Assembly: GCA_913058255.1 (NCBI GenBank)
Contig: CAJXQU010000001.1
Coordinates: 502,886 to 566,885 of the forward strand
Direction of reading: 5' to 3'
Length of the DNA stretch: 64,000 nucleotides
DNA from: an uncultured Pseudomonadota bacterium
GTDB taxonomy: Bacteria > Pseudomonadota > Gammaproteobacteria > CAJXQU01
Part shown: piece after piece, positions 1-64,000 of the stretch
Numbering within the stretch: position 1 is the first letter of the stretch
How the letters are laid out: each line of letters opens with the position of its first letter
The notes under the pieces: generated by a model
Told to the model about the DNA's origin: nothing
The model's input: the letters and a program-made list of their open reading frames with translations, nothing else
Database searches by the model: none
Translations under genes and position numbers: made by a program

Positions 1-804
1 ATATCTGTTCTCATCGTGAAAGCACCACAAGCGATAGATAGTCTGCAAGACACGATCTTACCTAAAATTGCTCAATTTGCTGGTTTTGAAACGCCGACTT
101 TAGACACGAGTGCATTCAAACGAGCGATTATGGGGAATTGGCAAAGTTTCGGTGGTGCTATGGGAAGTATTTTTGAAAAGCTGACCTCATCCGGCTTAAA
201 AATTATAAATTGGTTGGCTTTCTTGGTGTTGATCCCGGTTGTCACATTTTATCTATTACGTGACTGGGACATTATGATCGCGAAAATTCATGATCTATTA
301 CCACGCAGATTGGAATCTACCGTTAACCGTTTGGCTAAAGAGTGTGATGAAGTTTTAGCTGAATTCTTCAGAGGCCAGCTATCGGTCATGATAGCTCTCG
401 CGATTATTTATACCGTTGGTTTGATGATCGTTGGCCTTGACCTCGCATTTCTGATCGGCATGATCTCTGGCTTAGTCAGTTTCGTTCCTTACTTAGGCTT
501 TATAGTTGGAATAGTTATAGCCAGTATTGCAGCATTGATGCAGTTTCAGGATGGCATTCATTTAGTATATGTCGCGATCGTATTTGGTATCGGCCAAGCA
601 TTAGAAGGTATGGTTCTATCGCCGCTGTTAGTCGGCGATCGTATTGGTCTACATCCTGTTGCGGTCATCTTTGCAGTAATGGCTGGCGGTCAGCTTTTTG
701 GCTTTGTTGGTGTACTACTAGCGTTACCTGTTGCTGCGATTATTGTGGTGATTGTGCGACACTGGCATGAACTCTATAAAGAAAGTGATTTTTATACTCC
801 ATGA
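1..804 (+). CDS. AI-2E family transporter (PerM/YhhT-like permease), 5' partial; the frame is open to the window start
   Basis: Polytopic hydrophobic protein with the C-terminal pattern typical of AI-2E/PerM permeases. Frame 1 has no stop upstream of the GTG at 16, so the gene begins outside the window. Confidence 0.6.
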   Translation: MSVLIVKAPQAIDSLQDTILPKIAQFAGFETPTLDTSAFKRAIMGNWQSFGGAMGSIFEKLTSSGLKIINWLAFLVLIPVVTFYLLRDWDIMIAKIHDLLPRRLESTVNRLAKECDEVLAEFFRGQLSVMIALAIIYTVGLMIVGLDLAFLIGMISGLVSFVPYLGFIVGIVIASIAALMQFQDGIHLVYVAIVFGIGQALEGMVLSPLLVGDRIGLHPVAVIFAVMAGGQLFGFVGVLLALPVAAIIVVIVRHWHELYKESDFYTP

Positions 805-847
805 TCAAATCATAATTGAAAAAGCAAGGCATCTATCTTTATTGATG

Positions 848-1564
848 AATATACATTCAGGCATGCAGCTACCATTAGCATTTGGTCAGACGGAAGCATT
901 TTCTTTTGAACAGTTTTTAGCTGGGGGAAGTGTCGAAGCTGTTCAAAAACTTCAAGATATAAGCTTGCAAGAAGATCACGCTACAGCGGAGACGGTTTTT
1001 CTTTGGGGAGCGGAAGGTTCTGGCAAAAGTCATCTGCTACAAGCCTTGTGTAAAGCATTGTCAGACAACGGCAAGCAATCACTTTATTTACCGCTTTTAC
1101 AAGTGCAAAAATTTACCCCACAAATACTTGAAGGTTTGGAGTCACTCCCCGTCATTTGTTTAGATGACATTGATCACATTGCCGGAGACGAAATGTGGGA
1201 GCAGGCAATATTCCACCTTTTTAATCGTATCAAAGATGCTGGGAGTTTGCTGATTATGGCGGCTAATACAGCACCACAGTCGATACAGTTTACGCTAGCT
1301 GACCTTGCATCAAGAGTGAACTGGGGCCTTATCTATCAATTACATGATCTTGACGATACTGAAAAGCTGGCAGTGTTACAAAACAGGGCAAGCGATAGAA
1401 GCTTTGAGCTACCTGATGAAGTTGGTGAATACTTGATCAAAAGATTGCCTAGAGATATGCATGGACTATGTGATTTTCTAGACAAACTTGATGTTGCAAG
1501 CCTTGCTGCAAAAAGAAAACTTACTATCCCGTTCGTTCGTGATCTAATGGAAAATAATTTATGA
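848..1564 (+). CDS. hda: DnaA regulatory inactivator Hda
   Basis: Near-collinear with the E. coli Hda sequence as recalled from memory (QLPL clamp-binding motif, GxxGSGKSHLL Walker A, LASRLxWG, RKLTIPFV C-terminus). The start is moved to an internal Met (ORF track starts at 752). Confidence 0.8.
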   Translation, partial: NIHSGMQLPLAFGQTEAFSFEQFLAGGSVEAVQKLQDISLQEDHATAETVFLWGAEGSGKSHLLQALCKALSDNGKQSLYLPLLQVQKFTPQILEGLESLPVICLDDIDHIAGDEMWEQAIFHLFNRIKDAGSLLIMAANTAPQSIQFTLADLASRVNWGLIYQLHDLDDTEKLAVLQNRASDRSFELPDEVGEYLIKRLPRDMHGLCDFLDKLDVASLAAKRKLTIPFVRDLMENNL

Positions 1565-2847
1565 AAAACTTATGTCTAAGTTTATTTATCTGTCTGTCAT
1601 TACTTCTAGATAACGTAAGTGAAGCCAAAGAAACTCGAAGTGAAGTTGCTGAAACCTTATTTTCAAATTATAAAAATTCAGTTGTACAAGTACGAATAAT
1701 TGATAAAACATCGCAATCAAAAGCATCCATAGGATCAGGTTTTTTTGTAGCGGCTGATGATATGGAAGGCGGTTACATCGTGAGTAATTTTCATGTGGTT
1801 TCTGAATGGGTTTATAAACCAGAACGATATGAAATTAAGTACTTAATGAATGACAAACGAGAAGGTGATTTAACCCTAGTCGGAATTGATGTTGTTCATG
1901 ATTTATCTTTGCTAAAGATAGATCTTAAACCACAAAGAGAATTTGGTTTTTCAAACCGAAAATTAACTCAAGGTGAACGCCTCTATTCATTTGGCAACCC
2001 TCATGATATTGGTTTATCTATTGTTGAAGGGACTTATAATGGTTACATTGAAAAATCATTATATGAAAAAATCCATTATACAGGCTCAGTTAATCCTGGT
2101 ATGAGTGGAGGTCCAGTGGTTGATCGAAACGGGAGCCTGACGGGTGTGAATGTTTCCGGTGCAGGCAATCAATTAAGTTTTCTTGTGCCGAAAGAGTATG
2201 TCAATAAACTAATCCTCAATGGAAGGAAAAATGCTGAAACGGATTTAAAATTTCTAGATGTTATTCGAGATCAGTTATTAGCCAATCAGAAAGAATATAT
2301 GCAGTTTTTTTTAAATGAGCCGCTTAATGCAGTTACGATGAACTCATATTCATTACCCGGAGAACTAGGGGATTTTATGAAGTGTTGGGGTGGTACGAAG
2401 AAGCGCGAAAAAATGCTCTACGAACAGACCTATCAAGTTTGTCGAACGGAAGATGATATCTATCTTTCATCTGGGCAGCGCTCAGGAGTGATCGAATATA
2501 AACATGAGCTATTTAAGAATAAAGGACTCGGTAAAATGCGATTTTTTTCTTTGATGGAAGGTAAGTTTTCTCATCCAGGTTCTGCGGCATTTGCTGATGA
2601 AGAAATGGTCACGGAGTATGAGTGTAAGACCGGACAAGTTGAACATGAGCAGACTAAATCAAAACTTGTTTTTTGTTTGAGAGAGTATAAAAAGTTTAGC
2701 GGCGTTTATGATGCTTGGATGGGGGCGGTTATCTTGGCTGAAAATGATGAAGTGCTACAGACAAGCTTGATGTTGTCTGGAGTCAGTTACGAGAATGCTG
2801 TGAAGTTTTCACAAGCTTATATGAAAAAAATGAGCTGGATTAAGTAA
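1561..2847 (+). CDS. Secreted trypsin-like (S1) serine peptidase with a C-terminal ~200-aa Cys-containing extension
   Basis: N-terminal signal peptide. His (SNFHVV), Asp (DLSLLKI) and Ser (GMSGGPVV) catalytic motifs in chymotrypsin-fold order. ATGA overlap with the hda stop. Confidence 0.7.
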   Translation: MKNLCLSLFICLSLLLDNVSEAKETRSEVAETLFSNYKNSVVQVRIIDKTSQSKASIGSGFFVAADDMEGGYIVSNFHVVSEWVYKPERYEIKYLMNDKREGDLTLVGIDVVHDLSLLKIDLKPQREFGFSNRKLTQGERLYSFGNPHDIGLSIVEGTYNGYIEKSLYEKIHYTGSVNPGMSGGPVVDRNGSLTGVNVSGAGNQLSFLVPKEYVNKLILNGRKNAETDLKFLDVIRDQLLANQKEYMQFFLNEPLNAVTMNSYSLPGELGDFMKCWGGTKKREKMLYEQTYQVCRTEDDIYLSSGQRSGVIEYKHELFKNKGLGKMRFFSLMEGKFSHPGSAAFADEEMVTEYECKTGQVEHEQTKSKLVFCLREYKKFSGVYDAWMGAVILAENDEVLQTSLMLSGVSYENAVKFSQAYMKKMSWIK

Positions 2848-3810
2848 TGACTGAATCGATAGCAAGTTTTGGTGTTCTTGAGGTTCTAAGTCGCAGCGGA
2901 AAAGTTATACAGCGAGCTGAACTTGATCAAAATACTCTGAGTATTGGTCGTTCCTATGAAAATGATATTATTCTTGATGACCATTATGTTTGCCCAGAGC
3001 ACCTTTCAGTTATAAAAGAAGGTGATGGGCTTCTTGTTGAAGATCTCAACAGTGTGAATGGTTTATTTCAAAATAAGTTTCATATCAATGGTGATAGGTT
3101 AAAAGTATCGCCAAATGAGACCTTTCGAATAGGTCACACTACCTTACGTTATCGATTGAGCGACATGCCGATCACAGCAACAAAAGTTGATCGACATGCT
3201 CAGAACTCTTTTTGGTCTCTACAAAACCCATGGTTAATTTGTCTTATCACTTTGATCTTTATTGGATTCTCTGGGGTAGAAGCTTTTTTTGCCCAAATGG
3301 AAGAAACTGATAATTTAAAGCTCTTATCTGAATTACTTTCCGGTCTATTTGTTGTTTTAAGCTGGGCTGGCCTTTGGGCATTGTTTGGGAAACTGATCGT
3401 TGATCGTGCTTCTTTCTTAACTCACTTTGGGATTTTTTCACTAGCCAATATTTTATTTTCATTGATCTCAATTATTCTAGGTTATCTTTTCTATGCCTTT
3501 GGTTTTGATAGCGCACTTTCCACCGTTTCTATGTTGTTAACTGCGTGTGTTTCGATCTGGTTGCTTTATACCCATTTGGGTTACAGCACAAAAATGACGA
3601 GACGATCAATGCTGACTTTTTCGGCCGTATTAACATTTCTCGGGATAGGATTTTATTTCCTACAAATGCAGGTATTGCAGTCTGAGTTTAATTACATGCC
3701 AAGCTATGATGTGATTTTGAAATCACCTGACTTTAACTTTGTTTCTGGAGAATCCGTAGATAACTTTTTTACTGCTACGGATACTCTAAAAGAACAATTA
3801 CGAGAAGAAA

Positions 3811-3824
<14 letters not shown>
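2847..3824 (+). CDS. FHA-domain protein with C-terminal multi-pass membrane region
   Basis: The N-terminal ~100 aa match the FHA fold pattern (LSIGRSxxNDIILDDxxVCPEHLSV...NSVNGLF). The C-terminal half has 4-5 hydrophobic helices. The start overlaps the stop of the upstream protease. Confidence 0.6.
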
Positions 3825-4810
<986 letters not shown>

Positions 4811-4844
4811 TTATGTTTGTTATAGGGGAAGAGCTGTTTTAAGT

Positions 4845-5192
4845 TTATAAAATATCGAGCACAGACTCAGGTGGGCGACCAATTGCAGCTTTACCATTAC
4901 TGACAACAATAGGGCGCTCGATGAGGATAGGGTTTTCAACCATCGCCTTGATCAGCTGCTCATCACTGAGGCTATCATCGGCAAGATTATTTTCGTTGTA
5001 TGCTGCTTCACCTTTACGCATCAATTCACGTGGAGCAAGGTTTAACATCGTAAGAAGGTTTTGAACGATAGCGACATCCGGTATGGTTTTTAAATATTCA
5101 ACCACTTCGGGTTCGATGCCTTTTTCCTCAAGTAGTGCTAAAGTTTGTCGAGATTTTGAACAACGAGAATTATGATAAATAGTGACGCTCAT
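4845..5192 (-). CDS. ArsC/Spx-family thioredoxin-fold protein (YffB-like arsenate reductase homologue)
   Basis: 115 aa with an N-terminal IYHNxxCSKSR motif characteristic of the ArsC family. Confidence 0.65.
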   Translation of the reverse strand: MSVTIYHNSRCSKSRQTLALLEEKGIEPEVVEYLKTIPDVAIVQNLLTMLNLAPRELMRKGEAAYNENNLADDSLSDEQLIKAMVENPILIERPIVVSNGKAAIGRPPESVLDIL

Positions 5193-5233
5193 CTTTTATG
5201 GGTTCCTGTTTTAGAGTTTGAGAATATTTTAAT

Positions 5234-6475
5234 ATGAATTTTGCTCCAGTGCAGATTATTTCAAAACTTAGTGAATTACGAGACTTTTTGATCTTTGTAA
5301 AAAAACATTTTACAGCCGATAACTGTGTTCGAACCGCAGCATCACTCTCCTACACGTCATTATTGTCGCTTGTACCTATGATGGCGGTCATGTTCTCGAC
5401 TTTAGCGGCTTTCCCTGTTTTCCAAGGTATCGAACATGATATTGAGGCTTTTATTTTTAATAACTTTGTTCCAGCATTAGGACAAACTGTTCAAACTTAT
5501 ATGCATGAGTTTAGTGAAAAAGCATCAGGTTTACGTGCGGTTGGGGTTTGTTTTCTATTCGTTACAGTGTTGGCGATGATGAATACCATTGAAGCGGCTT
5601 TTAATGCGATCTGGCGTGTACGCACAAAACGTAAACCAGCAACACGTTTCATGACATATTGGGCTATTTTAACACTAGGGCCGTTGTTGGTTGGAACAGG
5701 TTTTGTTGCGACATCTTATCTTGTGTCATTGCCTATCTTTAGCGAGGTTGATCAGACCTTAGGGCTTAAGCGTAAGTTCTTAATTTTATTTCCTTTTCTG
5801 ACGACTACACTTGCTTTTTTTGTCATTTATCGCTTGTTGCCGAATCGAGTAGTGTCGGCTAAAAGTGCCATTATTGGTGGGCTGGTGGCGGGCATTTTAT
5901 TTGAAATTGCAAAAAGATTGTTTGCTTATTACGTCGTTCATTTTCCTAGCCAGCAGGCAGTCTATGGCGCATTTGCAACGATTCCCATTTTCTTACTCTG
6001 GATTTACCTATCGTGGCTGGTCATCCTGTTCGGTGCTGAAATTACACGCTGCCATATGATTTATCATCGTTATGTGGGCAAGGTTAATGAAGGTAACCGA
6101 AATATGTTTGTAGATGCCTACCGGATTACAGGACAACTTTGGAAAGGACAGATCGCGAGTCAACCACGCACAGTATCCGATTTGCTCGTGCACGAACCAG
6201 ATATGAATGATGATCGCGTTTATGAAATATTACGTGCCTTGCGCGAAGCCGGTTGGGTACAACGTACTGAAGAGGGTGGCTGGATTTTGTTGCGAGATCT
6301 TAGTGATGAAACCTTGTTGAATTTATATCAAACATTGCCGGGAGGATTGCCGCTGTCAGGTCAAGAACTGATCAGAGAAGATGTGTGGAATCAGCGATTA
6401 TTCACGGAGCTTGGAAAAGCATTCGGAAGCTTGGAATTATCGATGAAAGCTTCGTTAAAATCACTCTACGAATAA
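5234..6475 (+). CDS. YihY/BrkB family inner-membrane protein (formerly called RNase BN) with a C-terminal soluble extension
   Basis: Six hydrophobic segments in the pattern of the YihY family (SLSYTSLLSLVP... start). The ~120-aa hydrophilic C-terminus resembles a winged-helix extension. Confidence 0.6.
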   Translation: MNFAPVQIISKLSELRDFLIFVKKHFTADNCVRTAASLSYTSLLSLVPMMAVMFSTLAAFPVFQGIEHDIEAFIFNNFVPALGQTVQTYMHEFSEKASGLRAVGVCFLFVTVLAMMNTIEAAFNAIWRVRTKRKPATRFMTYWAILTLGPLLVGTGFVATSYLVSLPIFSEVDQTLGLKRKFLILFPFLTTTLAFFVIYRLLPNRVVSAKSAIIGGLVAGILFEIAKRLFAYYVVHFPSQQAVYGAFATIPIFLLWIYLSWLVILFGAEITRCHMIYHRYVGKVNEGNRNMFVDAYRITGQLWKGQIASQPRTVSDLLVHEPDMNDDRVYEILRALREAGWVQRTEEGGWILLRDLSDETLLNLYQTLPGGLPLSGQELIREDVWNQRLFTELGKAFGSLELSMKASLKSLYE

Positions 6476-6698
6476 TAATCCGTTAGATAAAGTGATGTCC
6501 AAAAGCACATGGTTATATCCAAGTAAAAAGCTGGAATTGGAGTAACGGGGATGTGGGAATGAAGTACATTTTGTACAATGAAGAAGCTTCGGTGGATTGC
6601 CTAGCTCTACCTGTTTATGAATAGCAACTGAGTCCCGACAGCGATGGTTTGAGCTGCCGGGAGAGCTGAGGTTTAGATTGGTTGCGCGTAAAAAGGTT

Positions 6699-8408
6699 CT
6701 AGCCAAGTAACTTTTGAGTGATAAATGATCTCGCTTCAGCAGCATCAATATCGGTGCTTTCCGAATCTCGGCGGCCTTTATATTCCATTTGACCCGCATC
6801 TAATCCACGATCACTGAGCACTAAACGGTGAGGAATTCCGATCAACTCCAGATCGTTAAACATCACTCCTGGGCGCTCTTTTTTGTCGCAGAGTAGAACG
6901 TCAAAACCTGCTTGCATAAACTCAGTATAGAGCTGCTCTGCCGTTTCTTTGACCCGATCCGATTTATGTGCGTTGACGGGAACGATGGCAAGTTGGAAAG
7001 GTGCAATGGCATCAGGCCAGATAATGCCTGACTCGTCGTAGTTTTGTTCAATAGCGGAGGCCACGACACGAGAAACTCCAATGCCGTAACAGCCCATGAT
7101 CATATCGATCGCTTTTCCATTTTCGTCCAGACAGTTGGCTTTCATGCTTTTGCTGTACTTATCTCCTAGTTGAAAGATATGTCCAACTTCAATTCCTTTC
7201 GCGATCTGAATCGTCCCTTCACCATCTGGGCTGGCTTCGCCTTCTTCGATATTGCGAATATCTGCAACGATGGGTTCTGCCAGATCACGCTCCCAATTAA
7301 CGCCTGTTAAATGTTTACCATCTTCATTTGCACCACATGCAAAATCAGCGACTACGGCAGCAGAGTGATCAACCACGACAGGAATTTCAAGCCCGACAGG
7401 TCCAATGGAGCCAACAGAGCAACCAAGTGCTTGTTTGATTTTTTCAGCATCGGCAAAGCTGAAAGGTGATGAAACCTGTTCAATCTTTTCAGCTTTTATG
7501 GGATTCAACACATGGTCACCACGGATCACCAACGCGACCAGCGAATCATCTTCGCCTTCAACGATCAGTGTTTTGAGACATTGCTTAGACTCAATGGCTA
7601 AGTGTTTGCAGACTTCTTCAATGCTGTGCTGTCCGGGTGTGTCAACAGTACTCATCTCTTGAGCGGCTGTTGGACGTGGTTGATCGGGCAATGGAGCAGG
7701 GGTTAGTTCGACGTTAGATGCGTACTCACTTTCGGTACTGAAGGCGATATCATCTTCACCGGATTCAGCTAACACATGAAACTCATGAGAGGCGCTGCCA
7801 CCAATGTTACCGGTATCGGCTTCGACAGCACGGAATTTTAGACCTAGGCGAGAAAAAATACGCGAATAGGCGGCGAACATCACATCATAGGTGGCTTGTA
7901 ATGACTCCTGATCAAGGTGAAAAGAGTAGGCATCTTTCATCAAAAATTCACGTGAGCGCATGATACCGAAACGTGGACGGATCTCATCACGAAATTTAGT
8001 TTGAATTTGATAAAAGTTTGCTGGTAGCTGTTTATAGCTTCTGATCTCATTTCTGACTAAAGAAGTGATCACTTCCTCCGCCGTAGGGCCGTAGCAAAAC
8101 TCTCTATTATGTCGGTCAGAGATTCTAAGTAGCTCCGGACCATATTGCTCCCATCGACCAGACTCTTCCCATAAACCAGCGGGCTGCACAGAAGGCATCA
8201 ACAGTTCCTGAGCACCGGCGAGATCCATCTCTTCGCGAACGATCTTTTCTACTTTACGCAAAACTTTTAGGCCTAGTGGCAGCCATGAGTAAATGCCTGA
8301 GGCGGTTTGTCGGATCATTCCGGCACGTAACATAAGTTGATGACTGATGACTTCGGCATCAGCAGGAGCATCTCTAAGGGTTGGTAGTAAAAGGTTTGAT
8401 AATCGCAT
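6699..8408 (-). CDS. proS: Proline--tRNA ligase
   Basis: 569 aa, bacterial-type ProRS with insertion (editing) domain. Class II motifs and the conserved MRLSxxLLPTLRD N-terminus. Confidence 0.9.
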
Positions 8409-8549
8409 TGTTGTATTTAGCCATGAATTCTTGAACGGCGAATTCTACAACAATTGTGGAGAACAGATAATAAGTTTTACAAGAAGTCCGATGCGAGCCT
8501 TATCACACGAGTTGACTCTATCAAGGAGAAAGCTTGATAAGGGAAGTTA

Positions 8550-9026
8550 TTAGTTGCAATGCGTGTTTAGGTTTTTTTGGTTATCTTTAATTCTTTGCTG
8601 ACGTTGTTCTTCGGATAGTTTAACGCGCTTACCCTTGGTATTCGTTTCAAAGACACGGTTTGCGATGGTAATTTGTTTGAGGTTATTTTTTAGATTAGTG
8701 CAGTATTCAGCCATTTCTTTTTGAGCGCGTGCTTCATCCTGCTTGGCCAATGCAGCATCTCGCTCTTTATCCTCTGCTATTTTACTTTTTTCCCTATCTT
8801 CATGGAGTTTGTTGATAGCCTCCTGATCAGATTGCCCGCCACGCTTTTTAATTTGTTGGCTTTCACAGTTTTTAGATGCTGATTGAGTATATTCGATCTC
8901 GCCGTTAGCCTTTACACACTTAAAGATACCCTTCGCTGAAGCTGTCGAGATTGTCGCATTGAGAAGTATCAAGCTGAATAATAAGTAGAAACCTGTCATA
9001 AGTTTGTCTGTGAGCTTAGTTTTCAT
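8550..9026 (-). CDS. Secreted DUF4124-like small protein with K/E-rich coiled C-terminal half
   Basis: Signal peptide, then a FKCVKANGEIEYTQ motif typical of DUF4124, then a highly charged low-complexity region. Confidence 0.45.
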   Translation of the reverse strand: MKTKLTDKLMTGFYLLFSLILLNATISTASAKGIFKCVKANGEIEYTQSASKNCESQQIKKRGGQSDQEAINKLHEDREKSKIAEDKERDAALAKQDEARAQKEMAEYCTNLKNNLKQITIANRVFETNTKGKRVKLSEEQRQQRIKDNQKNLNTHCN

Positions 9027-9216
9027 GAGTTATATTGGCATAAAGTAGTATAAAAATTGACTTATATATTGACCTAAGGGGCCGATTTCAGTCATTATAG
9101 GCGATTTCCCTGCGAAGCTTTTTCACGGGGACGTTTATCAATAGAAATAATAAAGCAATAATTGTTCCTTGTTGGATTAAGTTACGACGAGGCTCAAGCT
9201 GTTATGGTGAATTTAA

Positions 9217-10941
9217 GTGGGTGACAAGTTAAGAGGTGCGGAGATATTACTGAAGGCGCTGGCTGATGAGGGCGTTGAACATATCTTTGGGTATCCTGGT
9301 GGAGCTGTATTGCATATTTATGATGCAATCTTTAAACAGGATGCGGTTCAGCATATTCTTGTTCGACATGAGCAAGGTGCGACGCATGCGGCGGATGGTT
9401 ATGCGCGATCGACTGGCAAAGCGGGCGTCGTTTTGGTGACGTCTGGACCTGGTGCGACTAACTGTGTCACAGGTATTGCGACGGCTCACATGGACTCTAT
9501 CCCAATGGTCGTTTTGACAGGACAGGTTCCTAGTCATTTGATTGGTAATGACGCGTTTCAAGAAGTCGACAATGTCGGTATCACTCGTCCCTGCGTAAAA
9601 CATAATTTCATGGTTGAGCGGGTTGAAGATCTGGCGATTACGATCAAAAAGGCATTTCATGTTGCAACGACGGGTCGGCCGGGGCCTGTTGTGGTTGATA
9701 TTCCTAAGGATATTACCGCTGATGTAACTGAATACTCATACCCTAAAACAGTTGAAATGCGCTCATACAAGCCTGTTGTAAAGGGGCATCAAGGCCAGAT
9801 GAAACGTGCTGTTGAAATGCTAATGGCTGCAAAAAGGCCCATGATTTATTCAGGCGGCGGCGTGGTTATTGATAATGCAGCAGAACATCTGATTGAATTT
9901 ACTCGTACATTAGGTTTTCCAATCACTCAAACATTGATGGGGCTTGGAGCATTTCCAGCAAATGACCCACAGAATTTACAAATGTTGGGTATGCACGGAA
10001 CTTACGAAGCCAATATGGCGATGCATCAGTGCGATGTATTGATCGCGATAGGTGTTCGTTTTGATGATCGCGTGACTGGAAACTTAGAACAATTTTGCCC
10101 TAAGGCAAAAATCATTCATATTGATATTGATCCTGCTTCGATAGCGAAAAATGTTGCGGTTGATATTCCTATCGTTGGTAGCGTAACAAACGTTCTTGGC
10201 GAAATGAATAAGATGATCAAGTCCTGCCAGTTTGACCCAATGGATATGGAAAAAGATGTTTGGTGGCAGCAGATCGCCAAATGGCGGGCTGTTGATTGCA
10301 TGCACTATGATCGTACTACGGAGGTGATCAAGCCTCAGTATGTAATCGAAGAGTTAGATAAGCTCACCAATGGTGATGCCTTTATCACTTCTGATGTTGG
10401 TCAACACCAAATGTGGGCTGCACAATATTATAAGTTCAACAAGCCTCGTCGATGGATCAACTCAGGCGGGCTAGGCACAATGGGCTTTGGTGTGCCTGCA
10501 GCAATGGGTGTTCAACTTGCTCATCCTGATGAGACAGTTTGCTGTATCAGTGGTGAAGCATCGTTGGTTATGTGTATTCAAGAGCTATCGACGTGTTTGC
10601 AATACGGTTTACCGATCAAAATTATCAGCTTGAATAACCGTTATATGGGTATGGTTCGGCAGTGGCAAGAATTTTTCTATGATCGACGTTATTCTCACTC
10701 TTATCTTGATGCACTGCCTGATTTTGTTAAATTAGCTGAATCTTTTGGTCATGTTGGTATGCGTGTTGAAAAAACATCGGATGTAAGCGGAGCCTTGAAA
10801 GAAGCGTTAGCTATGAAAGATCGCCTAGTCTTAATGGATATCGTTACTGATCAAACAGAGAATGTTTATCCAATGATCTCGGCGGGTAAAGGTCATCATG
10901 AAATGGAATTGCCGGCAGGTGCGAACAGGGAGTTATCATAA
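9217..10941 (+). CDS. ilvI: Acetolactate synthase (AHAS III-like) large catalytic subunit
   Basis: TPP-enzyme signature (GYPGGAVL start and GxGxMGFGxPAAxG TPP-binding motif). 574 aa. Followed by a 164-aa IlvH-type small subunit. The GTG start is uncertain. Confidence 0.85.
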   Translation: MGDKLRGAEILLKALADEGVEHIFGYPGGAVLHIYDAIFKQDAVQHILVRHEQGATHAADGYARSTGKAGVVLVTSGPGATNCVTGIATAHMDSIPMVVLTGQVPSHLIGNDAFQEVDNVGITRPCVKHNFMVERVEDLAITIKKAFHVATTGRPGPVVVDIPKDITADVTEYSYPKTVEMRSYKPVVKGHQGQMKRAVEMLMAAKRPMIYSGGGVVIDNAAEHLIEFTRTLGFPITQTLMGLGAFPANDPQNLQMLGMHGTYEANMAMHQCDVLIAIGVRFDDRVTGNLEQFCPKAKIIHIDIDPASIAKNVAVDIPIVGSVTNVLGEMNKMIKSCQFDPMDMEKDVWWQQIAKWRAVDCMHYDRTTEVIKPQYVIEELDKLTNGDAFITSDVGQHQMWAAQYYKFNKPRRWINSGGLGTMGFGVPAAMGVQLAHPDETVCCISGEASLVMCIQELSTCLQYGLPIKIISLNNRYMGMVRQWQEFFYDRRYSHSYLDALPDFVKLAESFGHVGMRVEKTSDVSGALKEALAMKDRLVLMDIVTDQTENVYPMISAGKGHHEMELPAGANRELS

Positions 10942-11435
10942 TGCAGCGACATATAATCTCTATTTTATTGGAAAATGAAGCTGGTGCACTGTCACGTGTA
11001 GCTGGATTATTTTCTGCGCGTGCTTACAATATTGAGTCACTCACTGTTGCTCCGACAGAAGATCCAACGATGTCTCGAATGACACTCGTAACGAATGGGA
11101 CGGCTGAGACAGTCGAACAGATCCAAAAACAGTTAAATAAGCTGATCGACGTGATCAAATTGGCTGATCTGAACGAAGTTCGACATATTGAACGTGAGCT
11201 CATGTTAGTTAAAACAAAAGCCAGTGGTGACAGTCGGGAAGAAGTAAAACGACTGGTGGATATTTTTCGTGGCCGGATCATCGATGTGACCGATGCGACT
11301 TATACCATTGAGATAACTGGTACAGGTAAAAAACTCGATGCTTTGTTAGAAGCATTGGATAAAAAAGAAATTATAGAAGTGGTGCGCACGGGAGTCACCG
11401 GCATTGCCCGTGGCGAAAACGCACTGCATCTTTAA
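10941..11435 (+). CDS. ilvH: Acetolactate synthase small regulatory subunit (ACT domain)
   Basis: 164 aa, starts MxRHIISxLLENEAGALSRV as in IlvH. ATGA-type coupling to ilvI. Confidence 0.85.
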   Translation: MQRHIISILLENEAGALSRVAGLFSARAYNIESLTVAPTEDPTMSRMTLVTNGTAETVEQIQKQLNKLIDVIKLADLNEVRHIERELMLVKTKASGDSREEVKRLVDIFRGRIIDVTDATYTIEITGTGKKLDALLEALDKKEIIEVVRTGVTGIARGENALHL

Positions 11436-11454
11436 GCCCTCCAATCACAATTAA

Positions 11455-12480
<1,026 letters not shown>

Positions 12481-12497
12481 TTAGCTAAAGTAGTTTC

Positions 12498-12530
12498 CCG
12501 AGCCTCATATCATTGAGGTTCGGTATTTTA
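12498..12530 (+). terminator. Rho-independent terminator after ilvC
   Basis: 10-bp stem CCGAGCCUCA / UGAGGUUCGG (one G-U), 6-nt loop, followed by UAUUUUA. Confidence 0.6.
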
Positions 12531-12635
12531 AGTGTGCTCGTTTCCTAATCAGAAAAACTCAGTCCTATATTTATTACTTGAAAATAATGTTGTGTTGCGG
12601 AATTATAGGTAGTGTTTACTCATTTGTGATTTTCA

Positions 12636-13307
12636 ATGCCTAGCAATCGATATCCGATTATCGCCAGAGAAGGGTGGCTATTTATTCTGATAGTTATACT
12701 ACTGGGACTAATCTTACTCTATGTACTTTATCCTGCTGCAGCCATTTCCGTCTGGGCATTATTGGTACCTATGGTCTATTTTTTTCGTGATCCACACAGA
12801 GTAATTCCTGCATCACCAACCGCTATTGTTAGTCCAGTTGAAGGCGTTGTTGATAGCGTTAAAACGGTTACTGATCATTGGCTAGATCGTGATGCAATAA
12901 GAGTTAGGATACGTATGGGGTATAACAACACTTATAGTATTCGTAGTCCAATAGAAGGAAATATTTTAAATTGCTGGTCATCGGAACCTGCGACTTTAGG
13001 CTCAAAAGATAGAATTCATCGCCACAGTTTTTGGGTTCAGTCAGATGAAGGCGATGATGTTCTAACGGCTATTTACCTCGGTAAAGTGACTGCCCGCTTA
13101 CACAGCTATATTCATCCAGGGGAACGAGTAGGGCAAGGACAACGTTGTGGTTATTTCATATTCGGCGGTGTCGTCGAAGTTTACTTTCCTGTGAATTCAA
13201 AAATTCGAGTTAAGCAAGGAGAAATGGTTCAGTCTGGCTCTAGTATTTTAGGTCAATTAGTTCAAAAGCGCTCATCATCAACGATAGGAAATCCTCTAAC
13301 AGCCTAA
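12636..13307 (+). CDS. Short-type phosphatidylserine decarboxylase-related proenzyme (psd-like/Asd-like)
   Basis: 223 aa with N-terminal TM helices and a C-terminal FGGVVEVYFP...SGSS region, resembling short PSD proenzymes with a G-S-S/T cleavage site near the C-terminus. Next gene is a phosphatidylserine synthase. Confidence 0.55.
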   Translation: MPSNRYPIIAREGWLFILIVILLGLILLYVLYPAAAISVWALLVPMVYFFRDPHRVIPASPTAIVSPVEGVVDSVKTVTDHWLDRDAIRVRIRMGYNNTYSIRSPIEGNILNCWSSEPATLGSKDRIHRHSFWVQSDEGDDVLTAIYLGKVTARLHSYIHPGERVGQGQRCGYFIFGGVVEVYFPVNSKIRVKQGEMVQSGSSILGQLVQKRSSSTIGNPLTA

Positions 13308-13407
13308 TGAGTTATATATTTTTAACTTGAACACCCACTAACAAAACATCAATTTTTATTCTAGCGTAGTAGAATAGCCCACTTCTCAATCATCTCTGGA
13401 ATCAAAC

Positions 13408-14163
13408 ATGGCGAAAAGTAGGCTGAATCCTCGGCGAGGAATCTATCTTCTCCCTAACCTGTTTACCACCGCAGCATTATTCTCTGGCTTTTACGCAATT
13501 ATAGCGGCGATCAACAATCGTTTCGAAGCCGCAGCTATCGCAATTTTTATCGCAATGGTGCTCGATGGCATGGATGGGCGAGTTGCAAGAATGACTAATA
13601 CCGAAAGTGATTTCGGTGCTGAATACGACAGTTTGTCCGATATGATTTCATTTGGCTTAGCACCAGGCTTGATTATGTATCAATGGGCGCTCACAGAGCT
13701 TGGAAGACTCGGCTGGGTTGCTGCATTTGTCTATACCGTAACAGCAGCGTTGCGGTTAGCGCGCTTTAATACTCAGGTTGATACTGCAGATAAAAATTAT
13801 TTTCAGGGTCTACCTAGTCCATCGGCGGCTGCTCTGGTGGTTGGCCTTGTTTGGATCGGGGCAGAATATCAGCTTGAAATATCAAAAAGTCTTGCCGCAT
13901 TCGCCATGATAGTAACGATTTCTGCAGGCATATTAATGATTAGTAATATTCGTTATAACAGCTTCAAAAAAGTTGACTTAAAAGGAAAAGTTCCATTTAT
14001 ACATATCCTTGCTGTAGTCTTAGTTTTTGTTTTAATCTCTCTTGAACCGCCGACAGTATTATTCGCTTTGTTTGCTCTTTATGCACTTTCAGGGCCTGCA
14101 ATGACTTTATTCCAACTCAGAAAACATCGAGCGCGGCGCTCAAGTTCTGACGAAAACGGTTGA
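13408..14163 (+). CDS. pssA: CDP-diacylglycerol--serine O-phosphatidyltransferase (CDP-alcohol phosphatidyltransferase type)
   Basis: DGxDGxxARxxxxxSxFGAExDSLSD CDP-OH phosphatidyltransferase signature. 251-aa polytopic protein. Confidence 0.75.
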   Translation: MAKSRLNPRRGIYLLPNLFTTAALFSGFYAIIAAINNRFEAAAIAIFIAMVLDGMDGRVARMTNTESDFGAEYDSLSDMISFGLAPGLIMYQWALTELGRLGWVAAFVYTVTAALRLARFNTQVDTADKNYFQGLPSPSAAALVVGLVWIGAEYQLEISKSLAAFAMIVTISAGILMISNIRYNSFKKVDLKGKVPFIHILAVVLVFVLISLEPPTVLFALFALYALSGPAMTLFQLRKHRARRSSSDENG

Positions 14164-14407
14164 TAACCTAAGTAGAACTCGGTTATCTTTACCATGTTAT
14201 GAATTCAACAACGATACAACAAAAGACTCACCAAGTGCGCATCTCGCGTAAGTCTTTGTTGTGCCTGTCTACTTTTCTGCGACTCCTGCCCTGCTTGGGC
14301 TAATTACTGATTCTCACCTGGCGAGGAAAAACGCACTTTCGATAGAACAATAATAGAATAGAAATTAAATAGCATGCTGCTAGAATATGCAGCAGGAGCG
14401 ATTTGAA

Positions 14408-15955
14408 ATGAAAGATAAATTAATAATATTTGATACAACCTTGCGTGATGGCGAGCAAAGCCCCGGTGCTTCGATGACGAAGGACGAAAAACTTCGTATA
14501 GCGAAAGCACTAGAGCGCATGAAGGTAGATATCATTGAGGCTGGTTTCCCCATTGCAAGTCCTGGTGATTTTGAATCTGTTAAAGCTGTCGCAGAGATGG
14601 TGCAAGATAGTACGGTTTGTGGCTTAGCTAGAGCGCTGGATGGCGATATCGATCGAGCTGGTGAAGCATTAAAGTCTGCGAATTCGCCGAGAATTCATAC
14701 CTTCATTGCTACTTCACCGATCCATATGAAGACGAAGTTAATGATGGAGCCCGATCAGGTTGTTGAACAAGCGGTTCGTTCCGTCAAGCGAGCACGTAAT
14801 TTGATCGAGGATGTTGAGTTTTCAGCTGAAGATGCCGGTCGTTCAGATCCCGATTTTTTATGCCGAATTATAGAGGCGGTGATTGACGCTGGTGCGACGA
14901 CGGTGAACATTCCTGATACCGTCGGTTATAACCTCCCTGACCGATTTGGAGCTTTGGTTGCTGAGTTGATGGAGCGAGTCCCTAACAGCGATAAAGCCAT
15001 TTTTTCAGTGCATTGTCATAACGATTTGGGCTTAGCTGTCGGTAATTCTTTATCTGCTGTACTTCATGGTGCACGCCAAGTGGAATGTACTATCAATGGC
15101 TTGGGTGAACGCGCGGGTAACACTTCGTTAGAAGAAATTGTGATGGCGGTTAAAACGCGCCAAGATATTTTCAGCTGTGATACTGAGCTGGATACCACTG
15201 AAATAATGAACTGCTCACGATTGGTTGCAAATGTTACTGGCTTTCCTGTTCAGCCGAATAAAGCCATTGTCGGTGCAAACGCTTTTGCTCATGAGTCTGG
15301 CATACATCAGGACGGTGTGATCAAAAACCGTGAGACGTACGAGATCATGCGAGCTGAAGATGTCGGTTGGAATGCAAACCGAATGGTGATGGGCAAGCAC
15401 TCCGGACGCAATGCTTTTAAAACACGCCTAAAAGAATTAGGCGTAGAGTTTGAGCGAGAAGAAGATCTCAACGATGCTTTTAAACGCTTTAAAGATCTAG
15501 CGGATAAAAAGCATGAAATTTTTGATGAAGATCTACAGGCTTTAGTGACTGAAACCAACCTTGCAGGTGAAGAAGAGTGGGTTAAATTGATCGGCCTCAA
15601 GGTAAATTCTGAAACGGGTGAAACGTCTATTGCTGATATAACACTTTCGGTGAATGGTGTAGAAGAAACGGGATCTGCAGCGGGGAGTGGCCCAGTTGAT
15701 GCAACATTTATGGCGATAGAAGCAGTTGTGGAGAGTGGTTGTGATCTACAACTTTACTCCGTCAGTAATATAACGAGCGGAACTTCTTCACAAGGTGAAG
15801 TTGCGGTGCGTCTTGAGTTTGAAGACCGCGTTGTAAATGGCCAAGGTGCAGATACAGATATCATTGCTGCATCGGCAAAAGCCTATATCAATGCTCTGAA
15901 TACCATGATGACCGACAAAAATAAAAAACATCCGCAGGTAGCAGGTAAAATATGA
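14408..15955 (+). CDS. leuA: 2-isopropylmalate synthase
   Basis: Collinear with the E. coli LeuA sequence as recalled from memory ([12 protein letters not shown], HxHNDLG). Start moved to the internal Met matching the E. coli N-terminus. Confidence 0.9.
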
Positions 15956-16893
15956 ATCAAAAACTCGCCAACCTAGATGCCATGGGAATTGATGTCTGGG
16001 TCAGGCGAGAATTTGTTGATGGGCGGTATTTTGTAGAACCTGTAGTGGGCGATACGGTTGCTGAGGTTTCTTCGACAGACGTATCTAAAGCCTATGCAGA
16101 GTCAACTCTTCCATCCGTTACTCAAGAACCTGTCATAGACCTTGTTCAAGAAAATATATCTGAAAAAATACCCGACGTCGTAGTAGCTGAACCTGCTGTA
16201 GAAGTGCTAGCAGAGGCTCGTTCTGTAAGCGATAAAAAAGAATCAAGTACAGGAATCACACCAGAGGTGATACTTGAAAAAATCACCTCACCAGAGCAAT
16301 CCATCAAGGCAAATCACTTTCCAGAACTCGTAGAAAATGATACTTGGGAAGCGCTGGATAAACGCGTTCAGTCTTGTCTTAAATGTGATTTACACAAAAC
16401 GCGACAGCAGCCCGTTTTTGGTGTCGGCGATCCGGATGCAGATTGGTTAATTATTGGTGAAGCTCCCGGTGCTGAAGAGGATCGTCTTGGCGAACCGTTT
16501 GTTGGACGCGCGGGGCAACTTTTAAACTCAATGTTGAAGGCTGTTGATCTCAATCGAGAGCAAGTTTTTATTGCTAATATATTAAAATGTCGTCCACCCG
16601 ATAATCGTGATCCTCGAGTTGAAGAAGTGAGTAGTTGTGAGCCTTATCTGCAACGACAAATTGAGCTGATCAAGCCAAAAATTATTTTATGTGTGGGTCG
16701 AATAGCAGCGCAGAACTTACTTAAGGTTGATACACCAATAGGAAAAATGCGTGGAAAAAAATATTCTTATGAAGCCTTAAATATTCCCGTTGTCGTGACT
16801 TATCATCCGGCTTATCTGTTGCGAACACCAAAGCAGAAAACTAAAAGTTGGCAAGATCTTTTATTGGCTAAGTCATTACTGGAGGAGTCATGA
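15952..16893 (+). CDS. Family-4 uracil-DNA glycosylase with ~110-aa acidic N-terminal extension
   Basis: GEAPGxxEDxxGxPFVGxAGQLL motif of family 4 (UdgA-type) UDGs and a conserved Cys cluster. The ATG overlaps the leuA stop codon. Confidence 0.75.
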
Positions 16894-17357
16894 GCGTTGC
16901 GAATGAGCTAGCATTAGCCTCATTGCGTCCAATGCTAAAGGAAGATATTGATATTGTGATGGAAATAGAACTCGCTTCCTATGACTACCCTTGGAAGGCG
17001 AAGATCTACCAAGACTGCTTAAAGGTCGGGTATGGTTGCTGGATTATGGAATATGCACAGAAGGTTGTCGGTTATGGCATCCTGACCGCAGGAGCCGGTG
17101 AAGCGCACGTTTTAAACATTTGTATACGTGATGATTTTCGTCGCTATGGAATGGGCAGGATGATGCTCAATCACTTGCAAAAATTAGCCAGAGAACATAA
17201 TGCGAACACGATTTTTCTAGAAGTTCGAATGAGTAATATCGGAGCGTACCGACTTTATGAGCAAGAAGGATTTTCTGAGGTTGGATTAAGAAAAAATTAT
17301 TACCCCGCCGCAAATGGACGAGAAGATGCCATCATCATGGCAAGAGAATTAGTATAA
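16890..17357 (+). CDS. rimI: Ribosomal-protein-alanine N-acetyltransferase (GNAT)
   Basis: 155-aa GNAT with the RimI-like pattern (MExxLAS...RRxGxGxxLL). Confidence 0.7.
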   Translation: MSVANELALASLRPMLKEDIDIVMEIELASYDYPWKAKIYQDCLKVGYGCWIMEYAQKVVGYGILTAGAGEAHVLNICIRDDFRRYGMGRMMLNHLQKLAREHNANTIFLEVRMSNIGAYRLYEQEGFSEVGLRKNYYPAANGREDAIIMARELV

Positions 17358-17367
17358 AGGATTTAAC

Positions 17368-18270
17368 ATGACAGATTACCCAACAATTGCAGATTTTGTC
17401 GGCAACACACCTTTAGTACGCTTACAACGCCTACCGTCGCAACAAGGACATTCAAGTAATACTATCCTTGTTAAATTAGAAGGTGATAATCCGGCAGGTT
17501 CAGTTAAAGATCGACCGGCGATCAACATGATCAATCGCGCAGAAGAACGCGGTGATATTAAACCCGGTGATACTCTCATAGAAGCTACAAGTGGTAATAC
17601 TGGAATAGCTCTGGCAATGGCGGCAGCGATCAAGGGTTATAGAATGATTCTGATCATGCCGGATAATATGAGTGAAGAACGACGCGCTTCAATGAAAGCA
17701 TACGGTGCCGAAATTATTCTTACGCCAGCAGAAGGAAGCATGGAGTCTGCAATAGATAAGTCACGAGAGATGGAAGCTGAAGGTATTGGTAAGGTCTTAG
17801 ACCAGTTTTCAAATCAAGATAACCCACTTTCTCATTTTGAAGGAACAGGCCCCGAAATTTGGCGTGATACTAAGGGAAAGATTACTCATTTTGTCAGCTC
17901 AATGGGAACAACAGGGACAATCATGGGAACGTCTAAATATTTAAAGAGTGTGAATTCTGACGTTCAAATAATTGGAGTTCAACCGGAAGGCGATGCTAGC
18001 ATCCCGGGCATTCGACGTTGGCCAGAAGAATATCTACCAAAAATTTATGATAGCCGTCGTGTTGATCGCGTTATGGATATGGATCAACAAACAGCTGAGA
18101 ATACGATGCGAGACATGGGAGCAAAGGAAGGGATCTTCTGTGGTGTTTCTTCTGGGGGGGGCGTTGCGGCAGCATTGAGGCTCTCTAACGAAGTGGAAAA
18201 TGCTGTCATCGTCGTGATTGTATGTGATCGGGGCGATCGTTATATATCCACTGGAGTTTTCCCCGGCTGA
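17368..18270 (+). CDS. cysM: Cysteine synthase B
   Basis: Collinear with the E. coli CysM sequence as recalled from memory (GNTPLVxLQR, SVKDRxA PLP-lysine, TSGNTG, GIFCGVSSGG). 300 aa. Confidence 0.85.
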   Translation: MTDYPTIADFVGNTPLVRLQRLPSQQGHSSNTILVKLEGDNPAGSVKDRPAINMINRAEERGDIKPGDTLIEATSGNTGIALAMAAAIKGYRMILIMPDNMSEERRASMKAYGAEIILTPAEGSMESAIDKSREMEAEGIGKVLDQFSNQDNPLSHFEGTGPEIWRDTKGKITHFVSSMGTTGTIMGTSKYLKSVNSDVQIIGVQPEGDASIPGIRRWPEEYLPKIYDSRRVDRVMDMDQQTAENTMRDMGAKEGIFCGVSSGGGVAAALRLSNEVENAVIVVIVCDRGDRYISTGVFPG

Positions 18271-18277
18271 TCTGATG

Positions 18278-20383
18278 CGTTTATTTCGCTTGATCTGCCT
18301 ATTAGTCTCAAGTGTTTTTTTCTCTAATATTTATGCTATTGAGAAACTAAATGTTGAGATTGAACAAGCTGAGTTTTCGGGCTGGCAATTTGAATCGGTA
18401 CACATTGACTTTGATCTCTCATCTCAGCCGTTATCTACAGAAAATGTTACGACGCCACATATTTCTATTTCTATCGATAAGCTAATTTCGAAACAAAATG
18501 AAACCTTTAAGAACATTAAAATTGCCTGTCCTTTAGCTTCATTTGAACATGTCCTGCAGTTTGATCTAATTGAGTGTCAGTCCGGATATTTTTCCGCGAA
18601 GCATAATCTACTAGGAAGGCTAGAAGGAAGGTTAGACTTTACCTTAGATACTGAAAATGAAAAACTTGAGGCGAATATTACGACTTTTAAACTGGCTGGC
18701 GGTTCTGTCGATCTAAAAATAAATGCTAAGAAAGGTGAGTGGAAGGTTGATCTTAAAGGTCGCTCACTGGATGTGGAGAAATTAAAAAAACTTCTAGCCT
18801 CTTTTGTAACATTACCGAATGTAACATCAGAAGAAACGGGAAAGATTAACCTTCAACTGAAAGCCAATGGACGAGGAGAGAATTTACGTTCAGCAAGAAT
18901 TAATATTAGAACATTTGATTTAGGTTTTGATGGCAATTCGGTAGCGGAAGAACTTGATGCAAAAATCAATATTTTATTAGAAAGAAAAGATGAGGAGTGG
19001 TTGATAAAGCAAGAGATTAGCTTGTTAGATGGCGCGGTTTATATAGAGCCTGGAGTTGAGGTTGGAGCAGTCAAACCGGGGTTTCTACTGGAGGTAGGAC
19101 AACAACCGATTACCCTTGTCATAGAAGCCGGTTGGAAAGAAGCGCGTATCCAAATTGATAAACTAACCTTTACTCACCCTGATGTGATAGCTATTAATAT
19201 CGAAGGCATTATATCTCCGGAAAATAATTCTCCGGTTGATGAACTATCCATGTCGATCTATACACAAGATTTAAATGCCGTATTTCCTACTTATCTTCAG
19301 CCGCTTTTATTTGGATCGGGCTTAGACGAAATAGAAATTATTGGCCAGATGGATCTAAAAATACAGCTACGGGAAAGTAGCATTACAGATTTTCATTTAG
19401 TGCTTGATGATGTTTATGCTGACGATCAGGCAAGCCGATTTCATATCGCTGGATTGAATGGCGATGTGCGTTTAAATAGTGATCCCAATGTAAAGGACTC
19501 GACAATGACATGGCAAGGTGGATCAATTTATCAGGTTAATATCGGTGCTAGTGATATGAAGTTATCTTCCAAAGGACGCTCGATGAAGTTGCGTGAAAAA
19601 ATGCGTATTCCTATCTTTGACGGTGAGCTTCAGGTTAATGATCTGGAAATGAGAAAGCTTGGCTTAGAAGACTATTCTGTACGAATCGAAAGCACACTAA
19701 CACCGATTACATTAAGCGAGTTTACAGAAGCGATAGGCTGGCCGATCATGGCGGGGAATATTTCTGGTGAAATTCCGGGTGTTACATACAATCAAGGCGA
19801 CTTGACTACAGAGGGTCGGTTAAGAGTGAGTGTTTTTGATGGTGACATTACGATTAGCCATCTTTGGATCGAAGATTTATTTGATTTAATCCCAACGCTT
19901 TATGCTGATATTGCCATAAAGAACATTGATCTAGGAATATTAACCAAAACATTTGAATTCGGAGATATAACCGGCCGGCTTGATGGCTATATGAATAATT
20001 TGCGTTTAGATAACTGGGAGCCTGTTCAGTTCGATGCGAAGCTTGCCACTCCTGAAAAAGATGACTCCAGACACCGTATCAGTCAACGTGCTATTGATAA
20101 TATAACGAGCATTGGCGGCGGTGGTTCGGATGTTGTCTCTCGTGGAATATTAGGTGTGTTTGAGGATTTTCCCTATTCTAAAATTGGCCTTAGTTGCCGT
20201 CTGATCGATAGCGTTTGTTTTATGAGTGGTGTCGAGAAAATTGAAAATGGTTATTATATTGTTAAGCGTGGTTTTCTGCCTCCTTGGTTAAATATAAAAG
20301 GTTACAATGATAAAGTTGATTGGCCAGAGCTATTAGACCGGTTGCAGAATATCTCTGAAACAGACAGTCCTACCATAGAATAA
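18278..20383 (+). CDS. Large secreted/periplasmic protein of unknown function (possibly AsmA/YdbH-like)
   Basis: Start moved to the Met preceding a clear signal peptide (MRLFRLICLLVSSVFFSNIYA). ~700 aa, mostly beta-rich. The ORF-track start overlaps cysM. The family call is weak. Confidence 0.35.
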   Translation, partial: RLFRLICLLVSSVFFSNIYAIEKLNVEIEQAEFSGWQFESVHIDFDLSSQPLSTENVTTPHISISIDKLISKQNETFKNIKIACPLASFEHVLQFDLIECQSGYFSAKHNLLGRLEGRLDFTLDTENEKLEANITTFKLAGGSVDLKINAKKGEWKVDLKGRSLDVEKLKKLLASFVTLPNVTSEETGKINLQLKANGRGENLRSARINIRTFDLGFDGNSVAEELDAKINILLERKDEEWLIKQEISLLDGAVYIEPGVEVGAVKPGFLLEVGQQPITLVIEAGWKEARIQIDKLTFTHPDVIAINIEGIISPENNSPVDELSMSIYTQDLNAVFPTYLQPLLFGSGLDEIEIIGQMDLKIQLRESSITDFHLVLDDVYADDQASRFHIAGLNGDVRLNSDPNVKDSTMTWQGGSIYQVNIGASDMKLSSKGRSMKLREKMRIPIFDGELQVNDLEMRKLGLEDYSVRIESTLTPITLSEFTEAIGWPIMAGNISGEIPGVTYNQGDLTTEGRLRVSVFDGDITISHLWIEDLFDLIPTLYADIAIKNIDLGILTKTFEFGDITGRLDGYMNNLRLDNWEPVQFDAKLATPEKDDSRHRISQRAIDNITSIGGGGSDVVSRGILGVFEDFPYSKIGLSCRLIDSVCFMSGVEKIENGYYIVKRGFLPPWLNIKGYNDKVDWPELLDRLQNISETDSPTIE

Positions 20384-20647
20384 AACTCGCCGAGTTTTAT
20401 TAAAGTAAATTCTCGAATAAACCGTATATCCATAAATAACTTAACAAAAACTGAACAGAAACTTAACAAAAAATTATCAAAATTTGACAAAGGTAAATGG
20501 AGTGAGTTAAAAGTGATCTTGCGCTTGATGTAGGGGCAAGGAGAAAAGCCTTTGTTAATCCTTTCGATATTCTTCTGAAAAGGGTTTTACTCCAAAATAA
20601 AGCTATCGCGCGTAGCTAAATAATAATTATGGAAGGGAGTATTTGTA

Positions 20648-21991
20648 ATGCTATTTTTATGTAATTTATGGCCTTGGTTAGCAGGTGGCTTGCTCGGGTG
20701 GTTGCTCAGTGGTTGGTTGGCTCGACGGTTAAAATATGGAGAGCCTCCTGTCGAAAAAATTGTAGAGAAAACAGTGGAAGTTGAAAAAGTTATCGACAAC
20801 CCAAAGCACCTCTCTCTCATATCTCAACTTGAAAATGAAAATCGTCAAATAGACGAGCTCAAAATGAGAGTTTCTGAATTTGAAAAATCAGAAGCCGATA
20901 TAGCGGATCTGATTAAAAAAGAAGGTGTTAGTGCGAATGGTGGGCTGCGCTCACAATTCACGCATTTGATTAGTGGCTTTAGAACAAAAATTTCTGATCA
21001 TGAAGGAAAGCAGCCCGGAATAGTTGAGAAGATTGTTGAAAAGCAGGTCGATAATCCTGAGCACTTAATACGAATTAGATTACTTGAAGAAGAAAACGCG
21101 CAGATCAATGGGCTGCAAGCAACGATCACAACATTAGAAAACCGAAGACCAACGACGATAGAAAAAATTGTTGAGAAAGAAGTAGAAAAACGAGTCGATA
21201 ATCCTGCTCACTTAAATCGCATCAAATTACTTGAAGATGAGTTGGAAATATGGAGAAGAACCCCTTCTATTAATTTACCTGCAGCACGAGCATCTGGAAT
21301 TGTTATTAAGGCCGAGGATGATTTCACTGCTATTGAAGGAATTGGGCCGAAGATTAGTGAGCTGATTCATGCAGATGGTATTCATACATTCAGGGAGTTA
21401 TCTGAAACTGAGCCCACTCGTATTCAAAGCATTCTAGATAAAGCAGGAACAAATTTCCAGATGGCTAACCCTGGAACGTGGCCTGATCAGGCAAACTTGG
21501 CATCATCAAATCGATGGCCGGCGCTCAAAGCTTTACAAGATATTTTGGATGGTGGTGTTTATCCCGATCTGTCTGCGGAACGTGCAGCATTAACAAGCAG
21601 TAATGCGCAGGATACCGCTAAAATTGAGGCGTTAGAAGACGAGTTGGCTGCTTATCGATTAGCTGAAACTCAAACTGCCTCCGTTGCTGATATTGCAGCT
21701 GCAAAAGCGGCTGGATTTAAAGTTAGACGCCAAGGTAGCCATGATGATTTTACCGTCATTGAGGGAGTTGGACCGAAGATTGATGAATTAATCCATGCTG
21801 GAAATATTCATACCTATAGTCAACTTGCCTCAACTTCCATAGTAGTCATTCAAAAAATATTGGATGATGCAGGGGCGAATTTTGTTCTTGCAAAACCGGA
21901 CACATGGCCAGCCCAATCTGATCTAGCAGCCAAAAACCAGTGGATAGATTTAATGAAATGGCAAGATGAGTTAGACGGAGGCAAGGAATAG
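20648..21991 (+). CDS. Membrane-anchored repeat protein: three EKIVEK-xVDNPxHL coiled repeats plus two C-terminal HhH-like (IEGIGPKI) modules
   Basis: N-terminal Trp/Gly-rich TM helix. Three ~45-aa repeats (VEKIVEKTVEVEKVIDNPKHL / IVEKIVEKQVDNPEHL / IEKIVEKEVEKRVDNPAHL, each followed by LLE[ED]E). Two ~100-aa repeats containing DDFTxIEGxGPKIxELIHAxxIHT and PxTWPxQ. Confidence 0.5.
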   Translation: MLFLCNLWPWLAGGLLGWLLSGWLARRLKYGEPPVEKIVEKTVEVEKVIDNPKHLSLISQLENENRQIDELKMRVSEFEKSEADIADLIKKEGVSANGGLRSQFTHLISGFRTKISDHEGKQPGIVEKIVEKQVDNPEHLIRIRLLEEENAQINGLQATITTLENRRPTTIEKIVEKEVEKRVDNPAHLNRIKLLEDELEIWRRTPSINLPAARASGIVIKAEDDFTAIEGIGPKISELIHADGIHTFRELSETEPTRIQSILDKAGTNFQMANPGTWPDQANLASSNRWPALKALQDILDGGVYPDLSAERAALTSSNAQDTAKIEALEDELAAYRLAETQTASVADIAAAKAAGFKVRRQGSHDDFTVIEGVGPKIDELIHAGNIHTYSQLASTSIVVIQKILDDAGANFVLAKPDTWPAQSDLAAKNQWIDLMKWQDELDGGKE

Positions 21992-21993
21992 TC

Positions 21994-23508
21994 ATGGAAT
22001 ACAATAAAGAAGAATATATCTCACCTCAATGGCCGGGTTTTCGCCGAGCCTGGTGGATTGTTGCGATAATCCTGTTTATCTTATTGCTACTGATGTGGCT
22101 CATGGGGTATGGACCAGGAGGTAAGGCCTGCAAAGTTCCTGCAGAAGTCCGTACGGTTGAAAAACTAGTTGCAGCGCCTGATGTGACGGCTCCACTGATC
22201 ACTTTGAATGACCTGTCGGTGTTAAATCTCGTTAGAGGTGAAAAGTATGTTGAAGCTGGAGCAAGAGCTATCGACGGCACAGATGGGAATATGACCGTGA
22301 TGACGAGCGGTGAGGTTGATACGAGTAAAGTCGGTGAATATATCGTCACTTACACAGTCATAGATGCTGCGGGTAACAGTACGACAGAGACTAGAAAAGT
22401 TACTGTGACTGAGCCTGTTGATACAGCAGCACCTGAGATCAAATTAAAGGGTGAGTCGATCGTTTATTTAAAAGCAGGTGAAAAATATATAGATGCCGGC
22501 GCCGATGGAACTGATCTTATTGATGGGAAGCTTTCAGTCGAGTCGAAAGGCAAAGTGGACACCTCGAAAGCTGGGGAATATGTGATTTCATATCGAGTGA
22601 CGGATGAAGCTGGTAACCATGCAACAGCAACTCGTAAAGTGGTTGTCATTGCTCCTGATAATGAGGCTCCAATTATAAGTTTGAATGATGCATCTGTTAT
22701 CTATTTGAAATCCGATGAAACGTACATTGAAGCCGGAGCAAAAGCTGTTGATGCTAATGACGGAGATCTCCAGATTACGACTGAAGGTGCGGTCGACACA
22801 AACAAAGCTGGCGAATATATTATCACTTATAAAGTGACAGACTCAGCTGGTAATGTTGCTACAAAAACTAGGAGAGTCATTGTTACGGTTGCAGATGACA
22901 TTGATCCTGTTATCAGCCTCAATGGTTCCTCTGTTTTATATTTAGAACGAGGTGAGAGTTATACTGAAGCTGGTGCTAAAGCATACGATAATAATGATGG
23001 TGCCGTGAAAGTTATTGCTAGTGGTTTTGTTGATACTAATAAGGTGGGCAGTTATTTACTGAGTTATACAGCAGTTGATAAAACGGGAAACAGAGCAACA
23101 GCGACACGTAAGATTATTGTTTCGCCCCGCGCAACGACAAACCTCGCTGAACCAACGTCTCCAACCGTTATTTCTGAGTCTACAAAGGAAGTAATGCCTA
23201 GTACGAAACTGTATTTTGGTTTGGATAAAGATGACAATCCGAGGGATACAGATAAATCATTAGCAACGGTAATTGAATACTTGAAGACTAACAGCAAATC
23301 GAGAGCTTCCATCTCGGGTTTTCATGACCCAAGTGGCCATCATGCCTATAACAAAGATTTAGCGAATCGACGTGCGAAAACGGTAATGATGATGTTGAAT
23401 ACTGCAGGAATTTCTGCAGAACGAATCGTGATACAGAAGCCTGTAGAAACGACAGGAACAGGCTCGCCTAAAGAAGCTCGTCGTGTGGAAGTCTCTATCG
23501 TGAAGTAA
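21994..23508 (+). CDS. Membrane-anchored protein with four tandem Ig-like (DUF5011-type) repeats and a C-terminal OmpA-like peptidoglycan-binding domain
   Basis: N-terminal TM helix. Four ~80-aa repeats with the pattern D..AP.I.L.G.S..YL..GE.Y.EAGA.A.D..DG.L.V...G.VDT.K.G.Y.I.Y.VTD.AGN.AT.TRKV.V. The C-terminus has OmpA-like hallmarks (NxxLAxRRAxxV, ARRVE). Starts 3 nt after the preceding gene. Confidence 0.55.
   Translation: MEYNKEEYISPQWPGFRRAWWIVAIILFILLLLMWLMGYGPGGKACKVPAEVRTVEKLVAAPDVTAPLITLNDLSVLNLVRGEKYVEAGARAIDGTDGNMTVMTSGEVDTSKVGEYIVTYTVIDAAGNSTTETRKVTVTEPVDTAAPEIKLKGESIVYLKAGEKYIDAGADGTDLIDGKLSVESKGKVDTSKAGEYVISYRVTDEAGNHATATRKVVVIAPDNEAPIISLNDASVIYLKSDETYIEAGAKAVDANDGDLQITTEGAVDTNKAGEYIITYKVTDSAGNVATKTRRVIVTVADDIDPVISLNGSSVLYLERGESYTEAGAKAYDNNDGAVKVIASGFVDTNKVGSYLLSYTAVDKTGNRATATRKIIVSPRATTNLAEPTSPTVISESTKEVMPSTKLYFGLDKDDNPRDTDKSLATVIEYLKTNSKSRASISGFHDPSGHHAYNKDLANRRAKTVMMMLNTAGISAERIVIQKPVETTGTGSPKEARRVEVSIVK
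22183..23134 (+). repeat. Four tandem ~240-bp coding repeats (Ig-like modules) inside the 21994-23508 gene
   Basis: The protein-level repeat units recur with conserved spacing. The units have diverged, not identical copies. Confidence 0.6.
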
Positions 23509-23538
23509 TTTTACGATTAGTTAAGTGAGTTAAATTTG

Positions 23539-23586
23539 AAAGGGGTGGCTATAATAGTAAAGTAATAGCCATCCCTTTCTTTAGTT
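23539..23586. terminator. Hairpin terminator between convergent genes
   Basis: 13-bp stem AAAGGGGUGGCUA / UAGCCAUCCCUUU (one G-U), followed by CUUUAGUUUU. Sits between the stop of the + gene (23508) and the stop of the - gene (23587). Confidence 0.5.
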
Positions 23587-24363
23587 TTAAAACCAATAAG
23601 ATAACCCCAGATGTGTACGTAGTTCAATGTCAGAACTGGATGTTAACGGGCTCTGTGTGATCGTACTTGGTAAATGCTCGTACATTAGGCCGCCTTTTAG
23701 TGAAAAGTGTTTAGCAATACGAGTTTTTACTTCAACGCCAAAGAAAGGAATCAGTGCTGAGTTTCCTTGATGTTTTTTTCTATTGGGAGTGGCTTCAGAA
23801 TTTTTTACGCCATAATAGTAGTCGACTACGTCTTTACTCTGCCAACGAAAACCTCCAGATAAACCAACGGTAAGCTCAGGACCACCATTCCATTTTTCAG
23901 TATAAAATGGCTCTCCAAAACGAATCTCAATTTCTTGACCTTTATGATTGCCCAGAACATCAGAGAGCACATGCAAGCTGAGTAAGCCATAATCAGTTTT
24001 TAAACTCGCACGACCACCAACCTCTAAAGATGATTGACGCTCACCCATTCCTTTTAGAATTGGAGAATCATCGTGTTCGTAACCATAATATAAAGTCTTA
24101 GCTAAAATTTCGAGATTATATTGTTCATTGTTATAAATGCTATATGAGATCGAGTTAGAATCTATATTGAGGCTTTCACCACGATACTCTAAGTGTAAGA
24201 GGACAATATTTTTATTTTTTTGTTCTGTATAAATAGATGAACGTATTGCATTGACACCTAGACCCCATTGTTCTGTAAATAAATCTTCCGCGAAAGAATG
24301 TTTAGGTACAAAAATGAACGTAGAAACTGATAGTATTAGGCATTTTTTTGATAGTGTATTCAT
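23587..24363 (-). CDS. MipA/OmpV-family outer-membrane beta-barrel protein
   Basis: Signal peptide, alternating amphipathic beta-strand pattern, C-terminal aromatic (…LGLSYWF). 258 aa, typical MipA size. Adjacent to a two-component system. Confidence 0.55.
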   Translation of the reverse strand: MNTLSKKCLILSVSTFIFVPKHSFAEDLFTEQWGLGVNAIRSSIYTEQKNKNIVLLHLEYRGESLNIDSNSISYSIYNNEQYNLEILAKTLYYGYEHDDSPILKGMGERQSSLEVGGRASLKTDYGLLSLHVLSDVLGNHKGQEIEIRFGEPFYTEKWNGGPELTVGLSGGFRWQSKDVVDYYYGVKNSEATPNRKKHQGNSALIPFFGVEVKTRIAKHFSLKGGLMYEHLPSTITQSPLTSSSDIELRTHLGLSYWF

Positions 24364-24480
24364 AGTTAATAAACTCTGATGATAGATTAAATAGTGAGTT
24401 CATCATAAGGAAAGAAAAATTTTAGCTCTGTAAGTACTTTGTGTTGATGTGTAACAAAATGTACAGTTGAAATGAAGCTC

Positions 24481-26073
24481 TCAAGTTTGAGAATAAATTG
24501 GCCAGCTTAAGGTAAAACAAGCTCCGCCTAAACGTGAGTCAGAAATATGTATTGAACCCTGGTGAGCTTCAATAATTTTTTTTGTAATAGCTAAGCCGAG
24601 ACCATGCCCTCCGGTTTTTCGATGACGACTGATATCAAGTCTAGTGAATGCATTGAAAATACGTTCTCTGTCTTCTACTGGAATACCAATACCATCATCT
24701 TCAATACGGATCTGTAGCAGGTCCTTCTTAACGAAAAGCGATAAGCTTATGGTTTGGTTGCCGTAAAGGCTGGCGTTGCGCAATAGGTTATGAATGGCGC
24801 GAGCAAAATGCCGAGGGTTTATTTGTGTTGTGAGATTGAGAGGTAGACCATTAAAAAAATGTATAAATGTTTTGTCACTCATATAGCTAGATGTTTGTTC
24901 TATTATATTTTCTAGCCAAGGGATAACTTCGATTGTTTCAAAATCCTCTGTAGTTTTTAAACGCTCAAAACGAGCGTAGCGAAGTAGCTCATTAACAAGA
25001 TCTTCTAACTCATCAACATCTGAATTTAAGCCGCCTAGATAACGCTCCCTAGAATCTTCATTACTATTAGATAGCATATCGAGACCAAAACGCATTCGTG
25101 CGATGGGAGTGCGCAACTCATGAGAGACTGCGTTGGTTAATTCACGGTGGCCTGTAACTAGATGACTAACTCGATCAGCCATAGTGTTAAATTGTTGCGC
25201 GAGTTTGCCAAGAGATTTTGTCTTTTTTATATCGGTACGAGCAGTTAATTCACCTCGACCAAAATCATCCGCGGTTTGGCTAATATTCTTTATAGATAAC
25301 CAAAGTGGACGTAACCATAAGAGCAATGCTGTTGCGAGTGAGGCGAGAAAAACTCCAAGTAAAGCTGACATAAATGTCATGAGGCTAATGGGTTGTTTGA
25401 TCGGTCCAAATTGTAAGGTGTAGGGTGAATTTTTCAATTTACCAAAAAATCGCCAACGGTTAGTATTATGGTCAAGTGCTATTACCTTTCCATTCTCCAT
25501 AAGTATTTTTTGTTTTGAAGATAATGAAAGTTCTGAGTCTTTGACCAAACTAATTGGAAAGCCGAAATGAGGTTGCAGGTTTTTGATCAGCTGTACCCAC
25601 GTCGTTTGTGGTGCTTTGAGCAACTCTTGTTCTAGTAGGTAAAATGTTCCTTGAGCTTGTTTATGATCCTCTTCTGTTTGGCTTTCAGAAAATGCGATGG
25701 CTAATACTGAACCAGAATCTTGTAATCTGGAAATATTGTAATTAGCATCATCAATGTCAGGATGTAAAGATTCCCCTGCATTAATTTTGGTCCAATTTTT
25801 TTTATTGATCAGAACATTTTCAGGTTCTAATATCTGTAGGGGATAACCAAAGTGTTCTTGTAAATTATGTAGAGCTTTTTGTTGTTCAGCATTACTTAAG
25901 CCCTTTAATTTTTTATCTAGTAAATAAAATGAGCCACGGGTTAGTTTATCTTCGTATTGATCTATTTTTTTAGATAAAATGATGTCAGGTAGATATTCAA
26001 TTGCTAGAACAAAACCAACCAAAAATACAGTAAGGAATAAAAATAGAGGAAGGAAAATTCTAAACATTACCAA
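24481..26073 (-). CDS. Sensor histidine kinase (two TM helices, HAMP, HisKA, HATPase_c) with ~200-aa periplasmic domain
   Basis: H-box SHELRTPI, with N, G1 (DDGIGI) and G2 (GGHGLGL) boxes. Overlaps the response-regulator stop by 7 nt. Confidence 0.85.
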   Translation of the reverse strand: MVMFRIFLPLFLFLTVFLVGFVLAIEYLPDIILSKKIDQYEDKLTRGSFYLLDKKLKGLSNAEQQKALHNLQEHFGYPLQILEPENVLINKKNWTKINAGESLHPDIDDANYNISRLQDSGSVLAIAFSESQTEEDHKQAQGTFYLLEQELLKAPQTTWVQLIKNLQPHFGFPISLVKDSELSLSSKQKILMENGKVIALDHNTNRWRFFGKLKNSPYTLQFGPIKQPISLMTFMSALLGVFLASLATALLLWLRPLWLSIKNISQTADDFGRGELTARTDIKKTKSLGKLAQQFNTMADRVSHLVTGHRELTNAVSHELRTPIARMRFGLDMLSNSNEDSRERYLGGLNSDVDELEDLVNELLRYARFERLKTTEDFETIEVIPWLENIIEQTSSYMSDKTFIHFFNGLPLNLTTQINPRHFARAIHNLLRNASLYGNQTISLSLFVKKDLLQIRIEDDGIGIPVEDRERIFNAFTRLDISRHRKTGGHGLGLAITKKIIEAHQGSIHISDSRLGGACFTLSWPIYSQT

Positions 26074-26780
26074 GCATCCTTTACAAATAAATAACCTTTA
26101 CCCCAAATGGTTTTAATCTTGTTAGGATGAACAGAGTTATCGCCGAGTTTATTTCTTAATCGAGAAATTCGAATGTCAACCCAGCGATCAAGACCATCGT
26201 AATCAATTTTTCTGACAGCCAGTAATATTTCTTCGCGACCCATGATTTCTCCAGCATGAGAACAGAGGAAGTATAATAAATCAAATTCATTACTGGTGAG
26301 TTCAAGTTCTTTTTGGTCTAAGATTGCTTGGCGCGATGATTGATTAATTTGCAATGAACCAAAATTGAACGTTGTTGTTTGGTCTATGTTTTTCTCGAAC
26401 TTCGTCTGGCGACGCAAAAGTGCATTAACTCTGGCAAGTAAAACACGTGGTTCAACAGGTTTGATCACATAATCATCTGCCCCCAGTTCTAATCCAATAA
26501 TTTGATCAATGTCTTCATCTTTTGCTGACAGAATTAATACCGCCCCTACATATTGAGATTGAACTTGTTTATAAACGTTAAGTCCATCCAAACCTGGAAG
26601 CATAAGATCAAGTATGACTAAATCTGGTTGTTCTGTAATAATTCGACTAACGGCCAGATCCCCACGTGTCTCATGAGAGATAAGGAAGTTACTCTTTTCA
26701 AGATATTCTTTTATCAGATCGGCAAGACGTTGATCATCCTCGATTAATAAGATGTGCTCTTTATTCGTTAAGTTTGACAT
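26067..26780 (-). CDS. OmpR-family response regulator
   Basis: Receiver domain (DD…D…K pattern, ILLIEDD start) plus a winged-helix trans_reg_C C-terminus (RWVDIRISRLRNKL…GKGYLF). Confidence 0.85.
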   Translation of the reverse strand: MSNLTNKEHILLIEDDQRLADLIKEYLEKSNFLISHETRGDLAVSRIITEQPDLVILDLMLPGLDGLNVYKQVQSQYVGAVLILSAKDEDIDQIIGLELGADDYVIKPVEPRVLLARVNALLRRQTKFEKNIDQTTTFNFGSLQINQSSRQAILDQKELELTSNEFDLLYFLCSHAGEIMGREEILLAVRKIDYDGLDRWVDIRISRLRNKLGDNSVHPNKIKTIWGKGYLFVKDAW

Positions 26781-27118
26781 AATTTACAATCCAACGTTCA
26801 ATGTTGTTTTTTTCATTATAATGAAGTTAACATTTTTAGTTGTAAGATAAGCATCTTGAAAGTGTATCAATTTGTAGGGTTGCATATTTGAGGTAAAGAG
26901 TTTTTTAGCTTGATCTTTGATACGAATTTCCATTCTTTAACTTATACCTAAATTAGAAATGGAAAGTTATTTGATAGCATTTCTTATATGAACAGGCTCT
27001 TACCTCACCAATATTATGGAAAGTAGAATACAGGTTGGTGATAAAAAACTTAGTTCCATTACAATGAAACTAACTTCCCTTGACCTGCAAAAAATTAACG
27101 AAATACCTCCTTAAAGCT

Positions 27119-28231
27119 ATGAAAAAAATAATCGCTGACCCTAATATCCCAATGTTAGATAGCTTTGAACTGATGGGTGAAGTTGTAAAAATGCCAGGTC
27201 GAGAGTGGACAAATCAACTCGTGTTAGATGCTGATATTTTGTTGACTCGTTCGGTAACGAAGGTGAATGAAGCGCTATTAAAGAATAGTCAGGTTAAATT
27301 TGTCGGTTCCGCAACGAGTGGTTTTGATCATGTTGATCGAGATTATCTAGAACGGAAGGGCATTCATTTTTCCTATTGCCCCGGCAGTAATGCCGTTTCT
27401 GTGGCTGAGTACGTTGTCTCCGCTTTACTCTCGGTTATTGCTCCTGAGAAAAAACTACATGGTCTAACAGCGGGGGTGATTGGTTGTGGTCAGGTCGGTT
27501 CACGAGTGATCGAAAAGCTCGAAGCTGTTGGGATTGAATGTATTTTAAACGATCCTCCGCTTAACGATTTAAATGATGATGGACGTTATCGACCTTTGGA
27601 AGAAGCGTTGTCGGCAGATATCGTTACCCTGCATACGCCGCTCATTTATGAAGGTAAGTATCCGACGAATAAATTGATCAATTTGCAGCATTTTCAGCAA
27701 ATGAAACCAGATGTGATCTTTATCAACTCTGCCAGAGGTTTTGTGGTGGATGAAACGGACTTATTTGTGCATATGAGGAGTAACCCATCGATGAAAACAG
27801 TGATCGACTGTTGGGAGGGTGAACCGGATATTGATCATCGCTTATTAGAAAAAGTCTCAATCGGTACGCCTCATATTGCCGGGTATAGTTATGATGGGAA
27901 GATAAAAGCGACCCGGATGCTTCACGAGTCAGTGTGTGAGTTTTTCCAAATCAATTCAGCTTGGCCTGTTGAAAACAATATGAATAAAAAAGTAGTTGAA
28001 TTGACGGAGTTAATGGATAGCCACGCTTATTTACGACAAGCAGTTCTATCGAGTTATGATGTCCGTATTGATGATAAAAAGATGAGAACTTTACTTAAGC
28101 TTTCGGTCGAAGCATCTAAAAAGGCCTTTGATGATTTAAGAAAGAACTATGCTGAGCGTCGTGAATTTGATCAAATTGCGTTCAAGACGGATCAACATGT
28201 TCAAGCTCTTGCTGACTTGGGTTTTCAATAA
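27119..28231 (+). CDS. pdxB: Erythronate-4-phosphate dehydrogenase
   Basis: Collinear with the E. coli PdxB sequence as recalled from memory (MKILxDENxP-like start, SVTKVNExLL, GxGxVG NAD motif, C-terminal dimerisation domain with YDVRxDD). Start moved to the Met matching the E. coli N-terminus. Confidence 0.8.
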   Translation: MKKIIADPNIPMLDSFELMGEVVKMPGREWTNQLVLDADILLTRSVTKVNEALLKNSQVKFVGSATSGFDHVDRDYLERKGIHFSYCPGSNAVSVAEYVVSALLSVIAPEKKLHGLTAGVIGCGQVGSRVIEKLEAVGIECILNDPPLNDLNDDGRYRPLEEALSADIVTLHTPLIYEGKYPTNKLINLQHFQQMKPDVIFINSARGFVVDETDLFVHMRSNPSMKTVIDCWEGEPDIDHRLLEKVSIGTPHIAGYSYDGKIKATRMLHESVCEFFQINSAWPVENNMNKKVVELTELMDSHAYLRQAVLSSYDVRIDDKKMRTLLKLSVEASKKAFDDLRKNYAERREFDQIAFKTDQHVQALADLGFQ

Positions 28232-28377
28232 AGTTATTTTTTATAATAGAACAATATTATACGTTTACTTGTTTTCAGTTAGATGTACGCATCTTTTTAG
28301 TTGATCTGAGAGGTTCTGTAGAGGCCTTAATCATTTCGTGGAATAAGTCGCTTTGAGTTTATAAAGGGAGAAAGAGT

Positions 28378-29400
28378 TTGAAAATATTATTAATAATCGC
28401 CGTTTTTGCATTTATTTTTTGGTCGTATGGTTCTACGGTCAAAGATATTTATTTAGTGTATAAAAAACGTAAGTTAAATAGCCAAATGAAAAAGATGGAA
28501 GTAGAGGCTCGATCTGACGAGGTGCGAACTATCAGAAGAACAGCTAAGAAAAAACAACTGGAACCATTTGTTGAACTGATTAATGCCGCTAGCTCAGATA
28601 CGATTGGAGAGTTAGTGTCTACCAATTTCAAGTCACCGTTATTAGAAAAATTTGCCCAACAGCATGATGGAAATGCTAAGGCACATTTTTTATATGGAAA
28701 CTTGTTGATAGATAAGGCTTGGAAAGCTCGAAGTGGTGCTGTTGCCGAGCAAGTTTCAGAAAAACAATTTGATGGTTTTTTCAACTTTCTCTCTCAGTCA
28801 GAACAGTCGCTACTCAAATCTAGGGATCTGGACAGAACTTTTGTTGGTGTCTACTCGAGTTTGCTTACCGTCGCTATGGGGCAAAGTGATAAGGAACGAG
28901 CTTATCAAATCTATAAGGAAGCTTCTCAGCTAGCCCCCGAGCGGCTGGACTATCATTTAAATATGTTAGTTTTACTCACTGAGAAATGGCTGGGAACAGA
29001 AGAAGAAATGTTTGAGTTTGCACGTAAGCATGCTCGTAGGGTTTCAACAGGCCCGCTTAAAGGTTTAATTCCTGCGGCTCATTTTGAGGCTCAACTCTTC
29101 TTGGAAGCAGATGAAAAGGAGGCGTATTTTAGTCAATCAGAGATACAACAAGAGATTCGAGAAGCTTATGCAGGCGTTGAAAATATAGAGGCTGGTGTCG
29201 GGTTTAACGAAAGGCATCAGTATTTTCTGGCATTGAACTTCTTTGTGGTCATTTTCCAGTATATGGAAGACAACAAAACCGCGCGTGAAATTTACGAAAA
29301 AATTGGTGGAAACCATACAGATAGCCCTTGGGGGAATATCGGTAAAGATACTCGCGAAGCATTCATGAAATACAAAAGGTTGGCTTATGAAGGGAAATAA
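28378..29400 (+). CDS. Hypothetical N-terminally anchored protein, first gene of a four-gene operon
   Basis: Single N-terminal TM helix followed by a ~310-aa soluble, largely helical domain. Its stop abuts the ATG of the next gene (TAAATG). Confidence 0.4.
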   Translation: MKILLIIAVFAFIFWSYGSTVKDIYLVYKKRKLNSQMKKMEVEARSDEVRTIRRTAKKKQLEPFVELINAASSDTIGELVSTNFKSPLLEKFAQQHDGNAKAHFLYGNLLIDKAWKARSGAVAEQVSEKQFDGFFNFLSQSEQSLLKSRDLDRTFVGVYSSLLTVAMGQSDKERAYQIYKEASQLAPERLDYHLNMLVLLTEKWLGTEEEMFEFARKHARRVSTGPLKGLIPAAHFEAQLFLEADEKEAYFSQSEIQQEIREAYAGVENIEAGVGFNERHQYFLALNFFVVIFQYMEDNKTAREIYEKIGGNHTDSPWGNIGKDTREAFMKYKRLAYEGK

Positions 29401-30429
29401 ATGATCAGTTTACCCAAGAATTTGTCCGTCGATAAAAGCGGGCTTTTTCAACTTGCCTCAGAACTACCTCTTAGTCGAAAGGTTGTCGAAAGTACTCTGG
29501 AAAGTATTGGCGGGCTGCCCGACCGAGAAGATTGGCACGGGTGGCTTACGGTCATTTTGTATGGCCTTGGAACAGCTCTCTTTCTTGCTGGAGTTATTTT
29601 TTTCTTTGCATATAACTGGGAGCAACTGGAGCGGTTTGAACGTTTTGCCTTGCTAGGATTGGGAGTTGTTATTTCCGCTACGGCGGCCTATTGGCTTGGG
29701 CTTGAAAAGCTTTCTGGAAAGCTATGGTTGACGACAGCATCGATTATTACCGGAGTTCTTTTAGCGACATTTGGTATGGTTTATCAAACCGGTGCTGATA
29801 GTTATGTTTTGTTCTATTCTTGGGCAGCTTTGATAGCCCCCTGGGTTATCGCGGCTAGATTTCAGCCACTTTGGTTGATCTGGCTTGTTCTCGTAAACAT
29901 GGCTGTATTGCGCTGGGCGTATATTGTTAAACCATCATTTCTTGATCCTGAGAACTTTCTGCATCAATTGATGTTGTTAGGTTTTGTGATCAACGCCGTT
30001 ATGCTATTGGTTAGAGAAACTACTTCTTTGATACATTTAGATCCTGCAACGGGAAGATGGCTACCGCGGATTATTGCGGCCAGCTTGCTCGCAGGATTGA
30101 CCGCTATCCCTGTAGAAGGAATTATTGATGATGATCAAGGGTTCGCTTGGTCTATTTTGCTTGGGTTATATTTTATTACGTTAGTTTCTATCGGTTATTT
30201 CTACGTGAATAAACGTCACGATTTAGTCATGTTGACATTAGCCATGATCAGCATAATGGTTGTTTTGACAGTCGGGGTTATTCATACACTATTTGAAAAT
30301 AGTTTTGATGATGGAATGTTTTTTATTACCGGGATAATTATCATTTTAGAAACGGCTGCCGCTGCAGCAATACTGATGCACTTCTACAAAAAATGGAAAG
30401 TAGAGGAGGAGTATAATGAGTTATCGTAG
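29401..30429 (+). CDS. Polytopic membrane protein (DUF2157-like) of the GDYXXLXY-associated operon
   Basis: ~55-aa cytoplasmic N-terminus followed by 8-9 hydrophobic helices. The family call rests on a remembered association of DUF2157/DUF4401 with GDYXXLXY proteins. Confidence 0.4.
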   Translation: MISLPKNLSVDKSGLFQLASELPLSRKVVESTLESIGGLPDREDWHGWLTVILYGLGTALFLAGVIFFFAYNWEQLERFERFALLGLGVVISATAAYWLGLEKLSGKLWLTTASIITGVLLATFGMVYQTGADSYVLFYSWAALIAPWVIAARFQPLWLIWLVLVNMAVLRWAYIVKPSFLDPENFLHQLMLLGFVINAVMLLVRETTSLIHLDPATGRWLPRIIAASLLAGLTAIPVEGIIDDDQGFAWSILLGLYFITLVSIGYFYVNKRHDLVMLTLAMISIMVVLTVGVIHTLFENSFDDGMFFITGIIIILETAAAAAILMHFYKKWKVEEEYNELS

Positions 30430-31522
30430 CGATATTATTGATGTTTTAATCGAAGAAAAGCATCTTGAACTCAGTGAAAAAGATCACGCCTTCGATGTTT
30501 TAAATCAAACTTCAACATCAAACTCACCGTGGTATATCCAACTGCTTATTGGTGGAGGTGCTTGGCTAGCATCTTTGTTATTTATGATCTTTATCGGCTT
30601 TACAGGAGTTTTTAATGATCAAGTAAGCTATATTATTTTAGGTGCTGTCATCGTCGTTATTACATTAGCCTTATCTATGCTCACGCATAGATCGAGTTCG
30701 CTGTTTTTAGAACAAGTCTTATTAGCGGCCAGCTTGACAGGACACGGTTCTCTTATTCTAGGACTCGCCGGACAGTATACTGAGCAGACAATCATCATCG
30801 CTACCGCAGTGATATTTTTATCGACGATCAATATTCTTTTATACAAAAGCCTATTTCATAAACTGTTAGCCACTTGGGGCTTCCTCCTTGGTAGCGCGAT
30901 ATTTATGTATGAGCTAGGCTTCGCCCAACTACCTCTGATGGTCTTTTTTCTGCTAATTCCTTCGGCATTAATGGCATGGATGTGGATGAATGAATCGCGC
31001 TTTGTTGTTGGCAAATGGGCTGAAATAGGAAAGCCCATTTTATATGCGTTAACGCTGTATGTGTTGTATGGAGCGAGAATTTCTGAGCAGCTTTCTTGGA
31101 TAGTTCATGACTTCCTCAATAGAGATGGTGATGCAATCGTTAACGCTGCTTTGTATATTAAAGCCTTGGGAGTCGGTTATTTTATTATTCTAGCCTATGT
31201 GATTTCAGCTATTCTAAAACGTTTGAAGGTAAGTCTAATAAGCTTTTTGGGAGTGGGTTTAATCCTAGTCTCAGCATTTCTGTCCGCTGCTTTTTATCAA
31301 AGTTCTTCGATACTCGTGGCTTTAATTCTTCTTTTGATTGGTATTGAGCGCGGTAACAAAATATTAGTTCCCTTAGCGGTTATTTCACTCGTGGCATTTT
31401 ATAGTGAATACTATTACAACCTTGATTTGACGTTAATGAAGAAGTCGATAGTTTTAGCTTCTAGTGGTTTGGTCTTGTTGTTAGCGGGCTGGTTAACGAA
31501 TCGTTTGGGAGAACGAACATGA
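30416..31522 (+). CDS. Polytopic membrane protein (DUF4401-like) of the GDYXXLXY-associated operon
   Basis: 368 aa with ~10 hydrophobic helices. Overlaps the neighbouring genes at both ends. Confidence 0.4.
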   Translation: MSYRSDIIDVLIEEKHLELSEKDHAFDVLNQTSTSNSPWYIQLLIGGGAWLASLLFMIFIGFTGVFNDQVSYIILGAVIVVITLALSMLTHRSSSLFLEQVLLAASLTGHGSLILGLAGQYTEQTIIIATAVIFLSTINILLYKSLFHKLLATWGFLLGSAIFMYELGFAQLPLMVFFLLIPSALMAWMWMNESRFVVGKWAEIGKPILYALTLYVLYGARISEQLSWIVHDFLNRDGDAIVNAALYIKALGVGYFIILAYVISAILKRLKVSLISFLGVGLILVSAFLSAAFYQSSSILVALILLLIGIERGNKILVPLAVISLVAFYSEYYYNLDLTLMKKSIVLASSGLVLLLAGWLTNRLGERT

Positions 31523-32049
31523 GTCATTGGCGTCGCCATATTATTATCCTAGGCTTACTCTTAGTCTCATTTGCATTTGTTGAGGCTGTGTGGAAAAAAG
31601 AAGGCGTACTCAAAGACGGTGAGCCGTTATTACTAAAGCTTGCTCCCGTTGATCCACGTTCTTTGATGCAAGGTGATTATATGATTTTGAATTATGCAAT
31701 ACCTCAAGAATTACAAGCAGTGATGCGTGGACAAAATCAAGGTGAGTTGGTCTACACAAAAGATGAAGATAATGTCGCTGAATTTGTTCGGCTCTATGAT
31801 GCGCAAATAGCATTAACAGAAGGTGAGCGAAAGCTGCATTATCGAACAAATGGCCGATGGCGTGTTAGTCTTGGCGCTAATAGTTTCTTTTTTGAGGAAG
31901 GCCAAGCAGAAAAATTTTCAGAGGCAAAATATGGCGAGCTAAGAATGACGGGAGATGGAAGCTCCGTTCTGGTAGGGCTTCGAGATGATAAGTTTCAACT
32001 GTTAGGGTTATCCTCAGGACTGAAAACTCGACAAGATTTGTCTAAGTAG
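31519..32049 (+). CDS. Secreted GDYXXLXY-domain protein
   Basis: Signal/anchor helix, then a literal GDYMILNY (GDYXXLXY) motif and the conserved downstream region. 176 aa. Confidence 0.65.
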   Translation: MSHWRRHIIILGLLLVSFAFVEAVWKKEGVLKDGEPLLLKLAPVDPRSLMQGDYMILNYAIPQELQAVMRGQNQGELVYTKDEDNVAEFVRLYDAQIALTEGERKLHYRTNGRWRVSLGANSFFFEEGQAEKFSEAKYGELRMTGDGSSVLVGLRDDKFQLLGLSSGLKTRQDLSK

Positions 32050-32110
32050 TTGACCTTGTTCGTGCAGTCGACGAAAATCACATCATTTTTAAATTGGCGG
32101 CAATACTAAG

Positions 32111-32935
32111 TTGGGACAAATACAGCAATCAGTTGACCCCATCGTTAGAACAGAGGGGCTTAGTTTCGCGCGTGGTGATCGTGTCATTTTTGACAAGGTT
32201 AACATCGAAATTCCGCGTGGAAAAATTACGGCTATCATGGGGCCGAGTGGCTGCGGTAAAACGACGCTGCTTCGACTTATCACGGGACAACTCACTCCGC
32301 AGGCTGGGACTATCTTCGTTGATAACGAAGAAGTGCCTAAACTCTCTCGTACGAAACTTTTCGAACTACGTAAACGCATGAGTATGCTGTTCCAAAGTGG
32401 AGCACTGTTGACTGATCTGACTGTTTTCGAAAATGTCGCATTTCCATTAAAAGAACATACAGAGCTTTCAGACGAAGCGATCCGAACACTTGTTTTAATG
32501 AAACTGGAAGCCGTTGGTTTACGAGGAGCTCGAGGTTTGATGCCAAGTGAGCTTTCTGGCGGTATGGCACGAAGAGTTGCGTTGGCTCGTTCTATTGCAC
32601 TTGATCCGATGATGATTTTGTACGATGAGCCTTTCACAGGACAAGATCCGATTTCAATGGGCGTTCTTGTTCGTTTGATTAAGCTAATGAATGATGCCAT
32701 GAACATGACCAGCGTCGTCGTCTCCCATGATGTAAAGGAAACATTATCGATCGCAGATTATGTTTACATACTTTCAGCAGGCAAGGTTGTTGGAAAGGGT
32801 ACGCCTGAATCGCTACATAATGCTGGCTCAAAATGGGTTAAACAGTTTTTAAATGCATTACCAGATGGCCCTGTTCATTTTCACTATCCCGCTGATGAGT
32901 TTGCAAATGATCTGATATCAGGAGGTCGCTCATGA
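32111..32935 (+). CDS. mlaF: Phospholipid ABC transporter ATP-binding protein MlaF
   Basis: Collinear with the E. coli MlaF sequence as recalled from memory ([21 protein letters not shown], [17 protein letters not shown], C-terminal DGPVxFxYPAxD). TTG start. Confidence 0.85.
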
Positions 32936-33699
32936 TCCAAGCCTTGGGGAAAATGGGAATAAGTACATTTGGTTGGTTAGGCCGATGCTGTATTTTTCTT
33001 GTTTATGTAGCCAGTGGTTTTTTTATAGCTTTAAAAAATTGGCGAGATCTCATCGCGCAATTATACTTTGTTGGTGTTCTATCCCTCGTTATCATTGTGG
33101 TGTCTGGCTTCTTCGTAGGCATGGTTTTGGGCTTACAAGGCTACAACACCCTCGTTGATTTCGGTGCAGAAGAGTCGCTAGGTGTCGTCGTCTCATTATC
33201 ACTAGTTAGAGAGTTAGGGCCTGTCGTAGCAGCATTACTTTTCGCCGGAAGAGCGGGTTCTGCTTTGACGGCTGAAATTGGTTTGATGAAAAGTACAGAG
33301 CAATTGATGGCAATGGAAATGATGGCGGTCGATCCTCTACACCGTGTTATCGCACCACGTTTACTGGCTGGAATTATCGCGATGCCATTACTGGCAGCAA
33401 TCTTTAGTGCTGTTGGTGTTTATGGAGGCTACTTTGTCGGGACAGGACTACTCGGAGTTGATGATGGTGCTTTTTGGTCGCAGATGCAGGCGGCGGTAGA
33501 TTTTAATGGCGATGTTATGAACGGTATTATTAAAAGTATCGTTTTTGGTTTCGTCATCACTTGGATTGCTGTATTTGAAGGATACGATACGGCTCCAACA
33601 TCCGAAGGTATCAGCCGAGCAACAACACGAACCGTCGTAAATTCCAGCTTAGCCGTACTGGCATTGGATTTTGTACTTACAGCAGTAATGTTTGATTAA
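32932..33699 (+). CDS. mlaE: Phospholipid ABC transporter permease MlaE
   Basis: 255-aa permease with the MlaE pattern ([29 protein letters not shown]). Confidence 0.85.
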
Positions 33700-33711
33700 G
33701 AGGAACATAGC

Positions 33712-34185
33712 ATGATGCAATCAAGAACAGTAGAAACAACCGTCGGTGTATTTATTGCATTAGGCCTAGCCGCAATTGTTGTACTGGCAATGAAAGTTAG
33801 TAATATGAGTACGTTAGGTAGCGATGACGGTTATCAGGTTAGTGCAAATTTTGACAATATAGGAGGCTTGAAAGTACGTTCTCCTGTGAAAATGGCAGGT
33901 GTTCTTGTCGGTCGAGTTTCAGAAGTTAGCTTTGACGACGAAACTTACGAAGCCGTTGCTGTCATGACGATTGATGCGAAATATGTCAAGATCCCAGAAG
34001 ATACAACGGCCAATATTTATACAGCAGGTCTACTCGGCGAGCAGTATATTAGCCTTGATGCCGGTGGTGCTGAAGATTATTTGCAAGAAGGCAGTATGAT
34101 CGAGATTACTCAATCGGCTGTCGTGCTTGAGCAGGTGATCGGGCAGGTGTTATTTGACAAAGCTTCTGGTGATGATGAAGAGTAA
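33712..34185 (+). CDS. mlaD: MCE-domain protein MlaD
   Basis: N-terminal TM helix plus MCE domain (GGLKVRSPVKMAGVxVGRV). Confidence 0.8.
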   Translation: MMQSRTVETTVGVFIALGLAAIVVLAMKVSNMSTLGSDDGYQVSANFDNIGGLKVRSPVKMAGVLVGRVSEVSFDDETYEAVAVMTIDAKYVKIPEDTTANIYTAGLLGEQYISLDAGGAEDYLQEGSMIEITQSAVVLEQVIGQVLFDKASGDDEE

Positions 34186-34274
34186 GTTGGCTGGGTGTAA
34201 TAAAATTTTAATTGTAGATAGGTTTTTTTGAAGAGAGTGGATCTTCCTCCATACTGGAACCTATTTTTTGTGAA

Positions 34275-34913
34275 ATGAATATGACTTTTAATATAAAGAA
34301 ATATCTAATTCTAAGCTTCTTTTTGGTATTTGGGAGCGTTAGCGCGCCAACTTATTCTGTCGACTTACCTGCAGAAGGAGCAAGAGACCTAATAAAGTTC
34401 GCTGCGGAAACGGTTATTTCCTATGCAAAAACAAATCGCACGGCACTACAAGAAGACCCTACCGATCTTTATATAACGGTTAATGAAATAATCTCACCCC
34501 ATGTAGACTTTCCCCGCGTGGCTCGTTGGATTTTGGGTAAACATTGGCGTAAAGCTTCTCAGGAACAACGATTAGTGTTTCAAGATGAGTTTAGGAAGCT
34601 TCTGATTAGAACGTATGCTAAAGCCTTGTTAAAGGTTTCCGATGAAAAGCTAATTTATCCGCCCTTAAAAGGTTCGGTGAAAAATGGAAAGTATACGGTT
34701 CGTTCCGCATTAGTTTTGCCCGATGGTCGAAAGTTTACTGTCCAATATCGAATGCATAATAAAGATCAAAGCTGGAAGATTTATGATATCTCTGTAGAAG
34801 GCGTCAGCTTGGTTTCGACCTACCGCTCTTCTTTTGCCACAGAGATCCGTAAAGTTGGACTGGATGGTTTGCTAGATAATCTAGTCTCTAAAAATGAAGG
34901 ATTTAATATCTAA
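34275..34913 (+). CDS. mlaC: Periplasmic phospholipid-binding protein MlaC
   Basis: Signal peptide. 212-aa Tgt2/MlaC-family pattern. Position in the operon. Confidence 0.75.
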   Translation: MNMTFNIKKYLILSFFLVFGSVSAPTYSVDLPAEGARDLIKFAAETVISYAKTNRTALQEDPTDLYITVNEIISPHVDFPRVARWILGKHWRKASQEQRLVFQDEFRKLLIRTYAKALLKVSDEKLIYPPLKGSVKNGKYTVRSALVLPDGRKFTVQYRMHNKDQSWKIYDISVEGVSLVSTYRSSFATEIRKVGLDGLLDNLVSKNEGFNI

Positions 34914-35227
34914 TGACATCACGATTTTCTGTAGCCTCAAATAATATCTTGTCTGTTCAAGGGAATTTGGACGTTTATTCCGTCGCAGAAGCGATTAAGC
35001 AAGGCTCGAAACTATTAAAATCGAACGATTCATTTGAAGTGATCGATCTGCAACAGGTCAACAACATGGATAGTGCGGGTTTGGCTTTTGTTATCGAATT
35101 ATTGAAAACATCGAAATATCAAAAGAAAAACTTACGGTTTAAAAACATCCCTAATAGAATGCTCGCGGTTGCTAAGGTTTATGGGTTATCTAAAATTATA
35201 CCAGCCGAAGCTTTTCAGTCAGCCTAA
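34913..35227 (+). CDS. mlaB: STAS-domain protein MlaB
   Basis: 104-aa STAS/anti-sigma-antagonist-like protein immediately after mlaC (shared TAATG). Confidence 0.7.
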   Translation: MTSRFSVASNNILSVQGNLDVYSVAEAIKQGSKLLKSNDSFEVIDLQQVNNMDSAGLAFVIELLKTSKYQKKNLRFKNIPNRMLAVAKVYGLSKIIPAEAFQSA

Positions 35228-35397
35228 AAGTATTCTGCAGATTTAATGGCGTAGACAGCGAACTTAAATCGAGGCGTCAGTTTTCCGTAACATCGATTAA
35301 ATAGCGCTTATTAAACAGTCAGTTTGCTATCATTACTTGCTGCTAGCGGTGCTAGGCGCTATCCTTCTCATCTTTTTATAGATGATCGGAAGATTTT

Positions 35398-35652
35398 ATG
35401 ACGCATGAAGAAATTAAATCTCTTATAGAAGCTGGAATGGAAGGCGCAGAAGCCATTGTTGAAGGTGATGATGGAGCACATTTTGATGCTGTTGTTATTA
35501 GTGATGAATTTGAAGGGTTGTCACTCGTGAAAAAGCATCAATTGGTTTATAAAACGCTAGGCGATAAAATGAAAGCGGAAATACATGCGCTGTCTATTCG
35601 TCCTTTAACTCGTGCTGAGTGGAATGAAAGTAGCGGTTTACGCGTTCTCTAA
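35398..35652 (+). CDS. ibaG: BolA-family protein IbaG (YrbA)
   Basis: 84-aa BolA-like protein between mlaB and murA, as in E. coli. Confidence 0.75.
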   Translation: MTHEEIKSLIEAGMEGAEAIVEGDDGAHFDAVVISDEFEGLSLVKKHQLVYKTLGDKMKAEIHALSIRPLTRAEWNESSGLRVL

Positions 35653-36929
<1,277 letters not shown>

Positions 36930-36930
<1 letters not shown>

Positions 36931-37559
36931 TGAGCTCAGAACTGACATTAGCTCTTTCAAAAGGTCGTATTTATAAGGACACACTTCCACTGCTTGCCAA
37001 GGTTGGTATTGAGCCGACTGAAGATCCAGAAAGATCAAGAAAACTGATCATTCCAACCAACCGGAAAGAGATAAATCTGATGGTGATCAGAGCAACCGAC
37101 GTGCCTACCTTTGTAGAGCTGGGGGCGGCAGATATTGGTGTTGCCGGTAAAGATGTTCTTATGGAAGCTGAATGTGACAACCTTTACGAACCATTAGATT
37201 TGAAGATTGCGCGTTGTCGTTTAATGGTCGCCATACCAAAAGATAAGCCTCTTCCTCAGGGGCGTGCGCGGATTGCAACCAAATATATCAATCTTACGCG
37301 TCGTTATTTTGCCGAAAAAGGGCAACAGGTTGAGGTTATCAAGCTTTATGGTTCGATGGAGCTGGCACCACTTGCTGGACTTGCTGATGGAATTGTCGAT
37401 CTGGTTGATACTGGAAATACACTTAAAGCCAATGGCCTAGTTCCTACCGAAGAGATTATTGAGATTAGTTCAAGATTGGTCGTAAATAAGGCTTCTATGA
37501 AAATGAAGGCGGCTACGATTAAGCAGTTAGTAAACGAGCTGGCTGCGGTGGTTGGTTAA
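36930..37559 (+). CDS. hisG: ATP phosphoribosyltransferase, short form (HisGs)
   Basis: 209 aa. LxLALxKGR start, DVPTFVExGAADxGVxGKD. Lacks the C-terminal regulatory domain of the long form. Confidence 0.85.
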
Positions 37560-37565
37560 TCTAAA

Positions 37566-38873
37566 GTGGTAGCCATTACTCGACTAGACAGTGCGCAAGC
37601 TGACTTTGAACAAGCGTTGGCCAAACTTCTGGCGTGGAATGACGACACCGATCAACAGGTGACTGAAACGGTGCAAACGATCCTTCGTGATGTAAAAAGT
37701 CGTGGCGATCAAGCTGTTATCGAAACAACTAACCGTTTTGATCGACGTTCAGTTTCAATGATGAGTGACTTGGAGCTAAATAAAACACAGCTTGATAAAG
37801 CACGTAAAGAACTTGATCCTAAGATTACTAAAGCATTAGAAGCGGCGGCAGATCGAGTTAAAAACTATCACCAACATCAGCTGCAAAAGTCATGGAGTTA
37901 CACTGAAGCCGACGGCACCATACTTGGCCAACAGGTCACTGCAATGGATCGAGTTGGTGTTTATGTGCCCGGAGGAAAAGCGGCTTACCCTTCTTCTGTC
38001 TTGATGAACGTCATGCCTGCGAAAGTTGCCGATGTTGAAGAAATTATCATGGTGGTTCCTGCTCCGGATGGAGAGCTGGATCAAACCGTGCTCGCGGCAG
38101 CCAGTATTGCTGGTGTCGATCGAATATTTACGATAGGTGGGGCACAGGCCGTCGCCGCACTAGCTTATGGTACAGAAACCATTCCGCAAGTTGATAAAAT
38201 AGTAGGACCGGGGAATATATATGTCGCTACGGCGAAAGGCATGGTCTTCGGCACCGTAGGAATTGACATGATTGCGGGTCCATCCGAAATATTGATTATT
38301 TGTGATGGCGAGACCGACCCAGACTGGATAGCGATGGATCTGTTCTCTCAAGCTGAACATGATGAGCAGGCCCAGTCTATATTGCTATGCCCTGATCAAG
38401 CCTATATAGAGCAGGTACAAGCGAGTATAGAAAAGCTCCTTCCAACTATGGAGCGAGCAGCTATTATCCGAGAATCATTAGAAAGCCGTGGCGCTTTGAT
38501 CAAAGTTGCTGATATAGATGAGGCGGCAACTGTTTCGAATGAGATTGCACCAGAGCACTTGGAGCTTTCTGTAGCTGATCCTGAGAGTTTAGCGAGCAAG
38601 ATCAAACATGCGGGTGCTATTTTTATGGGGCGTTACACAGCAGAAGCGATAGGTGATTATTGTGCAGGACCTAATCACGTCTTGCCGACATCAAGAACCG
38701 CACGTTTTTCTTCGCCCTTAGGTGTCTATGATTTTCAGAAGCGATCATCGATTATCCATTGTTCGACTACAGCTGCTAGTGGATACCTTGGTGATATTGC
38801 ATCGACGCTTGCTCGGGCGGAAGGCTTAACAGCTCATGCACGCTCAGCTGAGTTCCGCCAGAATAAAAAATAA
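37566..38873 (+). CDS. hisD: Histidinol dehydrogenase
   Basis: 435 aa. Conserved HisD motifs ([25 protein letters not shown], CxxDxDWIAxDLxSQAEHD). GTG start. Confidence 0.9.
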
Positions 38874-38919
38874 TAAAATTGATCAGGATTTAGTTCCTAT
38901 CTGCATAAAGAGTGAAACA

Positions 38920-39993
38920 ATGACGAATGAATTAGTTCAGCGTTTGATCCGCCCTGAAGTTCGAGCGCTGTCTGCTTATCATGTGCAAGACTCACAAGGT
39001 TTTATTAAACTGGATGCTATGGAAAACCCTCACTCCCTCCCTGAACCATTAATCAATGACTGGTTAGATACCCTGCGAAATTTGGAGTTGAATCGTTATC
39101 CTGACGCAGGGGCGGAAGTTTTAAAAAAGAAAGTGCATGGTTATCTTGGCTTAGAATCTGAGCAAGATATCCTGCTCGGCAATGGATCCGATGAGTTGAT
39201 TCAGATTGTCGCAATGGCATTGGCTGGTAGTGACAGAGTGTTAATGGCTCCTGAGCCGGGTTTTGTCATGTACAAAATTATTGCGCAATCATTGGGTATG
39301 AAGTATGTCGGCGTACCTTTAAACAGTGATGACTTCAGCTTAGATCTTCCTGCAATGTTAGCGGCGATCGAGCGGCATCAACCGGCGGTTATTTTTCTGG
39401 CTTATCCCAACAACCCTACGGGCAATTTATTTGATCGTTCTTCGGTAGAACAGATTATCGAAATGAGTGATGGGCTTGTGATTATTGATGAGGCTTATCA
39501 TAGTTTTGCGCAGCAGACCTGGATCGGTGATCTGGATCGTTTCGAAAATTTGCTAGTTATGCGAACATTATCAAAGATTGGGCTAGCTGGATTACGGATC
39601 GGCATGCTAGTTGGTGCAAAAAAGTGGCTAGATGAGCTGAATAAAATCCGATTACCCTATAATATAAACGTATTGTCGCAAGCAAGTGCAACATTTATGT
39701 TGGAACATACTGAAGTTTTCGATCAACAAGCCAGTCAAATTAGGGCTGAACGTCAGTTTATGTATGACGAACTCGGACAATATTCTGAAGTTAGAAGATG
39801 GCAAAGCCACGCAAACTTCTTATTAATAAAAACTTCTCTAGCTCAAACATTGTTTGATGCCTTGAGAGAGAGCAATATTTTGATTAAGAATCTCAATGGT
39901 TCACACGAGATGTTGGCGCAATGTTTGCGTGTAACAATAGGAACAGAAGAAGAAAATCGGGCTGTATTAGGAGTCATTAGACAGGTAATTTGA
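38920..39993 (+). CDS. hisC: Histidinol-phosphate aminotransferase
   Basis: Class II aminotransferase with PLP-lysine region (RTLSKIGLAGLRIG). Start moved to the Met after an AAGAGTG RBS (ORF track starts at 38836, inside hisD). Confidence 0.85.
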   Translation: MTNELVQRLIRPEVRALSAYHVQDSQGFIKLDAMENPHSLPEPLINDWLDTLRNLELNRYPDAGAEVLKKKVHGYLGLESEQDILLGNGSDELIQIVAMALAGSDRVLMAPEPGFVMYKIIAQSLGMKYVGVPLNSDDFSLDLPAMLAAIERHQPAVIFLAYPNNPTGNLFDRSSVEQIIEMSDGLVIIDEAYHSFAQQTWIGDLDRFENLLVMRTLSKIGLAGLRIGMLVGAKKWLDELNKIRLPYNINVLSQASATFMLEHTEVFDQQASQIRAERQFMYDELGQYSEVRRWQSHANFLLIKTSLAQTLFDALRESNILIKNLNGSHEMLAQCLRVTIGTEEENRAVLGVIRQVI

Positions 39994-40042
39994 TGTCGAT
40001 CAAGTTAATTGTTTTTGCTGCAATACGGGCGGAGAATTTTTC

Positions 40043-40050
40043 TGTATAAT
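40043..40050 (+). promoter_or_regulatory. Candidate extended -10 element (TGtATAAT) upstream of petA
   Basis: TGTATAAT lies ~40 nt upstream of the petA start. No convincing -35. Confidence 0.3.
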
Positions 40051-40090
40051 TCAGCGGTTTTTTTTAACCCATACAATTCGGAAAAGTTTT

Positions 40091-40711
40091 ATGTCAGATC
40101 GGGGAAATAGTCTAGTCAGTGAAGATGAAGTCGACAATGAACGACGTCGATTTCTGATAGCAACCACTGCGGGGGTTGGTGCTGTAGGCGCTGTAGGCGC
40201 AGCATTACCATTTGTTTTATCATTCCAACCTAGTGAGAGAGCTAAGGCGATCGGTGCTCCTGTCGAGGTCGATATCAGTAAGCTCGAACCTGGGCAACGG
40301 ATGATCGCAACTTGGCGTGGCCAGCCTGTCTGGGTTATGAGACGTACTGAGAAGGCACTGAAAGATTTGGAGACAATGTCGGCTTTTCTTCGTGATCCTG
40401 AGTCGAAAGTTGTTTCGCAGCAGCCGGCTTATGCGCAAAATGTAGCACGGGCAACTAAGGCGGAATACCTTGTTGTTATCGGCTACTGTACTCACCTAGG
40501 ATGTTCTCCGACCTACCTTCCTGAAGGAACACCACATAATCTTGGGGATGAATGGAAAGGCGGTTTCTTCTGTCCTTGCCATGGTTCTAAATTTGATCTT
40601 GCTGGACGAGTGTTCAAAGGCGTGCCTGCTCCTACAAACTTGGTAGTGCCTCCGTATCACTATTTGAATGACACATTGATTCTAGTTGGCGAAGATGGAG
40701 GAGCTGCGTGA
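40091..40711 (+). CDS. petA: Ubiquinol-cytochrome c reductase Rieske iron-sulfur subunit
   Basis: Tat-like RRRFL motif. Rieske boxes CTHLGC and CPCHGS. Confidence 0.9.
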   Translation: MSDRGNSLVSEDEVDNERRRFLIATTAGVGAVGAVGAALPFVLSFQPSERAKAIGAPVEVDISKLEPGQRMIATWRGQPVWVMRRTEKALKDLETMSAFLRDPESKVVSQQPAYAQNVARATKAEYLVVIGYCTHLGCSPTYLPEGTPHNLGDEWKGGFFCPCHGSKFDLAGRVFKGVPAPTNLVVPPYHYLNDTLILVGEDGGAA

Positions 40712-41949
40712 TGGGCAAAAAAATTGTAGATTTGCTGACTTTTTTACTGGGTTGGATCGATGCTCGTTTTCCATTAACTAAAATGTGGAATGAGCATTTG
40801 GGGCAATATTATGCGCCAAAGAATTTTAACTTCTGGTATTTTTTCGGTTCACTCGCTTTAGTTGTACTGATCAACCAATTTGTCACCGGCATTTGGCTGA
40901 CAATGAGTTATAAGCCTGATGGTGAATTAGCGTTTGCTTCCGTTGAATACATCATGCGTGATGTACCATGGGGTTGGTTAATTCGTTACATGCATGCCGT
41001 CGGTGCATCAGCATTCTTTGTCGTCATCTACCTACATATGTTCCGTGGCTTGATGTACGGATCATATAAACATCCGCGCGAGCTGCTTTGGATAACGGGC
41101 ATGTTCATTTATTTATGTTTGATGGCCGAAGCATTTCTTGGTTACTTGCTGCCTTGGGGACAAATGTCTTATTGGGGTGCTAAGGTAATTATCTCTCTCT
41201 TTGGAGCGATACCTTATATAGGTGAAACACTGGTCCTATGGATAGCAGGTGATTATGTTATTTCGGATGTGACCTTGAATCGCTTCTTCTCATTCCACGT
41301 TATTGCTGTGCCTATCGCATTGCTTGGCCTAGTTTGTGTTCACGTTTTAGCGTTACACGAAGTGGGTTCAAATAATCCCGACGGTGTTGAGATTAAGAAG
41401 AATAAGGACAAGAATGGCATTCCGCTCGATGGCATTCCTTTTCATCCTTATTATTCAGTCAAAGATCTTGTTGGTGTGGTCGTATTCTTGATCTTTTTCG
41501 CATCGATAATCTTCTTTGCTCCGGCTATGAATGGTTACTTCTTAGAGCATAATAACTTTGTCCCAGCTAACCCTATGGTGACGCCAGAACATATTGCTCC
41601 TGTTTGGTACTTCACACCTTTCTATGCCATTTTACGGGCGGTGCCTGATAAGTTGCTGGGTGTTGTAGCCATGGGTGCTGCTGTCATGGTGCTGTTCCTA
41701 CTACCTTGGTTAGATCGAAACCCGGTTAAATCAATTCGCTACCGTGGCACGCTTTACAAATGGATACTTGGAATATTTGTCGTAAGTTTCGTGGCCCTTG
41801 GTTGGTTAGGAATGCAGCAGCCAACAGAAGTATTAACCTTGATGGCGAGAATATTCTCAATACTCTATTTTGCATTTTTCCTATTGATGCCGTTTTATTC
41901 TAAATGGGATAAGACCAAGCCAGTACCAGACAGGGTGACGTACAAATGA
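40708..41949 (+). CDS. petB: Cytochrome b of the bc1 complex
   Basis: 413 aa. Conserved cyt b haem-ligand regions (RYxHAxGAS, PEW-like PExIxPxWY). Confidence 0.9.
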   Translation: MMGKKIVDLLTFLLGWIDARFPLTKMWNEHLGQYYAPKNFNFWYFFGSLALVVLINQFVTGIWLTMSYKPDGELAFASVEYIMRDVPWGWLIRYMHAVGASAFFVVIYLHMFRGLMYGSYKHPRELLWITGMFIYLCLMAEAFLGYLLPWGQMSYWGAKVIISLFGAIPYIGETLVLWIAGDYVISDVTLNRFFSFHVIAVPIALLGLVCVHVLALHEVGSNNPDGVEIKKNKDKNGIPLDGIPFHPYYSVKDLVGVVVFLIFFASIIFFAPAMNGYFLEHNNFVPANPMVTPEHIAPVWYFTPFYAILRAVPDKLLGVVAMGAAVMVLFLLPWLDRNPVKSIRYRGTLYKWILGIFVVSFVALGWLGMQQPTEVLTLMARIFSILYFAFFLLMPFYSKWDKTKPVPDRVTYK

Positions 41950-42680
41950 AAAAACTAATCTCTATATGTTTACTGCTTTTACCAACGATGGCTTTTGCTA
42001 ATACCGGTGGTGTTCATTTGGATCACGCGGATGTTGATTTAGCAGATAAACCCTCTTTGCAGCGTGGTGCGAAAATCTTTGTTAACTATTGCTTAAGTTG
42101 TCACTCAGCTTCTTTTGCTCGCTTTAGCGGTGTCGCTAAAGATTTGGATATTCCGGAAGATGTGATGAGCAAGAACATGTTGTTCGTCTCAGATAAAATC
42201 GGTAGCAATATGGACATAGCAATGAAAGCAGAAGATGCTGAGAAATGGCTAGGTAAGAATCCTCCCGATCTTTCTGTGATCGCACGTTCGCGTGGCGCGG
42301 ATTGGATCTATACATTTTTGAATTCTTATTATCTTGATCCAAGTAGAAGTACAGGTGTTAATAATAGAGTTTTTGATAAAACAGCAATGCCCCATGTTTT
42401 ATGGGAATTACAAGGCTGGCAGAAACTTGCTTATACCGAAGAGCATCATGGTGAAGAGAACAAGAAGGTGATTACAGGCCTTAAATTGGTTTCTCCAGGT
42501 AAGATGAACGAAGAAAGCTATAGACAAGTCACACATGATCTAACGAACTTCTTAACCTATCTTGGCGAACCTGCATTGATGGTTAGAAAGAAAGTAGGGT
42601 TTTGGGTAATTCTCTTCTTATTAATTTTACTTATTCCAGCCTATAAGCTGAAAAAAGAATACTGGAAAGACGTCAAATAG
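41946..42680 (+). CDS. petC: Cytochrome c1
   Basis: Signal peptide, CLSCH haem-binding motif, C-terminal TM anchor. Confidence 0.85.
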   Translation: MKKLISICLLLLPTMAFANTGGVHLDHADVDLADKPSLQRGAKIFVNYCLSCHSASFARFSGVAKDLDIPEDVMSKNMLFVSDKIGSNMDIAMKAEDAEKWLGKNPPDLSVIARSRGADWIYTFLNSYYLDPSRSTGVNNRVFDKTAMPHVLWELQGWQKLAYTEEHHGEENKKVITGLKLVSPGKMNEESYRQVTHDLTNFLTYLGEPALMVRKKVGFWVILFLLILLIPAYKLKKEYWKDVK

Positions 42681-42792
42681 CTTTCTAAGTTATTCCTTTA
42701 AATTACTGTCTTCCCCTCCGCTAACGAGCAGAGGGGCTTGACAGGTGTGTTACTATTCCCCCTATTCATATTAAAACTATTGGAGTTGTACG

Positions 42793-43422
42793 ATGAGCAC
42801 ACTGGCTAATCGACGTTCCGTTATGTCTTTCTACTCCGATCCGTTGGATATAGTTGGTCATTGCGTACGTCTTTGTATTGCAGAGAAAGATATTAATGTT
42901 GAAATCAACTATGTTGATCCTGACAATATTCCTGAAGACATCATTGGATTGAACCCGTACAACTCGGTCTTAACGCTCGTGGATCGTGACTTGGTTCTGT
43001 ATGAACCACGCATTATTATGGAATATCTAGATGAGCGATTTCCTCATCCACCGTTGATGCCTGTTGATCCTGTTTCACGTGCGACCAATCGACAATTGGC
43101 TTATCGAATAATGAATGATCTTTATTCTTTAATTGATGCCCTAGAGAATGGTAAAGAAGCTGCTAAAACGAATGCTAGAAAAGTCATGCGTGATCATTTA
43201 ACGGCCATTGCTCCAGCGTTTGAAACCTATGGATTTTTCATGTCAGATGATTTCTCATTAGTGGATTGTAGTCTTGCTCCAATCTTGTGGCGTCTAGAGG
43301 GTTATGGTGTTGCACTTCCTGCACAAGCCAAACCTTTGCTTAAATACGCTAAGAAATTGTTTGATCGTGAAGGTTTTCAATCAAGCTTGTCAGAAGCTGA
43401 ACGAGAGCTTGGCCAAAAATAA
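42793..43422 (+). CDS. sspA: Stringent starvation protein A (GST-like)
   Basis: Collinear with the E. coli SspA sequence as recalled from memory (KRSVMxxxSxPxDI, RIIMEYLDERFPHPPLMPV, LTEAEREL). Confidence 0.9.
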   Translation: MSTLANRRSVMSFYSDPLDIVGHCVRLCIAEKDINVEINYVDPDNIPEDIIGLNPYNSVLTLVDRDLVLYEPRIIMEYLDERFPHPPLMPVDPVSRATNRQLAYRIMNDLYSLIDALENGKEAAKTNARKVMRDHLTAIAPAFETYGFFMSDDFSLVDCSLAPILWRLEGYGVALPAQAKPLLKYAKKLFDREGFQSSLSEAERELGQK

Positions 43423-43428
43423 GAAGTC

Positions 43429-43830
43429 TTGAGTATGGATTTAAGCCCGACAAAACCTTATTTAATTCGTGCATTCTATGAATGGATCTTAGATAACGAT
43501 CTAACACCTCACGTTATGGTTGATGCGGAGATAGAAGGTGTCCAAGTTCCCGCTGAGTTTATCTCTGATGGACAGATTGTTTTGAATGTATCTTCGAGTG
43601 CCGTTAAATCTCTTGAATTAGGAAATGAGTGGATATATTTTAATGCTCGTTTCGGAGGTAGACCTCAAGATATCTATGTGCCGATCGTTGCTGTTAAGGC
43701 AATTTATGCACAAGAAAATGGTAAAGGGATGGTGTTTGCTGATGAAGACAATGTTCCACCTCCAAGTTCTCCGCCACCGACGGATGAACCTAAACCGACT
43801 AAAAAGCCAACTTTGCGAGTTGTTAAGTAG
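43429..43830 (+). CDS. sspB: ClpXP adaptor SspB
   Basis: PxRPYLxRAxYEWxxDNxLTPHxxVDA motif. P/E-rich tail ending in the hydrophobic LRVVK ClpX-binding peptide. Confidence 0.85.
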   Translation: MSMDLSPTKPYLIRAFYEWILDNDLTPHVMVDAEIEGVQVPAEFISDGQIVLNVSSSAVKSLELGNEWIYFNARFGGRPQDIYVPIVAVKAIYAQENGKGMVFADEDNVPPPSSPPPTDEPKPTKKPTLRVVK

Positions 43831-43838
43831 GATTGAAC

Positions 43839-43880
43839 ATTTAGCCTAGATCTAACCTAGGCTAAATTTTTGTTTGGTTT
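43839..43880 (+). terminator. Rho-independent terminator after sspB
   Basis: Perfect 10-11-bp stem AUUUAGCCUAG / CUAGGCUAAAU, 7-nt loop, then UUUUGUUUGGUUU. Confidence 0.7.
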
Positions 43881-43913
43881 AGGGTGGACGAGGTTTCTAG
43901 GTTTGGCTGTTTA

Positions 43914-44519
43914 TTAATCTAGATATTGAAAAAGCTTAACGACTTTCTGAACGCCTGATGCGCGACTAGCGATCAAAGCTGCATTTCCACCTTGTTGACG
44001 AGTGATGATTCCCATTAAGTAAACAACTCCCGCTTCAGTCACTACTTTTATTTTTGTACCATTAACAGATTTATCGGTTAATAGCCTACTTTTTACATTT
44101 GTTGTTAGCAAAGTATCACTACTTCTAGCAACGAGCGCACTGGGGGCTGCAATTGAAATTTCATTGAAAATATGACTGACTTTTTGCGTATTTTTTGTAA
44201 TAGCAAGAATGCGTTGAAGTGCTTCTTCTGTAGCGGTTTCACCGGTTAGCAAAACATTGGTATTAAAACTAGTCGCATTGATATGGACGATACCTTTGAA
44301 AGAGGCATCTGAAAGGATTGCATTCTTAATTTTAAGTTCTATCGCTTCATCTTCTACAAATGTACCTGTAGTTCGACTGTCATTGGCGACAACGGCCCCT
44401 GTGGCAGCTCCACCGATGATTAAAGGTGCGCAACTTTGTAATAATAAGGAACCCGCTAAAAGTGAAACCACTTTAAGATTTCGTTTGGTTTTGTTGTTGA
44501 CCTTTTTTAATAATGTCAT
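43914..44519 (-). CDS. dolP: Dual-BON-domain outer-membrane lipoprotein DolP (YraP)
   Basis: Lipoprotein signal ending LQSC, two BON-like repeats, and conserved position next to diaA. Confidence 0.75.
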   Translation of the reverse strand: MTLLKKVNNKTKRNLKVVSLLAGSLLLQSCAPLIIGGAATGAVVANDSRTTGTFVEDEAIELKIKNAILSDASFKGIVHINATSFNTNVLLTGETATEEALQRILAITKNTQKVSHIFNEISIAAPSALVARSSDTLLTTNVKSRLLTDKSVNGTKIKVVTEAGVVYLMGIITRQQGGNAALIASRASGVQKVVKLFQYLD

Positions 44520-44540
44520 AGTATTTTCCTAAATAGGTTC

Positions 44541-45467
<927 letters not shown>

Positions 45468-45496
<29 letters not shown>

Positions 45497-47429
45497 TGTC
45501 AGGTAATGCAGTTTGAGTATTTTGATATTGACTATCGAGAAATTCTGGCTTCCCACGTAGGAACTTGGCCCAAGCTAAATCGCGCTGAATTTGTGCATGT
45601 TCATTTAGATATAAGTTTCCAGTTTCGCCTTCAAATTTCCCACCAATCTGCATTCTTAAACGCCCAAGTTGCGGAATGACCTTATAGGCATCGATACCTA
45701 ATGCAAACAAGCGCAGGAAAGCAGCATTGTTGTCTGGCCAATTTTGTTGCATTGCTAACGGTGTGGCAGGGTCTATGATTTGGTTTTTGATCATCCAAGG
45801 CATGTCACCGATGATAACGCCTTCTAGATCAAGATCAGGTTCTCCGTGTGGAGGCAGTCCGAAAGCGTGAGATGTTGTTAAAACAGGGATCCCAGAAGCT
45901 CGATGAAAGAGTAATTGTGGACGGATCTGACGAGCTTGAGTCGGGCGAGCAGCCATAAAGATAAAGTCCATATCTTTTCTTGGGCGAGGCTCGAATTTAA
46001 TTCTACGATTTAGCTCATTGGTTAGTTCATTGTAACGTTCTTTACTGTCGTCTATGTCTAACAACTTGATGACAGCGGCAGAGAAGTCCACTTCTGTTGT
46101 AGAAAATTTTTGTTGATCAACGATCACTCCACCGAGCGCTTCGTATTTTTCTTGGAAGGCTGTAAATAAACGATCACCCCAAGCGTCTTCAGGCGTGATC
46201 GCAAGCGCCTGACGGAATCCTTCGGCCCACGCTTTTTCTGCCACTTGAGCGGCTTCTTGTTCTGGTGAAAGCCCAAATTGATAAAAATGGTTGGCATCAA
46301 TGTGATGACTAAACTCAGCGAGTTCTTCGGTACTTAAATGATTCAAAGCCAATGTCTTTACAGGAAGTTCTGATAAAGAAAGCAGCATTTTTACAGCCTC
46401 TTTTTCGAGAGGCCCAACAACCAGATCAACACCTTCATCAACAGCACGTTGGTAAACCTCAAGAATATTACTGGCATCGGCTTGATAAACATGAACCATC
46501 GGTTGTTCGAGTTGATCATTCTCGCCATACCAAGCAGAAAGAAAGCCATCCCGAACGGCAGCGCCTGCTTGGGCAAAACGACCGGTGTTTGGAAGCAGTA
46601 ATGCGATGGTTGATATCTTCTTACCTAACACTTCACTTTTAGTGAATAGCTCACGAAGCACAGGAGATTCAGCTGCGTGGTCAGGGTAGTGTAAACGCCA
46701 CTCGGCCACCTTGTCGGCAAATAAGCTAGTGTCGAAAATCGATTCTCTTGCGATCAAATTCAACTCAAGCCAGCCAGTAAGTTGAGGATGAATGTTTCTT
46801 TCTGTTTGAGCGAACTGTTCTGAATCAAATTGATCGATAGTTGTCCAGATTGTGCGTCGGTTTGTATCTTGTTCAAGCTCGGATTCGAGCAAAGGATCAA
46901 TTAACGTTCGCGCTTGAATGGCTTCCAATGAAGATTCTAAGGTTTCAAATGCCGAAATTTGCATCGCTAGAATCTGTTTTTTTGACATTGGACTAGCAGC
47001 GGCAAGATCGATTTGACTCAAGGCTTGAATAACCTGCTCAGGTTGTTGGTCTATTTCAGCGATGTGAGCGGTGATCAAATGGTAACGATTACTCAAAGAT
47101 TGATCTAAAACATCAACATCAATGAGAGCCAGTGTTTTTCTAGCATTCAAACTATCGCCAGCTTGAATATAAGCTTCAGCAGCGGTCAGCTGGTAAACCT
47201 GCTTTAGATTTGATGGCGTTTCATCTTTTAGCAATGCTGGCGCAGCATCAGCCAGTTTCAGGAATTCTTCCGCACCAGCGGTATAATCACCAGATGCAAT
47301 CAACTGATTAGCAGTTTCAATTTGAGCTGCAGCGATCTCTTCTTGGCTTGGGCCAGTTGCACAACCTGCGGTGATCAACAAAGCTAATGTAGCAGGAAGC
47401 GTTCTTTTGAGTGTTGGATGAAGTAACAT
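45468..47429 (-). CDS. lpoA: Penicillin-binding protein activator lipoprotein LpoA
   Basis: 653 aa. Lipobox LITAGC, N-terminal TPR-like region, C-terminal periplasmic-binding-protein-like domain. Conserved position between yraN and divergently transcribed rsmI. Confidence 0.75.
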
Positions 47430-47507
47430 TCCAGTTTCCAGATGAAATTAAACGGCAAAATATTGGCGTGAGTTTAACATTAATTAGCATATTGAGGATA
47501 TTCGACC

Positions 47508-48356
47508 GTGTCACAAGAACAAGCATCAAAAACTGGAATTTTATATGTCGTGTCGACACCAATCGGAAATCTTGACGATATGACCCCCAGAGCCACAGCC
47601 ACCTTGCAGAATGCAGATCTAATTCTGGCCGAAGACACACGCCACAGTGGTGGTTTGTTGAAAAAATTTGGAATTACTACTTCAGCAAAAGCTTACCATG
47701 ATCATAATGAACGTGAGTTTGCCCCAAAGATTATCGAGCGTTTGGAAGCTGGTGAAAGTATCGCACTGATCAGCGATGCAGGAACGCCTTTAGTGAGCGA
47801 TCCGGGGTATTTTCTGATTAAAAGTGCACAGCAAGCCGATATACAAGTGACTCCGGTGCCAGGATCCTGTGCGTTGATAGCGGCCTTAAGTGCATCAGGT
47901 TTGGCTTCTGATAGGTTTACCTTTAATGGTTTTTTACCACCGAAACAAAATGCTCGACAGAAGCGACTGCAAGCATTAAAAATGGACACCGCAACACAAA
48001 TTTTCTACGAAGCCCCGCATCGTTTAGCTGCTTGTATTTCAGATCTCAAGGAGGTGATCGGTGCTGAGCGGAATGCTTGTATCGCTCGTGAGCTAACCAA
48101 GATGTATGAAACGATTCGAACAGACTCACTAGAAAACTTAAACAAATGGCTGGCTCAAGATCCGGGGCAATGTCGAGGAGAAATCGTCATCATTGTTGAA
48201 GGCAACCCAGCAGAGCAGATAGATGACGGCGAAGATCAACGTGTACTCGATATTTTATTGGAATATCTATCCCCAAGTCAGGCCGTGGCAGCGACGGTAA
48301 AGATCACGGGTGGTAAGAAAAATCAGCTCTATAAAATGGCGCAGGAAAAGCAATAG
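47508..48356 (+). CDS. rsmI: 16S rRNA (cytidine1402-2'-O)-methyltransferase RsmI
   Basis: Tetrapyrrole-methylase fold protein (LYVVxTPIGNLxDxTxRA, ExxPHR). 282 aa. Confidence 0.85.
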   Translation: MSQEQASKTGILYVVSTPIGNLDDMTPRATATLQNADLILAEDTRHSGGLLKKFGITTSAKAYHDHNEREFAPKIIERLEAGESIALISDAGTPLVSDPGYFLIKSAQQADIQVTPVPGSCALIAALSASGLASDRFTFNGFLPPKQNARQKRLQALKMDTATQIFYEAPHRLAACISDLKEVIGAERNACIARELTKMYETIRTDSLENLNKWLAQDPGQCRGEIVIIVEGNPAEQIDDGEDQRVLDILLEYLSPSQAVAATVKITGGKKNQLYKMAQEKQ

Positions 48357-48368
48357 CTCTCGATCAAG

Positions 48369-49520
48369 CTAGTCTAAAAACTCGCCGCCATGCCGTAACA
48401 AGCCTTTGCTACGCGGAATATAAATATCAACGACACGCTGTGTATCAAACACTAAAGTCAGGTCAGGTAGTGCAGGATAGCGAATATTTTCAACCTCATC
48501 CTCAGCAACAGATGTTTCTGAACTTTGTCTTTCTGGCGCGATCAGAGACAAGGTGATGGGTAACGCATCCAAATCTATGGTTGATAGGCAGCTGCTGGGG
48601 AGATTGTCCAAAAGTACCTTGATAGAGTCATCTGGTGAAAGTAATTTCTCAATTTTATATTGATAAGCGTCAGTGGCTTCAATACGAGAGATGGCTAGGC
48701 TTAGATCATCTCGATTGATAATTTCCAGAGTAAAGTTAATATCATTATCAAGGTTACTTTTTCTTTCGATATGTAAAGAAAAATCCATCTTTCGTTGCAT
48801 CATCAAACGGCTGGCATCACTCAAAGGCAGGTTGTTTTCAGTGTTCAGGTAGCAGTCAAGGATAGAAACCCAACCAGTTGAATACTCTTTCAAAACCCCA
48901 GCATATTCGACTTGCTCATCATCGACCTTATCCGTTTCAAAAACAACACGTCGACTAATATAATGTTCTAACACAGGATCAAACGCAGCGGTGCTGACCA
49001 TGCCCAACGTACCACTCCCAATTTTCTTAAGGTAATTGCCTTGGCCTTCTAGCAAGGTTGAAGAAGCTTTCTTTTGTACGCGGCTCATCAACAGGCCGAT
49101 GGACTCATCAATCGCTTCACGAAACGCGACCATAAAATTACGAATAGATCGCTTAATGCGACGAACAATACTTGGATTTTTAATCCGTTTAATTTCTTTT
49201 AACCGACGTTTTTGATTCTTAGGAGTAAGCTCATCGTGAAACCGAAAAATCACATCGATATCATTCATTTGTTCAGAAAAAATGATATAACTAGTCAGCA
49301 AATTCTTGCGACGGTTGGTATAGGGGCGACTGAAGATCAGCTCGATCGCATTTGAGAATAGGTTAAGCTTTCCCCAAATGCGTTTACCTTTTAATCGCGT
49401 TGTAACATGAAAACCCCGCAAGTCTTTTAATACACGATCCATTCGACGATGTTGAACAACACTGCCTACCAGAGCACCGACGAAGACCAGCAAAATACTA
49501 AAAAAGAGAACTTTATCCAT
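48369..49520 (-). CDS. Hypothetical membrane-anchored basic protein (383 aa)
   Basis: Long ORF with good coding periodicity and an N-terminal TM helix. No family recognised. Confidence 0.4.
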   Translation of the reverse strand: MDKVLFFSILLVFVGALVGSVVQHRRMDRVLKDLRGFHVTTRLKGKRIWGKLNLFSNAIELIFSRPYTNRRKNLLTSYIIFSEQMNDIDVIFRFHDELTPKNQKRRLKEIKRIKNPSIVRRIKRSIRNFMVAFREAIDESIGLLMSRVQKKASSTLLEGQGNYLKKIGSGTLGMVSTAAFDPVLEHYISRRVVFETDKVDDEQVEYAGVLKEYSTGWVSILDCYLNTENNLPLSDASRLMMQRKMDFSLHIERKSNLDNDINFTLEIINRDDLSLAISRIEATDAYQYKIEKLLSPDDSIKVLLDNLPSSCLSTIDLDALPITLSLIAPERQSSETSVAEDEVENIRYPALPDLTLVFDTQRVVDIYIPRSKGLLRHGGEFLD

Positions 49521-49623
49521 AAGAGGTAATTATGCAGATCTGGAGCTACACGTCTAGGTTTTATCTCAATAAAAGCGCGATAATTAACTAATAACTTCGC
49601 ACAAGGTAAGGTACACTAGCGCC

Positions 49624-49994
49624 GAGAGTTGGCCAGGCAGTCGCTGTATGCAAATACAGAGGAAAGTCCGGGCTCCATAGGGCAGGGTGCTAGATAACGT
49701 CTAGGGGGCGAAAGCCTACGGAAAGTGCCACAGAAAACAGACCGCCACTCGGCTTCGGCCGAAGGTAAGGGTGAAAAGGTGCGGTAAGAGCGCACCGCGC
49801 TAGTGAAAGCTAGTGGCAGGGTAAACCCCACCTGGAGCAAGACCAAATAGGGGAATGCGCCGCTTCGAGCGGTATCGTGTGGTCCGCATGAGTTCCCGGG
49901 TAGGTTGCTAGAGGTGTTACGGCGACGTACATCCCAGATGAATGACTGTCACACCATATGGTGTACAGAACCCGGCTTATCGGCCAACTCTTTT
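49624..49994 (+). ncRNA. rnpB: RNase P RNA (bacterial type A)
   Basis: Matches the E. coli M1 RNA as recalled from memory: AGGAAAGUCCGGGCUCCAUAGGGCAGGGUGC, GGAAAGUGCCACAGAAAA, GGUAAGGGUGAAAAGGUGCGGUAAGAGCGCACC, ACAGAACCCGGCUUAUCGGCCAACUC. P1 closes by pairing AGUUGGCC with GGCCAACU. Confidence 0.95.
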
Positions 49995-50015
49995 TCAACT
50001 TCATAATGGTTAGTT

Positions 50016-50969
50016 ATGGATACAGAACACAAAAAAATATATTCAATTTTTTATCCTAGATATTTAGAGAAAATTAAACAGATTTCAGATGAAAAATTGA
50101 AATTTGTTCAATATACAAGCGCTGAATCTGCGGTGGAAATTATTCGTAAAGGTGAAGTATGGTTGCGAAATTCACAGTGTATGAATGATTTTTCAGAGGT
50201 GCATCACGGGTTAGATTGTCTGGTTAAATCTTACAATACAGGTGATCAAGGCCGGTTATTTAAGGATATTTTAGATGAAATGTATCCTGGCATTACTGAC
50301 AGGCTGAGTTCTCTTTTTGACAGTTGGGCCTCATCGTTTAAGGCTAACACATACCTTGCATGTGTTTCAGAACACCCTCTCGAAGAGAATGAATATGGAC
50401 GATTGTCTATGTGGCGAGCCTATGGCGGAGATCGCCCAGTCGCGATAGTTCTTAATCATGAGCCATTCACAAACACAACAGATGCCTTTAAGGCTTATAG
50501 TCACCCTGTTCATTATGTAAACCATGAAGATTTCCGTAAAGAGTTTCAATCCATTACTGCAAGGATCAGAAAAAATTTTGGTTTTATACAAGGTTTGGGA
50601 GAAAGCCGTGTCACCAATAACTTATTTGATCTGTTTAAAACAACTGCTCTATGTAGTAAACATCCCGGTTTTAAAGAAGAAAGAGAGTGGCGGGTGGTCT
50701 ATACGCCTGAACAAGAAACGTCACAACACATCAAGACTAGTATCGAAACGATAAATGCTGTTCCCCAAGAAATATGTAAGATCCCTCTTAAAGATATACC
50801 TGATGAGGGAGTCGTTGGGCTCTCAGTCCCTGAGTTTATTGACCGAATTATCATCGGTCCTAATGATCAAGAGGAGGTAATGAAAAAAACATTTGAGAAG
50901 TTATTGGGTGAAGCTGGATGTGAACGTCCAGAAGAAAAAGTATTCGTTTCGGGGATCCCTCTTCGTTAA
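50016..50969 (+). CDS. Hypothetical protein, DUF2971-like, in an AT-rich islet
   Basis: 317 aa. The N-terminal region (LKFVQYTSAESAVEIIRKGEVWLRNSQCMNDFSE) resembles the FNDPFE-type motif remembered for DUF2971. GC visibly lower than flanking core genes. Confidence 0.35.
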   Translation: MDTEHKKIYSIFYPRYLEKIKQISDEKLKFVQYTSAESAVEIIRKGEVWLRNSQCMNDFSEVHHGLDCLVKSYNTGDQGRLFKDILDEMYPGITDRLSSLFDSWASSFKANTYLACVSEHPLEENEYGRLSMWRAYGGDRPVAIVLNHEPFTNTTDAFKAYSHPVHYVNHEDFRKEFQSITARIRKNFGFIQGLGESRVTNNLFDLFKTTALCSKHPGFKEEREWRVVYTPEQETSQHIKTSIETINAVPQEICKIPLKDIPDEGVVGLSVPEFIDRIIIGPNDQEEVMKKTFEKLLGEAGCERPEEKVFVSGIPLR

Positions 50970-51387
50970 GTTACATTTTTTTGAATGTTAGAAAGCTTGA
51001 TGTCTTTATATTAAAAATAAATTTTCTCAATTTTTTGATCCTCGACACAAAATTCTCAAACATGAAAATTATAGTAAAGCTCTTTTTGTATAGTTTGATC
51101 TATACCTTTCAACGGAGCGAAAAATCTTGGTTAGTGGTTAAATAGTTTTATATACTGAGGCTTCTATGATTCAAGTGGTGAGCTTGAGATCCTAACTTAA
51201 TTATCAAACAACTAGTCCATCAGTTTTTGTGAGAGAGCTTTTGAAAAATAAATATGAGGTCGATCAGGATGGGTTCAAAGGTGCTTATGTATTTTGAACG
51301 GATTGTAATGAGAAGGTTGAAATGATCAGCCAACTTAGAAAAAATCAATCGCTGTTCTTGAAAGTAGTCCCTTATTAGTGTGGATTC

Positions 51388-52278
51388 TTACTCTTTAAAT
51401 TTTCTTATACGCAAAAAACTAGCAAACTTAGGAATACCTTTTCGAGTTAAGCCAAAGTATTTATAAGTGATTTGTGTGCCCACCTTAGGTGGGGTTTTTC
51501 TCTCACTATCTTTAAAGCCACCTCCAATCTTAAATCGTTTCCCATCAGGCATTTCTACTAAGATAGATCCAAGCATGCCTTTATATTTACCTTTTCCGGG
51601 TAAGTGAGCGATCACAATGGCCTCGGCATCTTGATAGGTTTTTACCTTTAAGATGTCACTTGAACGACCTGCTCTATAGAGTGAATCTCCTCGATGTAAC
51701 ATCAAGCCTTCACCATCTAGCTTAATAACGTGATCGAGCTTTGCTTGAAGTTCTGTGTGATCAGTCACCTTGTATTGTTGGATCAACTGGATATGAGCGT
51801 TGTTCTGAATAATCAAGTTGGCTTTTAGCTCGGCTAGTCGATGAGTAAATGTTTTGGACGAAGTTGGGAGATCAAAGATCATGTATTTAACTTGTCGCCA
51901 TTCTGAGTCGATAGGTTCGATTTTTCTGACGGTACTGACAAGCTGTTCAAAGCTACCGCGCTTTATCCATAGTTCACCATCGAGGGGGATAGTCGGCAGA
52001 TTTACCGTAAACCAGGCTGGTGCGTGATACTGATTTCCTTGGCGTGAAATAAGCTTTTCTCCATCCCAATAGGCACGCACACCATCAAGTTTCTCACTGA
52101 CCCAATATTGATCGAGCGGTTCATTTTGTTGATAGATCTGGGCAAGAGCGAGTTTGGGAGACGTTGCAGCTTTTGTTGGTCGGGCAGTTGAATTTAAGCA
52201 GCCGAGACAGAAAAGCAATAGCAGACAAAAAACATAGAAATGCCGTAATTTGACTTTTTTTGAGAATAATTCTGCCAT
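51388..52278 (-). CDS. Minimal ATP-dependent DNA ligase of the LigE type, with N-terminal signal peptide
   Basis: Motif I KLDGVRAYWDG (adenylation lysine), motif III LDGELW, motif IV EGLMLH, motif V ILKVK. ~270-aa mature size. Hydrophobic N-terminal leader typical of periplasmic LigE. Confidence 0.75.
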   Translation of the reverse strand: MAELFSKKVKLRHFYVFCLLLLFCLGCLNSTARPTKAATSPKLALAQIYQQNEPLDQYWVSEKLDGVRAYWDGEKLISRQGNQYHAPAWFTVNLPTIPLDGELWIKRGSFEQLVSTVRKIEPIDSEWRQVKYMIFDLPTSSKTFTHRLAELKANLIIQNNAHIQLIQQYKVTDHTELQAKLDHVIKLDGEGLMLHRGDSLYRAGRSSDILKVKTYQDAEAIVIAHLPGKGKYKGMLGSILVEMPDGKRFKIGGGFKDSERKTPPKVGTQITYKYFGLTRKGIPKFASFLRIRKFKE

Positions 52279-52503
52279 GAATATAGAGCATCATAATTCA
52301 TGTTTTAGACAGGGTAGCTAAAAACTGTTCGATCTCATCATTTGTTACATTTCATCTTGATGAAAAAATGCCACTTGTAAGAATCTACTTTAAGTAATAT
52401 TACTAAGCAAATGATACTAAGAAAGTAATTTTTTCAACTTCTCTTGAAGTGTCAATAATTCGCCTAAGTCATTGTTAGAAAAGAAAGAATCACGGGTTTT
52501 TAT

Positions 52504-52532
52504 GCTTGACAGAGTGGGCTGGATGAACGACT
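52504..52532 (+). promoter_or_regulatory. Candidate sigma70 promoter of the dcw cluster (Pmra): TTGACA-17 bp-GACTAT
   Basis: TTGACA at 52504-52509 and GACTAT at 52527-52532, ~85 nt upstream of the mraZ start. Confidence 0.45.
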
Positions 52533-52543
52533 ATCCTACAAGT

Positions 52544-52567
52544 GGTGGGGAGTTGTGGATCATTGTG
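52544..52567 (+). promoter_or_regulatory. MraZ operator-like direct repeats GTGGG-N-GTGGA-N-GTGGA at ~10-bp spacing
   Basis: GTGGGgagttGTGGAtcattGTGGA lies immediately downstream of the putative -10. This mirrors the E. coli arrangement of TGGGN repeats bound by MraZ. Confidence 0.5.
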
Positions 52568-52616
52568 GATCAATAGCAACTTCAAAATGAAATTAACAAG
52601 GTGTTTTGAGAGTCTC

Positions 52617-53075
52617 ATGTTTAGCGGTAAAAGCTCATTAAATTTGGACAGTAAAGGACGATTGGCAATACCCAGTCGGTATCGTGCTCGTCTGGAGGAA
52701 ATGAGTGAAAGTGACGTGGTGGTGACGATCAATCCTTTAGACCGATGCGTTTGGATATACCCACGAACAGAATGGGAAATTATCGAAGCAAAATTACGCC
52801 AGCTATCTGATTTTGATAAGCAGAGCCGTCGTACCAAACAGATGATGTTGGGGTATGCCGAAGATTTCCATTTGGATTCCCACGGACGAATTCGAATTCC
52901 TTCTAGCTTGAAAGAATATGCTGGATTAGAGAAAGAAGCGGTCATGTTAGGACAGGGTAACAAATTTGAACTCTGGGATGAATCGGCTTGGAACACACAA
53001 CATGATGAATGGTTGGCCAGCCTTGAAGATACGTCTGGTGAGCCTTCAGAACCATTACAACAGTTATCGCTTTGA
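52617..53075 (+). CDS. mraZ: Division/cell-wall cluster transcriptional regulator MraZ
   Basis: 152 aa from the internal Met (MFSGKSxLxLDSKGRLAIP), matching E. coli MraZ length and N-terminus. The ORF-track extension covers the promoter. Confidence 0.85.
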   Translation: MFSGKSSLNLDSKGRLAIPSRYRARLEEMSESDVVVTINPLDRCVWIYPRTEWEIIEAKLRQLSDFDKQSRRTKQMMLGYAEDFHLDSHGRIRIPSSLKEYAGLEKEAVMLGQGNKFELWDESAWNTQHDEWLASLEDTSGEPSEPLQQLSL

Positions 53076-54031
53076 TGGAAAATTTAAACGGTGAACAGCA
53101 ACACAAACCGGTTTTATTAACGGAAGTGTTGGAAGCCTTATCGATAGTCGATGATGGCATCTACATAGATTGCACTTTTGGCCGGGGAGGTCATGCAAGA
53201 GCGATATTGGAGCAATTAGGACAAGCAGGGAGGGTTATCGCGATTGATCGTGATCCTGAAGCTATTCTAGCTGGTAAGGCACTTGAGGCCGAAGATAGTC
53301 GTTTCACTATCGAACAGGGCGCGTTTTCAGTATTGAAAGATGTGGCTGAACGACAAGATGTGAGCGGCAAGGTGAACGGTATTTTGTTTGATCTTGGAGT
53401 GTCGTCTCCGCAACTGGATGATGCAGAGCGTGGGTTTAGTTTTATGCACGAAGGTCCTCTTGATATGCGTATGGATCCTAGTCATGCGATCTCCGCGGCA
53501 GAATGGATTGCTAGAACTTCTGAGCGAGACATGGTTCAAGTGTTTAGTGAATACGGTGAAGCGCCATTTTCTAAGCGAATCGCAAAGGCAATTGTTGAGG
53601 CGCGACATGAGACACCGTTTGAAACAACAAAGCAGTTGGCTGATCTGATCAGTGCTGTTTCACCGAAACAAGGTAAACCGGGGCAGAAGGTGATTCATCC
53701 GGCAACACGCGTTTTTCAAGCTATAAGAATTTGCGTTAATGATGAGTTGGGCGAAGTGAAAAAGGTACTTGAGCAAGTCACTAATGTGCTTGGGCCAAAA
53801 GGTCGCTTAGCCGTGATCAGTTTTCATTCACTAGAAGATCGTTTGATCAAACGTTTTATAAAAAAAGCGGCTGTAGGAGATAATTTTCCTGCGGGCCTAC
53901 CTATTCCAACATCAATGTTGAATCCAACACTTAAAATGGTTGGAAAGCTGATCAAGGCCGGTAAGGAAGAATTACAACACAACCCTCGTTCACGTAGTGC
54001 AGTGTTACGAGTCGCTGAGAAGATGGCTTAA
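53072..54031 (+). CDS. rsmH: 16S rRNA (cytosine1402-N4)-methyltransferase RsmH
   Basis: HKPVLLxEVL, DxTFGRGGHA, FDLGVSSPQLD motifs. Confidence 0.9.
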   Translation: MMENLNGEQQHKPVLLTEVLEALSIVDDGIYIDCTFGRGGHARAILEQLGQAGRVIAIDRDPEAILAGKALEAEDSRFTIEQGAFSVLKDVAERQDVSGKVNGILFDLGVSSPQLDDAERGFSFMHEGPLDMRMDPSHAISAAEWIARTSERDMVQVFSEYGEAPFSKRIAKAIVEARHETPFETTKQLADLISAVSPKQGKPGQKVIHPATRVFQAIRICVNDELGEVKKVLEQVTNVLGPKGRLAVISFHSLEDRLIKRFIKKAAVGDNFPAGLPIPTSMLNPTLKMVGKLIKAGKEELQHNPRSRSAVLRVAEKMA

Positions 54032-54294
54032 TGAGGCTTTCTATCGTTCTTTTTTTGGCTGTAATGATTGTTTGGTCAGCGTTGAGCGTGGTCAAAACAC
54101 GGCATGAAAGTCGTAAATTATTTATCGCATTGCAGGAAATGGAAAACCAACGGGATGCGATGAATGAAAACTGGGGTCGTTTGCAATTAGAGCAAGCTAC
54201 TTGGGGAACACATAGCCGAATCGAAGAATTTGCACGTGACAAATTGGAAATGGAATTACCTATTACAGAAGATATTAACTTGGTGAATTTTTGA
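54031..54294 (+). CDS. ftsL: Cell division protein FtsL
   Basis: 87-aa bitopic protein (TM then coiled coil) between rsmH and ftsI. Confidence 0.75.
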   Translation: MRLSIVLFLAVMIVWSALSVVKTRHESRKLFIALQEMENQRDAMNENWGRLQLEQATWGTHSRIEEFARDKLEMELPITEDINLVNF

Positions 54295-56009
54295 TGTCAG
54301 AGTCTGACTCTAAATTGAATACTGACTTTTCCGGAAGACGCCGGTTTATCTTATGTCTATTTACGATCGCTGCATGTGGGTTGGTATTTCGTGTCGTGCA
54401 ATTACAACTTGTAGATAAGGATTTTTTACAAGCAAAGGGCAATGCTCGTTATTTACGCACGGTTGCAATTCCTGCACACCGTGGAGTAATTCAAGATCGT
54501 AACGGTGAGCCTTTAGCAATTAGTACACCTATCAGCGCGATCGCTTGTAATCCAAAGAAGTTGATTCTAGAAAAATCACGTTGGGCTGAGTTAGCAAAAA
54601 TGTTGGATATATCTGAAGCTAAATTAGCGGAAGAAATAAAAAAGCGTGCCAGTCGTGAATTTATGTATTTGAAGCGACAAGTGACGCCAATGCTTGCAGA
54701 AGAGATTCGTGCATTGAACATTTCAGGCGTATTTACGAAAAAAGAATACCGTCGTTTTTATCCTGCTGCTGACGTTGCTGCACATGTTGTCGGTTTTACA
54801 AACATCGATGATAAAGGTCAGGAAGGTATGGAGCTGGCATTTAACCAAATGCTTAAAGGTGAGTCAGGTGCAAAAAAAGTAATTCGAGATCTTGCTGGTC
54901 ATACGATTGAAAATGTAGAAAGTGTAAAAACAGCCGTACCGGGTAATAACCTGACATTAAGTATTGATAAAAGGATTCAATATTTAGCCTATCGCGAATT
55001 AACGGCAGCGGTGTTAGGTCATAAAGCAAAGAGTGGATCGATTGTTGTGATGGATGCGAATTCCGGTGAAATTCTTGCGATGGTGAATCAGCCTTCATAT
55101 AACCCAAATAATCGATATGAATTAAAAGGCGAACATTATAGAAACCGTGCCGTGACGGATGTATTTGAACCGGGTTCAACAATGAAGCCTTTTACTGTAG
55201 CAACAGGTTTAGAAAATGGAACATATAAGCCAAGCACGCAGATAGATACACGTCCGGGACATTATAAGGTCGGTCCAGATACGGTTCGAGATATTCATAA
55301 CTATGGCTTAATCGACGTGTCTACGGTGATCAAAAAGTCCAGTAATGTTGGTGTTTCAAAGATTGCGCTATCAATGGAGCCTGAAGTTCTTTGGGGAACA
55401 TTTAATAAAATTGGTTTAGGAACAACCAGCGGTATTGGTTTTCCTGGAGAGGTTTCTGGACGTCTTAGAGATTACTCAAATTGGCGGAGTATTGAACAAG
55501 CAACCATGTCATTTGGTTATGGAATGTCAGTAACAACGTTGCAGCTTGCACAGGCTTATACCGTGTTGGCAAATGAAGGCGTTATGGCTACGCCTAGCTT
55601 ACTAAAGGTTGAAGAGCCAGAAGAAACTGTTCGTGTTATGAGCAAGAAAACGGCTGAACAAGTTTTGCTAATGATGGAAGGTGTCGTTCAGGATGGAACA
55701 GGAAAACAGGCTCAAATTTTAGGTTATCGCGTGGCTGGTAAAACAGGAACAGCGCATAAATCTTCGGTTGGAGGTTATGCCGAAGATCGATATCAGTCTG
55801 TATTTGCAGGTGTTGTTCCTGTTAGCAATCCAAGATTAGTTGCAGTGGTTATGATCAACGAGCCATCACAGGGCGAATACTATGGTGGCCAAGTTGCAGC
55901 ACCTGCATTTGCAAGGTTGATGGGTGAGACTTTACGTTTAATGAATATATCGCCTGATGATATTTCGTCATTAAAAGAAAAACGATTAGTGGCAGGGAAG
56001 GATCTTTGA
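54291..56009 (+). CDS. ftsI: Peptidoglycan D,D-transpeptidase FtsI (PBP3)
   Basis: STMK active-site serine motif, SSN and KTGT boxes. 572 aa. Confidence 0.9.
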   Translation: MMSESDSKLNTDFSGRRRFILCLFTIAACGLVFRVVQLQLVDKDFLQAKGNARYLRTVAIPAHRGVIQDRNGEPLAISTPISAIACNPKKLILEKSRWAELAKMLDISEAKLAEEIKKRASREFMYLKRQVTPMLAEEIRALNISGVFTKKEYRRFYPAADVAAHVVGFTNIDDKGQEGMELAFNQMLKGESGAKKVIRDLAGHTIENVESVKTAVPGNNLTLSIDKRIQYLAYRELTAAVLGHKAKSGSIVVMDANSGEILAMVNQPSYNPNNRYELKGEHYRNRAVTDVFEPGSTMKPFTVATGLENGTYKPSTQIDTRPGHYKVGPDTVRDIHNYGLIDVSTVIKKSSNVGVSKIALSMEPEVLWGTFNKIGLGTTSGIGFPGEVSGRLRDYSNWRSIEQATMSFGYGMSVTTLQLAQAYTVLANEGVMATPSLLKVEEPEETVRVMSKKTAEQVLLMMEGVVQDGTGKQAQILGYRVAGKTGTAHKSSVGGYAEDRYQSVFAGVVPVSNPRLVAVVMINEPSQGEYYGGQVAAPAFARLMGETLRLMNISPDDISSLKEKRLVAGKDL

Positions 56010-57550
56010 TTATGACAGCAATGAATCATCGTGGTGTCTACCTGAGTGAGCTCTTGAAGGATTTTGCTGCTGTTGAAGCAGAGCAAAATATGCAGATCTC
56101 AGGGATAGAAATGGATAGTAGAAATGTCCATCAAGGTGATTGTTTTATTGCTGTTAATGGAGAGCATGCTAACGGAATAGACTTTATACCTGATGCAATT
56201 TGCAAAGGTGCAGCCGCAGTCCTAGTTGATACAAATGATGCCGAATTAATCAGAAAGTATTTAGAAACTGAAACTAGCCCTTGGAACATAATCTTTGTAG
56301 ACCAGCTAGATGTAAAAGCGGGACAAATTGTTCACCGTTATTATGGACAACCAACAGAGTTTATGAAAATGATTGGTGTTACGGGCACAAATGCTAAGAC
56401 ATCGGTCAGTTATTTTATTGGTCAAGCTATTGATAATATTTCAGGTAGTGGCACCTGCGGAGTAATAGGAACATTAGGTAATGGTCTGCTTGGTGAATTC
56501 ATTTCAAGTGGAATGACAACGCCGGATACTATTTGTTTACATCAATCGCTATCGAGGCTACGTGATCGAGGTGCTCATGCTACCGTCGTTGAAGCATCAT
56601 CACACGGCTTGGCTCAGCATCGATTAAGTGGTGTTGAATTTGATGTCGCAGTGTTCACCAACCTAACGCAAGATCATCTTGATTATCATGGTGATATGAC
56701 AAGCTATGGTGCTGCGAAATTAGAGTTATTTAAATCTCCCGATCTACAAGCTGCGGTGGTCAATTTAGACGATCCTTTTTCAGAGAAAGTCATCGATCTT
56801 TTGCGTGAAAGAGAAGATGAAGTGAAGATCACGGGCTATACACTGGGTAAACAACAGTATTCGGGGATCAGGACAATTCGTTGTAGCAAGTTAAAGGTGT
56901 CTGCGAATGGTTTATCGATGGACATAGATACGCCGGAAGGATCAAACATACTAAAGACTAGTCTGTTAGGTCGGTTCAATGCGAGCAATTTATTAGCTGC
57001 TCTGGGTGCCTTGATGGCCTGTGGTTTTCGTTTGAATGATGCCTTACAAGCACTTGCTGAAGTACAAGGAGTGCCAGGTCGAATGGAAGCTTTCGTACAA
57101 AAAAATCAGGCCGCAGTCATTGTTGATTTTGCCCACACTCCAGATAGCCTAAGTAAGACATTAGAAACATTAAAAGAGATTTGTAAAGGCAAGTTGTGGT
57201 GTGTGTTTGGTTGTGGTGGAGATAGAGATAAAAGTAAACGTGCGCTCATGGGCGCCGCAGCCGAGTTGCATGCAGATCAAGTTATTATTACAGATGATAA
57301 TCCTCGATCAGAAGAACCGAGCATCATTGCAAGTCGCATTCTTTCTGGTATGAAAAAACCTGTCAATGCAAAGGTGATTTTAGATCGGAAGGTCGCTATT
57401 GAAACAGCGATTAGAGAAGCTGCACCTAAAGATATTATTCTAGTTGCCGGAAAGGGTCATGAAGATTGGCAGGAAATTAAAGGACAGAAATTTTCTTTTA
57501 ATGACCGTAATGTTGTTTTGAATCTAATCGGCAAAGGAAGTGAAAAATGA
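56006..57550 (+). CDS. murE: UDP-N-acetylmuramoyl-L-alanyl-D-glutamate--2,6-diaminopimelate ligase
   Basis: Mur ligase with GVTGTNxKTS P-loop and DNPR motif. Confidence 0.9.
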   Translation: MIMTAMNHRGVYLSELLKDFAAVEAEQNMQISGIEMDSRNVHQGDCFIAVNGEHANGIDFIPDAICKGAAAVLVDTNDAELIRKYLETETSPWNIIFVDQLDVKAGQIVHRYYGQPTEFMKMIGVTGTNAKTSVSYFIGQAIDNISGSGTCGVIGTLGNGLLGEFISSGMTTPDTICLHQSLSRLRDRGAHATVVEASSHGLAQHRLSGVEFDVAVFTNLTQDHLDYHGDMTSYGAAKLELFKSPDLQAAVVNLDDPFSEKVIDLLREREDEVKITGYTLGKQQYSGIRTIRCSKLKVSANGLSMDIDTPEGSNILKTSLLGRFNASNLLAALGALMACGFRLNDALQALAEVQGVPGRMEAFVQKNQAAVIVDFAHTPDSLSKTLETLKEICKGKLWCVFGCGGDRDKSKRALMGAAAELHADQVIITDDNPRSEEPSIIASRILSGMKKPVNAKVILDRKVAIETAIREAAPKDIILVAGKGHEDWQEIKGQKFSFNDRNVVLNLIGKGSEK

Positions 57551-58920
57551 TCAGCTTTTCATTGCAACATATAGCCGATCAGCTAGATGCAAAGTTAATA
57601 GGTCAAGACGTAATCTTTGAAGGTTGTTCTACAGACACAAGAAGCATTAAAAAAGGTGAGTTATTTGTTGCTTTGAGTGGCCCTAGTTTTGATGGTCATG
57701 ATTATATTTCGATGGCCGAAAAATTAGGTGCTATAGCCGTTGTAGTCGATCGAGATGTCACTACAAAACTACCAGTGATAAAAGTACAAGATACGCATCT
57801 AGCATTATCTGAAGTAGCAAGACTATGGCGAGAAGAATTTTCAATGCCCGTAATTGCGATTACTGGCAGTAACGGTAAAACAACCGTTAAAGAAATGATT
57901 AGTTCTATCTTGTCTCGTTGTGGAAATATTCTGGCAACAAAAGGCAATTTAAATAACGAAATAGGTGTACCACAAACCTTATTTAATCTTGAACAAAAAC
58001 ATAACTATGCCGTGATTGAAATGGGTGCAAATCATGGTGGAGAGATCACGAGCCTTTGTGAGATAGCGCAACCAAAAGTGGCCGTTGTTACACAGTGCGC
58101 ACCATCGCACCTTGAAGGCTTTGGTTCGATAGAAGGTGTTGCAAAAGCTAAAGGTGAAATTTTTGAATTTTTAGCAAAAGATGCAGAAGAAAATATTGCT
58201 GTAATAAATGCTGATGATGACTATGCGTCACTTTGGAAGAAACTTGCAGGGAACAGCAGAATTATAAGTTTTGGTTTAGATGCTAAGGATGTAGATGTTA
58301 GTGCTTCAGTTATCGAAATGAATACAAAGGAAAGCCGAATCTTATTACAAGCAGAAGGACAAACAATGAAACTTAGGCTGCCTTTAGCGGGTAAGCATAA
58401 TGTTTTGAATGCGCTTGCAGCCACAGCATGTGCGTTAGCTTTAAATGTATCAATGGAAGTTATTCGTGATGGTTTACAAGTGGTTAAATCAGTACCTGGT
58501 AGATTGCAGTTTAAAGTCGGAATAAAAAACCTACAGATTATCGATGACACATATAATGCAAATCCTCGTTCATACGCAGCAGCACTAGACGTATTGAGTC
58601 AGTCAAAGGGCCAGCATTGGTTAGCGTTAGGTGACATGGGAGAGCTTGGAGATACGGCTGAAAAATTACATACAGAAGCAGGTGAGCAAGCACGTATATC
58701 TGGCGTTGAAAGAATGTTCACATTAGGGGAATTGAGTCAAAAAGCGACAGAGTCATTTGGTGCTGGAGCACAACATTTCACGGATCAGAAACAACTAATA
58801 AAAATAATAAAAAATGAGTTGGATAAGGACATCACGCTCTTAATAAAAGGTTCTCGCTTTACCCATATGGAAAGGGTTGTGCAGGCACTGGAGAGTAATA
58901 ATGCTTCTACTTCTTGCTGA
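57547..58920 (+). CDS. murF: UDP-N-acetylmuramoyl-tripeptide--D-alanyl-D-alanine ligase
   Basis: Mur ligase with [10 protein letters not shown]-loop. Position after murE. Confidence 0.9.
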
Positions 58921-59983
58921 CTATTTAACTCAGTACCACACTGGATTCGGGGTTTTTCAATACCTAACGTTGAGAACAATATTGGGTGTATTAACCGCAT
59001 TGTTTATATCGCTGGCTGTTGGCCCATGTATGATCAGATATCTTAAGCGTTATCAGCTTGGCCAGAGTGTGCGTTCTGATGGCCCAGAAACTCATTTAGT
59101 GAAGGCTGGAACACCAACAATGGGTGGTTTATTAATCCTTGTAGCGGTTGGTGTTAGCACTCTCTTATGGGGCGATTTAAACAACCGATTTATTTGGGTT
59201 GTGTTACTCGTGACAGCATTATTTGGTGTTGTCGGGTGGATCGATGATTACAAAAAAATAGTTGAAAAAGATCCAAGAGGATTGATTGCAAGATATAAAT
59301 ATTTAGGACAGTCAATTGTTGGGATTATTGCTGCGATTTTTTTATATACAACAGCGGTTACAACCGCAGAAACAGAGTTACTGATCCCCTTCTTTAAAAA
59401 TGCCAGTATTACACTGGGCATTTTTTATATTCCTTTTGCATATTTTGTTATTGTTGGAACAAGTAATGCGGTGAACTTGACCGACGGTTTAGATGGATTG
59501 GCAATCATGCCATGTGTGTTGGTCGCAGGGGCATTTATTATCTTTGCTTATGTTACAGGTAATGTGAATTTCTCTGATTATTTAGGATTTCCATACATTG
59601 CTGGAACGGGTGAACTTTGCATTTTTTGCGGTTCGATCGTAGGGGCCGGATTAGGTTTTCTATGGTTCAACACATATCCAGCACAAGTTTTCATGGGTGA
59701 TATTGGAGCCTTAGCTTTAGGCGCTGCACTAGGAACAGTTGCCGTTATGGTTCGACAAGAATTAGTGCTGTTTATTATGGGAGGCATCTTTGTAATAGAA
59801 ACCGTGTCAGTGATTTTGCAGGTTGCATCATTCAAATTGACAGGAAAAAGAATTTTTAACATGGCTCCATTACATCATCATTACGAACTTAAAGGATGGC
59901 CAGAACCAAGAGTTATTGTGCGGTTTTGGATTATTACCGTCATGTTAGTTTTACTTGGTTTAGCAACCTTAAAAATACGATAG
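58901..59983 (+). CDS. mraY: Phospho-N-acetylmuramoyl-pentapeptide transferase
   Basis: Collinear with the E. coli MraY sequence as recalled from memory (MLxxLAxxL…FxYLTx[12 protein letters not shown]). Start moved to the internal Met (ORF track begins at 58877). Confidence 0.9.
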
Positions 59984-60010
59984 GAATAAGTAGTGACAGA
60001 AAAATCGCGT

Positions 60011-61372
60011 ATGAATAAACAGCACAACTTAAATGTTGACACTGTGATCGTCGGTCTCGGCGTGACAGGTTTATCATGCGCGCGTTTTCTTGGTAGCAGA
60101 GGTTTATCTTTTGCTGTGACTGATACCCGGGAAACGCCTCCAGGCTTAGTAGAACTAATGGAAGAGTTTCCTAATACGGTTATTAGTACCAGTGAATTAG
60201 ATTTAGATCTGATCATGAGTGCTAAACAATGTTTAGTAAGCCCTGGAATTTCTATAAAGACTCCGGCTTTGATTGATGCGGAGCAGGCTGGGGTTGAAAT
60301 CATTGGGGATATCGAACTCTTTGCTCGCCATGCCGATGCTCCTGTGGTTTCTATTACGGGTGCAAATGGAAAGAGCACGGTGACAACACTCGTGTATGAG
60401 ATGGCGAAAGCAGCGGGTTTAGATGTTAGGGCAGGTGGTAATTTAGGTCTACCTGCTCTTGACTTGATCGATGATATTGAGCCTGACCTTTATATTCTAG
60501 AACTGTCTAGTTTTCAGTTGGAAACAACACATAATTTAAACTCTTTAGCAGCGACAGTCTTAAATATTTCTGAAGATCATATGGACCGATATGCTGGTAT
60601 AGCAGACTATGCTGGAGCTAAGGAAAGAGTTTATCAAGGTAGTGGCGCGATGATCATCAACTCAGACGATCCTGCTGTTGGTCGGATGACCAATGTTAAT
60701 CGTGAGATCATACGTTTTACGCTAAACGAACCGATGGAAAGTGAGTTCGGTATTCTGCACAAAGACAATGAAGCTTGGTTGGCATTTGGTGATCAATATT
60801 TAATATCGATCAGCGAAATGAAAATACAAGGACTGCATAATATTTCGAATGCACTTGCTGCATTAGCGTTAGGAAGAGCTGCTGGAATAGCTGATGAACC
60901 TATGCTTGACGTATTACGTACATGGCCAGGCTTATCTCATCGATGTGAATGGATTGCTGAGCATAATGGTGTGGATTGGTACAACGATTCAAAAGGGACT
61001 AATGAAGGTGCAACGGTTGCTGCTATAAATGGTTTTGCTGATAGACCTATTATTTTGATTGCGGGCGGAGATGGTAAAGGTGCGAAGTTCAATGATCTTG
61101 CTACGGCTGCGAAAGGGGCAGTAAAACAAGCAATACTGTTTGGAAAAGACGCTCCTTTATTAGAAAATAAACTACAAGCAGTGACCGAAATTATACGAGT
61201 CAAAGATCTTGCTGAAGCCGTTAAAGTTGCAGGTAAAATAGCAGTGAAAGGTGACAGGGTCTTATTGTCGCCAGCTTGTGCAAGTTTGGATATGTTTAAA
61301 AATTATATTGTTCGCGCTGAAGAGTTTATTAAGGCTGTTAATGAATTCGTAAATCAGGGGGTAGAGATATGA
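60011..61372 (+). CDS. murD: UDP-N-acetylmuramoylalanine--D-glutamate ligase
   Basis: VIVGLGxTGLSC Rossmann start, ITGxNGKSTVT P-loop, SPACASLDxFKN C-terminus. An alternative GTG start lies at 59993. Confidence 0.9.
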   Translation: MNKQHNLNVDTVIVGLGVTGLSCARFLGSRGLSFAVTDTRETPPGLVELMEEFPNTVISTSELDLDLIMSAKQCLVSPGISIKTPALIDAEQAGVEIIGDIELFARHADAPVVSITGANGKSTVTTLVYEMAKAAGLDVRAGGNLGLPALDLIDDIEPDLYILELSSFQLETTHNLNSLAATVLNISEDHMDRYAGIADYAGAKERVYQGSGAMIINSDDPAVGRMTNVNREIIRFTLNEPMESEFGILHKDNEAWLAFGDQYLISISEMKIQGLHNISNALAALALGRAAGIADEPMLDVLRTWPGLSHRCEWIAEHNGVDWYNDSKGTNEGATVAAINGFADRPIILIAGGDGKGAKFNDLATAAKGAVKQAILFGKDAPLLENKLQAVTEIIRVKDLAEAVKVAGKIAVKGDRVLLSPACASLDMFKNYIVRAEEFIKAVNEFVNQGVEI

Positions 61373-62565
61373 GCCAAGCTATCCCAATGAAAGAAAACCA
61401 AAGTAATATGTTTGGTCGAACACTTTATAAAAATGATGAGAAATATGATTGGTGGTTGATCTGTTGTGTAATGATTCTGATCAGTCTTGGCTTGGTTATG
61501 GTTGCCTCAGCATCGATTTCAATAGCGGATCCATTAGGCAAAGAAGATGGTGTGAAATTATATTATTTCTGGCGTCAGGTCGTTGCGTTATCTATCGGGT
61601 TTACAGGCGGTATAGTCGCTCTAAAGACACCACTATATTTGCTTAAGGAATTTCGTTATTTGTTTCTGTTTATTTCTTTTGTATTGCTAGTGGCAGTTAT
61701 TTCTCCATTGGGTAAAGAAGTTAATGGTGCATCACGTTGGGTCGATTTAGGCGTATATGATTTACAAGCTTCGGAAATCACTAAATTACTGCTTATTATC
61801 TATTTAGCCGGTTACATGGAAAAACATTTAGAGTCCGTTAGAACGTCATTTTCTGGGCTCTATAATCCTATTATTGTAATGATACTTATTTGTTTTCTGT
61901 TATTGATGGAACCAGATTTTGGAACGTCAGTTTTATTATTTTCAAGCATGTTGGGAATGCTCTTTATTGCCGGTGTTCCGTTATTAAGAATAATTGTCTG
62001 GGGAAGCGTCGCGGTGATGCTCCTTGCATCTGCGGCATTAATGTCTCCTTATCGTTTACAACGTTTGCTCACTTACGTGGACCCCTGGGCGGATCCTTTC
62101 GGTGCAGGCTTTCAATTGATCCAAGCGTTAATCGCAATAGGCCGAGGCGAATGGTTTGGTGTTGGTTTAGGAAGCAGTGTTCAAAAATTATTTTACCTAC
62201 CAGAAGCTCACACTGATTTTATTTTTTCTGTGTTTGCTGAAGAACTAGGCTTGTTCGGTTGCTTAAGTTTGATTGCTGTTTTTTCTTTCTTTATATGGCG
62301 AGTGTTTTACATTGCAGTTCAAGCGGAAAGAGAAGGCCGATATTTCCCAGCTTTTCTAGCCTACGGATTTGGGTTATTGATCGGTATGCAGGCATTCCTA
62401 AACATGGGTGTGAATATGGGCGTGCTGCCTACGAAGGGGTTAACACTACCGTTTATTAGTTATGGTGGTAACAGCATGATCATGATGTGTATAGCGACAG
62501 CATTAATCTTACGCGTTGATCATGAAACTCGTATGGGGAACAATTATGAGGGCGACGAAGAATGA
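61369..62565 (+). CDS. ftsW: Peptidoglycan glycosyltransferase FtsW (SEDS family)
   Basis: 10-TM SEDS protein with the conserved PEAHTDFIFS region. Confidence 0.9.
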   Translation: MSQAIPMKENQSNMFGRTLYKNDEKYDWWLICCVMILISLGLVMVASASISIADPLGKEDGVKLYYFWRQVVALSIGFTGGIVALKTPLYLLKEFRYLFLFISFVLLVAVISPLGKEVNGASRWVDLGVYDLQASEITKLLLIIYLAGYMEKHLESVRTSFSGLYNPIIVMILICFLLLMEPDFGTSVLLFSSMLGMLFIAGVPLLRIIVWGSVAVMLLASAALMSPYRLQRLLTYVDPWADPFGAGFQLIQALIAIGRGEWFGVGLGSSVQKLFYLPEAHTDFIFSVFAEELGLFGCLSLIAVFSFFIWRVFYIAVQAEREGRYFPAFLAYGFGLLIGMQAFLNMGVNMGVLPTKGLTLPFISYGGNSMIMMCIATALILRVDHETRMGNNYEGDEE

Positions 62566-63623
62566 CTCGTCCGATCATGATCATGGCTGGCGGAACAGGA
62601 GGACATGTTTTTCCTGCATTAGCCGTTGCTGATTATTTAAAAGCAAAAGAAATTCCTGTGTTGTGGTTAGGTACAGAGAAAGGCTTGGAAGCGAGAGTTG
62701 TACCTGAAGCTGGATACCAACTTTTAACGCTAAGTATCGCTGGTATTCGAGGTAAGAGTGGGATAACAATTCTTCTAGCACCATTCAGAATTTTATTTGC
62801 CGTCATACAAGCACTAAAAGTGGTGGTCACACATCGACCAGCTGCAGTGTTGGGCATGGGTGGATTTGCAAGTGGCCCAGGAGGGATCGCTGCGTGGTTA
62901 ATGCGTACACCTGTGATAATTCATGAGCAAAATGCAATAGCAGGGATGACTAATAAATGGCTTTCAAGAATAGCTACACGAGTCTTTGAAGCATTTCCTG
63001 GAGCATTTCCAACGAATATAACTGCGGAACATGTAGGTAATCCCGTTCGTGCTGCGATAGAAAATATACAAAAGAAAAATAAAGAAAATAAAACACTTAG
63101 AGTTTTGATCGTTGGCGGAAGCCTCGGTGCAATGACTTTGAATAAGGTTGTGCCTGCAAGCTTGGCGAAAGTTTCAGGAAAAATAGAAATATGGCATCAA
63201 ACTGGTCAGCGTGATTTTGAAGCGACGCAAGAAGAGTATATAGCGCTAGGAATTGATGCAAAAGTGGAATCATTTCTTAATGATATGGATCAAGCCTATG
63301 CATGGGCTGATCTCGTTATTTGCCGATCGGGAGCATTAACCGTATCAGAATTAGCCGCTGCAGGTTTACCCGCTATTTTAGTGCCATACCCCTATGCTGT
63401 TGATGATCATCAAACAGCGAATGGAGAATATTTAGCCAGTGCGGACGCTGCTGTGATTATTAATGATAAAGATTTTTCGGAAGAAAAATTGATCACAATA
63501 ATAAATGAGTGGATAGCAAAGCCAGAACGATTAAAAGAAATGTCCGTTAAGGCGAAGGGAAAAGCCATAAAAGGTGCAACCAAAAATGTAGCGAATGCAT
63601 TAATGGAGGTGGCTTATGGATAG
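62562..63623 (+). CDS. murG: Undecaprenyl-PP-MurNAc-pentapeptide-UDP-GlcNAc GlcNAc transferase
   Basis: [16 protein letters not shown] start, GT28 family. 353 aa. Confidence 0.9.
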
Positions 63624-64000
63624 GCAAGAAATGGAAACTATGGGCATGGGGCGCACACGAAATATTCATTTCGTCGGTATTGGTGGCGTCGGCATGAGCG
63701 GTATTGCAGAAGTTCTACACAATCTGGGTTATCGCATCTCTGGTTCAGATATCAAAGGTAATGCGGTTACAAAACATTTGGCTGAACTTGGCATAACTAT
63801 TTATATAGGCCACAAAGCTGAACAAGTAGGAATAAGTGATGCTGTTGTAGTTTCCAGTGCTATCGATATAGAGAATCCTGAAATTACATTCGCAAAAGAA
63901 AAACGTATTCCCATTATTCCTCGAGCAGAAATGCTAGCGGAATTAATGCGCTTTCGTTATGGAATTGCTGTCGCTGGAACACATGGAAAAACAACAACAA
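63616..64000 (+). CDS. murC: UDP-N-acetylmuramate--L-alanine ligase, 3' partial (runs off the window end)
   Basis: [29 protein letters not shown] and [10 protein letters not shown]-loop. ATG overlaps the murG stop. Confidence 0.85.

Follow-up and report, generated by a model that had tools for sequence, protein, structure and literature searches.

The window, by which we mean the whole stretch of 64,000 nucleotides that was analysed, holds near its start an hda gene followed on the same strand by a serine protease gene and a gene for a membrane protein with an FHA domain. The features of the locus, by position in the window, are as follows:

16–804, + strand: 3′ part of perM, an AI-2E family transporter (Pfam AI-2E_transport, E=6.5e-44)
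845–1564, + strand: hda, DnaA regulatory inactivator (TIGR03420, Hda_lid and Bac_DnaA)
1561–1564, + strand: ATGA overlap of the hda TGA stop and the protease ATG (read as tttATGAaaa)
1561–2847, + strand: protease gene, 428 amino acids (ORF list)
1561–1626, + strand: putative Sec-type signal peptide, residues 1–22 (...VSEA/KE; homologue alignment)
1648–2232, + strand: S1C/HtrA-like protease domain (Trypsin_2 and PDB profile matches)
1792–1794, 1900–1902 and 2104–2106, + strand: catalytic triad H78, D114 and S182 (alignment)
2233–2844, + strand: protease C-terminal domain, residues 225–428 (modelled fold)
2845–2849, + strand: TAATG overlap of the protease TAA stop and the FHA gene ATG (read as aagTAATGact)
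2847–3824, + strand: FHA-membrane gene, 325 amino acids (ORF list)
2871–3158, + strand: predicted cytoplasmic FHA domain, residues 9–104
3180–3191, + strand: linker motif T112-K-V-D115 ([T/A]-x-x-D), between the FHA domain and helix 1
3228–3686, + strand: predicted five-helix membrane bundle, residues 128–149, 156–185, 190–218, 221–247 and 252–280 (AF2)
3687–3821, + strand: predicted periplasmic C-terminal tail, residues 281–325 (topology and conservation)
3811–4197, − strand: DUF2069 membrane protein gene, convergent (ORF list and Pfam)

The hda, protease and FHA-membrane genes are real genes; a homologue search found more than 120 full-length homologues of the protease, whose family occupies at least 530 genome loci. 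The stop and start codons overlap at both junctions, just as the preliminary description of this DNA had read them, and its domain calls (Hda, an S1 protease that has a signal peptide and an uncharacterised, Cys-containing C-terminus, and FHA fused to a polytopic module) also hold, since Hda, Trypsin_2 and FHA all score against their family models. In the window's clade the upstream gene of the operon is perM. A weak consensus scan of the + strand found no promoter-like site beyond position 464 and no terminator-like site beyond position 695, both inside perM, so that the span from hda through the FHA gene holds neither. The Rfam search of the whole window matched RNase P RNA only, with no match near the locus. 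At the other side, the 3′ end of the DUF2069 gene overlaps that of the FHA gene by 14 bp, a convergent overlap at which the transcription unit ends; DUF2069-wrbA-arsC is also found downstream of the pair at locus L001.

Translation of hda likely starts at ATG 845 or 866, rather than at TTG 752 of the longest ORF. The start at 866 gives the N-terminus MQLPLAF, which we take to resemble the clamp-binding motif (QL[SD]LPL-like). The protein scores 276.4 bits against the TIGR03420 equivalog model (cut-off 194.8), carries an Hda_lid domain (E=4e-27), matches Bac_DnaA too, and shows no departure from the family model.

The protease is predicted to be exported to the periplasm. Its homologues have a hydrophobic N-terminus and an Ala at −1 in common in the alignment, from which we infer cleavage of the signal peptide after residue 22. 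The catalytic domain matches Trypsin_2 (E=3.8e-21, residues 58–196), and because the triad H78/D114/S182 is invariant in 24 homologues, the enzyme is predicted to be active. Searched against the PDB, the family profile finds Mycobacterium tuberculosis (Mtb) HtrA1, human HTRA1/2, DegP/Q/S and AlgW with E down to 3e-22, all within profile positions 28–225. No PDZ domain was matched by Pfam, and every NCBIfam HtrA model (Do/DegP/DegQ/DegS) scored far under its cut-off, the best with 74.4 bits against 416.2.

Residues ~200–428 of the protease match no Pfam family. This C-terminal stretch of ~200 amino acids models as a PsbP/Mog1/DcrB-like alpha-beta sandwich with four Cys residues (C275, C294, C355 and C372) that are invariant in 24 homologues, and in the model it occupies the place that PDZ takes in HtrA proteases. 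The domain is predicted to be a protein- or ligand-binding fold, stabilized by disulfides. The PsbP, Mog1, DcrB, LpqN and PknH-sensor folds that it resembles are extracytoplasmic binding domains, to which it has less than 10% identity and no sequence-family membership. We know of no reported case of a PsbP/Mog1/DcrB fold fused to an S1C protease.

The FHA domain of the second protein scores 38.2 bits in Pfam (cut-off 20.7, residues 32–96) and has the FHA beta-sandwich fold, its best structural matches being CT664, FhaA, EmbR, GarA, DgcB and Rv1747 FHA-1; the top NCBIfam match of the whole protein is FhaB_Rv0019c (E=2e-14). The canonical phosphothreonine-reading pocket consists of Gly-Arg, Ser-x-x-His and Asn-Gly. 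Here G34, R35, H52 and N71 never vary and G72 hardly does, while the Ser position, residue 49, is S in 43, C in 29, D in 6 and A in 2 of 81 loci, with Cys49 in the window. Given that the pocket Ser is not conserved, phosphothreonine reading cannot be how all members work. In the linker ahead of helix 1, position 112 is T in 105 and A in 99 of 218 family members, and D115 is present in 157; read speculatively, the linker T-x-x-D has the form of an FHA pT-x-x-D ligand. Asp49 pairs with Ala112 in 42 of 45 cases, a count not controlled for relatedness, and both positions change often (36 and 40 parsimony steps), so we treat a possible covariation of residues 49 and 112 as a lead, not as evidence.

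The AF2 model of the FHA-membrane protein (pLDDT 90.1) has five membrane helices. Loops 2–3 and 4–5 have K+R values of 2.1 and 2.7 against D+E values of 0.16 and 0.07, in line with the positive-inside rule, and loops 1–2 and 3–4 are acidic or neutral. The FHA domain is thus predicted to be cytoplasmic and, five helices with the N-terminus inside placing the tail outside, the last ~45 amino acids to be periplasmic. No other part of the protein of any size is periplasmic. The tail combines an extended, conserved segment (F281, Y287, L291-K292-P293, F307) with an amphipathic helix after it (304–324); among 218 sequences F281 is kept in 173, K292 in 188, P293 in 161 and F307 in 198. W173, W177, H193 and H243, placed where helices 2, 3 and 4 run close to the cytoplasm, are invariant or nearly so. 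Bundle and tail belong to no Pfam family, and the bundle has no fold match among the best 60 PDB matches. A profile search found the membrane-plus-tail module in 1,908 clusters at 50% identity, and behind an FHA domain only; the best 150 cluster representatives are all of 385 amino acids or fewer, and all 80 that were scanned carry FHA, with no other domain occurring in more than one of them.

To place the genes in their neighbourhood we surveyed the 80 species-representative genomes nearest the window protein (all MAGs, 36–73% identity), that is, 80 of at least 530 loci, with ~450 more distant ones left out and genes taken from longest-ORF calls. The FHA-membrane gene lies directly downstream of the protease gene, on the same strand, in 79 of the 80; the lone exception ends at a contig edge. 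An in-frame start codon was found within 16 nt of the protease stop at 76 of the 80 loci, with modal overlaps of 4, 13 and 16 nt, a count biased to short distances by choosing the start nearest the stop. The pair spans Gamma- and Betaproteobacteria, Desulfuromonadales, Gemmatimonadota, Binatia, Terriglobales and Myxococcales, and the protease tree groups the loci largely by the taxon in their record titles. All-against-all clustering of flanking ORFs revealed no third conserved gene past clade-level synteny: the most frequent one reaches 17 of 82 loci, and of the extra clusters the two largest consist of antisense shadow ORFs. Elsewhere the pair stands behind rdgB, a DAHP synthase gene or a beta-lactamase-like gene, or by itself, the gene upstream being divergent. 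At locus L087 a sigma gene of the ECF type lies ~3 kb upstream of the pair. The conserved unit is, then, the protease/FHA-membrane pair and not hda plus the pair, and this pair is widespread and uncharacterised; a full-text literature search returned nothing on it or on an hda-protease operon. The mention of FHA in a Ferrigenium preprint relates to a cytochrome.

The preliminary description had proposed asking whether the pair is conserved and whether it always follows hda. The former is borne out by the survey; the latter is not, for hda is upstream of the protease in only 4 of the 80 genomes (L005–L008), and in the protease tree the hda-linked loci are monophyletic with the window (5 of 5). 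The arrangement had also been put forward as a pointer that Hda and the envelope module are functionally connected, which a linkage confined to one clade does not support. perM-hda precedes the pair in L001, L002 and L005–L008, and a single insertion at the tail end of a perM-hda operon is the best explanation of the linkage; the link to Hda most likely reflects a gene placement specific to this lineage. The hda/protease junction is ATGA in L001 and L005; in L007 it is GTGA, and in L006 the two genes are 5 nt apart. Because the 4-nt overlap is kept in 4 of the 5 loci of the hda-linked clade, co-expression of the pair with hda in that clade is plausible, which bears on expression only and is no proof of shared function.

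In agreement with the preliminary description, no Ser/Thr kinase or PP2C phosphatase was found in the 64 kb by jackhmmer, with kinases and phosphatases of related loci as seeds, and by a motif scan, both of limited sensitivity. One clade of 17 loci, however, has the tightly packed order Pkinase-PP2C-rph-rdgB-protease-FHA-hemW, with the kinase present in 12 and PP2C in 13, two to three genes upstream of the pair, and all 13 PP2C-linked loci have the canonical Ser49. This linkage, seen in one clade only, could be plain synteny.

On balance we somewhat favour the reading that the two genes encode two subunits of one envelope-spanning protease module, in which the tail docks or gates the protease. 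One subunit would be a periplasmic HtrA-type serine protease whose PDZ is replaced by a PsbP/DcrB-like binding domain; the other would sit in the inner membrane, with its FHA domain in the cytoplasm, five helices, and its tail in the periplasm. The tail would dock and gate the protease, probably via the PsbP-like domain, so that the enzyme works at the outer face of the inner membrane, and the helix bundle would couple protease activity or retention to the cytoplasmic ligand of the FHA domain. In lineages where the pocket is canonical and a kinase and PP2C lie next to the pair, this ligand would most likely be a phosphothreonine, possibly the protein's own linker Thr112; in the window, with Cys in place of the pocket Ser and no kinase detected in the vicinity, it may be something other than phosphothreonine. 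On this reading the pair is an autonomous module, inserted once behind hda in the window's lineage, where coupled translation from the perM-hda transcript probably produces its two proteins. We infer that protease and partner form a complex, and our choices of signalling direction and of the tail as dock rather than substrate are guesses. A bolder version, which we think quite unlikely as a whole, makes the module a trans-envelope switch of a kind not recognised before: the FHA domain would read linker pT112 or another cue and turn the PDZ-less protease on or off through bundle and tail, with hda-coupled dosage in the window. If true, this would be direct cytoplasmic control of periplasmic proteolysis, and hda-coupled translation would tie the dosage of the module to a replication-control operon in the window's lineage.

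Signalling could also run from outside in, in the style of DegS/RseA: the PsbP-like domain would sense an envelope signal and the protease would cleave the partner's tail, altering what the FHA domain holds or releases, and the partner would be a substrate, not an anchor. The HtrA/DegS-like protease domain, the extended and conserved tail and the strict gene linkage all fit this scheme, but the partner, polytopic with its five helices and bearing invariant Trp and His, is not a single-pass tether releasable by a site-2 protease, no RseP-like or recurring sigma-factor gene stands beside the pair across clades, and a consumable substrate needs no 1:1 coupled translation with its protease; we regard the scheme as unlikely. 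That the genes are independent neighbours, a general periplasmic quality-control protease next to an unrelated FHA membrane protein, would suit two domain types that are both common and a complex that is so far a proposal. Their overlapping adjacency, however, persists across several phyla while all flanking genes change, and the membrane module is seen in the FHA architecture only, which makes mere neighbourhood improbable.

A functional tie to Hda, by which envelope state might act through DnaA inactivation on replication initiation, has in its favour the overlap kept in most of the hda-linked clade and the lack of an internal promoter- or terminator-like site in our weak consensus scan. Yet among the 80 genomes surveyed hda is upstream in that one clade only, the pair is as tightly packed behind rdgB in another clade and stands behind unrelated genes elsewhere, Hda is cytoplasmic whereas the protease is periplasmic, and Hda itself matches its family model without differences; we consider such a tie highly improbable, and reject a replication link because the linkage is that of a single clade. 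Least credible, indeed close to negligible, is an anti-phage or conflict system with a trypsin-like effector and an FHA regulator. Both domain types occur in published conflict systems (PMC7159879), and PADLOC gives domain-level matches of the protease to RT-Protease_XI and LmuA; these matches, however, cover the generic protease domain only, the FHA protein has none, the protease is exported, its tree largely follows taxon, and the pair lies among housekeeping genes, not defence islands. A known PADLOC defence system was likewise rejected, as no component matched at full length.

Both HtrA-type proteases and FHA domains are well studied, and we found no description, in the literature searched, of a PDZ-less HtrA-like protease and a five-helix FHA membrane protein as an obligate pair, of which both the membrane module and the protease C-terminal domain lie outside Pfam families. 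Uncultured Proteobacteria, Desulfuromonadota, Gemmatimonadota and other phyla commonly carry the pair, whose architecture is clear and testable. If the complex forms, it would be a new bacterial link from cytoplasmic signalling, by phosphorylation in some lineages, to periplasmic proteolysis. The linkage to hda gives no sign of a replication function, which corrects a tempting over-reading.

Among known systems, HtrA, DegP, DegS and AlgW (MEROPS S1C) share with the window protease an exported chymotrypsin-fold domain with a His-Asp-Ser triad. They differ in that the window protease lacks PDZ, having in its model the PsbP-like sandwich with four invariant Cys instead, and in that its gene is obligatorily paired with a membrane protein gene. 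MarP (Rv3671c) of M. tuberculosis resembles the proposed module in holding an S1 protease at the outer face of the cytoplasmic membrane via a polytopic part. In MarP, helices and protease are in one polypeptide, without an FHA domain, whereas the window has two gene products, a protease with a signal peptide only and a partner that bears the helices. We rejected membership of the MarP family on this ground and on the NF033740 score (42.8 bits, E=3.5e-11; cut-off 250). In the DegS-RseA switch of envelope stress, too, a periplasmic HtrA-type protease acts on the periplasmic part of an inner-membrane protein that holds a cytoplasmic partner at its opposite end. RseA, however, is a single-pass protein that binds sigma-E and depends on RseP, and its gene does not lie beside degS, in contrast to a partner with five helices and an FHA domain, and the five helices, together with the lack of a sigma or RseP-like gene recurring beside the pair across clades, led us to reject this type.

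YscD/PrgH-like proteins of type III secretion systems have an FHA-like cytoplasmic domain, a single helix and periplasmic ring-building domains, and are encoded in a T3SS cluster. The match to Yop-YscD_cpl (45.2 bits) covers the FHA fold only, and with five helices and a short tail the window protein was not assigned to them; by eye, the ORF list shows no secretion genes near the pair. Comparable in outline are bacterial proteins under the control of Ser/Thr kinases, with a cytoplasmic FHA domain on or at a membrane machine: Mtb FhaA-MviN, FhaB/FipA Rv0019c and the Rv1747 ABC exporter, and Bdellovibrio DgcB. The linker T-x-x-D is reminiscent of the self-phosphopeptide ligands of Rv1747 and DgcB. 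Our full-text search found no description of an FHA membrane protein partnered with a periplasmic protease, and the pair stands apart from these kinase-regulated proteins in that its five-helix-plus-tail module is unrelated to theirs and its pocket Ser is often Cys or Asp.

Four co-directional genes were identified at the locus from ORF calls and sequence, followed by a convergent gene:

16-804, + strand, perM, 3′ part (ORF call)
752 (start of the longest ORF; likely start ATG 845 or 866) to 1564, + strand, hda
1561-2847, + strand, protease ORF, 428 aa
2847-3824, + strand, FHA-membrane ORF, 325 aa
3811-4197, - strand, DUF2069 gene, convergent

The preliminary description had proposed that hda, the protease and the FHA protein form one operon linking a replication regulator to an envelope module. 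The stop/start overlaps on which it relied are real and can be read in the window at both the hda/protease (tttATGAaaa) and the protease/FHA (aagTAATGact) junctions. The domain calls were likewise confirmed by family models, all three proteins scoring: Hda matched TIGR03420 with 276 bits (cut-off 195), protease residues 58-196 matched Trypsin_2 (E=3.8e-21), and residues 32-96 of the FHA-membrane protein matched FHA with 38 bits (cut-off 20.7). The longest hda ORF begins at TTG 752, inside perM; ATG 845 or 866 is a more likely start, giving an N-terminal QLPLAF that we take to be clamp-binding-like. In a consensus scan, a weak test, the last + strand promoter-like site lay no further downstream than 464 and the last + strand terminator-like site no further than 695. 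Since both positions are inside perM, the scan shows no such site from the start of hda to 3824, a result compatible with a single transcript; the operon structure itself is read solely from gene spacing. The DUF2069 gene marks the end of the unit, its 3′ end overlapping that of the FHA gene by 14 bp (3811-3824); the scan detected no terminator-like hairpin at this overlap.

Elsewhere in the window (GC content 41.5%), the sole Rfam match was a bacterial class A RNase P RNA (49625-49995, + strand, 330.9 bits). From ORF order, 52542-63999, the window end, appears to be a standard division and cell-wall cluster (mraZ-rsmH-ftsL-ftsI-murE-murF-mraY-murD-ftsW-murG-murC), and ilv/leu, mla, his and pet genes are apparently also present; these names come from N-terminal sequences, with no model scores.

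Scanning a single genome for each species yielded at least 530 loci with a gene for a protease relative, and we surveyed the neighbourhoods of the best 80 (36-73% identity to the window protease), using longest-ORF gene calls supplemented with iterative HMM searches. In 79 of these 80 the protease gene is directly followed by the FHA-membrane gene on its own strand, the sole exception being a locus that ends inside the protease gene; in 76 a start codon lies no more than 16 nt from the stop of the protease gene. No third gene near the pair was common to more than 17 of 82 loci. The pair is thus the conserved, selected unit. All 80 are MAGs and none comes from a cultured isolate, a possible reason why the pair has escaped study. 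Their record titles mention Gammaproteobacteria, Beta-/Burkholderiales, Desulfuromonadales, Deferrisomatales, Gemmatimonadota, Binatia, Terriglobales and Myxococcales. In one Lysobacterales MAG (L075, 6233-7244) two overlapping ORFs (6233-6466 and 6441-7244) stand in place of an intact FHA-membrane gene, reflecting a frameshift, a pseudogene or an assembly error.

Conservation of the pair did not extend to its position behind hda. Among the 80, perM and hda precede it only in four loci (L005-L008); two further perM-hda-linked loci, retrieved separately, duplicate the L008 sequence. After duplicate removal, the hda-linked loci and the window formed one clade (5/5) in a neighbour-joining protease tree, with an ATGA or GTGA hda/protease junction in four of the five. 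A functional tie between the module and Hda is very improbable, given that their linkage has a single origin and that in other lineages the pair sits just as closely behind genes unrelated to hda. Another monophyletic clade, comprising 17 loci (Thioalkalispiraceae, Ectothiorhodospiraceae, Thiohalomonadales and others), carries the pair between rdgB and hemW, with a soluble Ser/Thr kinase and a PP2C phosphatase just upstream, in the order yicC(-) / Pkinase-PP2C-rph-rdgB-protease-FHA-hemW. In this gammaproteobacterial clade the genes from Pkinase to HemW form a tight co-directional run, as in L085 (4760-11430), L027, L033, L040, L043 and L045, among others. A search of limited sensitivity found no Ser/Thr kinase in the 64-kb window. 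The remaining contexts are unrelated to one another: a divergent GGDEF gene upstream; DAHP synthase in front of the pair and a HAD hydrolase behind it; ECF sigma, PDZ and beta-lactamase-like genes in front and pdxJ behind; and, in several loci, a divergent upstream gene with a few hundred bases between it and the pair. One locus on an 8.7-Mb contig (L086) also has a gene for a second, small FHA-only protein (303-782, - strand, 159 aa), which adjoins a FecR-like gene and precedes the pair by about 5 kb.

The protease has more than 120 homologues covering at least 91% of its length (40-100% identity). In an alignment of 24 of them the H78/D114/S182 triad is invariant, and the hydrophobic N-terminus, ending in Ala, is consistent with a signal peptide. 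The family profile matched Mtb HtrA1, HTRA1/2, DegP/Q/S and AlgW in the PDB (E down to 3e-22), exclusively over profile positions 28-225, and no PDZ domain was found in the protein. Given these features, we read the protease as an S1C-type enzyme that is exported and presumably active. The last 200 residues had no Pfam match; they are modelled as a PsbP-like domain, so that a different binding domain is predicted to occupy the usual PDZ place. Four cysteines in this half (C275, C294, C355, C372) are invariant in the 24 homologues and lie in pairs on adjacent strands in the AF2 model, which would fit two putative periplasmic disulfides.

Our structural statements on the partner likewise rest on an AF2 model (60 sequences, pLDDT 90.1, pTM 0.74), the membrane part having no Pfam match:

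residues 9-104, FHA sandwich, then a linker
residues 128-149, 156-185, 190-218, 221-247 and 252-280, five membrane helices
residues 281-303, extended stretch
residues 304-324, final helix

Across 218 family members the charge distribution obeys the positive-inside rule: the helix 2-3 and 4-5 loops average 2.1 and 2.7 Lys+Arg with almost no acidic residues, and the 1-2 and 3-4 loops are neutral or acidic. This places the FHA domain, by prediction, in the cytoplasm and the C-terminal tail (residues 281-325) in the periplasm, as the partner's sole sizeable periplasmic portion. The tail conserves F281, Y287, L291-K292-P293 and F307, with F307 present in 198 of the 218 sequences. Two tryptophans of the bundle, W173 and W177, are invariant, and two histidines, H193 and H243, almost invariant; all four are modelled in the portions of helices 2, 3 and 4 that are nearer the cytoplasm. 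A bundle-plus-tail profile without FHA, run against 1.84 billion cluster representatives (E≤1e-3), matched 1,908 proteins. The best 150 are all at most 385 aa, with the module beginning near residue 105-150, and all 80 scanned carry FHA, with no other domain common to more than one member; the module was thus seen only with the FHA architecture.

In the FHA pocket G34, R35, H52 and N71 are invariant and G72 occurs in 59/60 sequences. At the serine position of the canonical S-x-x-H motif the window has Cys49 (2991-2993); among 81 loci the position is Ser in 43, Cys in 29, Asp in 6 and Ala in 2, and Ser in 13/13 loci having the kinase or PP2C. This makes phosphothreonine binding plausible for some lineages and uncertain for the window. 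The conserved linker motif [T/A]112-x-x-D115 (window 3180-3191; T in 105, A in 99 and D in 157 of 218) resembles an FHA phosphopeptide ligand in form, which we treat as a lead only. So, too, is the association of Asp49 with Ala112 (42 of 45 family members), as both sites change often and relatedness is uncontrolled.

The inner membrane is predicted to separate the two products, apart from the tail of the partner, which is the obvious candidate contact point for the protease. With the conservation of the pair, this suggests a two-subunit membrane-spanning module, in which the tail would dock or gate the protease, probably via the PsbP-like domain, and the helix bundle would couple tail and protease to a cytoplasmic ligand of the FHA domain. 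That the proteins are functional partners is probable; that the partner acts specifically as an anchor or a regulator under cytoplasmic control is a tentative proposal. Were the tail instead a cleaved substrate, the pair would form an outside-in DegS/RseA-like switch, which we consider unlikely. It is more doubtful still that the two proteins act independently. A defence system is scarcely credible, since the protease is predicted to be exported, its tree largely matches taxonomy, the gene context is housekeeping and PADLOC matches were generic only.

Full-text literature searches found no published description of the pair. Its protease domain is of the HtrA type, although the protein as a whole lacks PDZ and falls below every curated cut-off. 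Like MarP, it is a membrane-associated S1 protease; unlike MarP, the system is split over two genes and has an added FHA domain. The structures closest to the modelled FHA domain are CT664, FhaA, EmbR, GarA, DgcB and Rv1747 FHA-1, none of which is known to be coupled to a protease. The pair is an uncharacterised, widespread two-gene module that combines familiar domains with two unclassified ones.

Follow-up and report, generated by a model that had tools for sequence, protein, structure and literature searches.

Inner-membrane proteins that hold peptidoglycan are known mainly from motors and secretion machines. MotB/PomB, the T6SS protein TagL and ArfA/Rv0899 share a bitopic layout, in which a short cytoplasmic N-terminal tail leads into a single transmembrane (TM) helix and a linker in the periplasm connects this helix to an OmpA-like domain at the C-terminus. 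Pal, YfiB and YiaD, which carry an OmpA-like domain as well, are lipoproteins with a lipobox cysteine and are mostly located in the outer membrane. In A. baumannii OmpA (AbOmpA), diaminopimelate (DAP) is bound by Asp271 and Arg286 (PMC5974059). Tandem Ig-like domains form the extender arrays of adhesins (RTX proteins, e.g. PDB 6xi1; PF16403, Big_13 and HYR repeats), which project from the cell surface via T1SS or T5SS. Helix-hairpin-helix (HhH) modules are found in Caulobacter PhaH, which, as summarized in PMC13052382 with reference to Salinas et al. 2023, binds DNA non-specifically via its HhH module and tethers PHB granules to the nucleoid.

Here we describe an adjacent pair of genes, A and B (Table 1), in the window, i.e. 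the whole stretch of 64,000 nucleotides that was analysed. Protein B has the bitopic layout of MotB/PomB, TagL and ArfA/Rv0899; its sequence matches Rv0899 and YiaD, and one of its relatives (P0064) shows a faint match to BON, as in ArfA. We regard it as reasonably probable that B and A form a conserved complex of two proteins in the inner membrane, with B as its periplasmic half, and that this complex would tether the inner membrane to the peptidoglycan.

Domains of protein B

Pfam, a sequence search of the PDB and an AlphaFold2 (AF2) model agree on the domains and the fold of B. PF16403 (Bact_surface_Ig-like, formerly DUF5011) matches in four stretches with an E-value of 1.8e-72 and 239.7 bits (cut-off 27), and PF00691 (OmpA) matches aa 418-491 with an E-value of 9.9e-10 and 39.1 bits against 27.2, so that both families exceed their gathering scores. 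The AF2 model (mean pLDDT 82) contains a helix at aa 13-39 and four predicted beta-sandwiches (pLDDT 85-92), followed by a disordered stretch (aa 381-398) that leads to the OmpA-like domain, an alpha/beta fold at aa 403-503. The original prediction of Ig-like repeats of the DUF5011 type and of an OmpA-like C-domain is thus borne out, the latter also by its alignment to Pal and by an intact Asp/Arg pair.

The OmpA motif GFHDPSGHHAYNKDLANRRA retains D445 and R460 (GFHD...NRRA), which are 15 residues apart, as are Asp271 and Arg286 in AbOmpA. An alignment of 42 diverse family members (A6) has R460 in every sequence and D445 in at least 90% of them. The PDB sequence matches of the C-terminal domain are Pal (4pwt, E 6.5e-8), YfiB, YiaD, PA0833 and Rv0899; Pal, YfiB and YiaD are the best matches and have the DAP-binding Asp/Arg pair in common with B. 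Peptidoglycan binding by B is therefore predicted from the domain and from D445/R460.

Table 1. Positions of the features of the A-B operon in the window
Feature	Position	Strand	Description
Gene A	20648..21991	+	447 aa; stop codon 2 nt ahead of the ATG of B
Invariant Cys5 of A	20660-20662	+	adjoins the TM helix
TM helix of A, aa 6-25	20663-20722	+	N-terminal
HhH module 1 of A, aa 206-302	21263-21553	+	helix-hairpin-helix
HhH module 2 of A, aa 345-445	21680-21982	+	helix-hairpin-helix
Gene B	21994..23508	+	504 aa; anchor, four Ig-like repeats, OmpA-like domain (ORF, Pfam, AF2)
Cytoplasmic tail of B, aa 1-18	21994..22047	+	predicted; conserved S10-P-x-W13-x-G-F16-R17 motif
TM helix of B, aa 19-39	22048..22110	+	hydropathy 2.76; AF2 helix 13-39; no acidic residue
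Family signature of B, GYGPGGKAC, aa 38-46	22105..22131	+	alignments of family members
Cys46 of B	22129-22131	+	sole Cys of the whole protein
Ig-like repeat 1 of B, aa 62-141	22177..22416	+	PF16403; AF2 beta-sandwich
Ig-like repeat 2 of B, aa 142-221	22417..22656	+	PF16403; AF2
Ig-like repeat 3 of B, aa 222-300	22657..22893	+	PF16403; AF2
Ig-like repeat 4 of B, aa 301-380	22894..23133	+	PF16403; AF2
Flexible linker of B, aa 381-398	23134..23187	+	AF2 pLDDT <50
OmpA-like domain of B, aa 399-504	23188..23505	+	PF00691; PDB sequence matches
D445 and R460 of B	23326-23328 and 23371-23373	+	Asp/Arg pair of the OmpA-like domain
Terminator-like hairpin	23538..23579	+	stem followed by TTTCTTT; ends the A-B operon; fold -25.9 kcal/mol, z -4.9

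Pairing of A and B

Gene A is located immediately upstream of B on the same strand, with a gap of 2 nt. A B-type gene lies directly 3' of A in all 37 tabulated A-B pairs, some of which are redundant, and it follows A in every locus in which A is complete and DNA extends beyond it, while the genes outside the pair vary from locus to locus. The hosts include Thiotrichaceae/Cocleimonas, unclassified Gammaproteobacteria, Desulfobulbaceae, Betaproteobacteria and Pseudomonadales. In close forms the two genes are separated by -8 to +2 nt and in distant ones by +19 to +55 nt, and A and B are probably translationally coupled. A promoter scan performed no better than on shuffled sequence and yielded no site on the + strand upstream of A, and Rfam revealed no RNA element near the operon. 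By eye, a TTGACA with a weak -10 can be read at 20484-20489.

The upstream partner A, which we judge the most informative feature of the locus, was missed by the earlier note. No description of the two-gene module was found in the literature on DUF4332, DUF5011+OmpA and COG3743, and to our knowledge neither family has a studied member. By eye, the lengths of A and B show no correlation across the pairs; only where B has helical repeats (three loci) is A consistently short.

B alone could be a general envelope stabiliser that staples the inner membrane to the peptidoglycan, with A only co-transcribed and fulfilling an unrelated cytoplasmic role. OmpA-like domains do tether many unrelated proteins to the wall, the same OmpA subtype is used without an A partner by two groups of inner-membrane proteins, i.e. 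fusions of a membrane pyrophosphatase with OmpA (PPase-OmpA) and of YidB/DUF937 with a TM helix, a Cys and OmpA (YidB-TM-Cys-OmpA), and envelope genes (mipA/ompV and a two-component system) adjoin the pair in the window. A further precedent for this subtype on an inner-membrane protein is the PsaB-OmpA chain in PDB 7f4v. However, A and B are adjacent at every evaluable locus although the flanks change, the short gaps of the close forms suggest translational coupling, fusions of the A TM helix with B exist, and both proteins have an invariant juxtamembrane Cys. We therefore consider a role of B without A unlikely.

Protein A and its orientation

Proteins of the A type are recognised by the signature FLCxLWPxLxGGLxGWL...RR together with at least one HhH module. 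A Cys is found two residues ahead of LWP in 98 of 99 homologues, and it is the sole Cys in 84 of 120. The window protein contains three VEKIVEK...DNPxHL helix repeats, and its HhH modules are of the PhaH/NuoE-extension type. The match to the PhaH model has an E-value of 1.9e-8 and 34.8 bits, far under the cut-off of 250, and thus DNA binding by A through its HhH modules can be predicted by analogy only. The module also matches the C-terminal domain of the RC-LH1 protein-O of D. shibae (E 1e-6); further relatives are a complex I subunit, the extensions of alphaproteobacterial NuoE, L21 and S2, and PhaH, all of which are cytoplasmic. A comparison of the A model with the PDB (Foldseek) retrieved nothing significant, the best hits being the HhH regions of NusA, Dpo4 and pol iota with E-values of at least 0.5. 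Only the domain is shared with PhaH: in contrast to PhaH, A has no phasin part, and it has a TM helix, the VEKIVEK/DNPxHL repeats and an obligatory OmpA-type neighbour.

Basic residues are lacking ahead of the TM helix of A, and an ARRLK motif follows it. The positive-inside rule, the cytoplasmic homologues of the HhH modules and two natural fusions together point to an orientation with the N-terminus outside and the C-terminus inside. In the fusions, P0370 and P0415, the TM helix of A is joined to that of B by a loop of 12-25 aa, which is followed by the OmpA domain. This layout works only as a hairpin with the N-terminus of A outside, and thus the fusions indicate an antiparallel TM hairpin of A and B in which the two Cys face the periplasm.

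The opposite orientation of A, with the N-terminus inside and the C-terminus outside as in TolA, TonB and ComEA, would bring the HhH modules into the periplasm, where DNA (e.g. in the course of DNA uptake) or some other polymer could be their ligand and B would fix the assembly to the wall. Periplasmic HhH proteins of the ComEA type exist, and the VEKIVEKPVDR arrays of A, which are rich in Glu, Lys, Pro and Val, are similar in composition to the spacers of TonB and TolA. In addition, a helical DNPxxL repeat is common to A, where it is predicted to be cytoplasmic, and to the periplasmic spacer of some B proteins, and one shared compartment would be more parsimonious. However, a periplasmic A is at odds with the positive-inside rule and with the cytoplasmic location of the nearest relatives of the HhH modules, it would put the OmpA domain of P0370 and P0415 into the cytoplasm, and no competence genes are found near the pair in the window. 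This orientation is thus quite improbable, and we retain the one with cytoplasmic HhH modules.

Anchor and spacer of B

B belongs to a newly recognised and uncharacterised family, which is defined by a conserved anchor (...WLLGYGPGGxxC) and an OmpA-like domain. In public data it comprises about 300 clusters at 50% identity, with 294 cluster representatives at E<=1e-30 in a profile search. The window protein fits the family signature between aa 10 and 46, with the N-terminal tail, the TM helix and ...LGYGPGGxxC with its single Cys. The relatives detected in a GTDB scan all have an identity of 62% or less; one candidate of the genome scan, L019, was left out of the family as a plain OmpA match. 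Existing annotations of family members do not go beyond "OmpA family" or "Ig-like domain-containing", apart from a JGI pyrophosphatase label on some short members, which looks wrong.

The N-terminal helix of B has a mean Kyte-Doolittle hydropathy of 2.76 over aa 19-37 and is directly preceded by R17 and R18. S10, W13, F16 and R17 are invariant columns in two family alignments (A1 and A2), a single Cys at the anchor position is found in 47 of 50 homologues, and C46 is invariant in the 42 members of alignment A6. A lipobox ([LVI][ASTVI][GAS]C) is absent from B; the Cys is preceded by G-K-A, and in the family by GKS, GRN or GSK. The N-terminus also has no conserved signal-peptidase site. The 21-residue hydrophobic core and the strongly conserved N-terminal tail complete the picture of an uncleaved inner-membrane anchor, so that the proposal of an inner-membrane-type helix was well founded. 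For the topology, the flanking charges of B itself are ambiguous, and the orientation with the N-terminus inside and the C-terminus outside is deduced from domain logic. Two other assignments were rejected: B is not an OmpA porin, as it lacks the 8-stranded beta-barrel domain and its N-terminus is one helix, nor a lipoprotein of the Pal/YfiB/YiaD type, as it has no lipobox and all NCBIfam equivalog scores are far under the cut-off (Pal 43.9 versus 125). In contrast to these lipoproteins, B combines an uncleaved TM helix with Ig repeats.

The region between the anchor and the OmpA-like domain varies greatly in the family, from an Ala/Pro linker to helical repeats or 0-7 Ig domains, with a length of about 43 to 500 residues. 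In the minimal relatives the linker has a median of 51 aa and consists of 57% Ala plus Pro. These relatives would reach the wall with it, and thus the Ig rod is best seen as an exchangeable spacer and not as an adhesive surface array. The idea of a periplasmic tether is partly supported: it stands for the connection from the inner membrane to the peptidoglycan, and it has to be given up for a span to the outer membrane. It should be noted that the wide range of spacers is hard to square with a fixed distance between membrane and wall, and the Ig domains themselves may bind something.

The four repeats of B, each of about 80 aa, are 46-55% identical to one another in protein and 53-62% in DNA, Tandem Repeats Finder detected no DNA-level repeat in the gene, and the repeats are positionally orthologous to those of close relatives. 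They are old, and with this divergence and these orthologues the gene is probably not a slippage hotspot. The expected copy-number variation is seen over evolutionary time, in the 0-7 repeats of the relatives, some of which have neighbouring repeats that are 78-84% identical, and probably does not apply to this gene.

Ig modules of this kind had been associated with surface adhesins, and B could accordingly be secreted, displayed on the cell surface or associated with the outer membrane, its repeats binding external ligands and its N-terminal helix being a cleaved signal peptide. PF16403, Big and cadherin-like repeats are indeed typical of adhesins, and the Ig rod resembles cadherin ectodomains, the tandem repeat of an RTX adhesin and chitinase Ig domains (Foldseek, E about 1e-11), the nearest folds being cadherins and the RTX adhesin. 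B shares with adhesin arrays the fold, the layout as a tandem rod and conserved acidic motifs, which could be putative Ca2+-binding sites. However, Pfam and NCBIfam revealed no beta-barrel, lipobox, LPXTG or T1SS/T5SS/T9SS signal in B, and no secretion or surface-anchoring family reached its cut-off; the scores of Ca_tandemer (30.7 versus 50) and LapB_rpt_80 (38.7 versus 45) concern repeat-type, domain-level models. The hydrophobic core and the conserved tail are unlike signal peptides, the position ahead of the Cys is not always occupied by a small residue, and, in contrast to surface arrays, the array of B is flanked by an inner-membrane anchor and a wall-binding domain and gives way to an Ala/Pro linker or helical repeats in relatives. 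An adhesin is thus very unlikely, and B is better read as a tether.

It is scarcely credible that B is a stator or plug of an ion-driven motor like MotB, PomB or TolR, since, despite a common overall plan (short tail in the cytoplasm, single TM helix, OmpA-like domain in the periplasm) and a weak MotY match, its TM segment AWWIVAIILFILLLLMWLMGY contains neither Asp nor Glu by direct reading, there is no MotA/ExbB-type partner (A has one TM helix, versus four in MotA and three in TolQ/ExbB), no flagellar or Tol genes are found nearby in the window, and B has the GYGPGGxxC anchor, the four-Ig spacer and a single-TM HhH partner instead.

A model of a probable A-B complex

The favoured reading of A and B as a two-protein tether can be put together as follows. 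The TM helix would hold B in the cytoplasmic membrane, the four Ig-like beta-sandwiches would form a semi-rigid spacer of roughly 15 nm (estimated from typical Ig-domain dimensions), and the OmpA-like domain would grip meso-diaminopimelate of the stem peptides noncovalently via D445 and R460, so that B would pin the inner membrane to the cell wall. A, made from the same transcript, would pack its TM helix antiparallel to that of B. Cys5 of A and Cys46 of B would then come together on the periplasmic side, where they may be engaged in a disulfide between A and B or within homodimers. The YidB-TM-Cys-OmpA fusions keep the Cys after the TM helix without an A partner, and thus the Cys may serve B-B dimers or have another role. 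The cytoplasmic part of A would be a repeat/coiled-coil stalk of variable length, tipped by two HhH modules of the PhaH DNA-binding type, and the complex would couple a cytoplasmic structure, in the simplest case the nucleoid, to the cell wall.

In its most far-reaching form the model resembles LINC (SUN-KASH), by analogy and without homology. SUN and KASH are joined by an intermolecular disulfide. A membrane-bounded space would be bridged by two single-pass proteins that face opposite ways, the first with a long stalk of repeats in the cytoplasm and only a very short tail, bearing a conserved Cys, in the lumen, the second with a luminal spacer and a binding domain; for A and B, the contact and the disulfide are hypothetical. 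That nucleoid DNA or some other large structure of the cytoplasm is held by the HhH modules of A, that Cys5-Cys46 locks the TM pair and that B is fixed to the peptidoglycan is a tentative and rather doubtful extension.

Implications

The family of B is free-standing, with an invariant anchor, a swappable spacer and a predicted wall-binding domain, and is genetically tied to an HhH membrane protein. With 0-7 Ig domains in B and VEK repeats of about 30 to 700 residues in A, the spacers on either side of the membrane represent a natural length series for experiments. If the pair couples a cytoplasmic structure to the wall, this would bear on the positioning of the nucleoid relative to the envelope, and also on the unexplained HhH extensions of NuoE, L21, S2 and the RC-LH1 protein-O. 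Should the LINC-like bridge exist, it would link the chromosome of Gram-negative bacteria, among them Thiotrichaceae, Desulfobulbaceae, Betaproteobacteria and other groups, mechanically and directly to the cell wall.

Domain organization and membrane location of protein B

The protein encoded by gene B, whose limits are exactly those originally predicted, belongs at the domain level to PF16403 and PF00691. The former family (Bact_surface_Ig-like, ex-DUF5011) matches four stretches (E 1.8e-72; 239.7 bits versus a Pfam cut-off of 27), and the latter (OmpA) matches residues 418-491 (39.1 bits versus a Pfam cut-off of 27.2). In an AlphaFold2 model based on a 22-sequence alignment (mean pLDDT 82), the repeats form four beta-sandwiches (pLDDT 85-92), and a Foldseek search of the PDB matched this rod, with E values of about 1e-11, to cadherin and protocadherin ectodomains, the RTX adhesin tetra-tandem repeat (6xi1) and the Ig domain of a Moritella chitinase. 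Sequence matches of the C-terminal domain are Pal, YfiB, YiaD, PA0833 and Rv0899. Its OmpA-like motif, GFHDPSGHHAYNKDLANRRA, retains D445 and R460 fifteen residues apart, which we take to be also the distance between Asp271 and Arg286 of Acinetobacter baumannii OmpA. The latter two residues bind diaminopimelate (PMC5974059). As the repeats match an Ig-like family and the C-terminus has kept its peptidoglycan-binding residues, the original prediction of four DUF5011-type repeats and an OmpA-like end stands.

An inner-membrane-type N-terminal helix had also been proposed, and several features support it. The hydrophobic core, AWWIVAIILFILLLLMWLMGY, comprises 21 residues, contains no acidic residue and directly follows R17 and R18. 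In B and its relatives, no lipobox was found in the residues preceding the anchor cysteine (Cys46 in B), and no signal-peptidase site is conserved there; the three residues are G-K-A in B and GKS, GRN or GSK in relatives. In addition, S10, W13, F16 and R17 of the N-terminal tail are invariant among relatives; to our knowledge, signal peptides are not conserved in this way. These features are best explained if B is a bitopic inner-membrane protein with its N-terminus inside and its C-terminus outside. The charges flanking the transmembrane (TM) helix are ambiguous, and the orientation is deduced from the OmpA-like and Ig-like domains, which must be outside the cytoplasm. The layout resembles that of MotB, ArfA and TagL. 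A stator was excluded, since the TM helix has no acidic residue and there is no multi-TM partner; a lipoprotein, a porin and an exported adhesin were also considered for B and rejected.

Features of the A-B operon, of protein B and of the surrounding window (nt, nucleotides; aa, residues of B)
Feature	Position	Strand	Remarks
leuA, UDG-family gene, GNAT acetyltransferase, PLP enzyme			Upstream of A-B
721-aa ORF	nt 18218-20383	+	Immediately upstream of A-B; no Pfam match
Gene A	nt 20648-21991	+	447-aa ORF; stop 2 nt before the ATG of B, GGAGG upstream
Gene B	nt 21994-23508	+	504-aa ORF
B, helix	aa 13-39		AlphaFold2
B, disordered	aa 45-59		AlphaFold2
B, Ig-like repeats	aa 62-141, 142-221, 222-300, 301-380
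B, disordered linker	aa 381-398		AlphaFold2
B, alpha/beta domain	aa 403-503		AlphaFold2
mipA/ompV	nt 23587-24363	-	MipA/OmpV-family outer-membrane protein; downstream of A-B
HAMP/HisKA sensor kinase	nt 24481-26073	-	Downstream of A-B
OmpR-type response regulator	nt 26067-26780	-	Pairs with the sensor kinase
pdxB			Downstream, beyond the kinase/regulator pair
RNase P RNA, bacterial class A	nt 49625-49995	+	RF00010, 330.9 bits; sole Rfam hit in the window

A family with a conserved anchor and variable spacers

Common to the homologues of B are the N-terminal anchor (...SPHWxGFRxLWW-TM-LGYGPGGxxC) and the OmpA-like domain, which enclose any number of Ig repeats from 0 to 7. An Ig-less query retrieved numerous proteins, about 190-210 aa long, in which the anchor and the same subtype of OmpA domain are joined by a linker rich in Ala and Pro; some members have helical repeats as spacer, and one shows a faint BON match. 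Between the anchor Cys and the OmpA domain lie about 43 to 500 residues: 355 in the window's B and a median of 51 (57% Ala+Pro) in the minimal forms. When 1.84 billion cluster representatives were scored with a profile covering anchor and OmpA, 294 proteins were found at E<=1e-30; among the best 150 of these, 73 fit a strict anchor pattern, and Ig repeats occur in only 12 of the 73. These figures make the Ig array a lineage-specific and exchangeable spacer. Membrane pyrophosphatases and YidB/DUF937-TM-Cys modules, too, occur as fusions with the OmpA subtype of B, and a PsaB-OmpA chain is present in the PDB (7f4v).

It should be noted that many of the minimal proteins (P0267-P0315 of the public collection) carry the JGI label "K(+)-stimulated pyrophosphate-energized sodium pump", which looks wrong and was apparently transferred from pyrophosphatase-OmpA fusions such as P0087 and P0097. 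The B protein of the metagenomic locus L006 (P0058) has a six-Cys spacer without an Ig repeat.

Pairwise identity among the four repeats of the window's B is 46-55% for protein and 53-62% for DNA, and Tandem Repeats Finder detected no DNA-level repeat in the gene. Between species of the four-repeat clade, in contrast, same-position repeats are 60-79% identical; the repeats of this clade are positional orthologues. In some relatives, neighbouring repeats are recent duplicates (identity for P0002 r4/r5, 81%; P0006 r4/r5, 84%; P0032 r1/r2, 78%), so that repeat number shifts over evolutionary time by tandem duplication. The suggestion of a copy-number hotspot thus holds on this time scale, but not for the window's B, which is no slippage hotspot.

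The partner gene A and its surroundings

An A-type gene lies directly upstream of the B-type gene in 37 of 37 tabulated pairs (some redundant), and likewise in every locus with a complete A and DNA after it. Close forms have A and B separated by -8 to +2 nt, and distant minimal forms by +19 to +55 nt; the outer flanking genes vary from locus to locus. In the window, B is followed by a strong hairpin (-25.9 kcal/mol, z -4.9) and a T-run. Hosts comprise Thiotrichaceae/Cocleimonas, unclassified Gammaproteobacteria, Desulfobulbaceae, Betaproteobacteria and Pseudomonadales MAGs, the nearest relatives being found in marine Gammaproteobacteria and Thiotrichaceae MAGs.

Protein A begins with a hydrophobic helix, MLFLCNLWPWLAGGLLGWLLSGWLARRLK, with the invariant Cys5, continues with three VEKIVEK...DNPxHL units, which AlphaFold2 models as helices with disordered VEK segments between them, and ends in two compact helical helix-hairpin-helix (HhH) modules (pLDDT above 90). 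In distant homologues (L020, L021, L049), VEKIVEKPVDRIVEKIVDRP tandem repeats extend to about 700 residues. In L006 (2623-3998), A is broken within the first HhH module into ORFs of 304 and 153 aa, either by a frameshift or by an assembly error. In three further metagenomic loci (L031, L034, L043), A measures only 205-255 aa and has one HhH module, and the spacer of B is a series of 4 to about 10 helical repeats (...NKE(D/N)PEL.KR...LEKEN.LI.GLKAKI.ALE...), homologues of the DNPxHL helices of A.

The operon lies among chromosomal housekeeping genes. The neighbours encoded on the opposite strand, mipA/ompV and the kinase/regulator pair, are envelope-related. A counterpart of the 721-aa ORF (700-713 aa) is found upstream in the closest relatives (L001, L009-L011) and is absent from more distant loci; L001 likewise has MipA and a histidine kinase nearby. 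In several Thiotrichaceae loci, a small Cys-rich ORF (...CPECG...CNACK...GECC(I/V)YCCYGD(Y/F)PCPQ...) directly precedes A (L012 2542-2754, L013 907-1119, L014 2495-2707, 70 aa; L018 3172-3456, 94 aa); no such ORF occurs in the window. According to ARAGORN, the 64 kb contain no tRNA genes.

Topology of A and its proposed contact with B

Three independent lines, namely charge pattern, kinship of the HhH module and two natural fusions, indicate that A has an external N-terminus and is otherwise mostly cytoplasmic. Ahead of the TM helix there is no basic residue; behind it comes a near-invariant ARRLK. The HhH module has its relatives on cytoplasmic proteins: it is akin to the C-terminal domain of Dinoroseobacter shibae RC-LH1 protein-O (E 1e-6), to a complex I subunit, to extensions of NuoE, L21 and S2, and to PhaH; the protein-O paper remarked on the same HhH relationship and termed the function obscure (PMC12079452). 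The fusions, P0370 (221 aa) and P0415 (225 aa) of the public collection, lack the HhH part and join the N-terminal TM of A, a loop of 12-25 residues, the TM of B, the anchor Cys and the OmpA domain. They could bring this last domain into the periplasm only by forming an antiparallel hairpin starting outside, and are Rosetta-stone evidence for pairing of the two TM helices in this manner.

This geometry places the cysteines of A and B on the same membrane face. Of 99 A homologues, 98 have the A Cys, and in 84 of 120 there is no other; the B anchor Cys is the sole one in 47 of 50 homologues and invariant in 42 diverse members. An A-B disulfide is thus an attractive hypothesis. YidB-TM-Cys-OmpA fusions keep a comparable Cys and have no A partner, so that B-B dimers or another role of the cysteine could be envisaged instead.

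A possible link between nucleoid and cell wall

The component parts of B and the principle of a wall tether are familiar. The searchable literature yielded nothing on the anchor-plus-OmpA family or on its HhH partner, both of which are unnamed; it describes neither the Ig spacer nor the conserved anchor nor the HhH protein as an obligatory partner.

Domain content, conservation, pairing and fusions were observed directly; the rest of the A-B mechanism we infer. B would pin the inner membrane to peptidoglycan via D445 and R460, with its four Ig domains as a semi-rigid spacer, and A would be held beside it in the membrane, a repeat/coiled-coil stalk reaching into the cytoplasm and tipped by the two HhH modules. 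Weak points of this mechanism are that spacers differ very widely in length, that the fold search with A gave no significant match, and that a helical repeat of A recurs in the periplasmic spacer of some B proteins: in L031, L034 and L043 one repeat seems to be used on both membrane sides, which the topology model leaves unexplained. According to a review (PMC13052382, which cites Salinas et al. 2023), the HhH domain of Caulobacter PhaH shows non-specific DNA binding and links PHB granules with the nucleoid; the analogy is weakened by the sub-threshold match of A to PhaH (34.8 versus 250 bits). The OmpA subtype of B is a recurrent means of fastening inner-membrane proteins to the wall. By analogy with PhaH, nucleoid and wall could be coupled by the A-B pair.

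Follow-up and report, generated by a model that had tools for sequence, protein, structure and literature searches.

The RNase P RNA gene rnpB and mraZ, the first gene of the dcw cluster, are separated in this uncultured gammaproteobacterium by an interval that holds a DUF2971 gene and a gene for a DNA ligase with a predicted secretion leader. The question raised by the locus is whether these two genes form a single acquired unit whose products act together, or whether they are unrelated genes that happen to share an insertion site. From the window (the whole 64-kb stretch of DNA analysed here) and from related loci in other genomes, we conclude that the interval most likely comprises two independent accessory genes, a Lig E ligase gene and a DUF2971 gene in a variable slot.

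Layout and base composition of the interval

The order of genes is as a previous sequence-only reading had described it. rnpB (49625..49995, plus strand), a bacterial class A RNase P RNA that matches Rfam RF00010 over its full length (1-367; 330.9 bits), is followed on the same strand by a 317-aa DUF2971 ORF (50016..50969), then by a gap earlier given as about 420 bp and measured here at 418 bp (50970..51387; 31.6% GC), and then by ligE on the minus strand (51388..52278), which is convergent with the DUF2971 gene and stands head-to-head with mraZ (52617..53075, plus strand; PF02381, E 7e-34), the right border of the interval. The gap is free of ORFs of 60 aa or more, the longest being a 54-aa ORF with a TTG start. 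A search for hidden content in it came back empty on every count: blastn and tblastx against all fetched loci and the rest of the window returned no similarity, Rfam returned no match at E up to 1, folding was unremarkable on either strand (z-scores -0.03 and +0.62) and no terminator-like site was found. We therefore treat it as an orphan non-coding spacer.

The interval had also been called an AT-rich islet, a wording that is too strong. The 2263-nt stretch that takes in the DUF2971 gene, the gap and ligE (50016-52278) is somewhat low in GC overall (38.3% as against a window mean of 41.5%, about 1.5 sd, or the 8.7th percentile of equal-sized windows), but the ligase gene itself is average, at 41.3% GC (rank 22 of 56 ORFs), with a GC3 rank of 32/56 and a codon-usage fit of rank 29/56. 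The DUF2971 gene is mildly low (38.5% GC, z -1.18), and its codon usage is typical, with a good fit to the host (rank 53/56). The dip arises because this gene is combined with two ordinary spacers, whose 31.6% and 34.0% GC fall inside the distribution for spacers across the window (36.2 +/- 4.5%). The lowest GC in the window lies elsewhere, at 23.9-25.4 kb (35-36% GC), with mipA and a two-component system.

A Lig E-type ligase with a predicted leader

By its architecture, motifs, leader and family membership, the 296-aa ligE product is, in sequence terms, a Lig E-type minimal ATP-dependent DNA ligase. The mature protein consists of an NTase domain (PF01068, residues 56-213) and an OB domain (PF14743, residues 227-292), with no extra domain. 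With the NCBIfam equivalog NF006592 it scores 383.7 bits (cutoff 200), while the next-best NCBIfam models reach at most 61 bits, far under their own cutoffs. Among structures in the PDB, 4D05 (E 1e-81) matches across the whole mature ligase, and further Lig E matches are 6GDR (2e-70) and Ngo-Lig E (8U6X; 3e-64), as against 5e-10 for the Chlorella virus ligase. On these NCBIfam and PDB scores the protein falls in the Lig E group, and not with LigB, LigC, LigD or phage ligases. Profiles, PDB alignment and pattern matching thus bear out the earlier claim of a Lig E ligase with all of its catalytic motifs. The motif I lysine is present as K63, the predicted adenylated residue, in K63-L-D-G-V-R68 (codons at 52075..52092, minus strand), which aligns with the KLDGIR of the solved structure 4D05; motifs III (DGEL, 100), IV (EGLM, 190) and V (LKVK, 210) follow.

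The secretion leader that had been proposed for the ligase has the expected features, as judged by a heuristic prediction. Codons 1-32 (52183..52278, minus strand) would encode a Sec signal peptide (MAELFSKKVKLRHFYVFCLLLLFCLGCLNSTA / RP), with an n-region containing K7, K8, K10 and R12, a 15-residue hydrophobic core from F14 to L28, and small residues at -3 and -1 in S-T-A32 / R33. The Kyte-Doolittle maximum of this segment is 3.04, as against at most 1.25 elsewhere in the ligase; the crystal construct of 4D05, which is leaderless, aligns from ligase residue 41; and comparable leaders are found on the ligases of all four relatives introduced below. We considered and set aside a lipoprotein, as the C24-L-G-C27 stretch is off the lipobox consensus, in which L, V or I is needed at -3. 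Going by the published biochemistry and genetics of the family, the ligase would be exported via the Sec pathway, with its leader cut near A32|R33, and K63 would be adenylated by ATP.

The Lig E family was defined by Williamson et al. (2016, Mol Microbiol 99:274, as cited in PMC10799422). In Neisseria gonorrhoeae, Lig E supports the formation of biofilms and transformation by DNA that nucleases have damaged, and with such roles published, the earlier description of Lig E function as unresolved is partly out of date. A transformation role in the present organism may be proposed by analogy; competence genes are absent from the scanned ORFs of the 64-kb window. The characterised enzymes of Psychromonas SP041 (4D05), Alteromonas mediterranea (6GDR) and N. 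gonorrhoeae (8U6X) share with ours the same two domains, motifs, leader and proteobacterial host. The sole particular feature here is location: the gene is fixed between rnpB and mraZ, and has with it a divergent spacer that is shared with the dcw promoter and conserved in the clade.

The ligase gene is an old insertion in its clade

Comparison with related genomes places the arrival of ligE well back in time. Four relatives were found (L006, L007, L086 and L092), all uncultured gammaproteobacterial MAGs, and all four carry ligE at the same position and in the same orientation, directly upstream of mraZ and divergent from it (in L006, L007, L086/L087/L091 and L092). Their ligases are 67-72% identical to that of the window, a divergence in line with that of the flanking core proteins (RsmI 68-79%, FtsI 76-82%, LpoA 57-64%), and in every relative the GC content of the ligase gene is within 3 points of that of the locus. 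In at least 14 more distant Gammaproteobacteria, rnpB is followed by mraZ some 230-680 bp on, without a ligase gene, and none of 75 other ligE loci (full-length matches of at most 57% identity) has rnpB or mraZ within 8 kb.

Because ligE occupies the same place in all relatives, beside a conserved spacer, and is missing from the more distant loci, it is an old, fixed, clade-level insertion and not a recent one. We envisage that the common ancestor of these uncultured Gammaproteobacteria would have received ligE between rnpB and mraZ, where the gene has been kept since, its composition becoming fully adjusted to the host. The horizontal acquisition suggested from the sequence is thus right in part: the interval does hold accessory DNA that is absent from the 14 or more distant loci, but the ligase is ancestral within the clade, and its recent acquisition is contradicted by relatives that carry the gene at the same position with similar composition.

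A variable slot between rnpB and ligE

The other side of ligE presents a different picture. All four relatives share the 3' end of rnpB (...GGCCAACTCTTTTT), and divergence starts immediately downstream of it, so defining a slot whose left border is the rnpB 3' end and whose right border is the ligE stop codon. This slot is empty in L092, where 7 bp separate the ligE stop from the rnpB 3' end. In L007 it contains an IS110 transposase gene and four other ORFs, two of them unknown and paralogous to each other, and in L006 a 141-aa lipoprotein-like ORF and PIN/VapB genes (VapBC). L086 has a DUF2971 gene whose product is 63% identical to that of the window and whose ATG lies 22 nt after rnpB; its closest relative is L006, which is without DUF2971. 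The DUF2971 gene, found in the window and L086 only among the five clade members, is therefore a separate item in a variable slot, apart from the ligE insertion.

The history of DUF2971 in the clade may have involved one gain followed by replacement, or two gains. The protein tree, which fits either, pairs the window protein with that of L086 (P0002), and P0002 is equally close to P0011 (66%) and P0004 (65%), both from other contexts. At the junction, the 20 nt of the window resemble those of L086 only loosely.

Core-gene-flanked accessory or defence hotspots are a known concept for bacterial chromosomes, and the slot shares with them conserved borders, genome-specific content (toxin-antitoxin, IS and defence-like genes) and an observed empty state. 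It differs in being very small, at 0-3.5 kb and one to five genes in the five genomes sampled, and in having no integrase or att repeats. We rejected an integrase-mediated island at the stable-RNA gene, as no integrase is encoded between 49.9 and 52.6 kb and no reproducible repeat of the RNA 3' end was found at a far border. An exact 12-mer, TTTTTCAACTTC, does have one copy at 49991, on the rnpB junction, and another at 52430, within the ligE-mraZ spacer, and in a post hoc test a 12-mer repeat overlapping the junction arose in 42 of 5000 simulations. An exact 12-mer repeat anywhere in the region is, however, expected in 35% of simulations, and the four relatives have matches of 6-8 nt only. 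Given that expectation, the absence from relatives and the post hoc nature of the rarity, we attribute the 12-mer to chance and do not regard it as an att-like repeat.

It is conceivable, if rather unlikely, that the segment from the rnpB 3' end to the ligE stop is an integrase-less exchange site, at which small defence or toxin-antitoxin cargo is swapped through recombination of the conserved flanks, and that DUF2971 is expressed there via read-through from rnpB. The RNase P RNA promoter is strong, and read-through from it is suggested by the start of DUF2971 20-22 nt after rnpB in two genomes, without a recognisable promoter or Shine-Dalgarno sequence. If true, this would link a potentially toxic effector to stable-RNA transcription and 3' processing.

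The DUF2971 protein and its relatives

The DUF2971-like identity suggested for the 317-aa protein holds up against the Pfam profile (PF11185; 44.1 bits, cutoff 22), whose entire length (1-89 of 89) is aligned with residues 132-227. Within the family it falls in a tightly conserved subfamily whose members are about 317 aa long. Across a 40-sequence alignment the SMWRAY and KHPGFxEEREWR blocks are invariant; Y136 in the first is invariant, as are E221 and E224 in the second, where E222 is at least 90% conserved and where residues E221-E222-R223-E224 (codons at 50676..50687, plus strand) form an ExE-type motif. Published motifs of the DUF2971 family are a poorly conserved His (motif I), a Tyr (motif II) and ExE (motif III) (PMC12522546), and Y136 and the EEREWR residues appear to correspond to the latter two. 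The motif I position is Q32 (FVQYTS); other members have His here, and Gln is common to most of the closest homologues. A confident predicted model (pLDDT 93.9) has an ADP-ribosyltransferase fold, with a core most like DarT and Tpt1 to which large helical inserts and an extra C-terminal domain are added.

The relatives of this protein keep mobile and defence-related company. Their genes occur as Tn7-like cargo beside an AAA_13 ATPase, after RelE and HTH genes, between HsdS and HsdR in a type I restriction-modification operon, after a phage integrase, beside nucleotidyltransferase and HicB-like genes, and as a tandem duplicate after an HTH gene, with no conserved partner gene over 10 contexts. 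Relatives are also encoded on 41 IMG/VR viral contigs and on 106 plasmids, some adjoining QatD. GenBank phage records (n=50,697) yielded no match, and no PADLOC model matched the protein (best E 0.03).

By analogy with known systems, the DUF2971 gene is a candidate single-gene phage-defence or toxic effector, probably with an anti-phage role. Aristaios, a single-gene anti-phage system of a lactococcal plasmid (pUCCL641_199), is a 316-aa DUF2971 protein that makes its host resistant to phage, the phenotype being abortive infection (PMC11381338). Both are single proteins of similar length (317 versus 316 aa) with PF11185 and an ADP-ribosyltransferase-like predicted fold, and both have no obligatory partner gene and are carried as accessory cargo. 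The host in our case is a Gram-negative chromosome and not a Firmicute plasmid, and the relatedness of the two is known as shared Pfam membership only; it is distant at most, since no Lactococcus plasmid was among the tblastn hits at E up to 1e-3. On this reading the product of the DUF2971 gene would be cytoplasmic, would depend on NAD+ and would ADP-ribosylate either nucleic acid or protein, and it might act as a single-gene phage defence of the abortive-infection type, as in Aristaios. This subfamily, which is well conserved, easily modelled and has thousands of members in mobile or defence contexts, is a convenient target for asking whether Aristaios-like proteins are ADP-ribosyltransferases and what they modify.

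DarT, the ssDNA thymidine ADP-ribosyltransferase of the DarTG toxin-antitoxin system, differs from the window protein in several respects: ours is about 100 residues longer, with the helical inserts and extra C-terminal domain, has Gln for the motif I His, and has neither a Pfam DarT match nor an adjacent macrodomain (DarG) gene. Membership of DarTG was rejected, as the Pfam assignment is DUF2971 only and the flanks are rnpB and the ORF-free 418 bp.

A location 20 nt after rnpB would also suit a Tpt1/KptA-type enzyme that modifies RNA or DNA ends in RNA metabolism, either as a 2'-phosphotransferase or as a nucleic-acid 5'-phosphate ADP-ribosylase. We consider this unlikely, as the 112 residues that align to Tpt1 do so no better than to DarT, there is no Pfam match to the Tpt1/KptA family, and the gene is patchily distributed, being missing from three clade members and lying elsewhere beside genes of mobile, defence or toxin-antitoxin type, away from any stable-RNA gene.

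Part of the DUF2971 family has been predicted, in Legionella and other pathogens, to be exported toxins or effectors that act against other cells. A similar function for the window protein seems quite improbable, given a sequence with no signal peptide or recognisable secretion domain, the lack of secretion-system genes nearby in the window, and the lack of an adjacent immunity gene, the 418 bp downstream being without an ORF of 60 aa or more; most of the contexts of its relatives, moreover, are restriction-modification, toxin-antitoxin or transposon cargo and not secretion loci. Much the same low probability attaches to the gene being a remnant, inactive or in decay, that is poorly expressed and rides along without current function. 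The lack of a recognisable promoter or Shine-Dalgarno sequence ahead of its ATG, the motif I Gln and the longer branch of the window protein in the window/P0002 pair (neighbour-joining tree) would all fit such decay, but the ORF is full length and retains every one of the 40 invariant and 40 nearly invariant positions that are listed against the first sequence of the alignment, the Gln is shared with most of the closest homologues, and the codon usage fits the host well. A candidate defence effector is our preferred reading of the DUF2971 gene.

Probably neighbours, not partners

Evidence for a working relationship between the two genes was sought in their co-occurrence. No DUF2971 gene lies within 8 kb of ligE at any of the 75 other loci, none of nine other DUF2971 contexts contains a ligase gene, and three of the five clade members carry ligE without DUF2971. 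Because the two genes never co-occur outside the clade, a functional link is unsupported, and the joint action raised as a possibility in the sequence-only reading shows no sign of existing. The notion of one acquired islet fares no better, with ligE fixed in the clade and DUF2971 a separate item in the variable slot. Such an islet, acquired horizontally beside a stable-RNA gene and encoding a DUF2971 protein and a periplasmic ligase that cooperate on DNA, would draw on the adjacency of the genes in the window and L086, the absence of the interval from more distant Gammaproteobacteria, the action of DarT-like enzymes on DNA and the 12-mer that brackets both genes, yet it is highly improbable in the face of the separate occurrences just given, the average composition of the ligase gene, an export leader on Lig E and none on the DUF2971 protein, the missing integrase and att-like repeats, the frequency of chance 12-mers and the empty slot of L092. 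We regard ligE and DUF2971 as neighbours by accident of insertion site. Both belong to already-described kinds of accessory gene, and the finding, while real, is a fairly ordinary one of small practical value that leaves current understanding standing.

The divergent ligE-mraZ spacer

What is new at this locus is that ligE is fixed in the chromosome of a clade of environmental Gammaproteobacteria and shares a divergent region with the dcw (mraZ) promoter, an arrangement that lets Lig E specialists ask about co-regulation with envelope and division genes. The regulatory spacer between the two genes (52279..52616) is conserved in the clade, with 74-80% blastn identity to L006, L007, L086 and L092 and, in a five-way alignment, a mean column identity of 72% and an invariant CTTGACA block. 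A promoter-like site, TTGACA-16-AAAAAT (52455-52428, minus strand), faces ligE. Upstream of mraZ lies a triple GTGGR repeat with a 10-nt period (52545..52569, plus strand), which is conserved in the relatives and matches once in the 64-kb window and in none of 100 shuffles; it may resemble the MraZ operator of Escherichia coli. The true start of mraZ is the ATG at 52617, and not the GTG at 52542, as the 152-aa orthologues in L006, L007 and L092 begin with MFSGNSSL.

Identity and surroundings of the ligase gene

The locus studied here, 50016-52278 (2263 nt), holds a bona fide Lig E ligase that is fixed in a clade of uncultured gammaproteobacteria beside the dcw promoter, together with an independent DUF2971 gene; both proteins belong to already known kinds. 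It lies in an unremarkable stretch of core gammaproteobacterial chromosome (~41.5% GC), with proS, ilvB/ilvC, leuA, mla genes, a murA-type gene of the EPSP-synthase family, hisD, cytochrome bc1 genes, lpoA (45468-47429, - strand), rsmI (47508-48356, +) and the dcw cluster. Past rnpB (49625-49995, +; Rfam RF00010, 330.9 bits) come the DUF2971 gene (50016-50969, +; 317 aa, PF11185), ligE (51388-52278, -; 296 aa, PF01068 and PF14743), a 338-bp spacer (52279-52616) and then mraZ, rsmH, ftsL and ftsI; the sequence-only reading had these coordinates and gene calls right. Judged from orthologue starts, mraZ begins at the ATG at 52617 (MFSGNSSL..., 152 aa); the GTG at 52542 (177 aa), a mechanical ORF call, was rejected as too long relative to the orthologues. 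Elsewhere in the window, ORFs at 18218-20383 (+, 721 aa) and 28378-29400 (+, 340 aa) matched no Pfam family at the thresholds applied.

The ligase had been read as a minimal ATP-dependent enzyme with Lig E motifs and a secretion leader, and both points held. Its only Pfam domains are the NTase (PF01068) and OB (PF14743) domains; it scores 383.7 bits with the NCBIfam equivalog NF006592, whose cutoff is 200, whereas the LigB, LigC and LigD models all score far under their own cutoffs; and it matches all three solved Lig E structures (4D05, E 1e-81; 6GDR, Ame-Lig, 2e-70; 8U6X, Ngo-Lig E, 3e-64). Motif I reads K63LDGVR, and the protein also has motifs III, IV and V. Residues 1-32 form a typical predicted Sec leader (K7, K8, K10 and R12 ahead of a hydrophobic stretch, F14-L28, that is followed by STA|R) with no lipobox; alignment to the leaderless 4D05 construct begins only at residue 41, and the ligases of all four clade relatives carry equivalent predicted leaders. 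Together, domain content, equivalog score, structure matches, motifs and leader therefore make it a member of Lig E. A Lig E knock-out of Neisseria gonorrhoeae is viable, with impaired biofilm formation and adhesion (PMC10799422), and a 2026 preprint reports that Lig E increases, in an ATP-dependent manner, transformation by nicked or cohesive-ended extracellular DNA, and proposes that it repairs transforming DNA outside the cytoplasm (bioRxiv 10.64898/2026.03.22.713542). By homology, the ligase of the window organism may function similarly; no competence genes were found among the window ORFs scanned.

Age of ligE at the site

Scanning species-representative genomes with RsmI recovered two close relatives, both MAGs of uncultured Gammaproteobacteria (L006 and L007, 79% and 77% RsmI identity to the window), and many more distant Gammaproteobacteria, while a metagenome scan with the ligase as query added two clade members (L086/L087/L091, hereafter L086, and L092). 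In all four relatives ligE lies directly upstream of mraZ on the opposite strand. Their ligases are 69-72% identical to that of the window, similar to the core flanks (RsmI 68-79%, RsmH 70-76%, FtsI 76-82%, LpoA 57-64%), and ligase GC differs by at most 3 points from locus GC in each. At least 14 more distant loci, including L010, L013, L014, L016, L017, L018, L020, L023, L024, L026 and L027, have rnpB followed ~230-680 bp on by mraZ without a ligase, and none of 75 other ligE loci has rnpB or mraZ within 8 kb. The shared site, the core-like identity and the ligase-free distant loci thus indicate that the ligase entered the rnpB-mraZ interval a single time, in the clade ancestor, and has been fixed since. 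With the gene at the same position and of similar composition in the relatives, an outcome that the sequence-only reading had itself named as a refutation, the earlier view of the ligase as part of an acquired islet falls.

Base composition is by itself uninformative on acquisition. GC content is 38.3% in the locus and averages 41.5% over the window (s.d. 2.2% for 2263-nt windows), which puts the locus at the 8.7th percentile. The most AT-rich part of the window lies elsewhere (23587-26780, 35-37% GC; AT-richest at 23.9-25.4 kb, 35-36%) and carries genes for MipA and for the histidine kinase and response regulator of a two-component system; ordinary genes can thus show dips of similar size. 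Among window ORFs ligE is average (41.3% GC, rank 22/56; GC3 rank 32/56; synonymous-codon fit rank 29/56), and the DUF2971 gene shows a mild AT bias (38.5% GC, z -1.18; GC3 z -1.05) despite codon choice that fits the host well; the two spacers (31.6% and 34.0% GC) fall inside the range of other window spacers (36.2 +/- 4.5%). The AT-richness is thus real but weak.

A variable slot after rnpB and its DUF2971 gene

The five genomes diverge immediately past the conserved rnpB 3' end (...GGCCAACTCTTTTT). In L092 only 7 bp separate this end from the ligE stop codon, which leaves the slot empty; L006 carries a lipoprotein-like ORF (141 aa) and a PIN/VapB pair; L007 has two paralogous ORFs of 135-137 aa, two further ORFs and an IS110-family transposase; and the window and L086 carry the DUF2971 gene, its ATG 20 and 22 nt past rnpB, respectively. 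In other lineages rnpB and mraZ flank a catalase, a PNPOx-like gene or a Calx-beta/propeller protein, so accessory genes have repeatedly settled in this interval. Neither an integrase nor a conserved att-like repeat was found at the rnpB-ligE interval. An exact 12-mer, TTTTTCAACTTC, at 49991-50002 and 52430-52441, brackets the DUF2971 gene and ligE. In a post hoc test, 42 of 5000 simulations produced a repeat overlapping the junction; the 12-mer was rejected as an att-like repeat, being absent from the relatives and probably due to chance. In L007, a direct repeat of ~50 nt (AAACAGATCTGTCTTTTAATTGAGCTGTCGAAGGGGATTATGTCGAGTCT; two copies, 15430-15700) between the ligE stop and the transposase gene is possibly an IS-end or target-related sequence.

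The rsmI-rnpB interval is variable too. The 383-aa ORF there (48369-49520, -), with a hydrophobic N-terminus and no match in Pfam, NCBIfam or PADLOC, is kept in L006 and L086 (73-76%) and absent from L007 and L092; L006 and L007 encode a protein with a PEP-CTERM-like C-terminal tail in this interval, and L086 an extra epimerase.

Within the clade, L086 is closest to L006 (RsmI 83%, ligase 80%), yet L006 lacks the DUF2971 gene; the window and L086 proteins are 63% identical, and the latter is equally near homologues from unrelated contexts (65-66%). Two gains would explain this distribution, as would a single gain followed by replacement. We detected 2181 homologues, and the matches listed are mostly ~317 aa, with 44-63% identity in full-length alignments; among the named hosts are Sedimenticola, Neptuniibacter, Hydrogenophaga and an Opitutaceae MAG. 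An alignment of 40 sequences has 40 invariant columns, including YT (33-34), WxR (49-51), CxSEH (116-120), SMWRAY (131-136) and KHPGFxEEREWR (215-226). DUF2971 has been placed among the ARTs of the H-Y-E clade, close to DarT and AbiGi, and is described as having a conserved Tyr, an ExE motif and a motif I His of poor conservation (PMC12522546); at the His position the window protein has Gln, which most of its closest homologues share. A DUF2971 protein of 316 aa encoded on a Lactococcus plasmid, Aristaios, protects against phage in a way consistent with abortive infection (PMC11381338).

Homologues occur as cargo of a Tn7-like transposon adjoining an AAA_13 ATPase; immediately past RelE and HTH genes or a phage integrase; inside a type I restriction-modification operon, with HsdS and HsdR on either side; next to nucleotidyltransferase and HicB-like genes, RHS genes (near csrA) or baseplate and sheath-like genes; as a tandem duplicate past an HTH gene; on 41 IMG/VR viral contigs; and on 106 plasmids, in some cases adjoining QatD. 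These contexts agree with a mobile, defence-type gene. The window protein itself had no match in PADLOC or in GenBank phage records. Most likely this ART-like, swappable gene acts alone, as a defence gene or toxic effector like Aristaios. The tandem genes (289 and 319 aa; L174 6054-7960, Hydrogenophaga sp. 2FB), past a small HTH_3 gene, point to a local duplication or to a family variant with two components, and the restriction-modification locus (L175 1981-14361, Opitutaceae MAG), which also carries DUF1016/YhcG, RhuM, KTSC and two ORFs without a family match, is a compact defence island.

The DUF2971 ATG follows the mature 3' end of rnpB after only 20 nt (49996-50015). A sigma-70-like promoter was found neither inside rnpB nor after it on the + strand, and the ATG has no clear Shine-Dalgarno sequence before it, so expression by read-through from rnpB is possible; this, and the small slot next to the rnpB 3' end that lacks an integrase, are of mild interest.

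Cooperation of the DUF2971 protein with the ligase is without support. Their genes lie side by side in two of the five clade genomes only (the 75 other ligE loci have no DUF2971 nearby, and the nine other DUF2971 contexts have no ligase); they are convergent across an orphan 418-bp spacer with no detectable feature; and an export leader is predicted on the ligase and not on the DUF2971 protein. The sequence-only reading observed the locus mostly correctly, but an interpretation as an acquired islet of two cooperating genes does not hold, given the lack of co-occurrence outside the clade, the leader on one protein only and the ancestral position of ligE.

The ligE-mraZ divergent spacer

The spacer between ligE and mraZ (52279-52616) is kept at 74-80% across the relatives, with invariant blocks, a TTGACA box and a triple GTGGR repeat; mean column identity over the five-genome alignment (A2) is 72%, and CTTGACA is invariant. 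A long AT-rich block, TACTTTAAGTAAAATTACTAAGCAAATGATAGTAAAAAAGTAATTTTT, lies within it ~150-200 bp upstream of mraZ. The GTGGR repeat (52545-52569, +; 10-nt spacing), just upstream of mraZ, is conserved in the relatives and occurs once in the window and in 0 of 100 shuffles; it presumably resembles the MraZ operator repeats of E. coli, and this conserved divergent region is a mildly interesting point.
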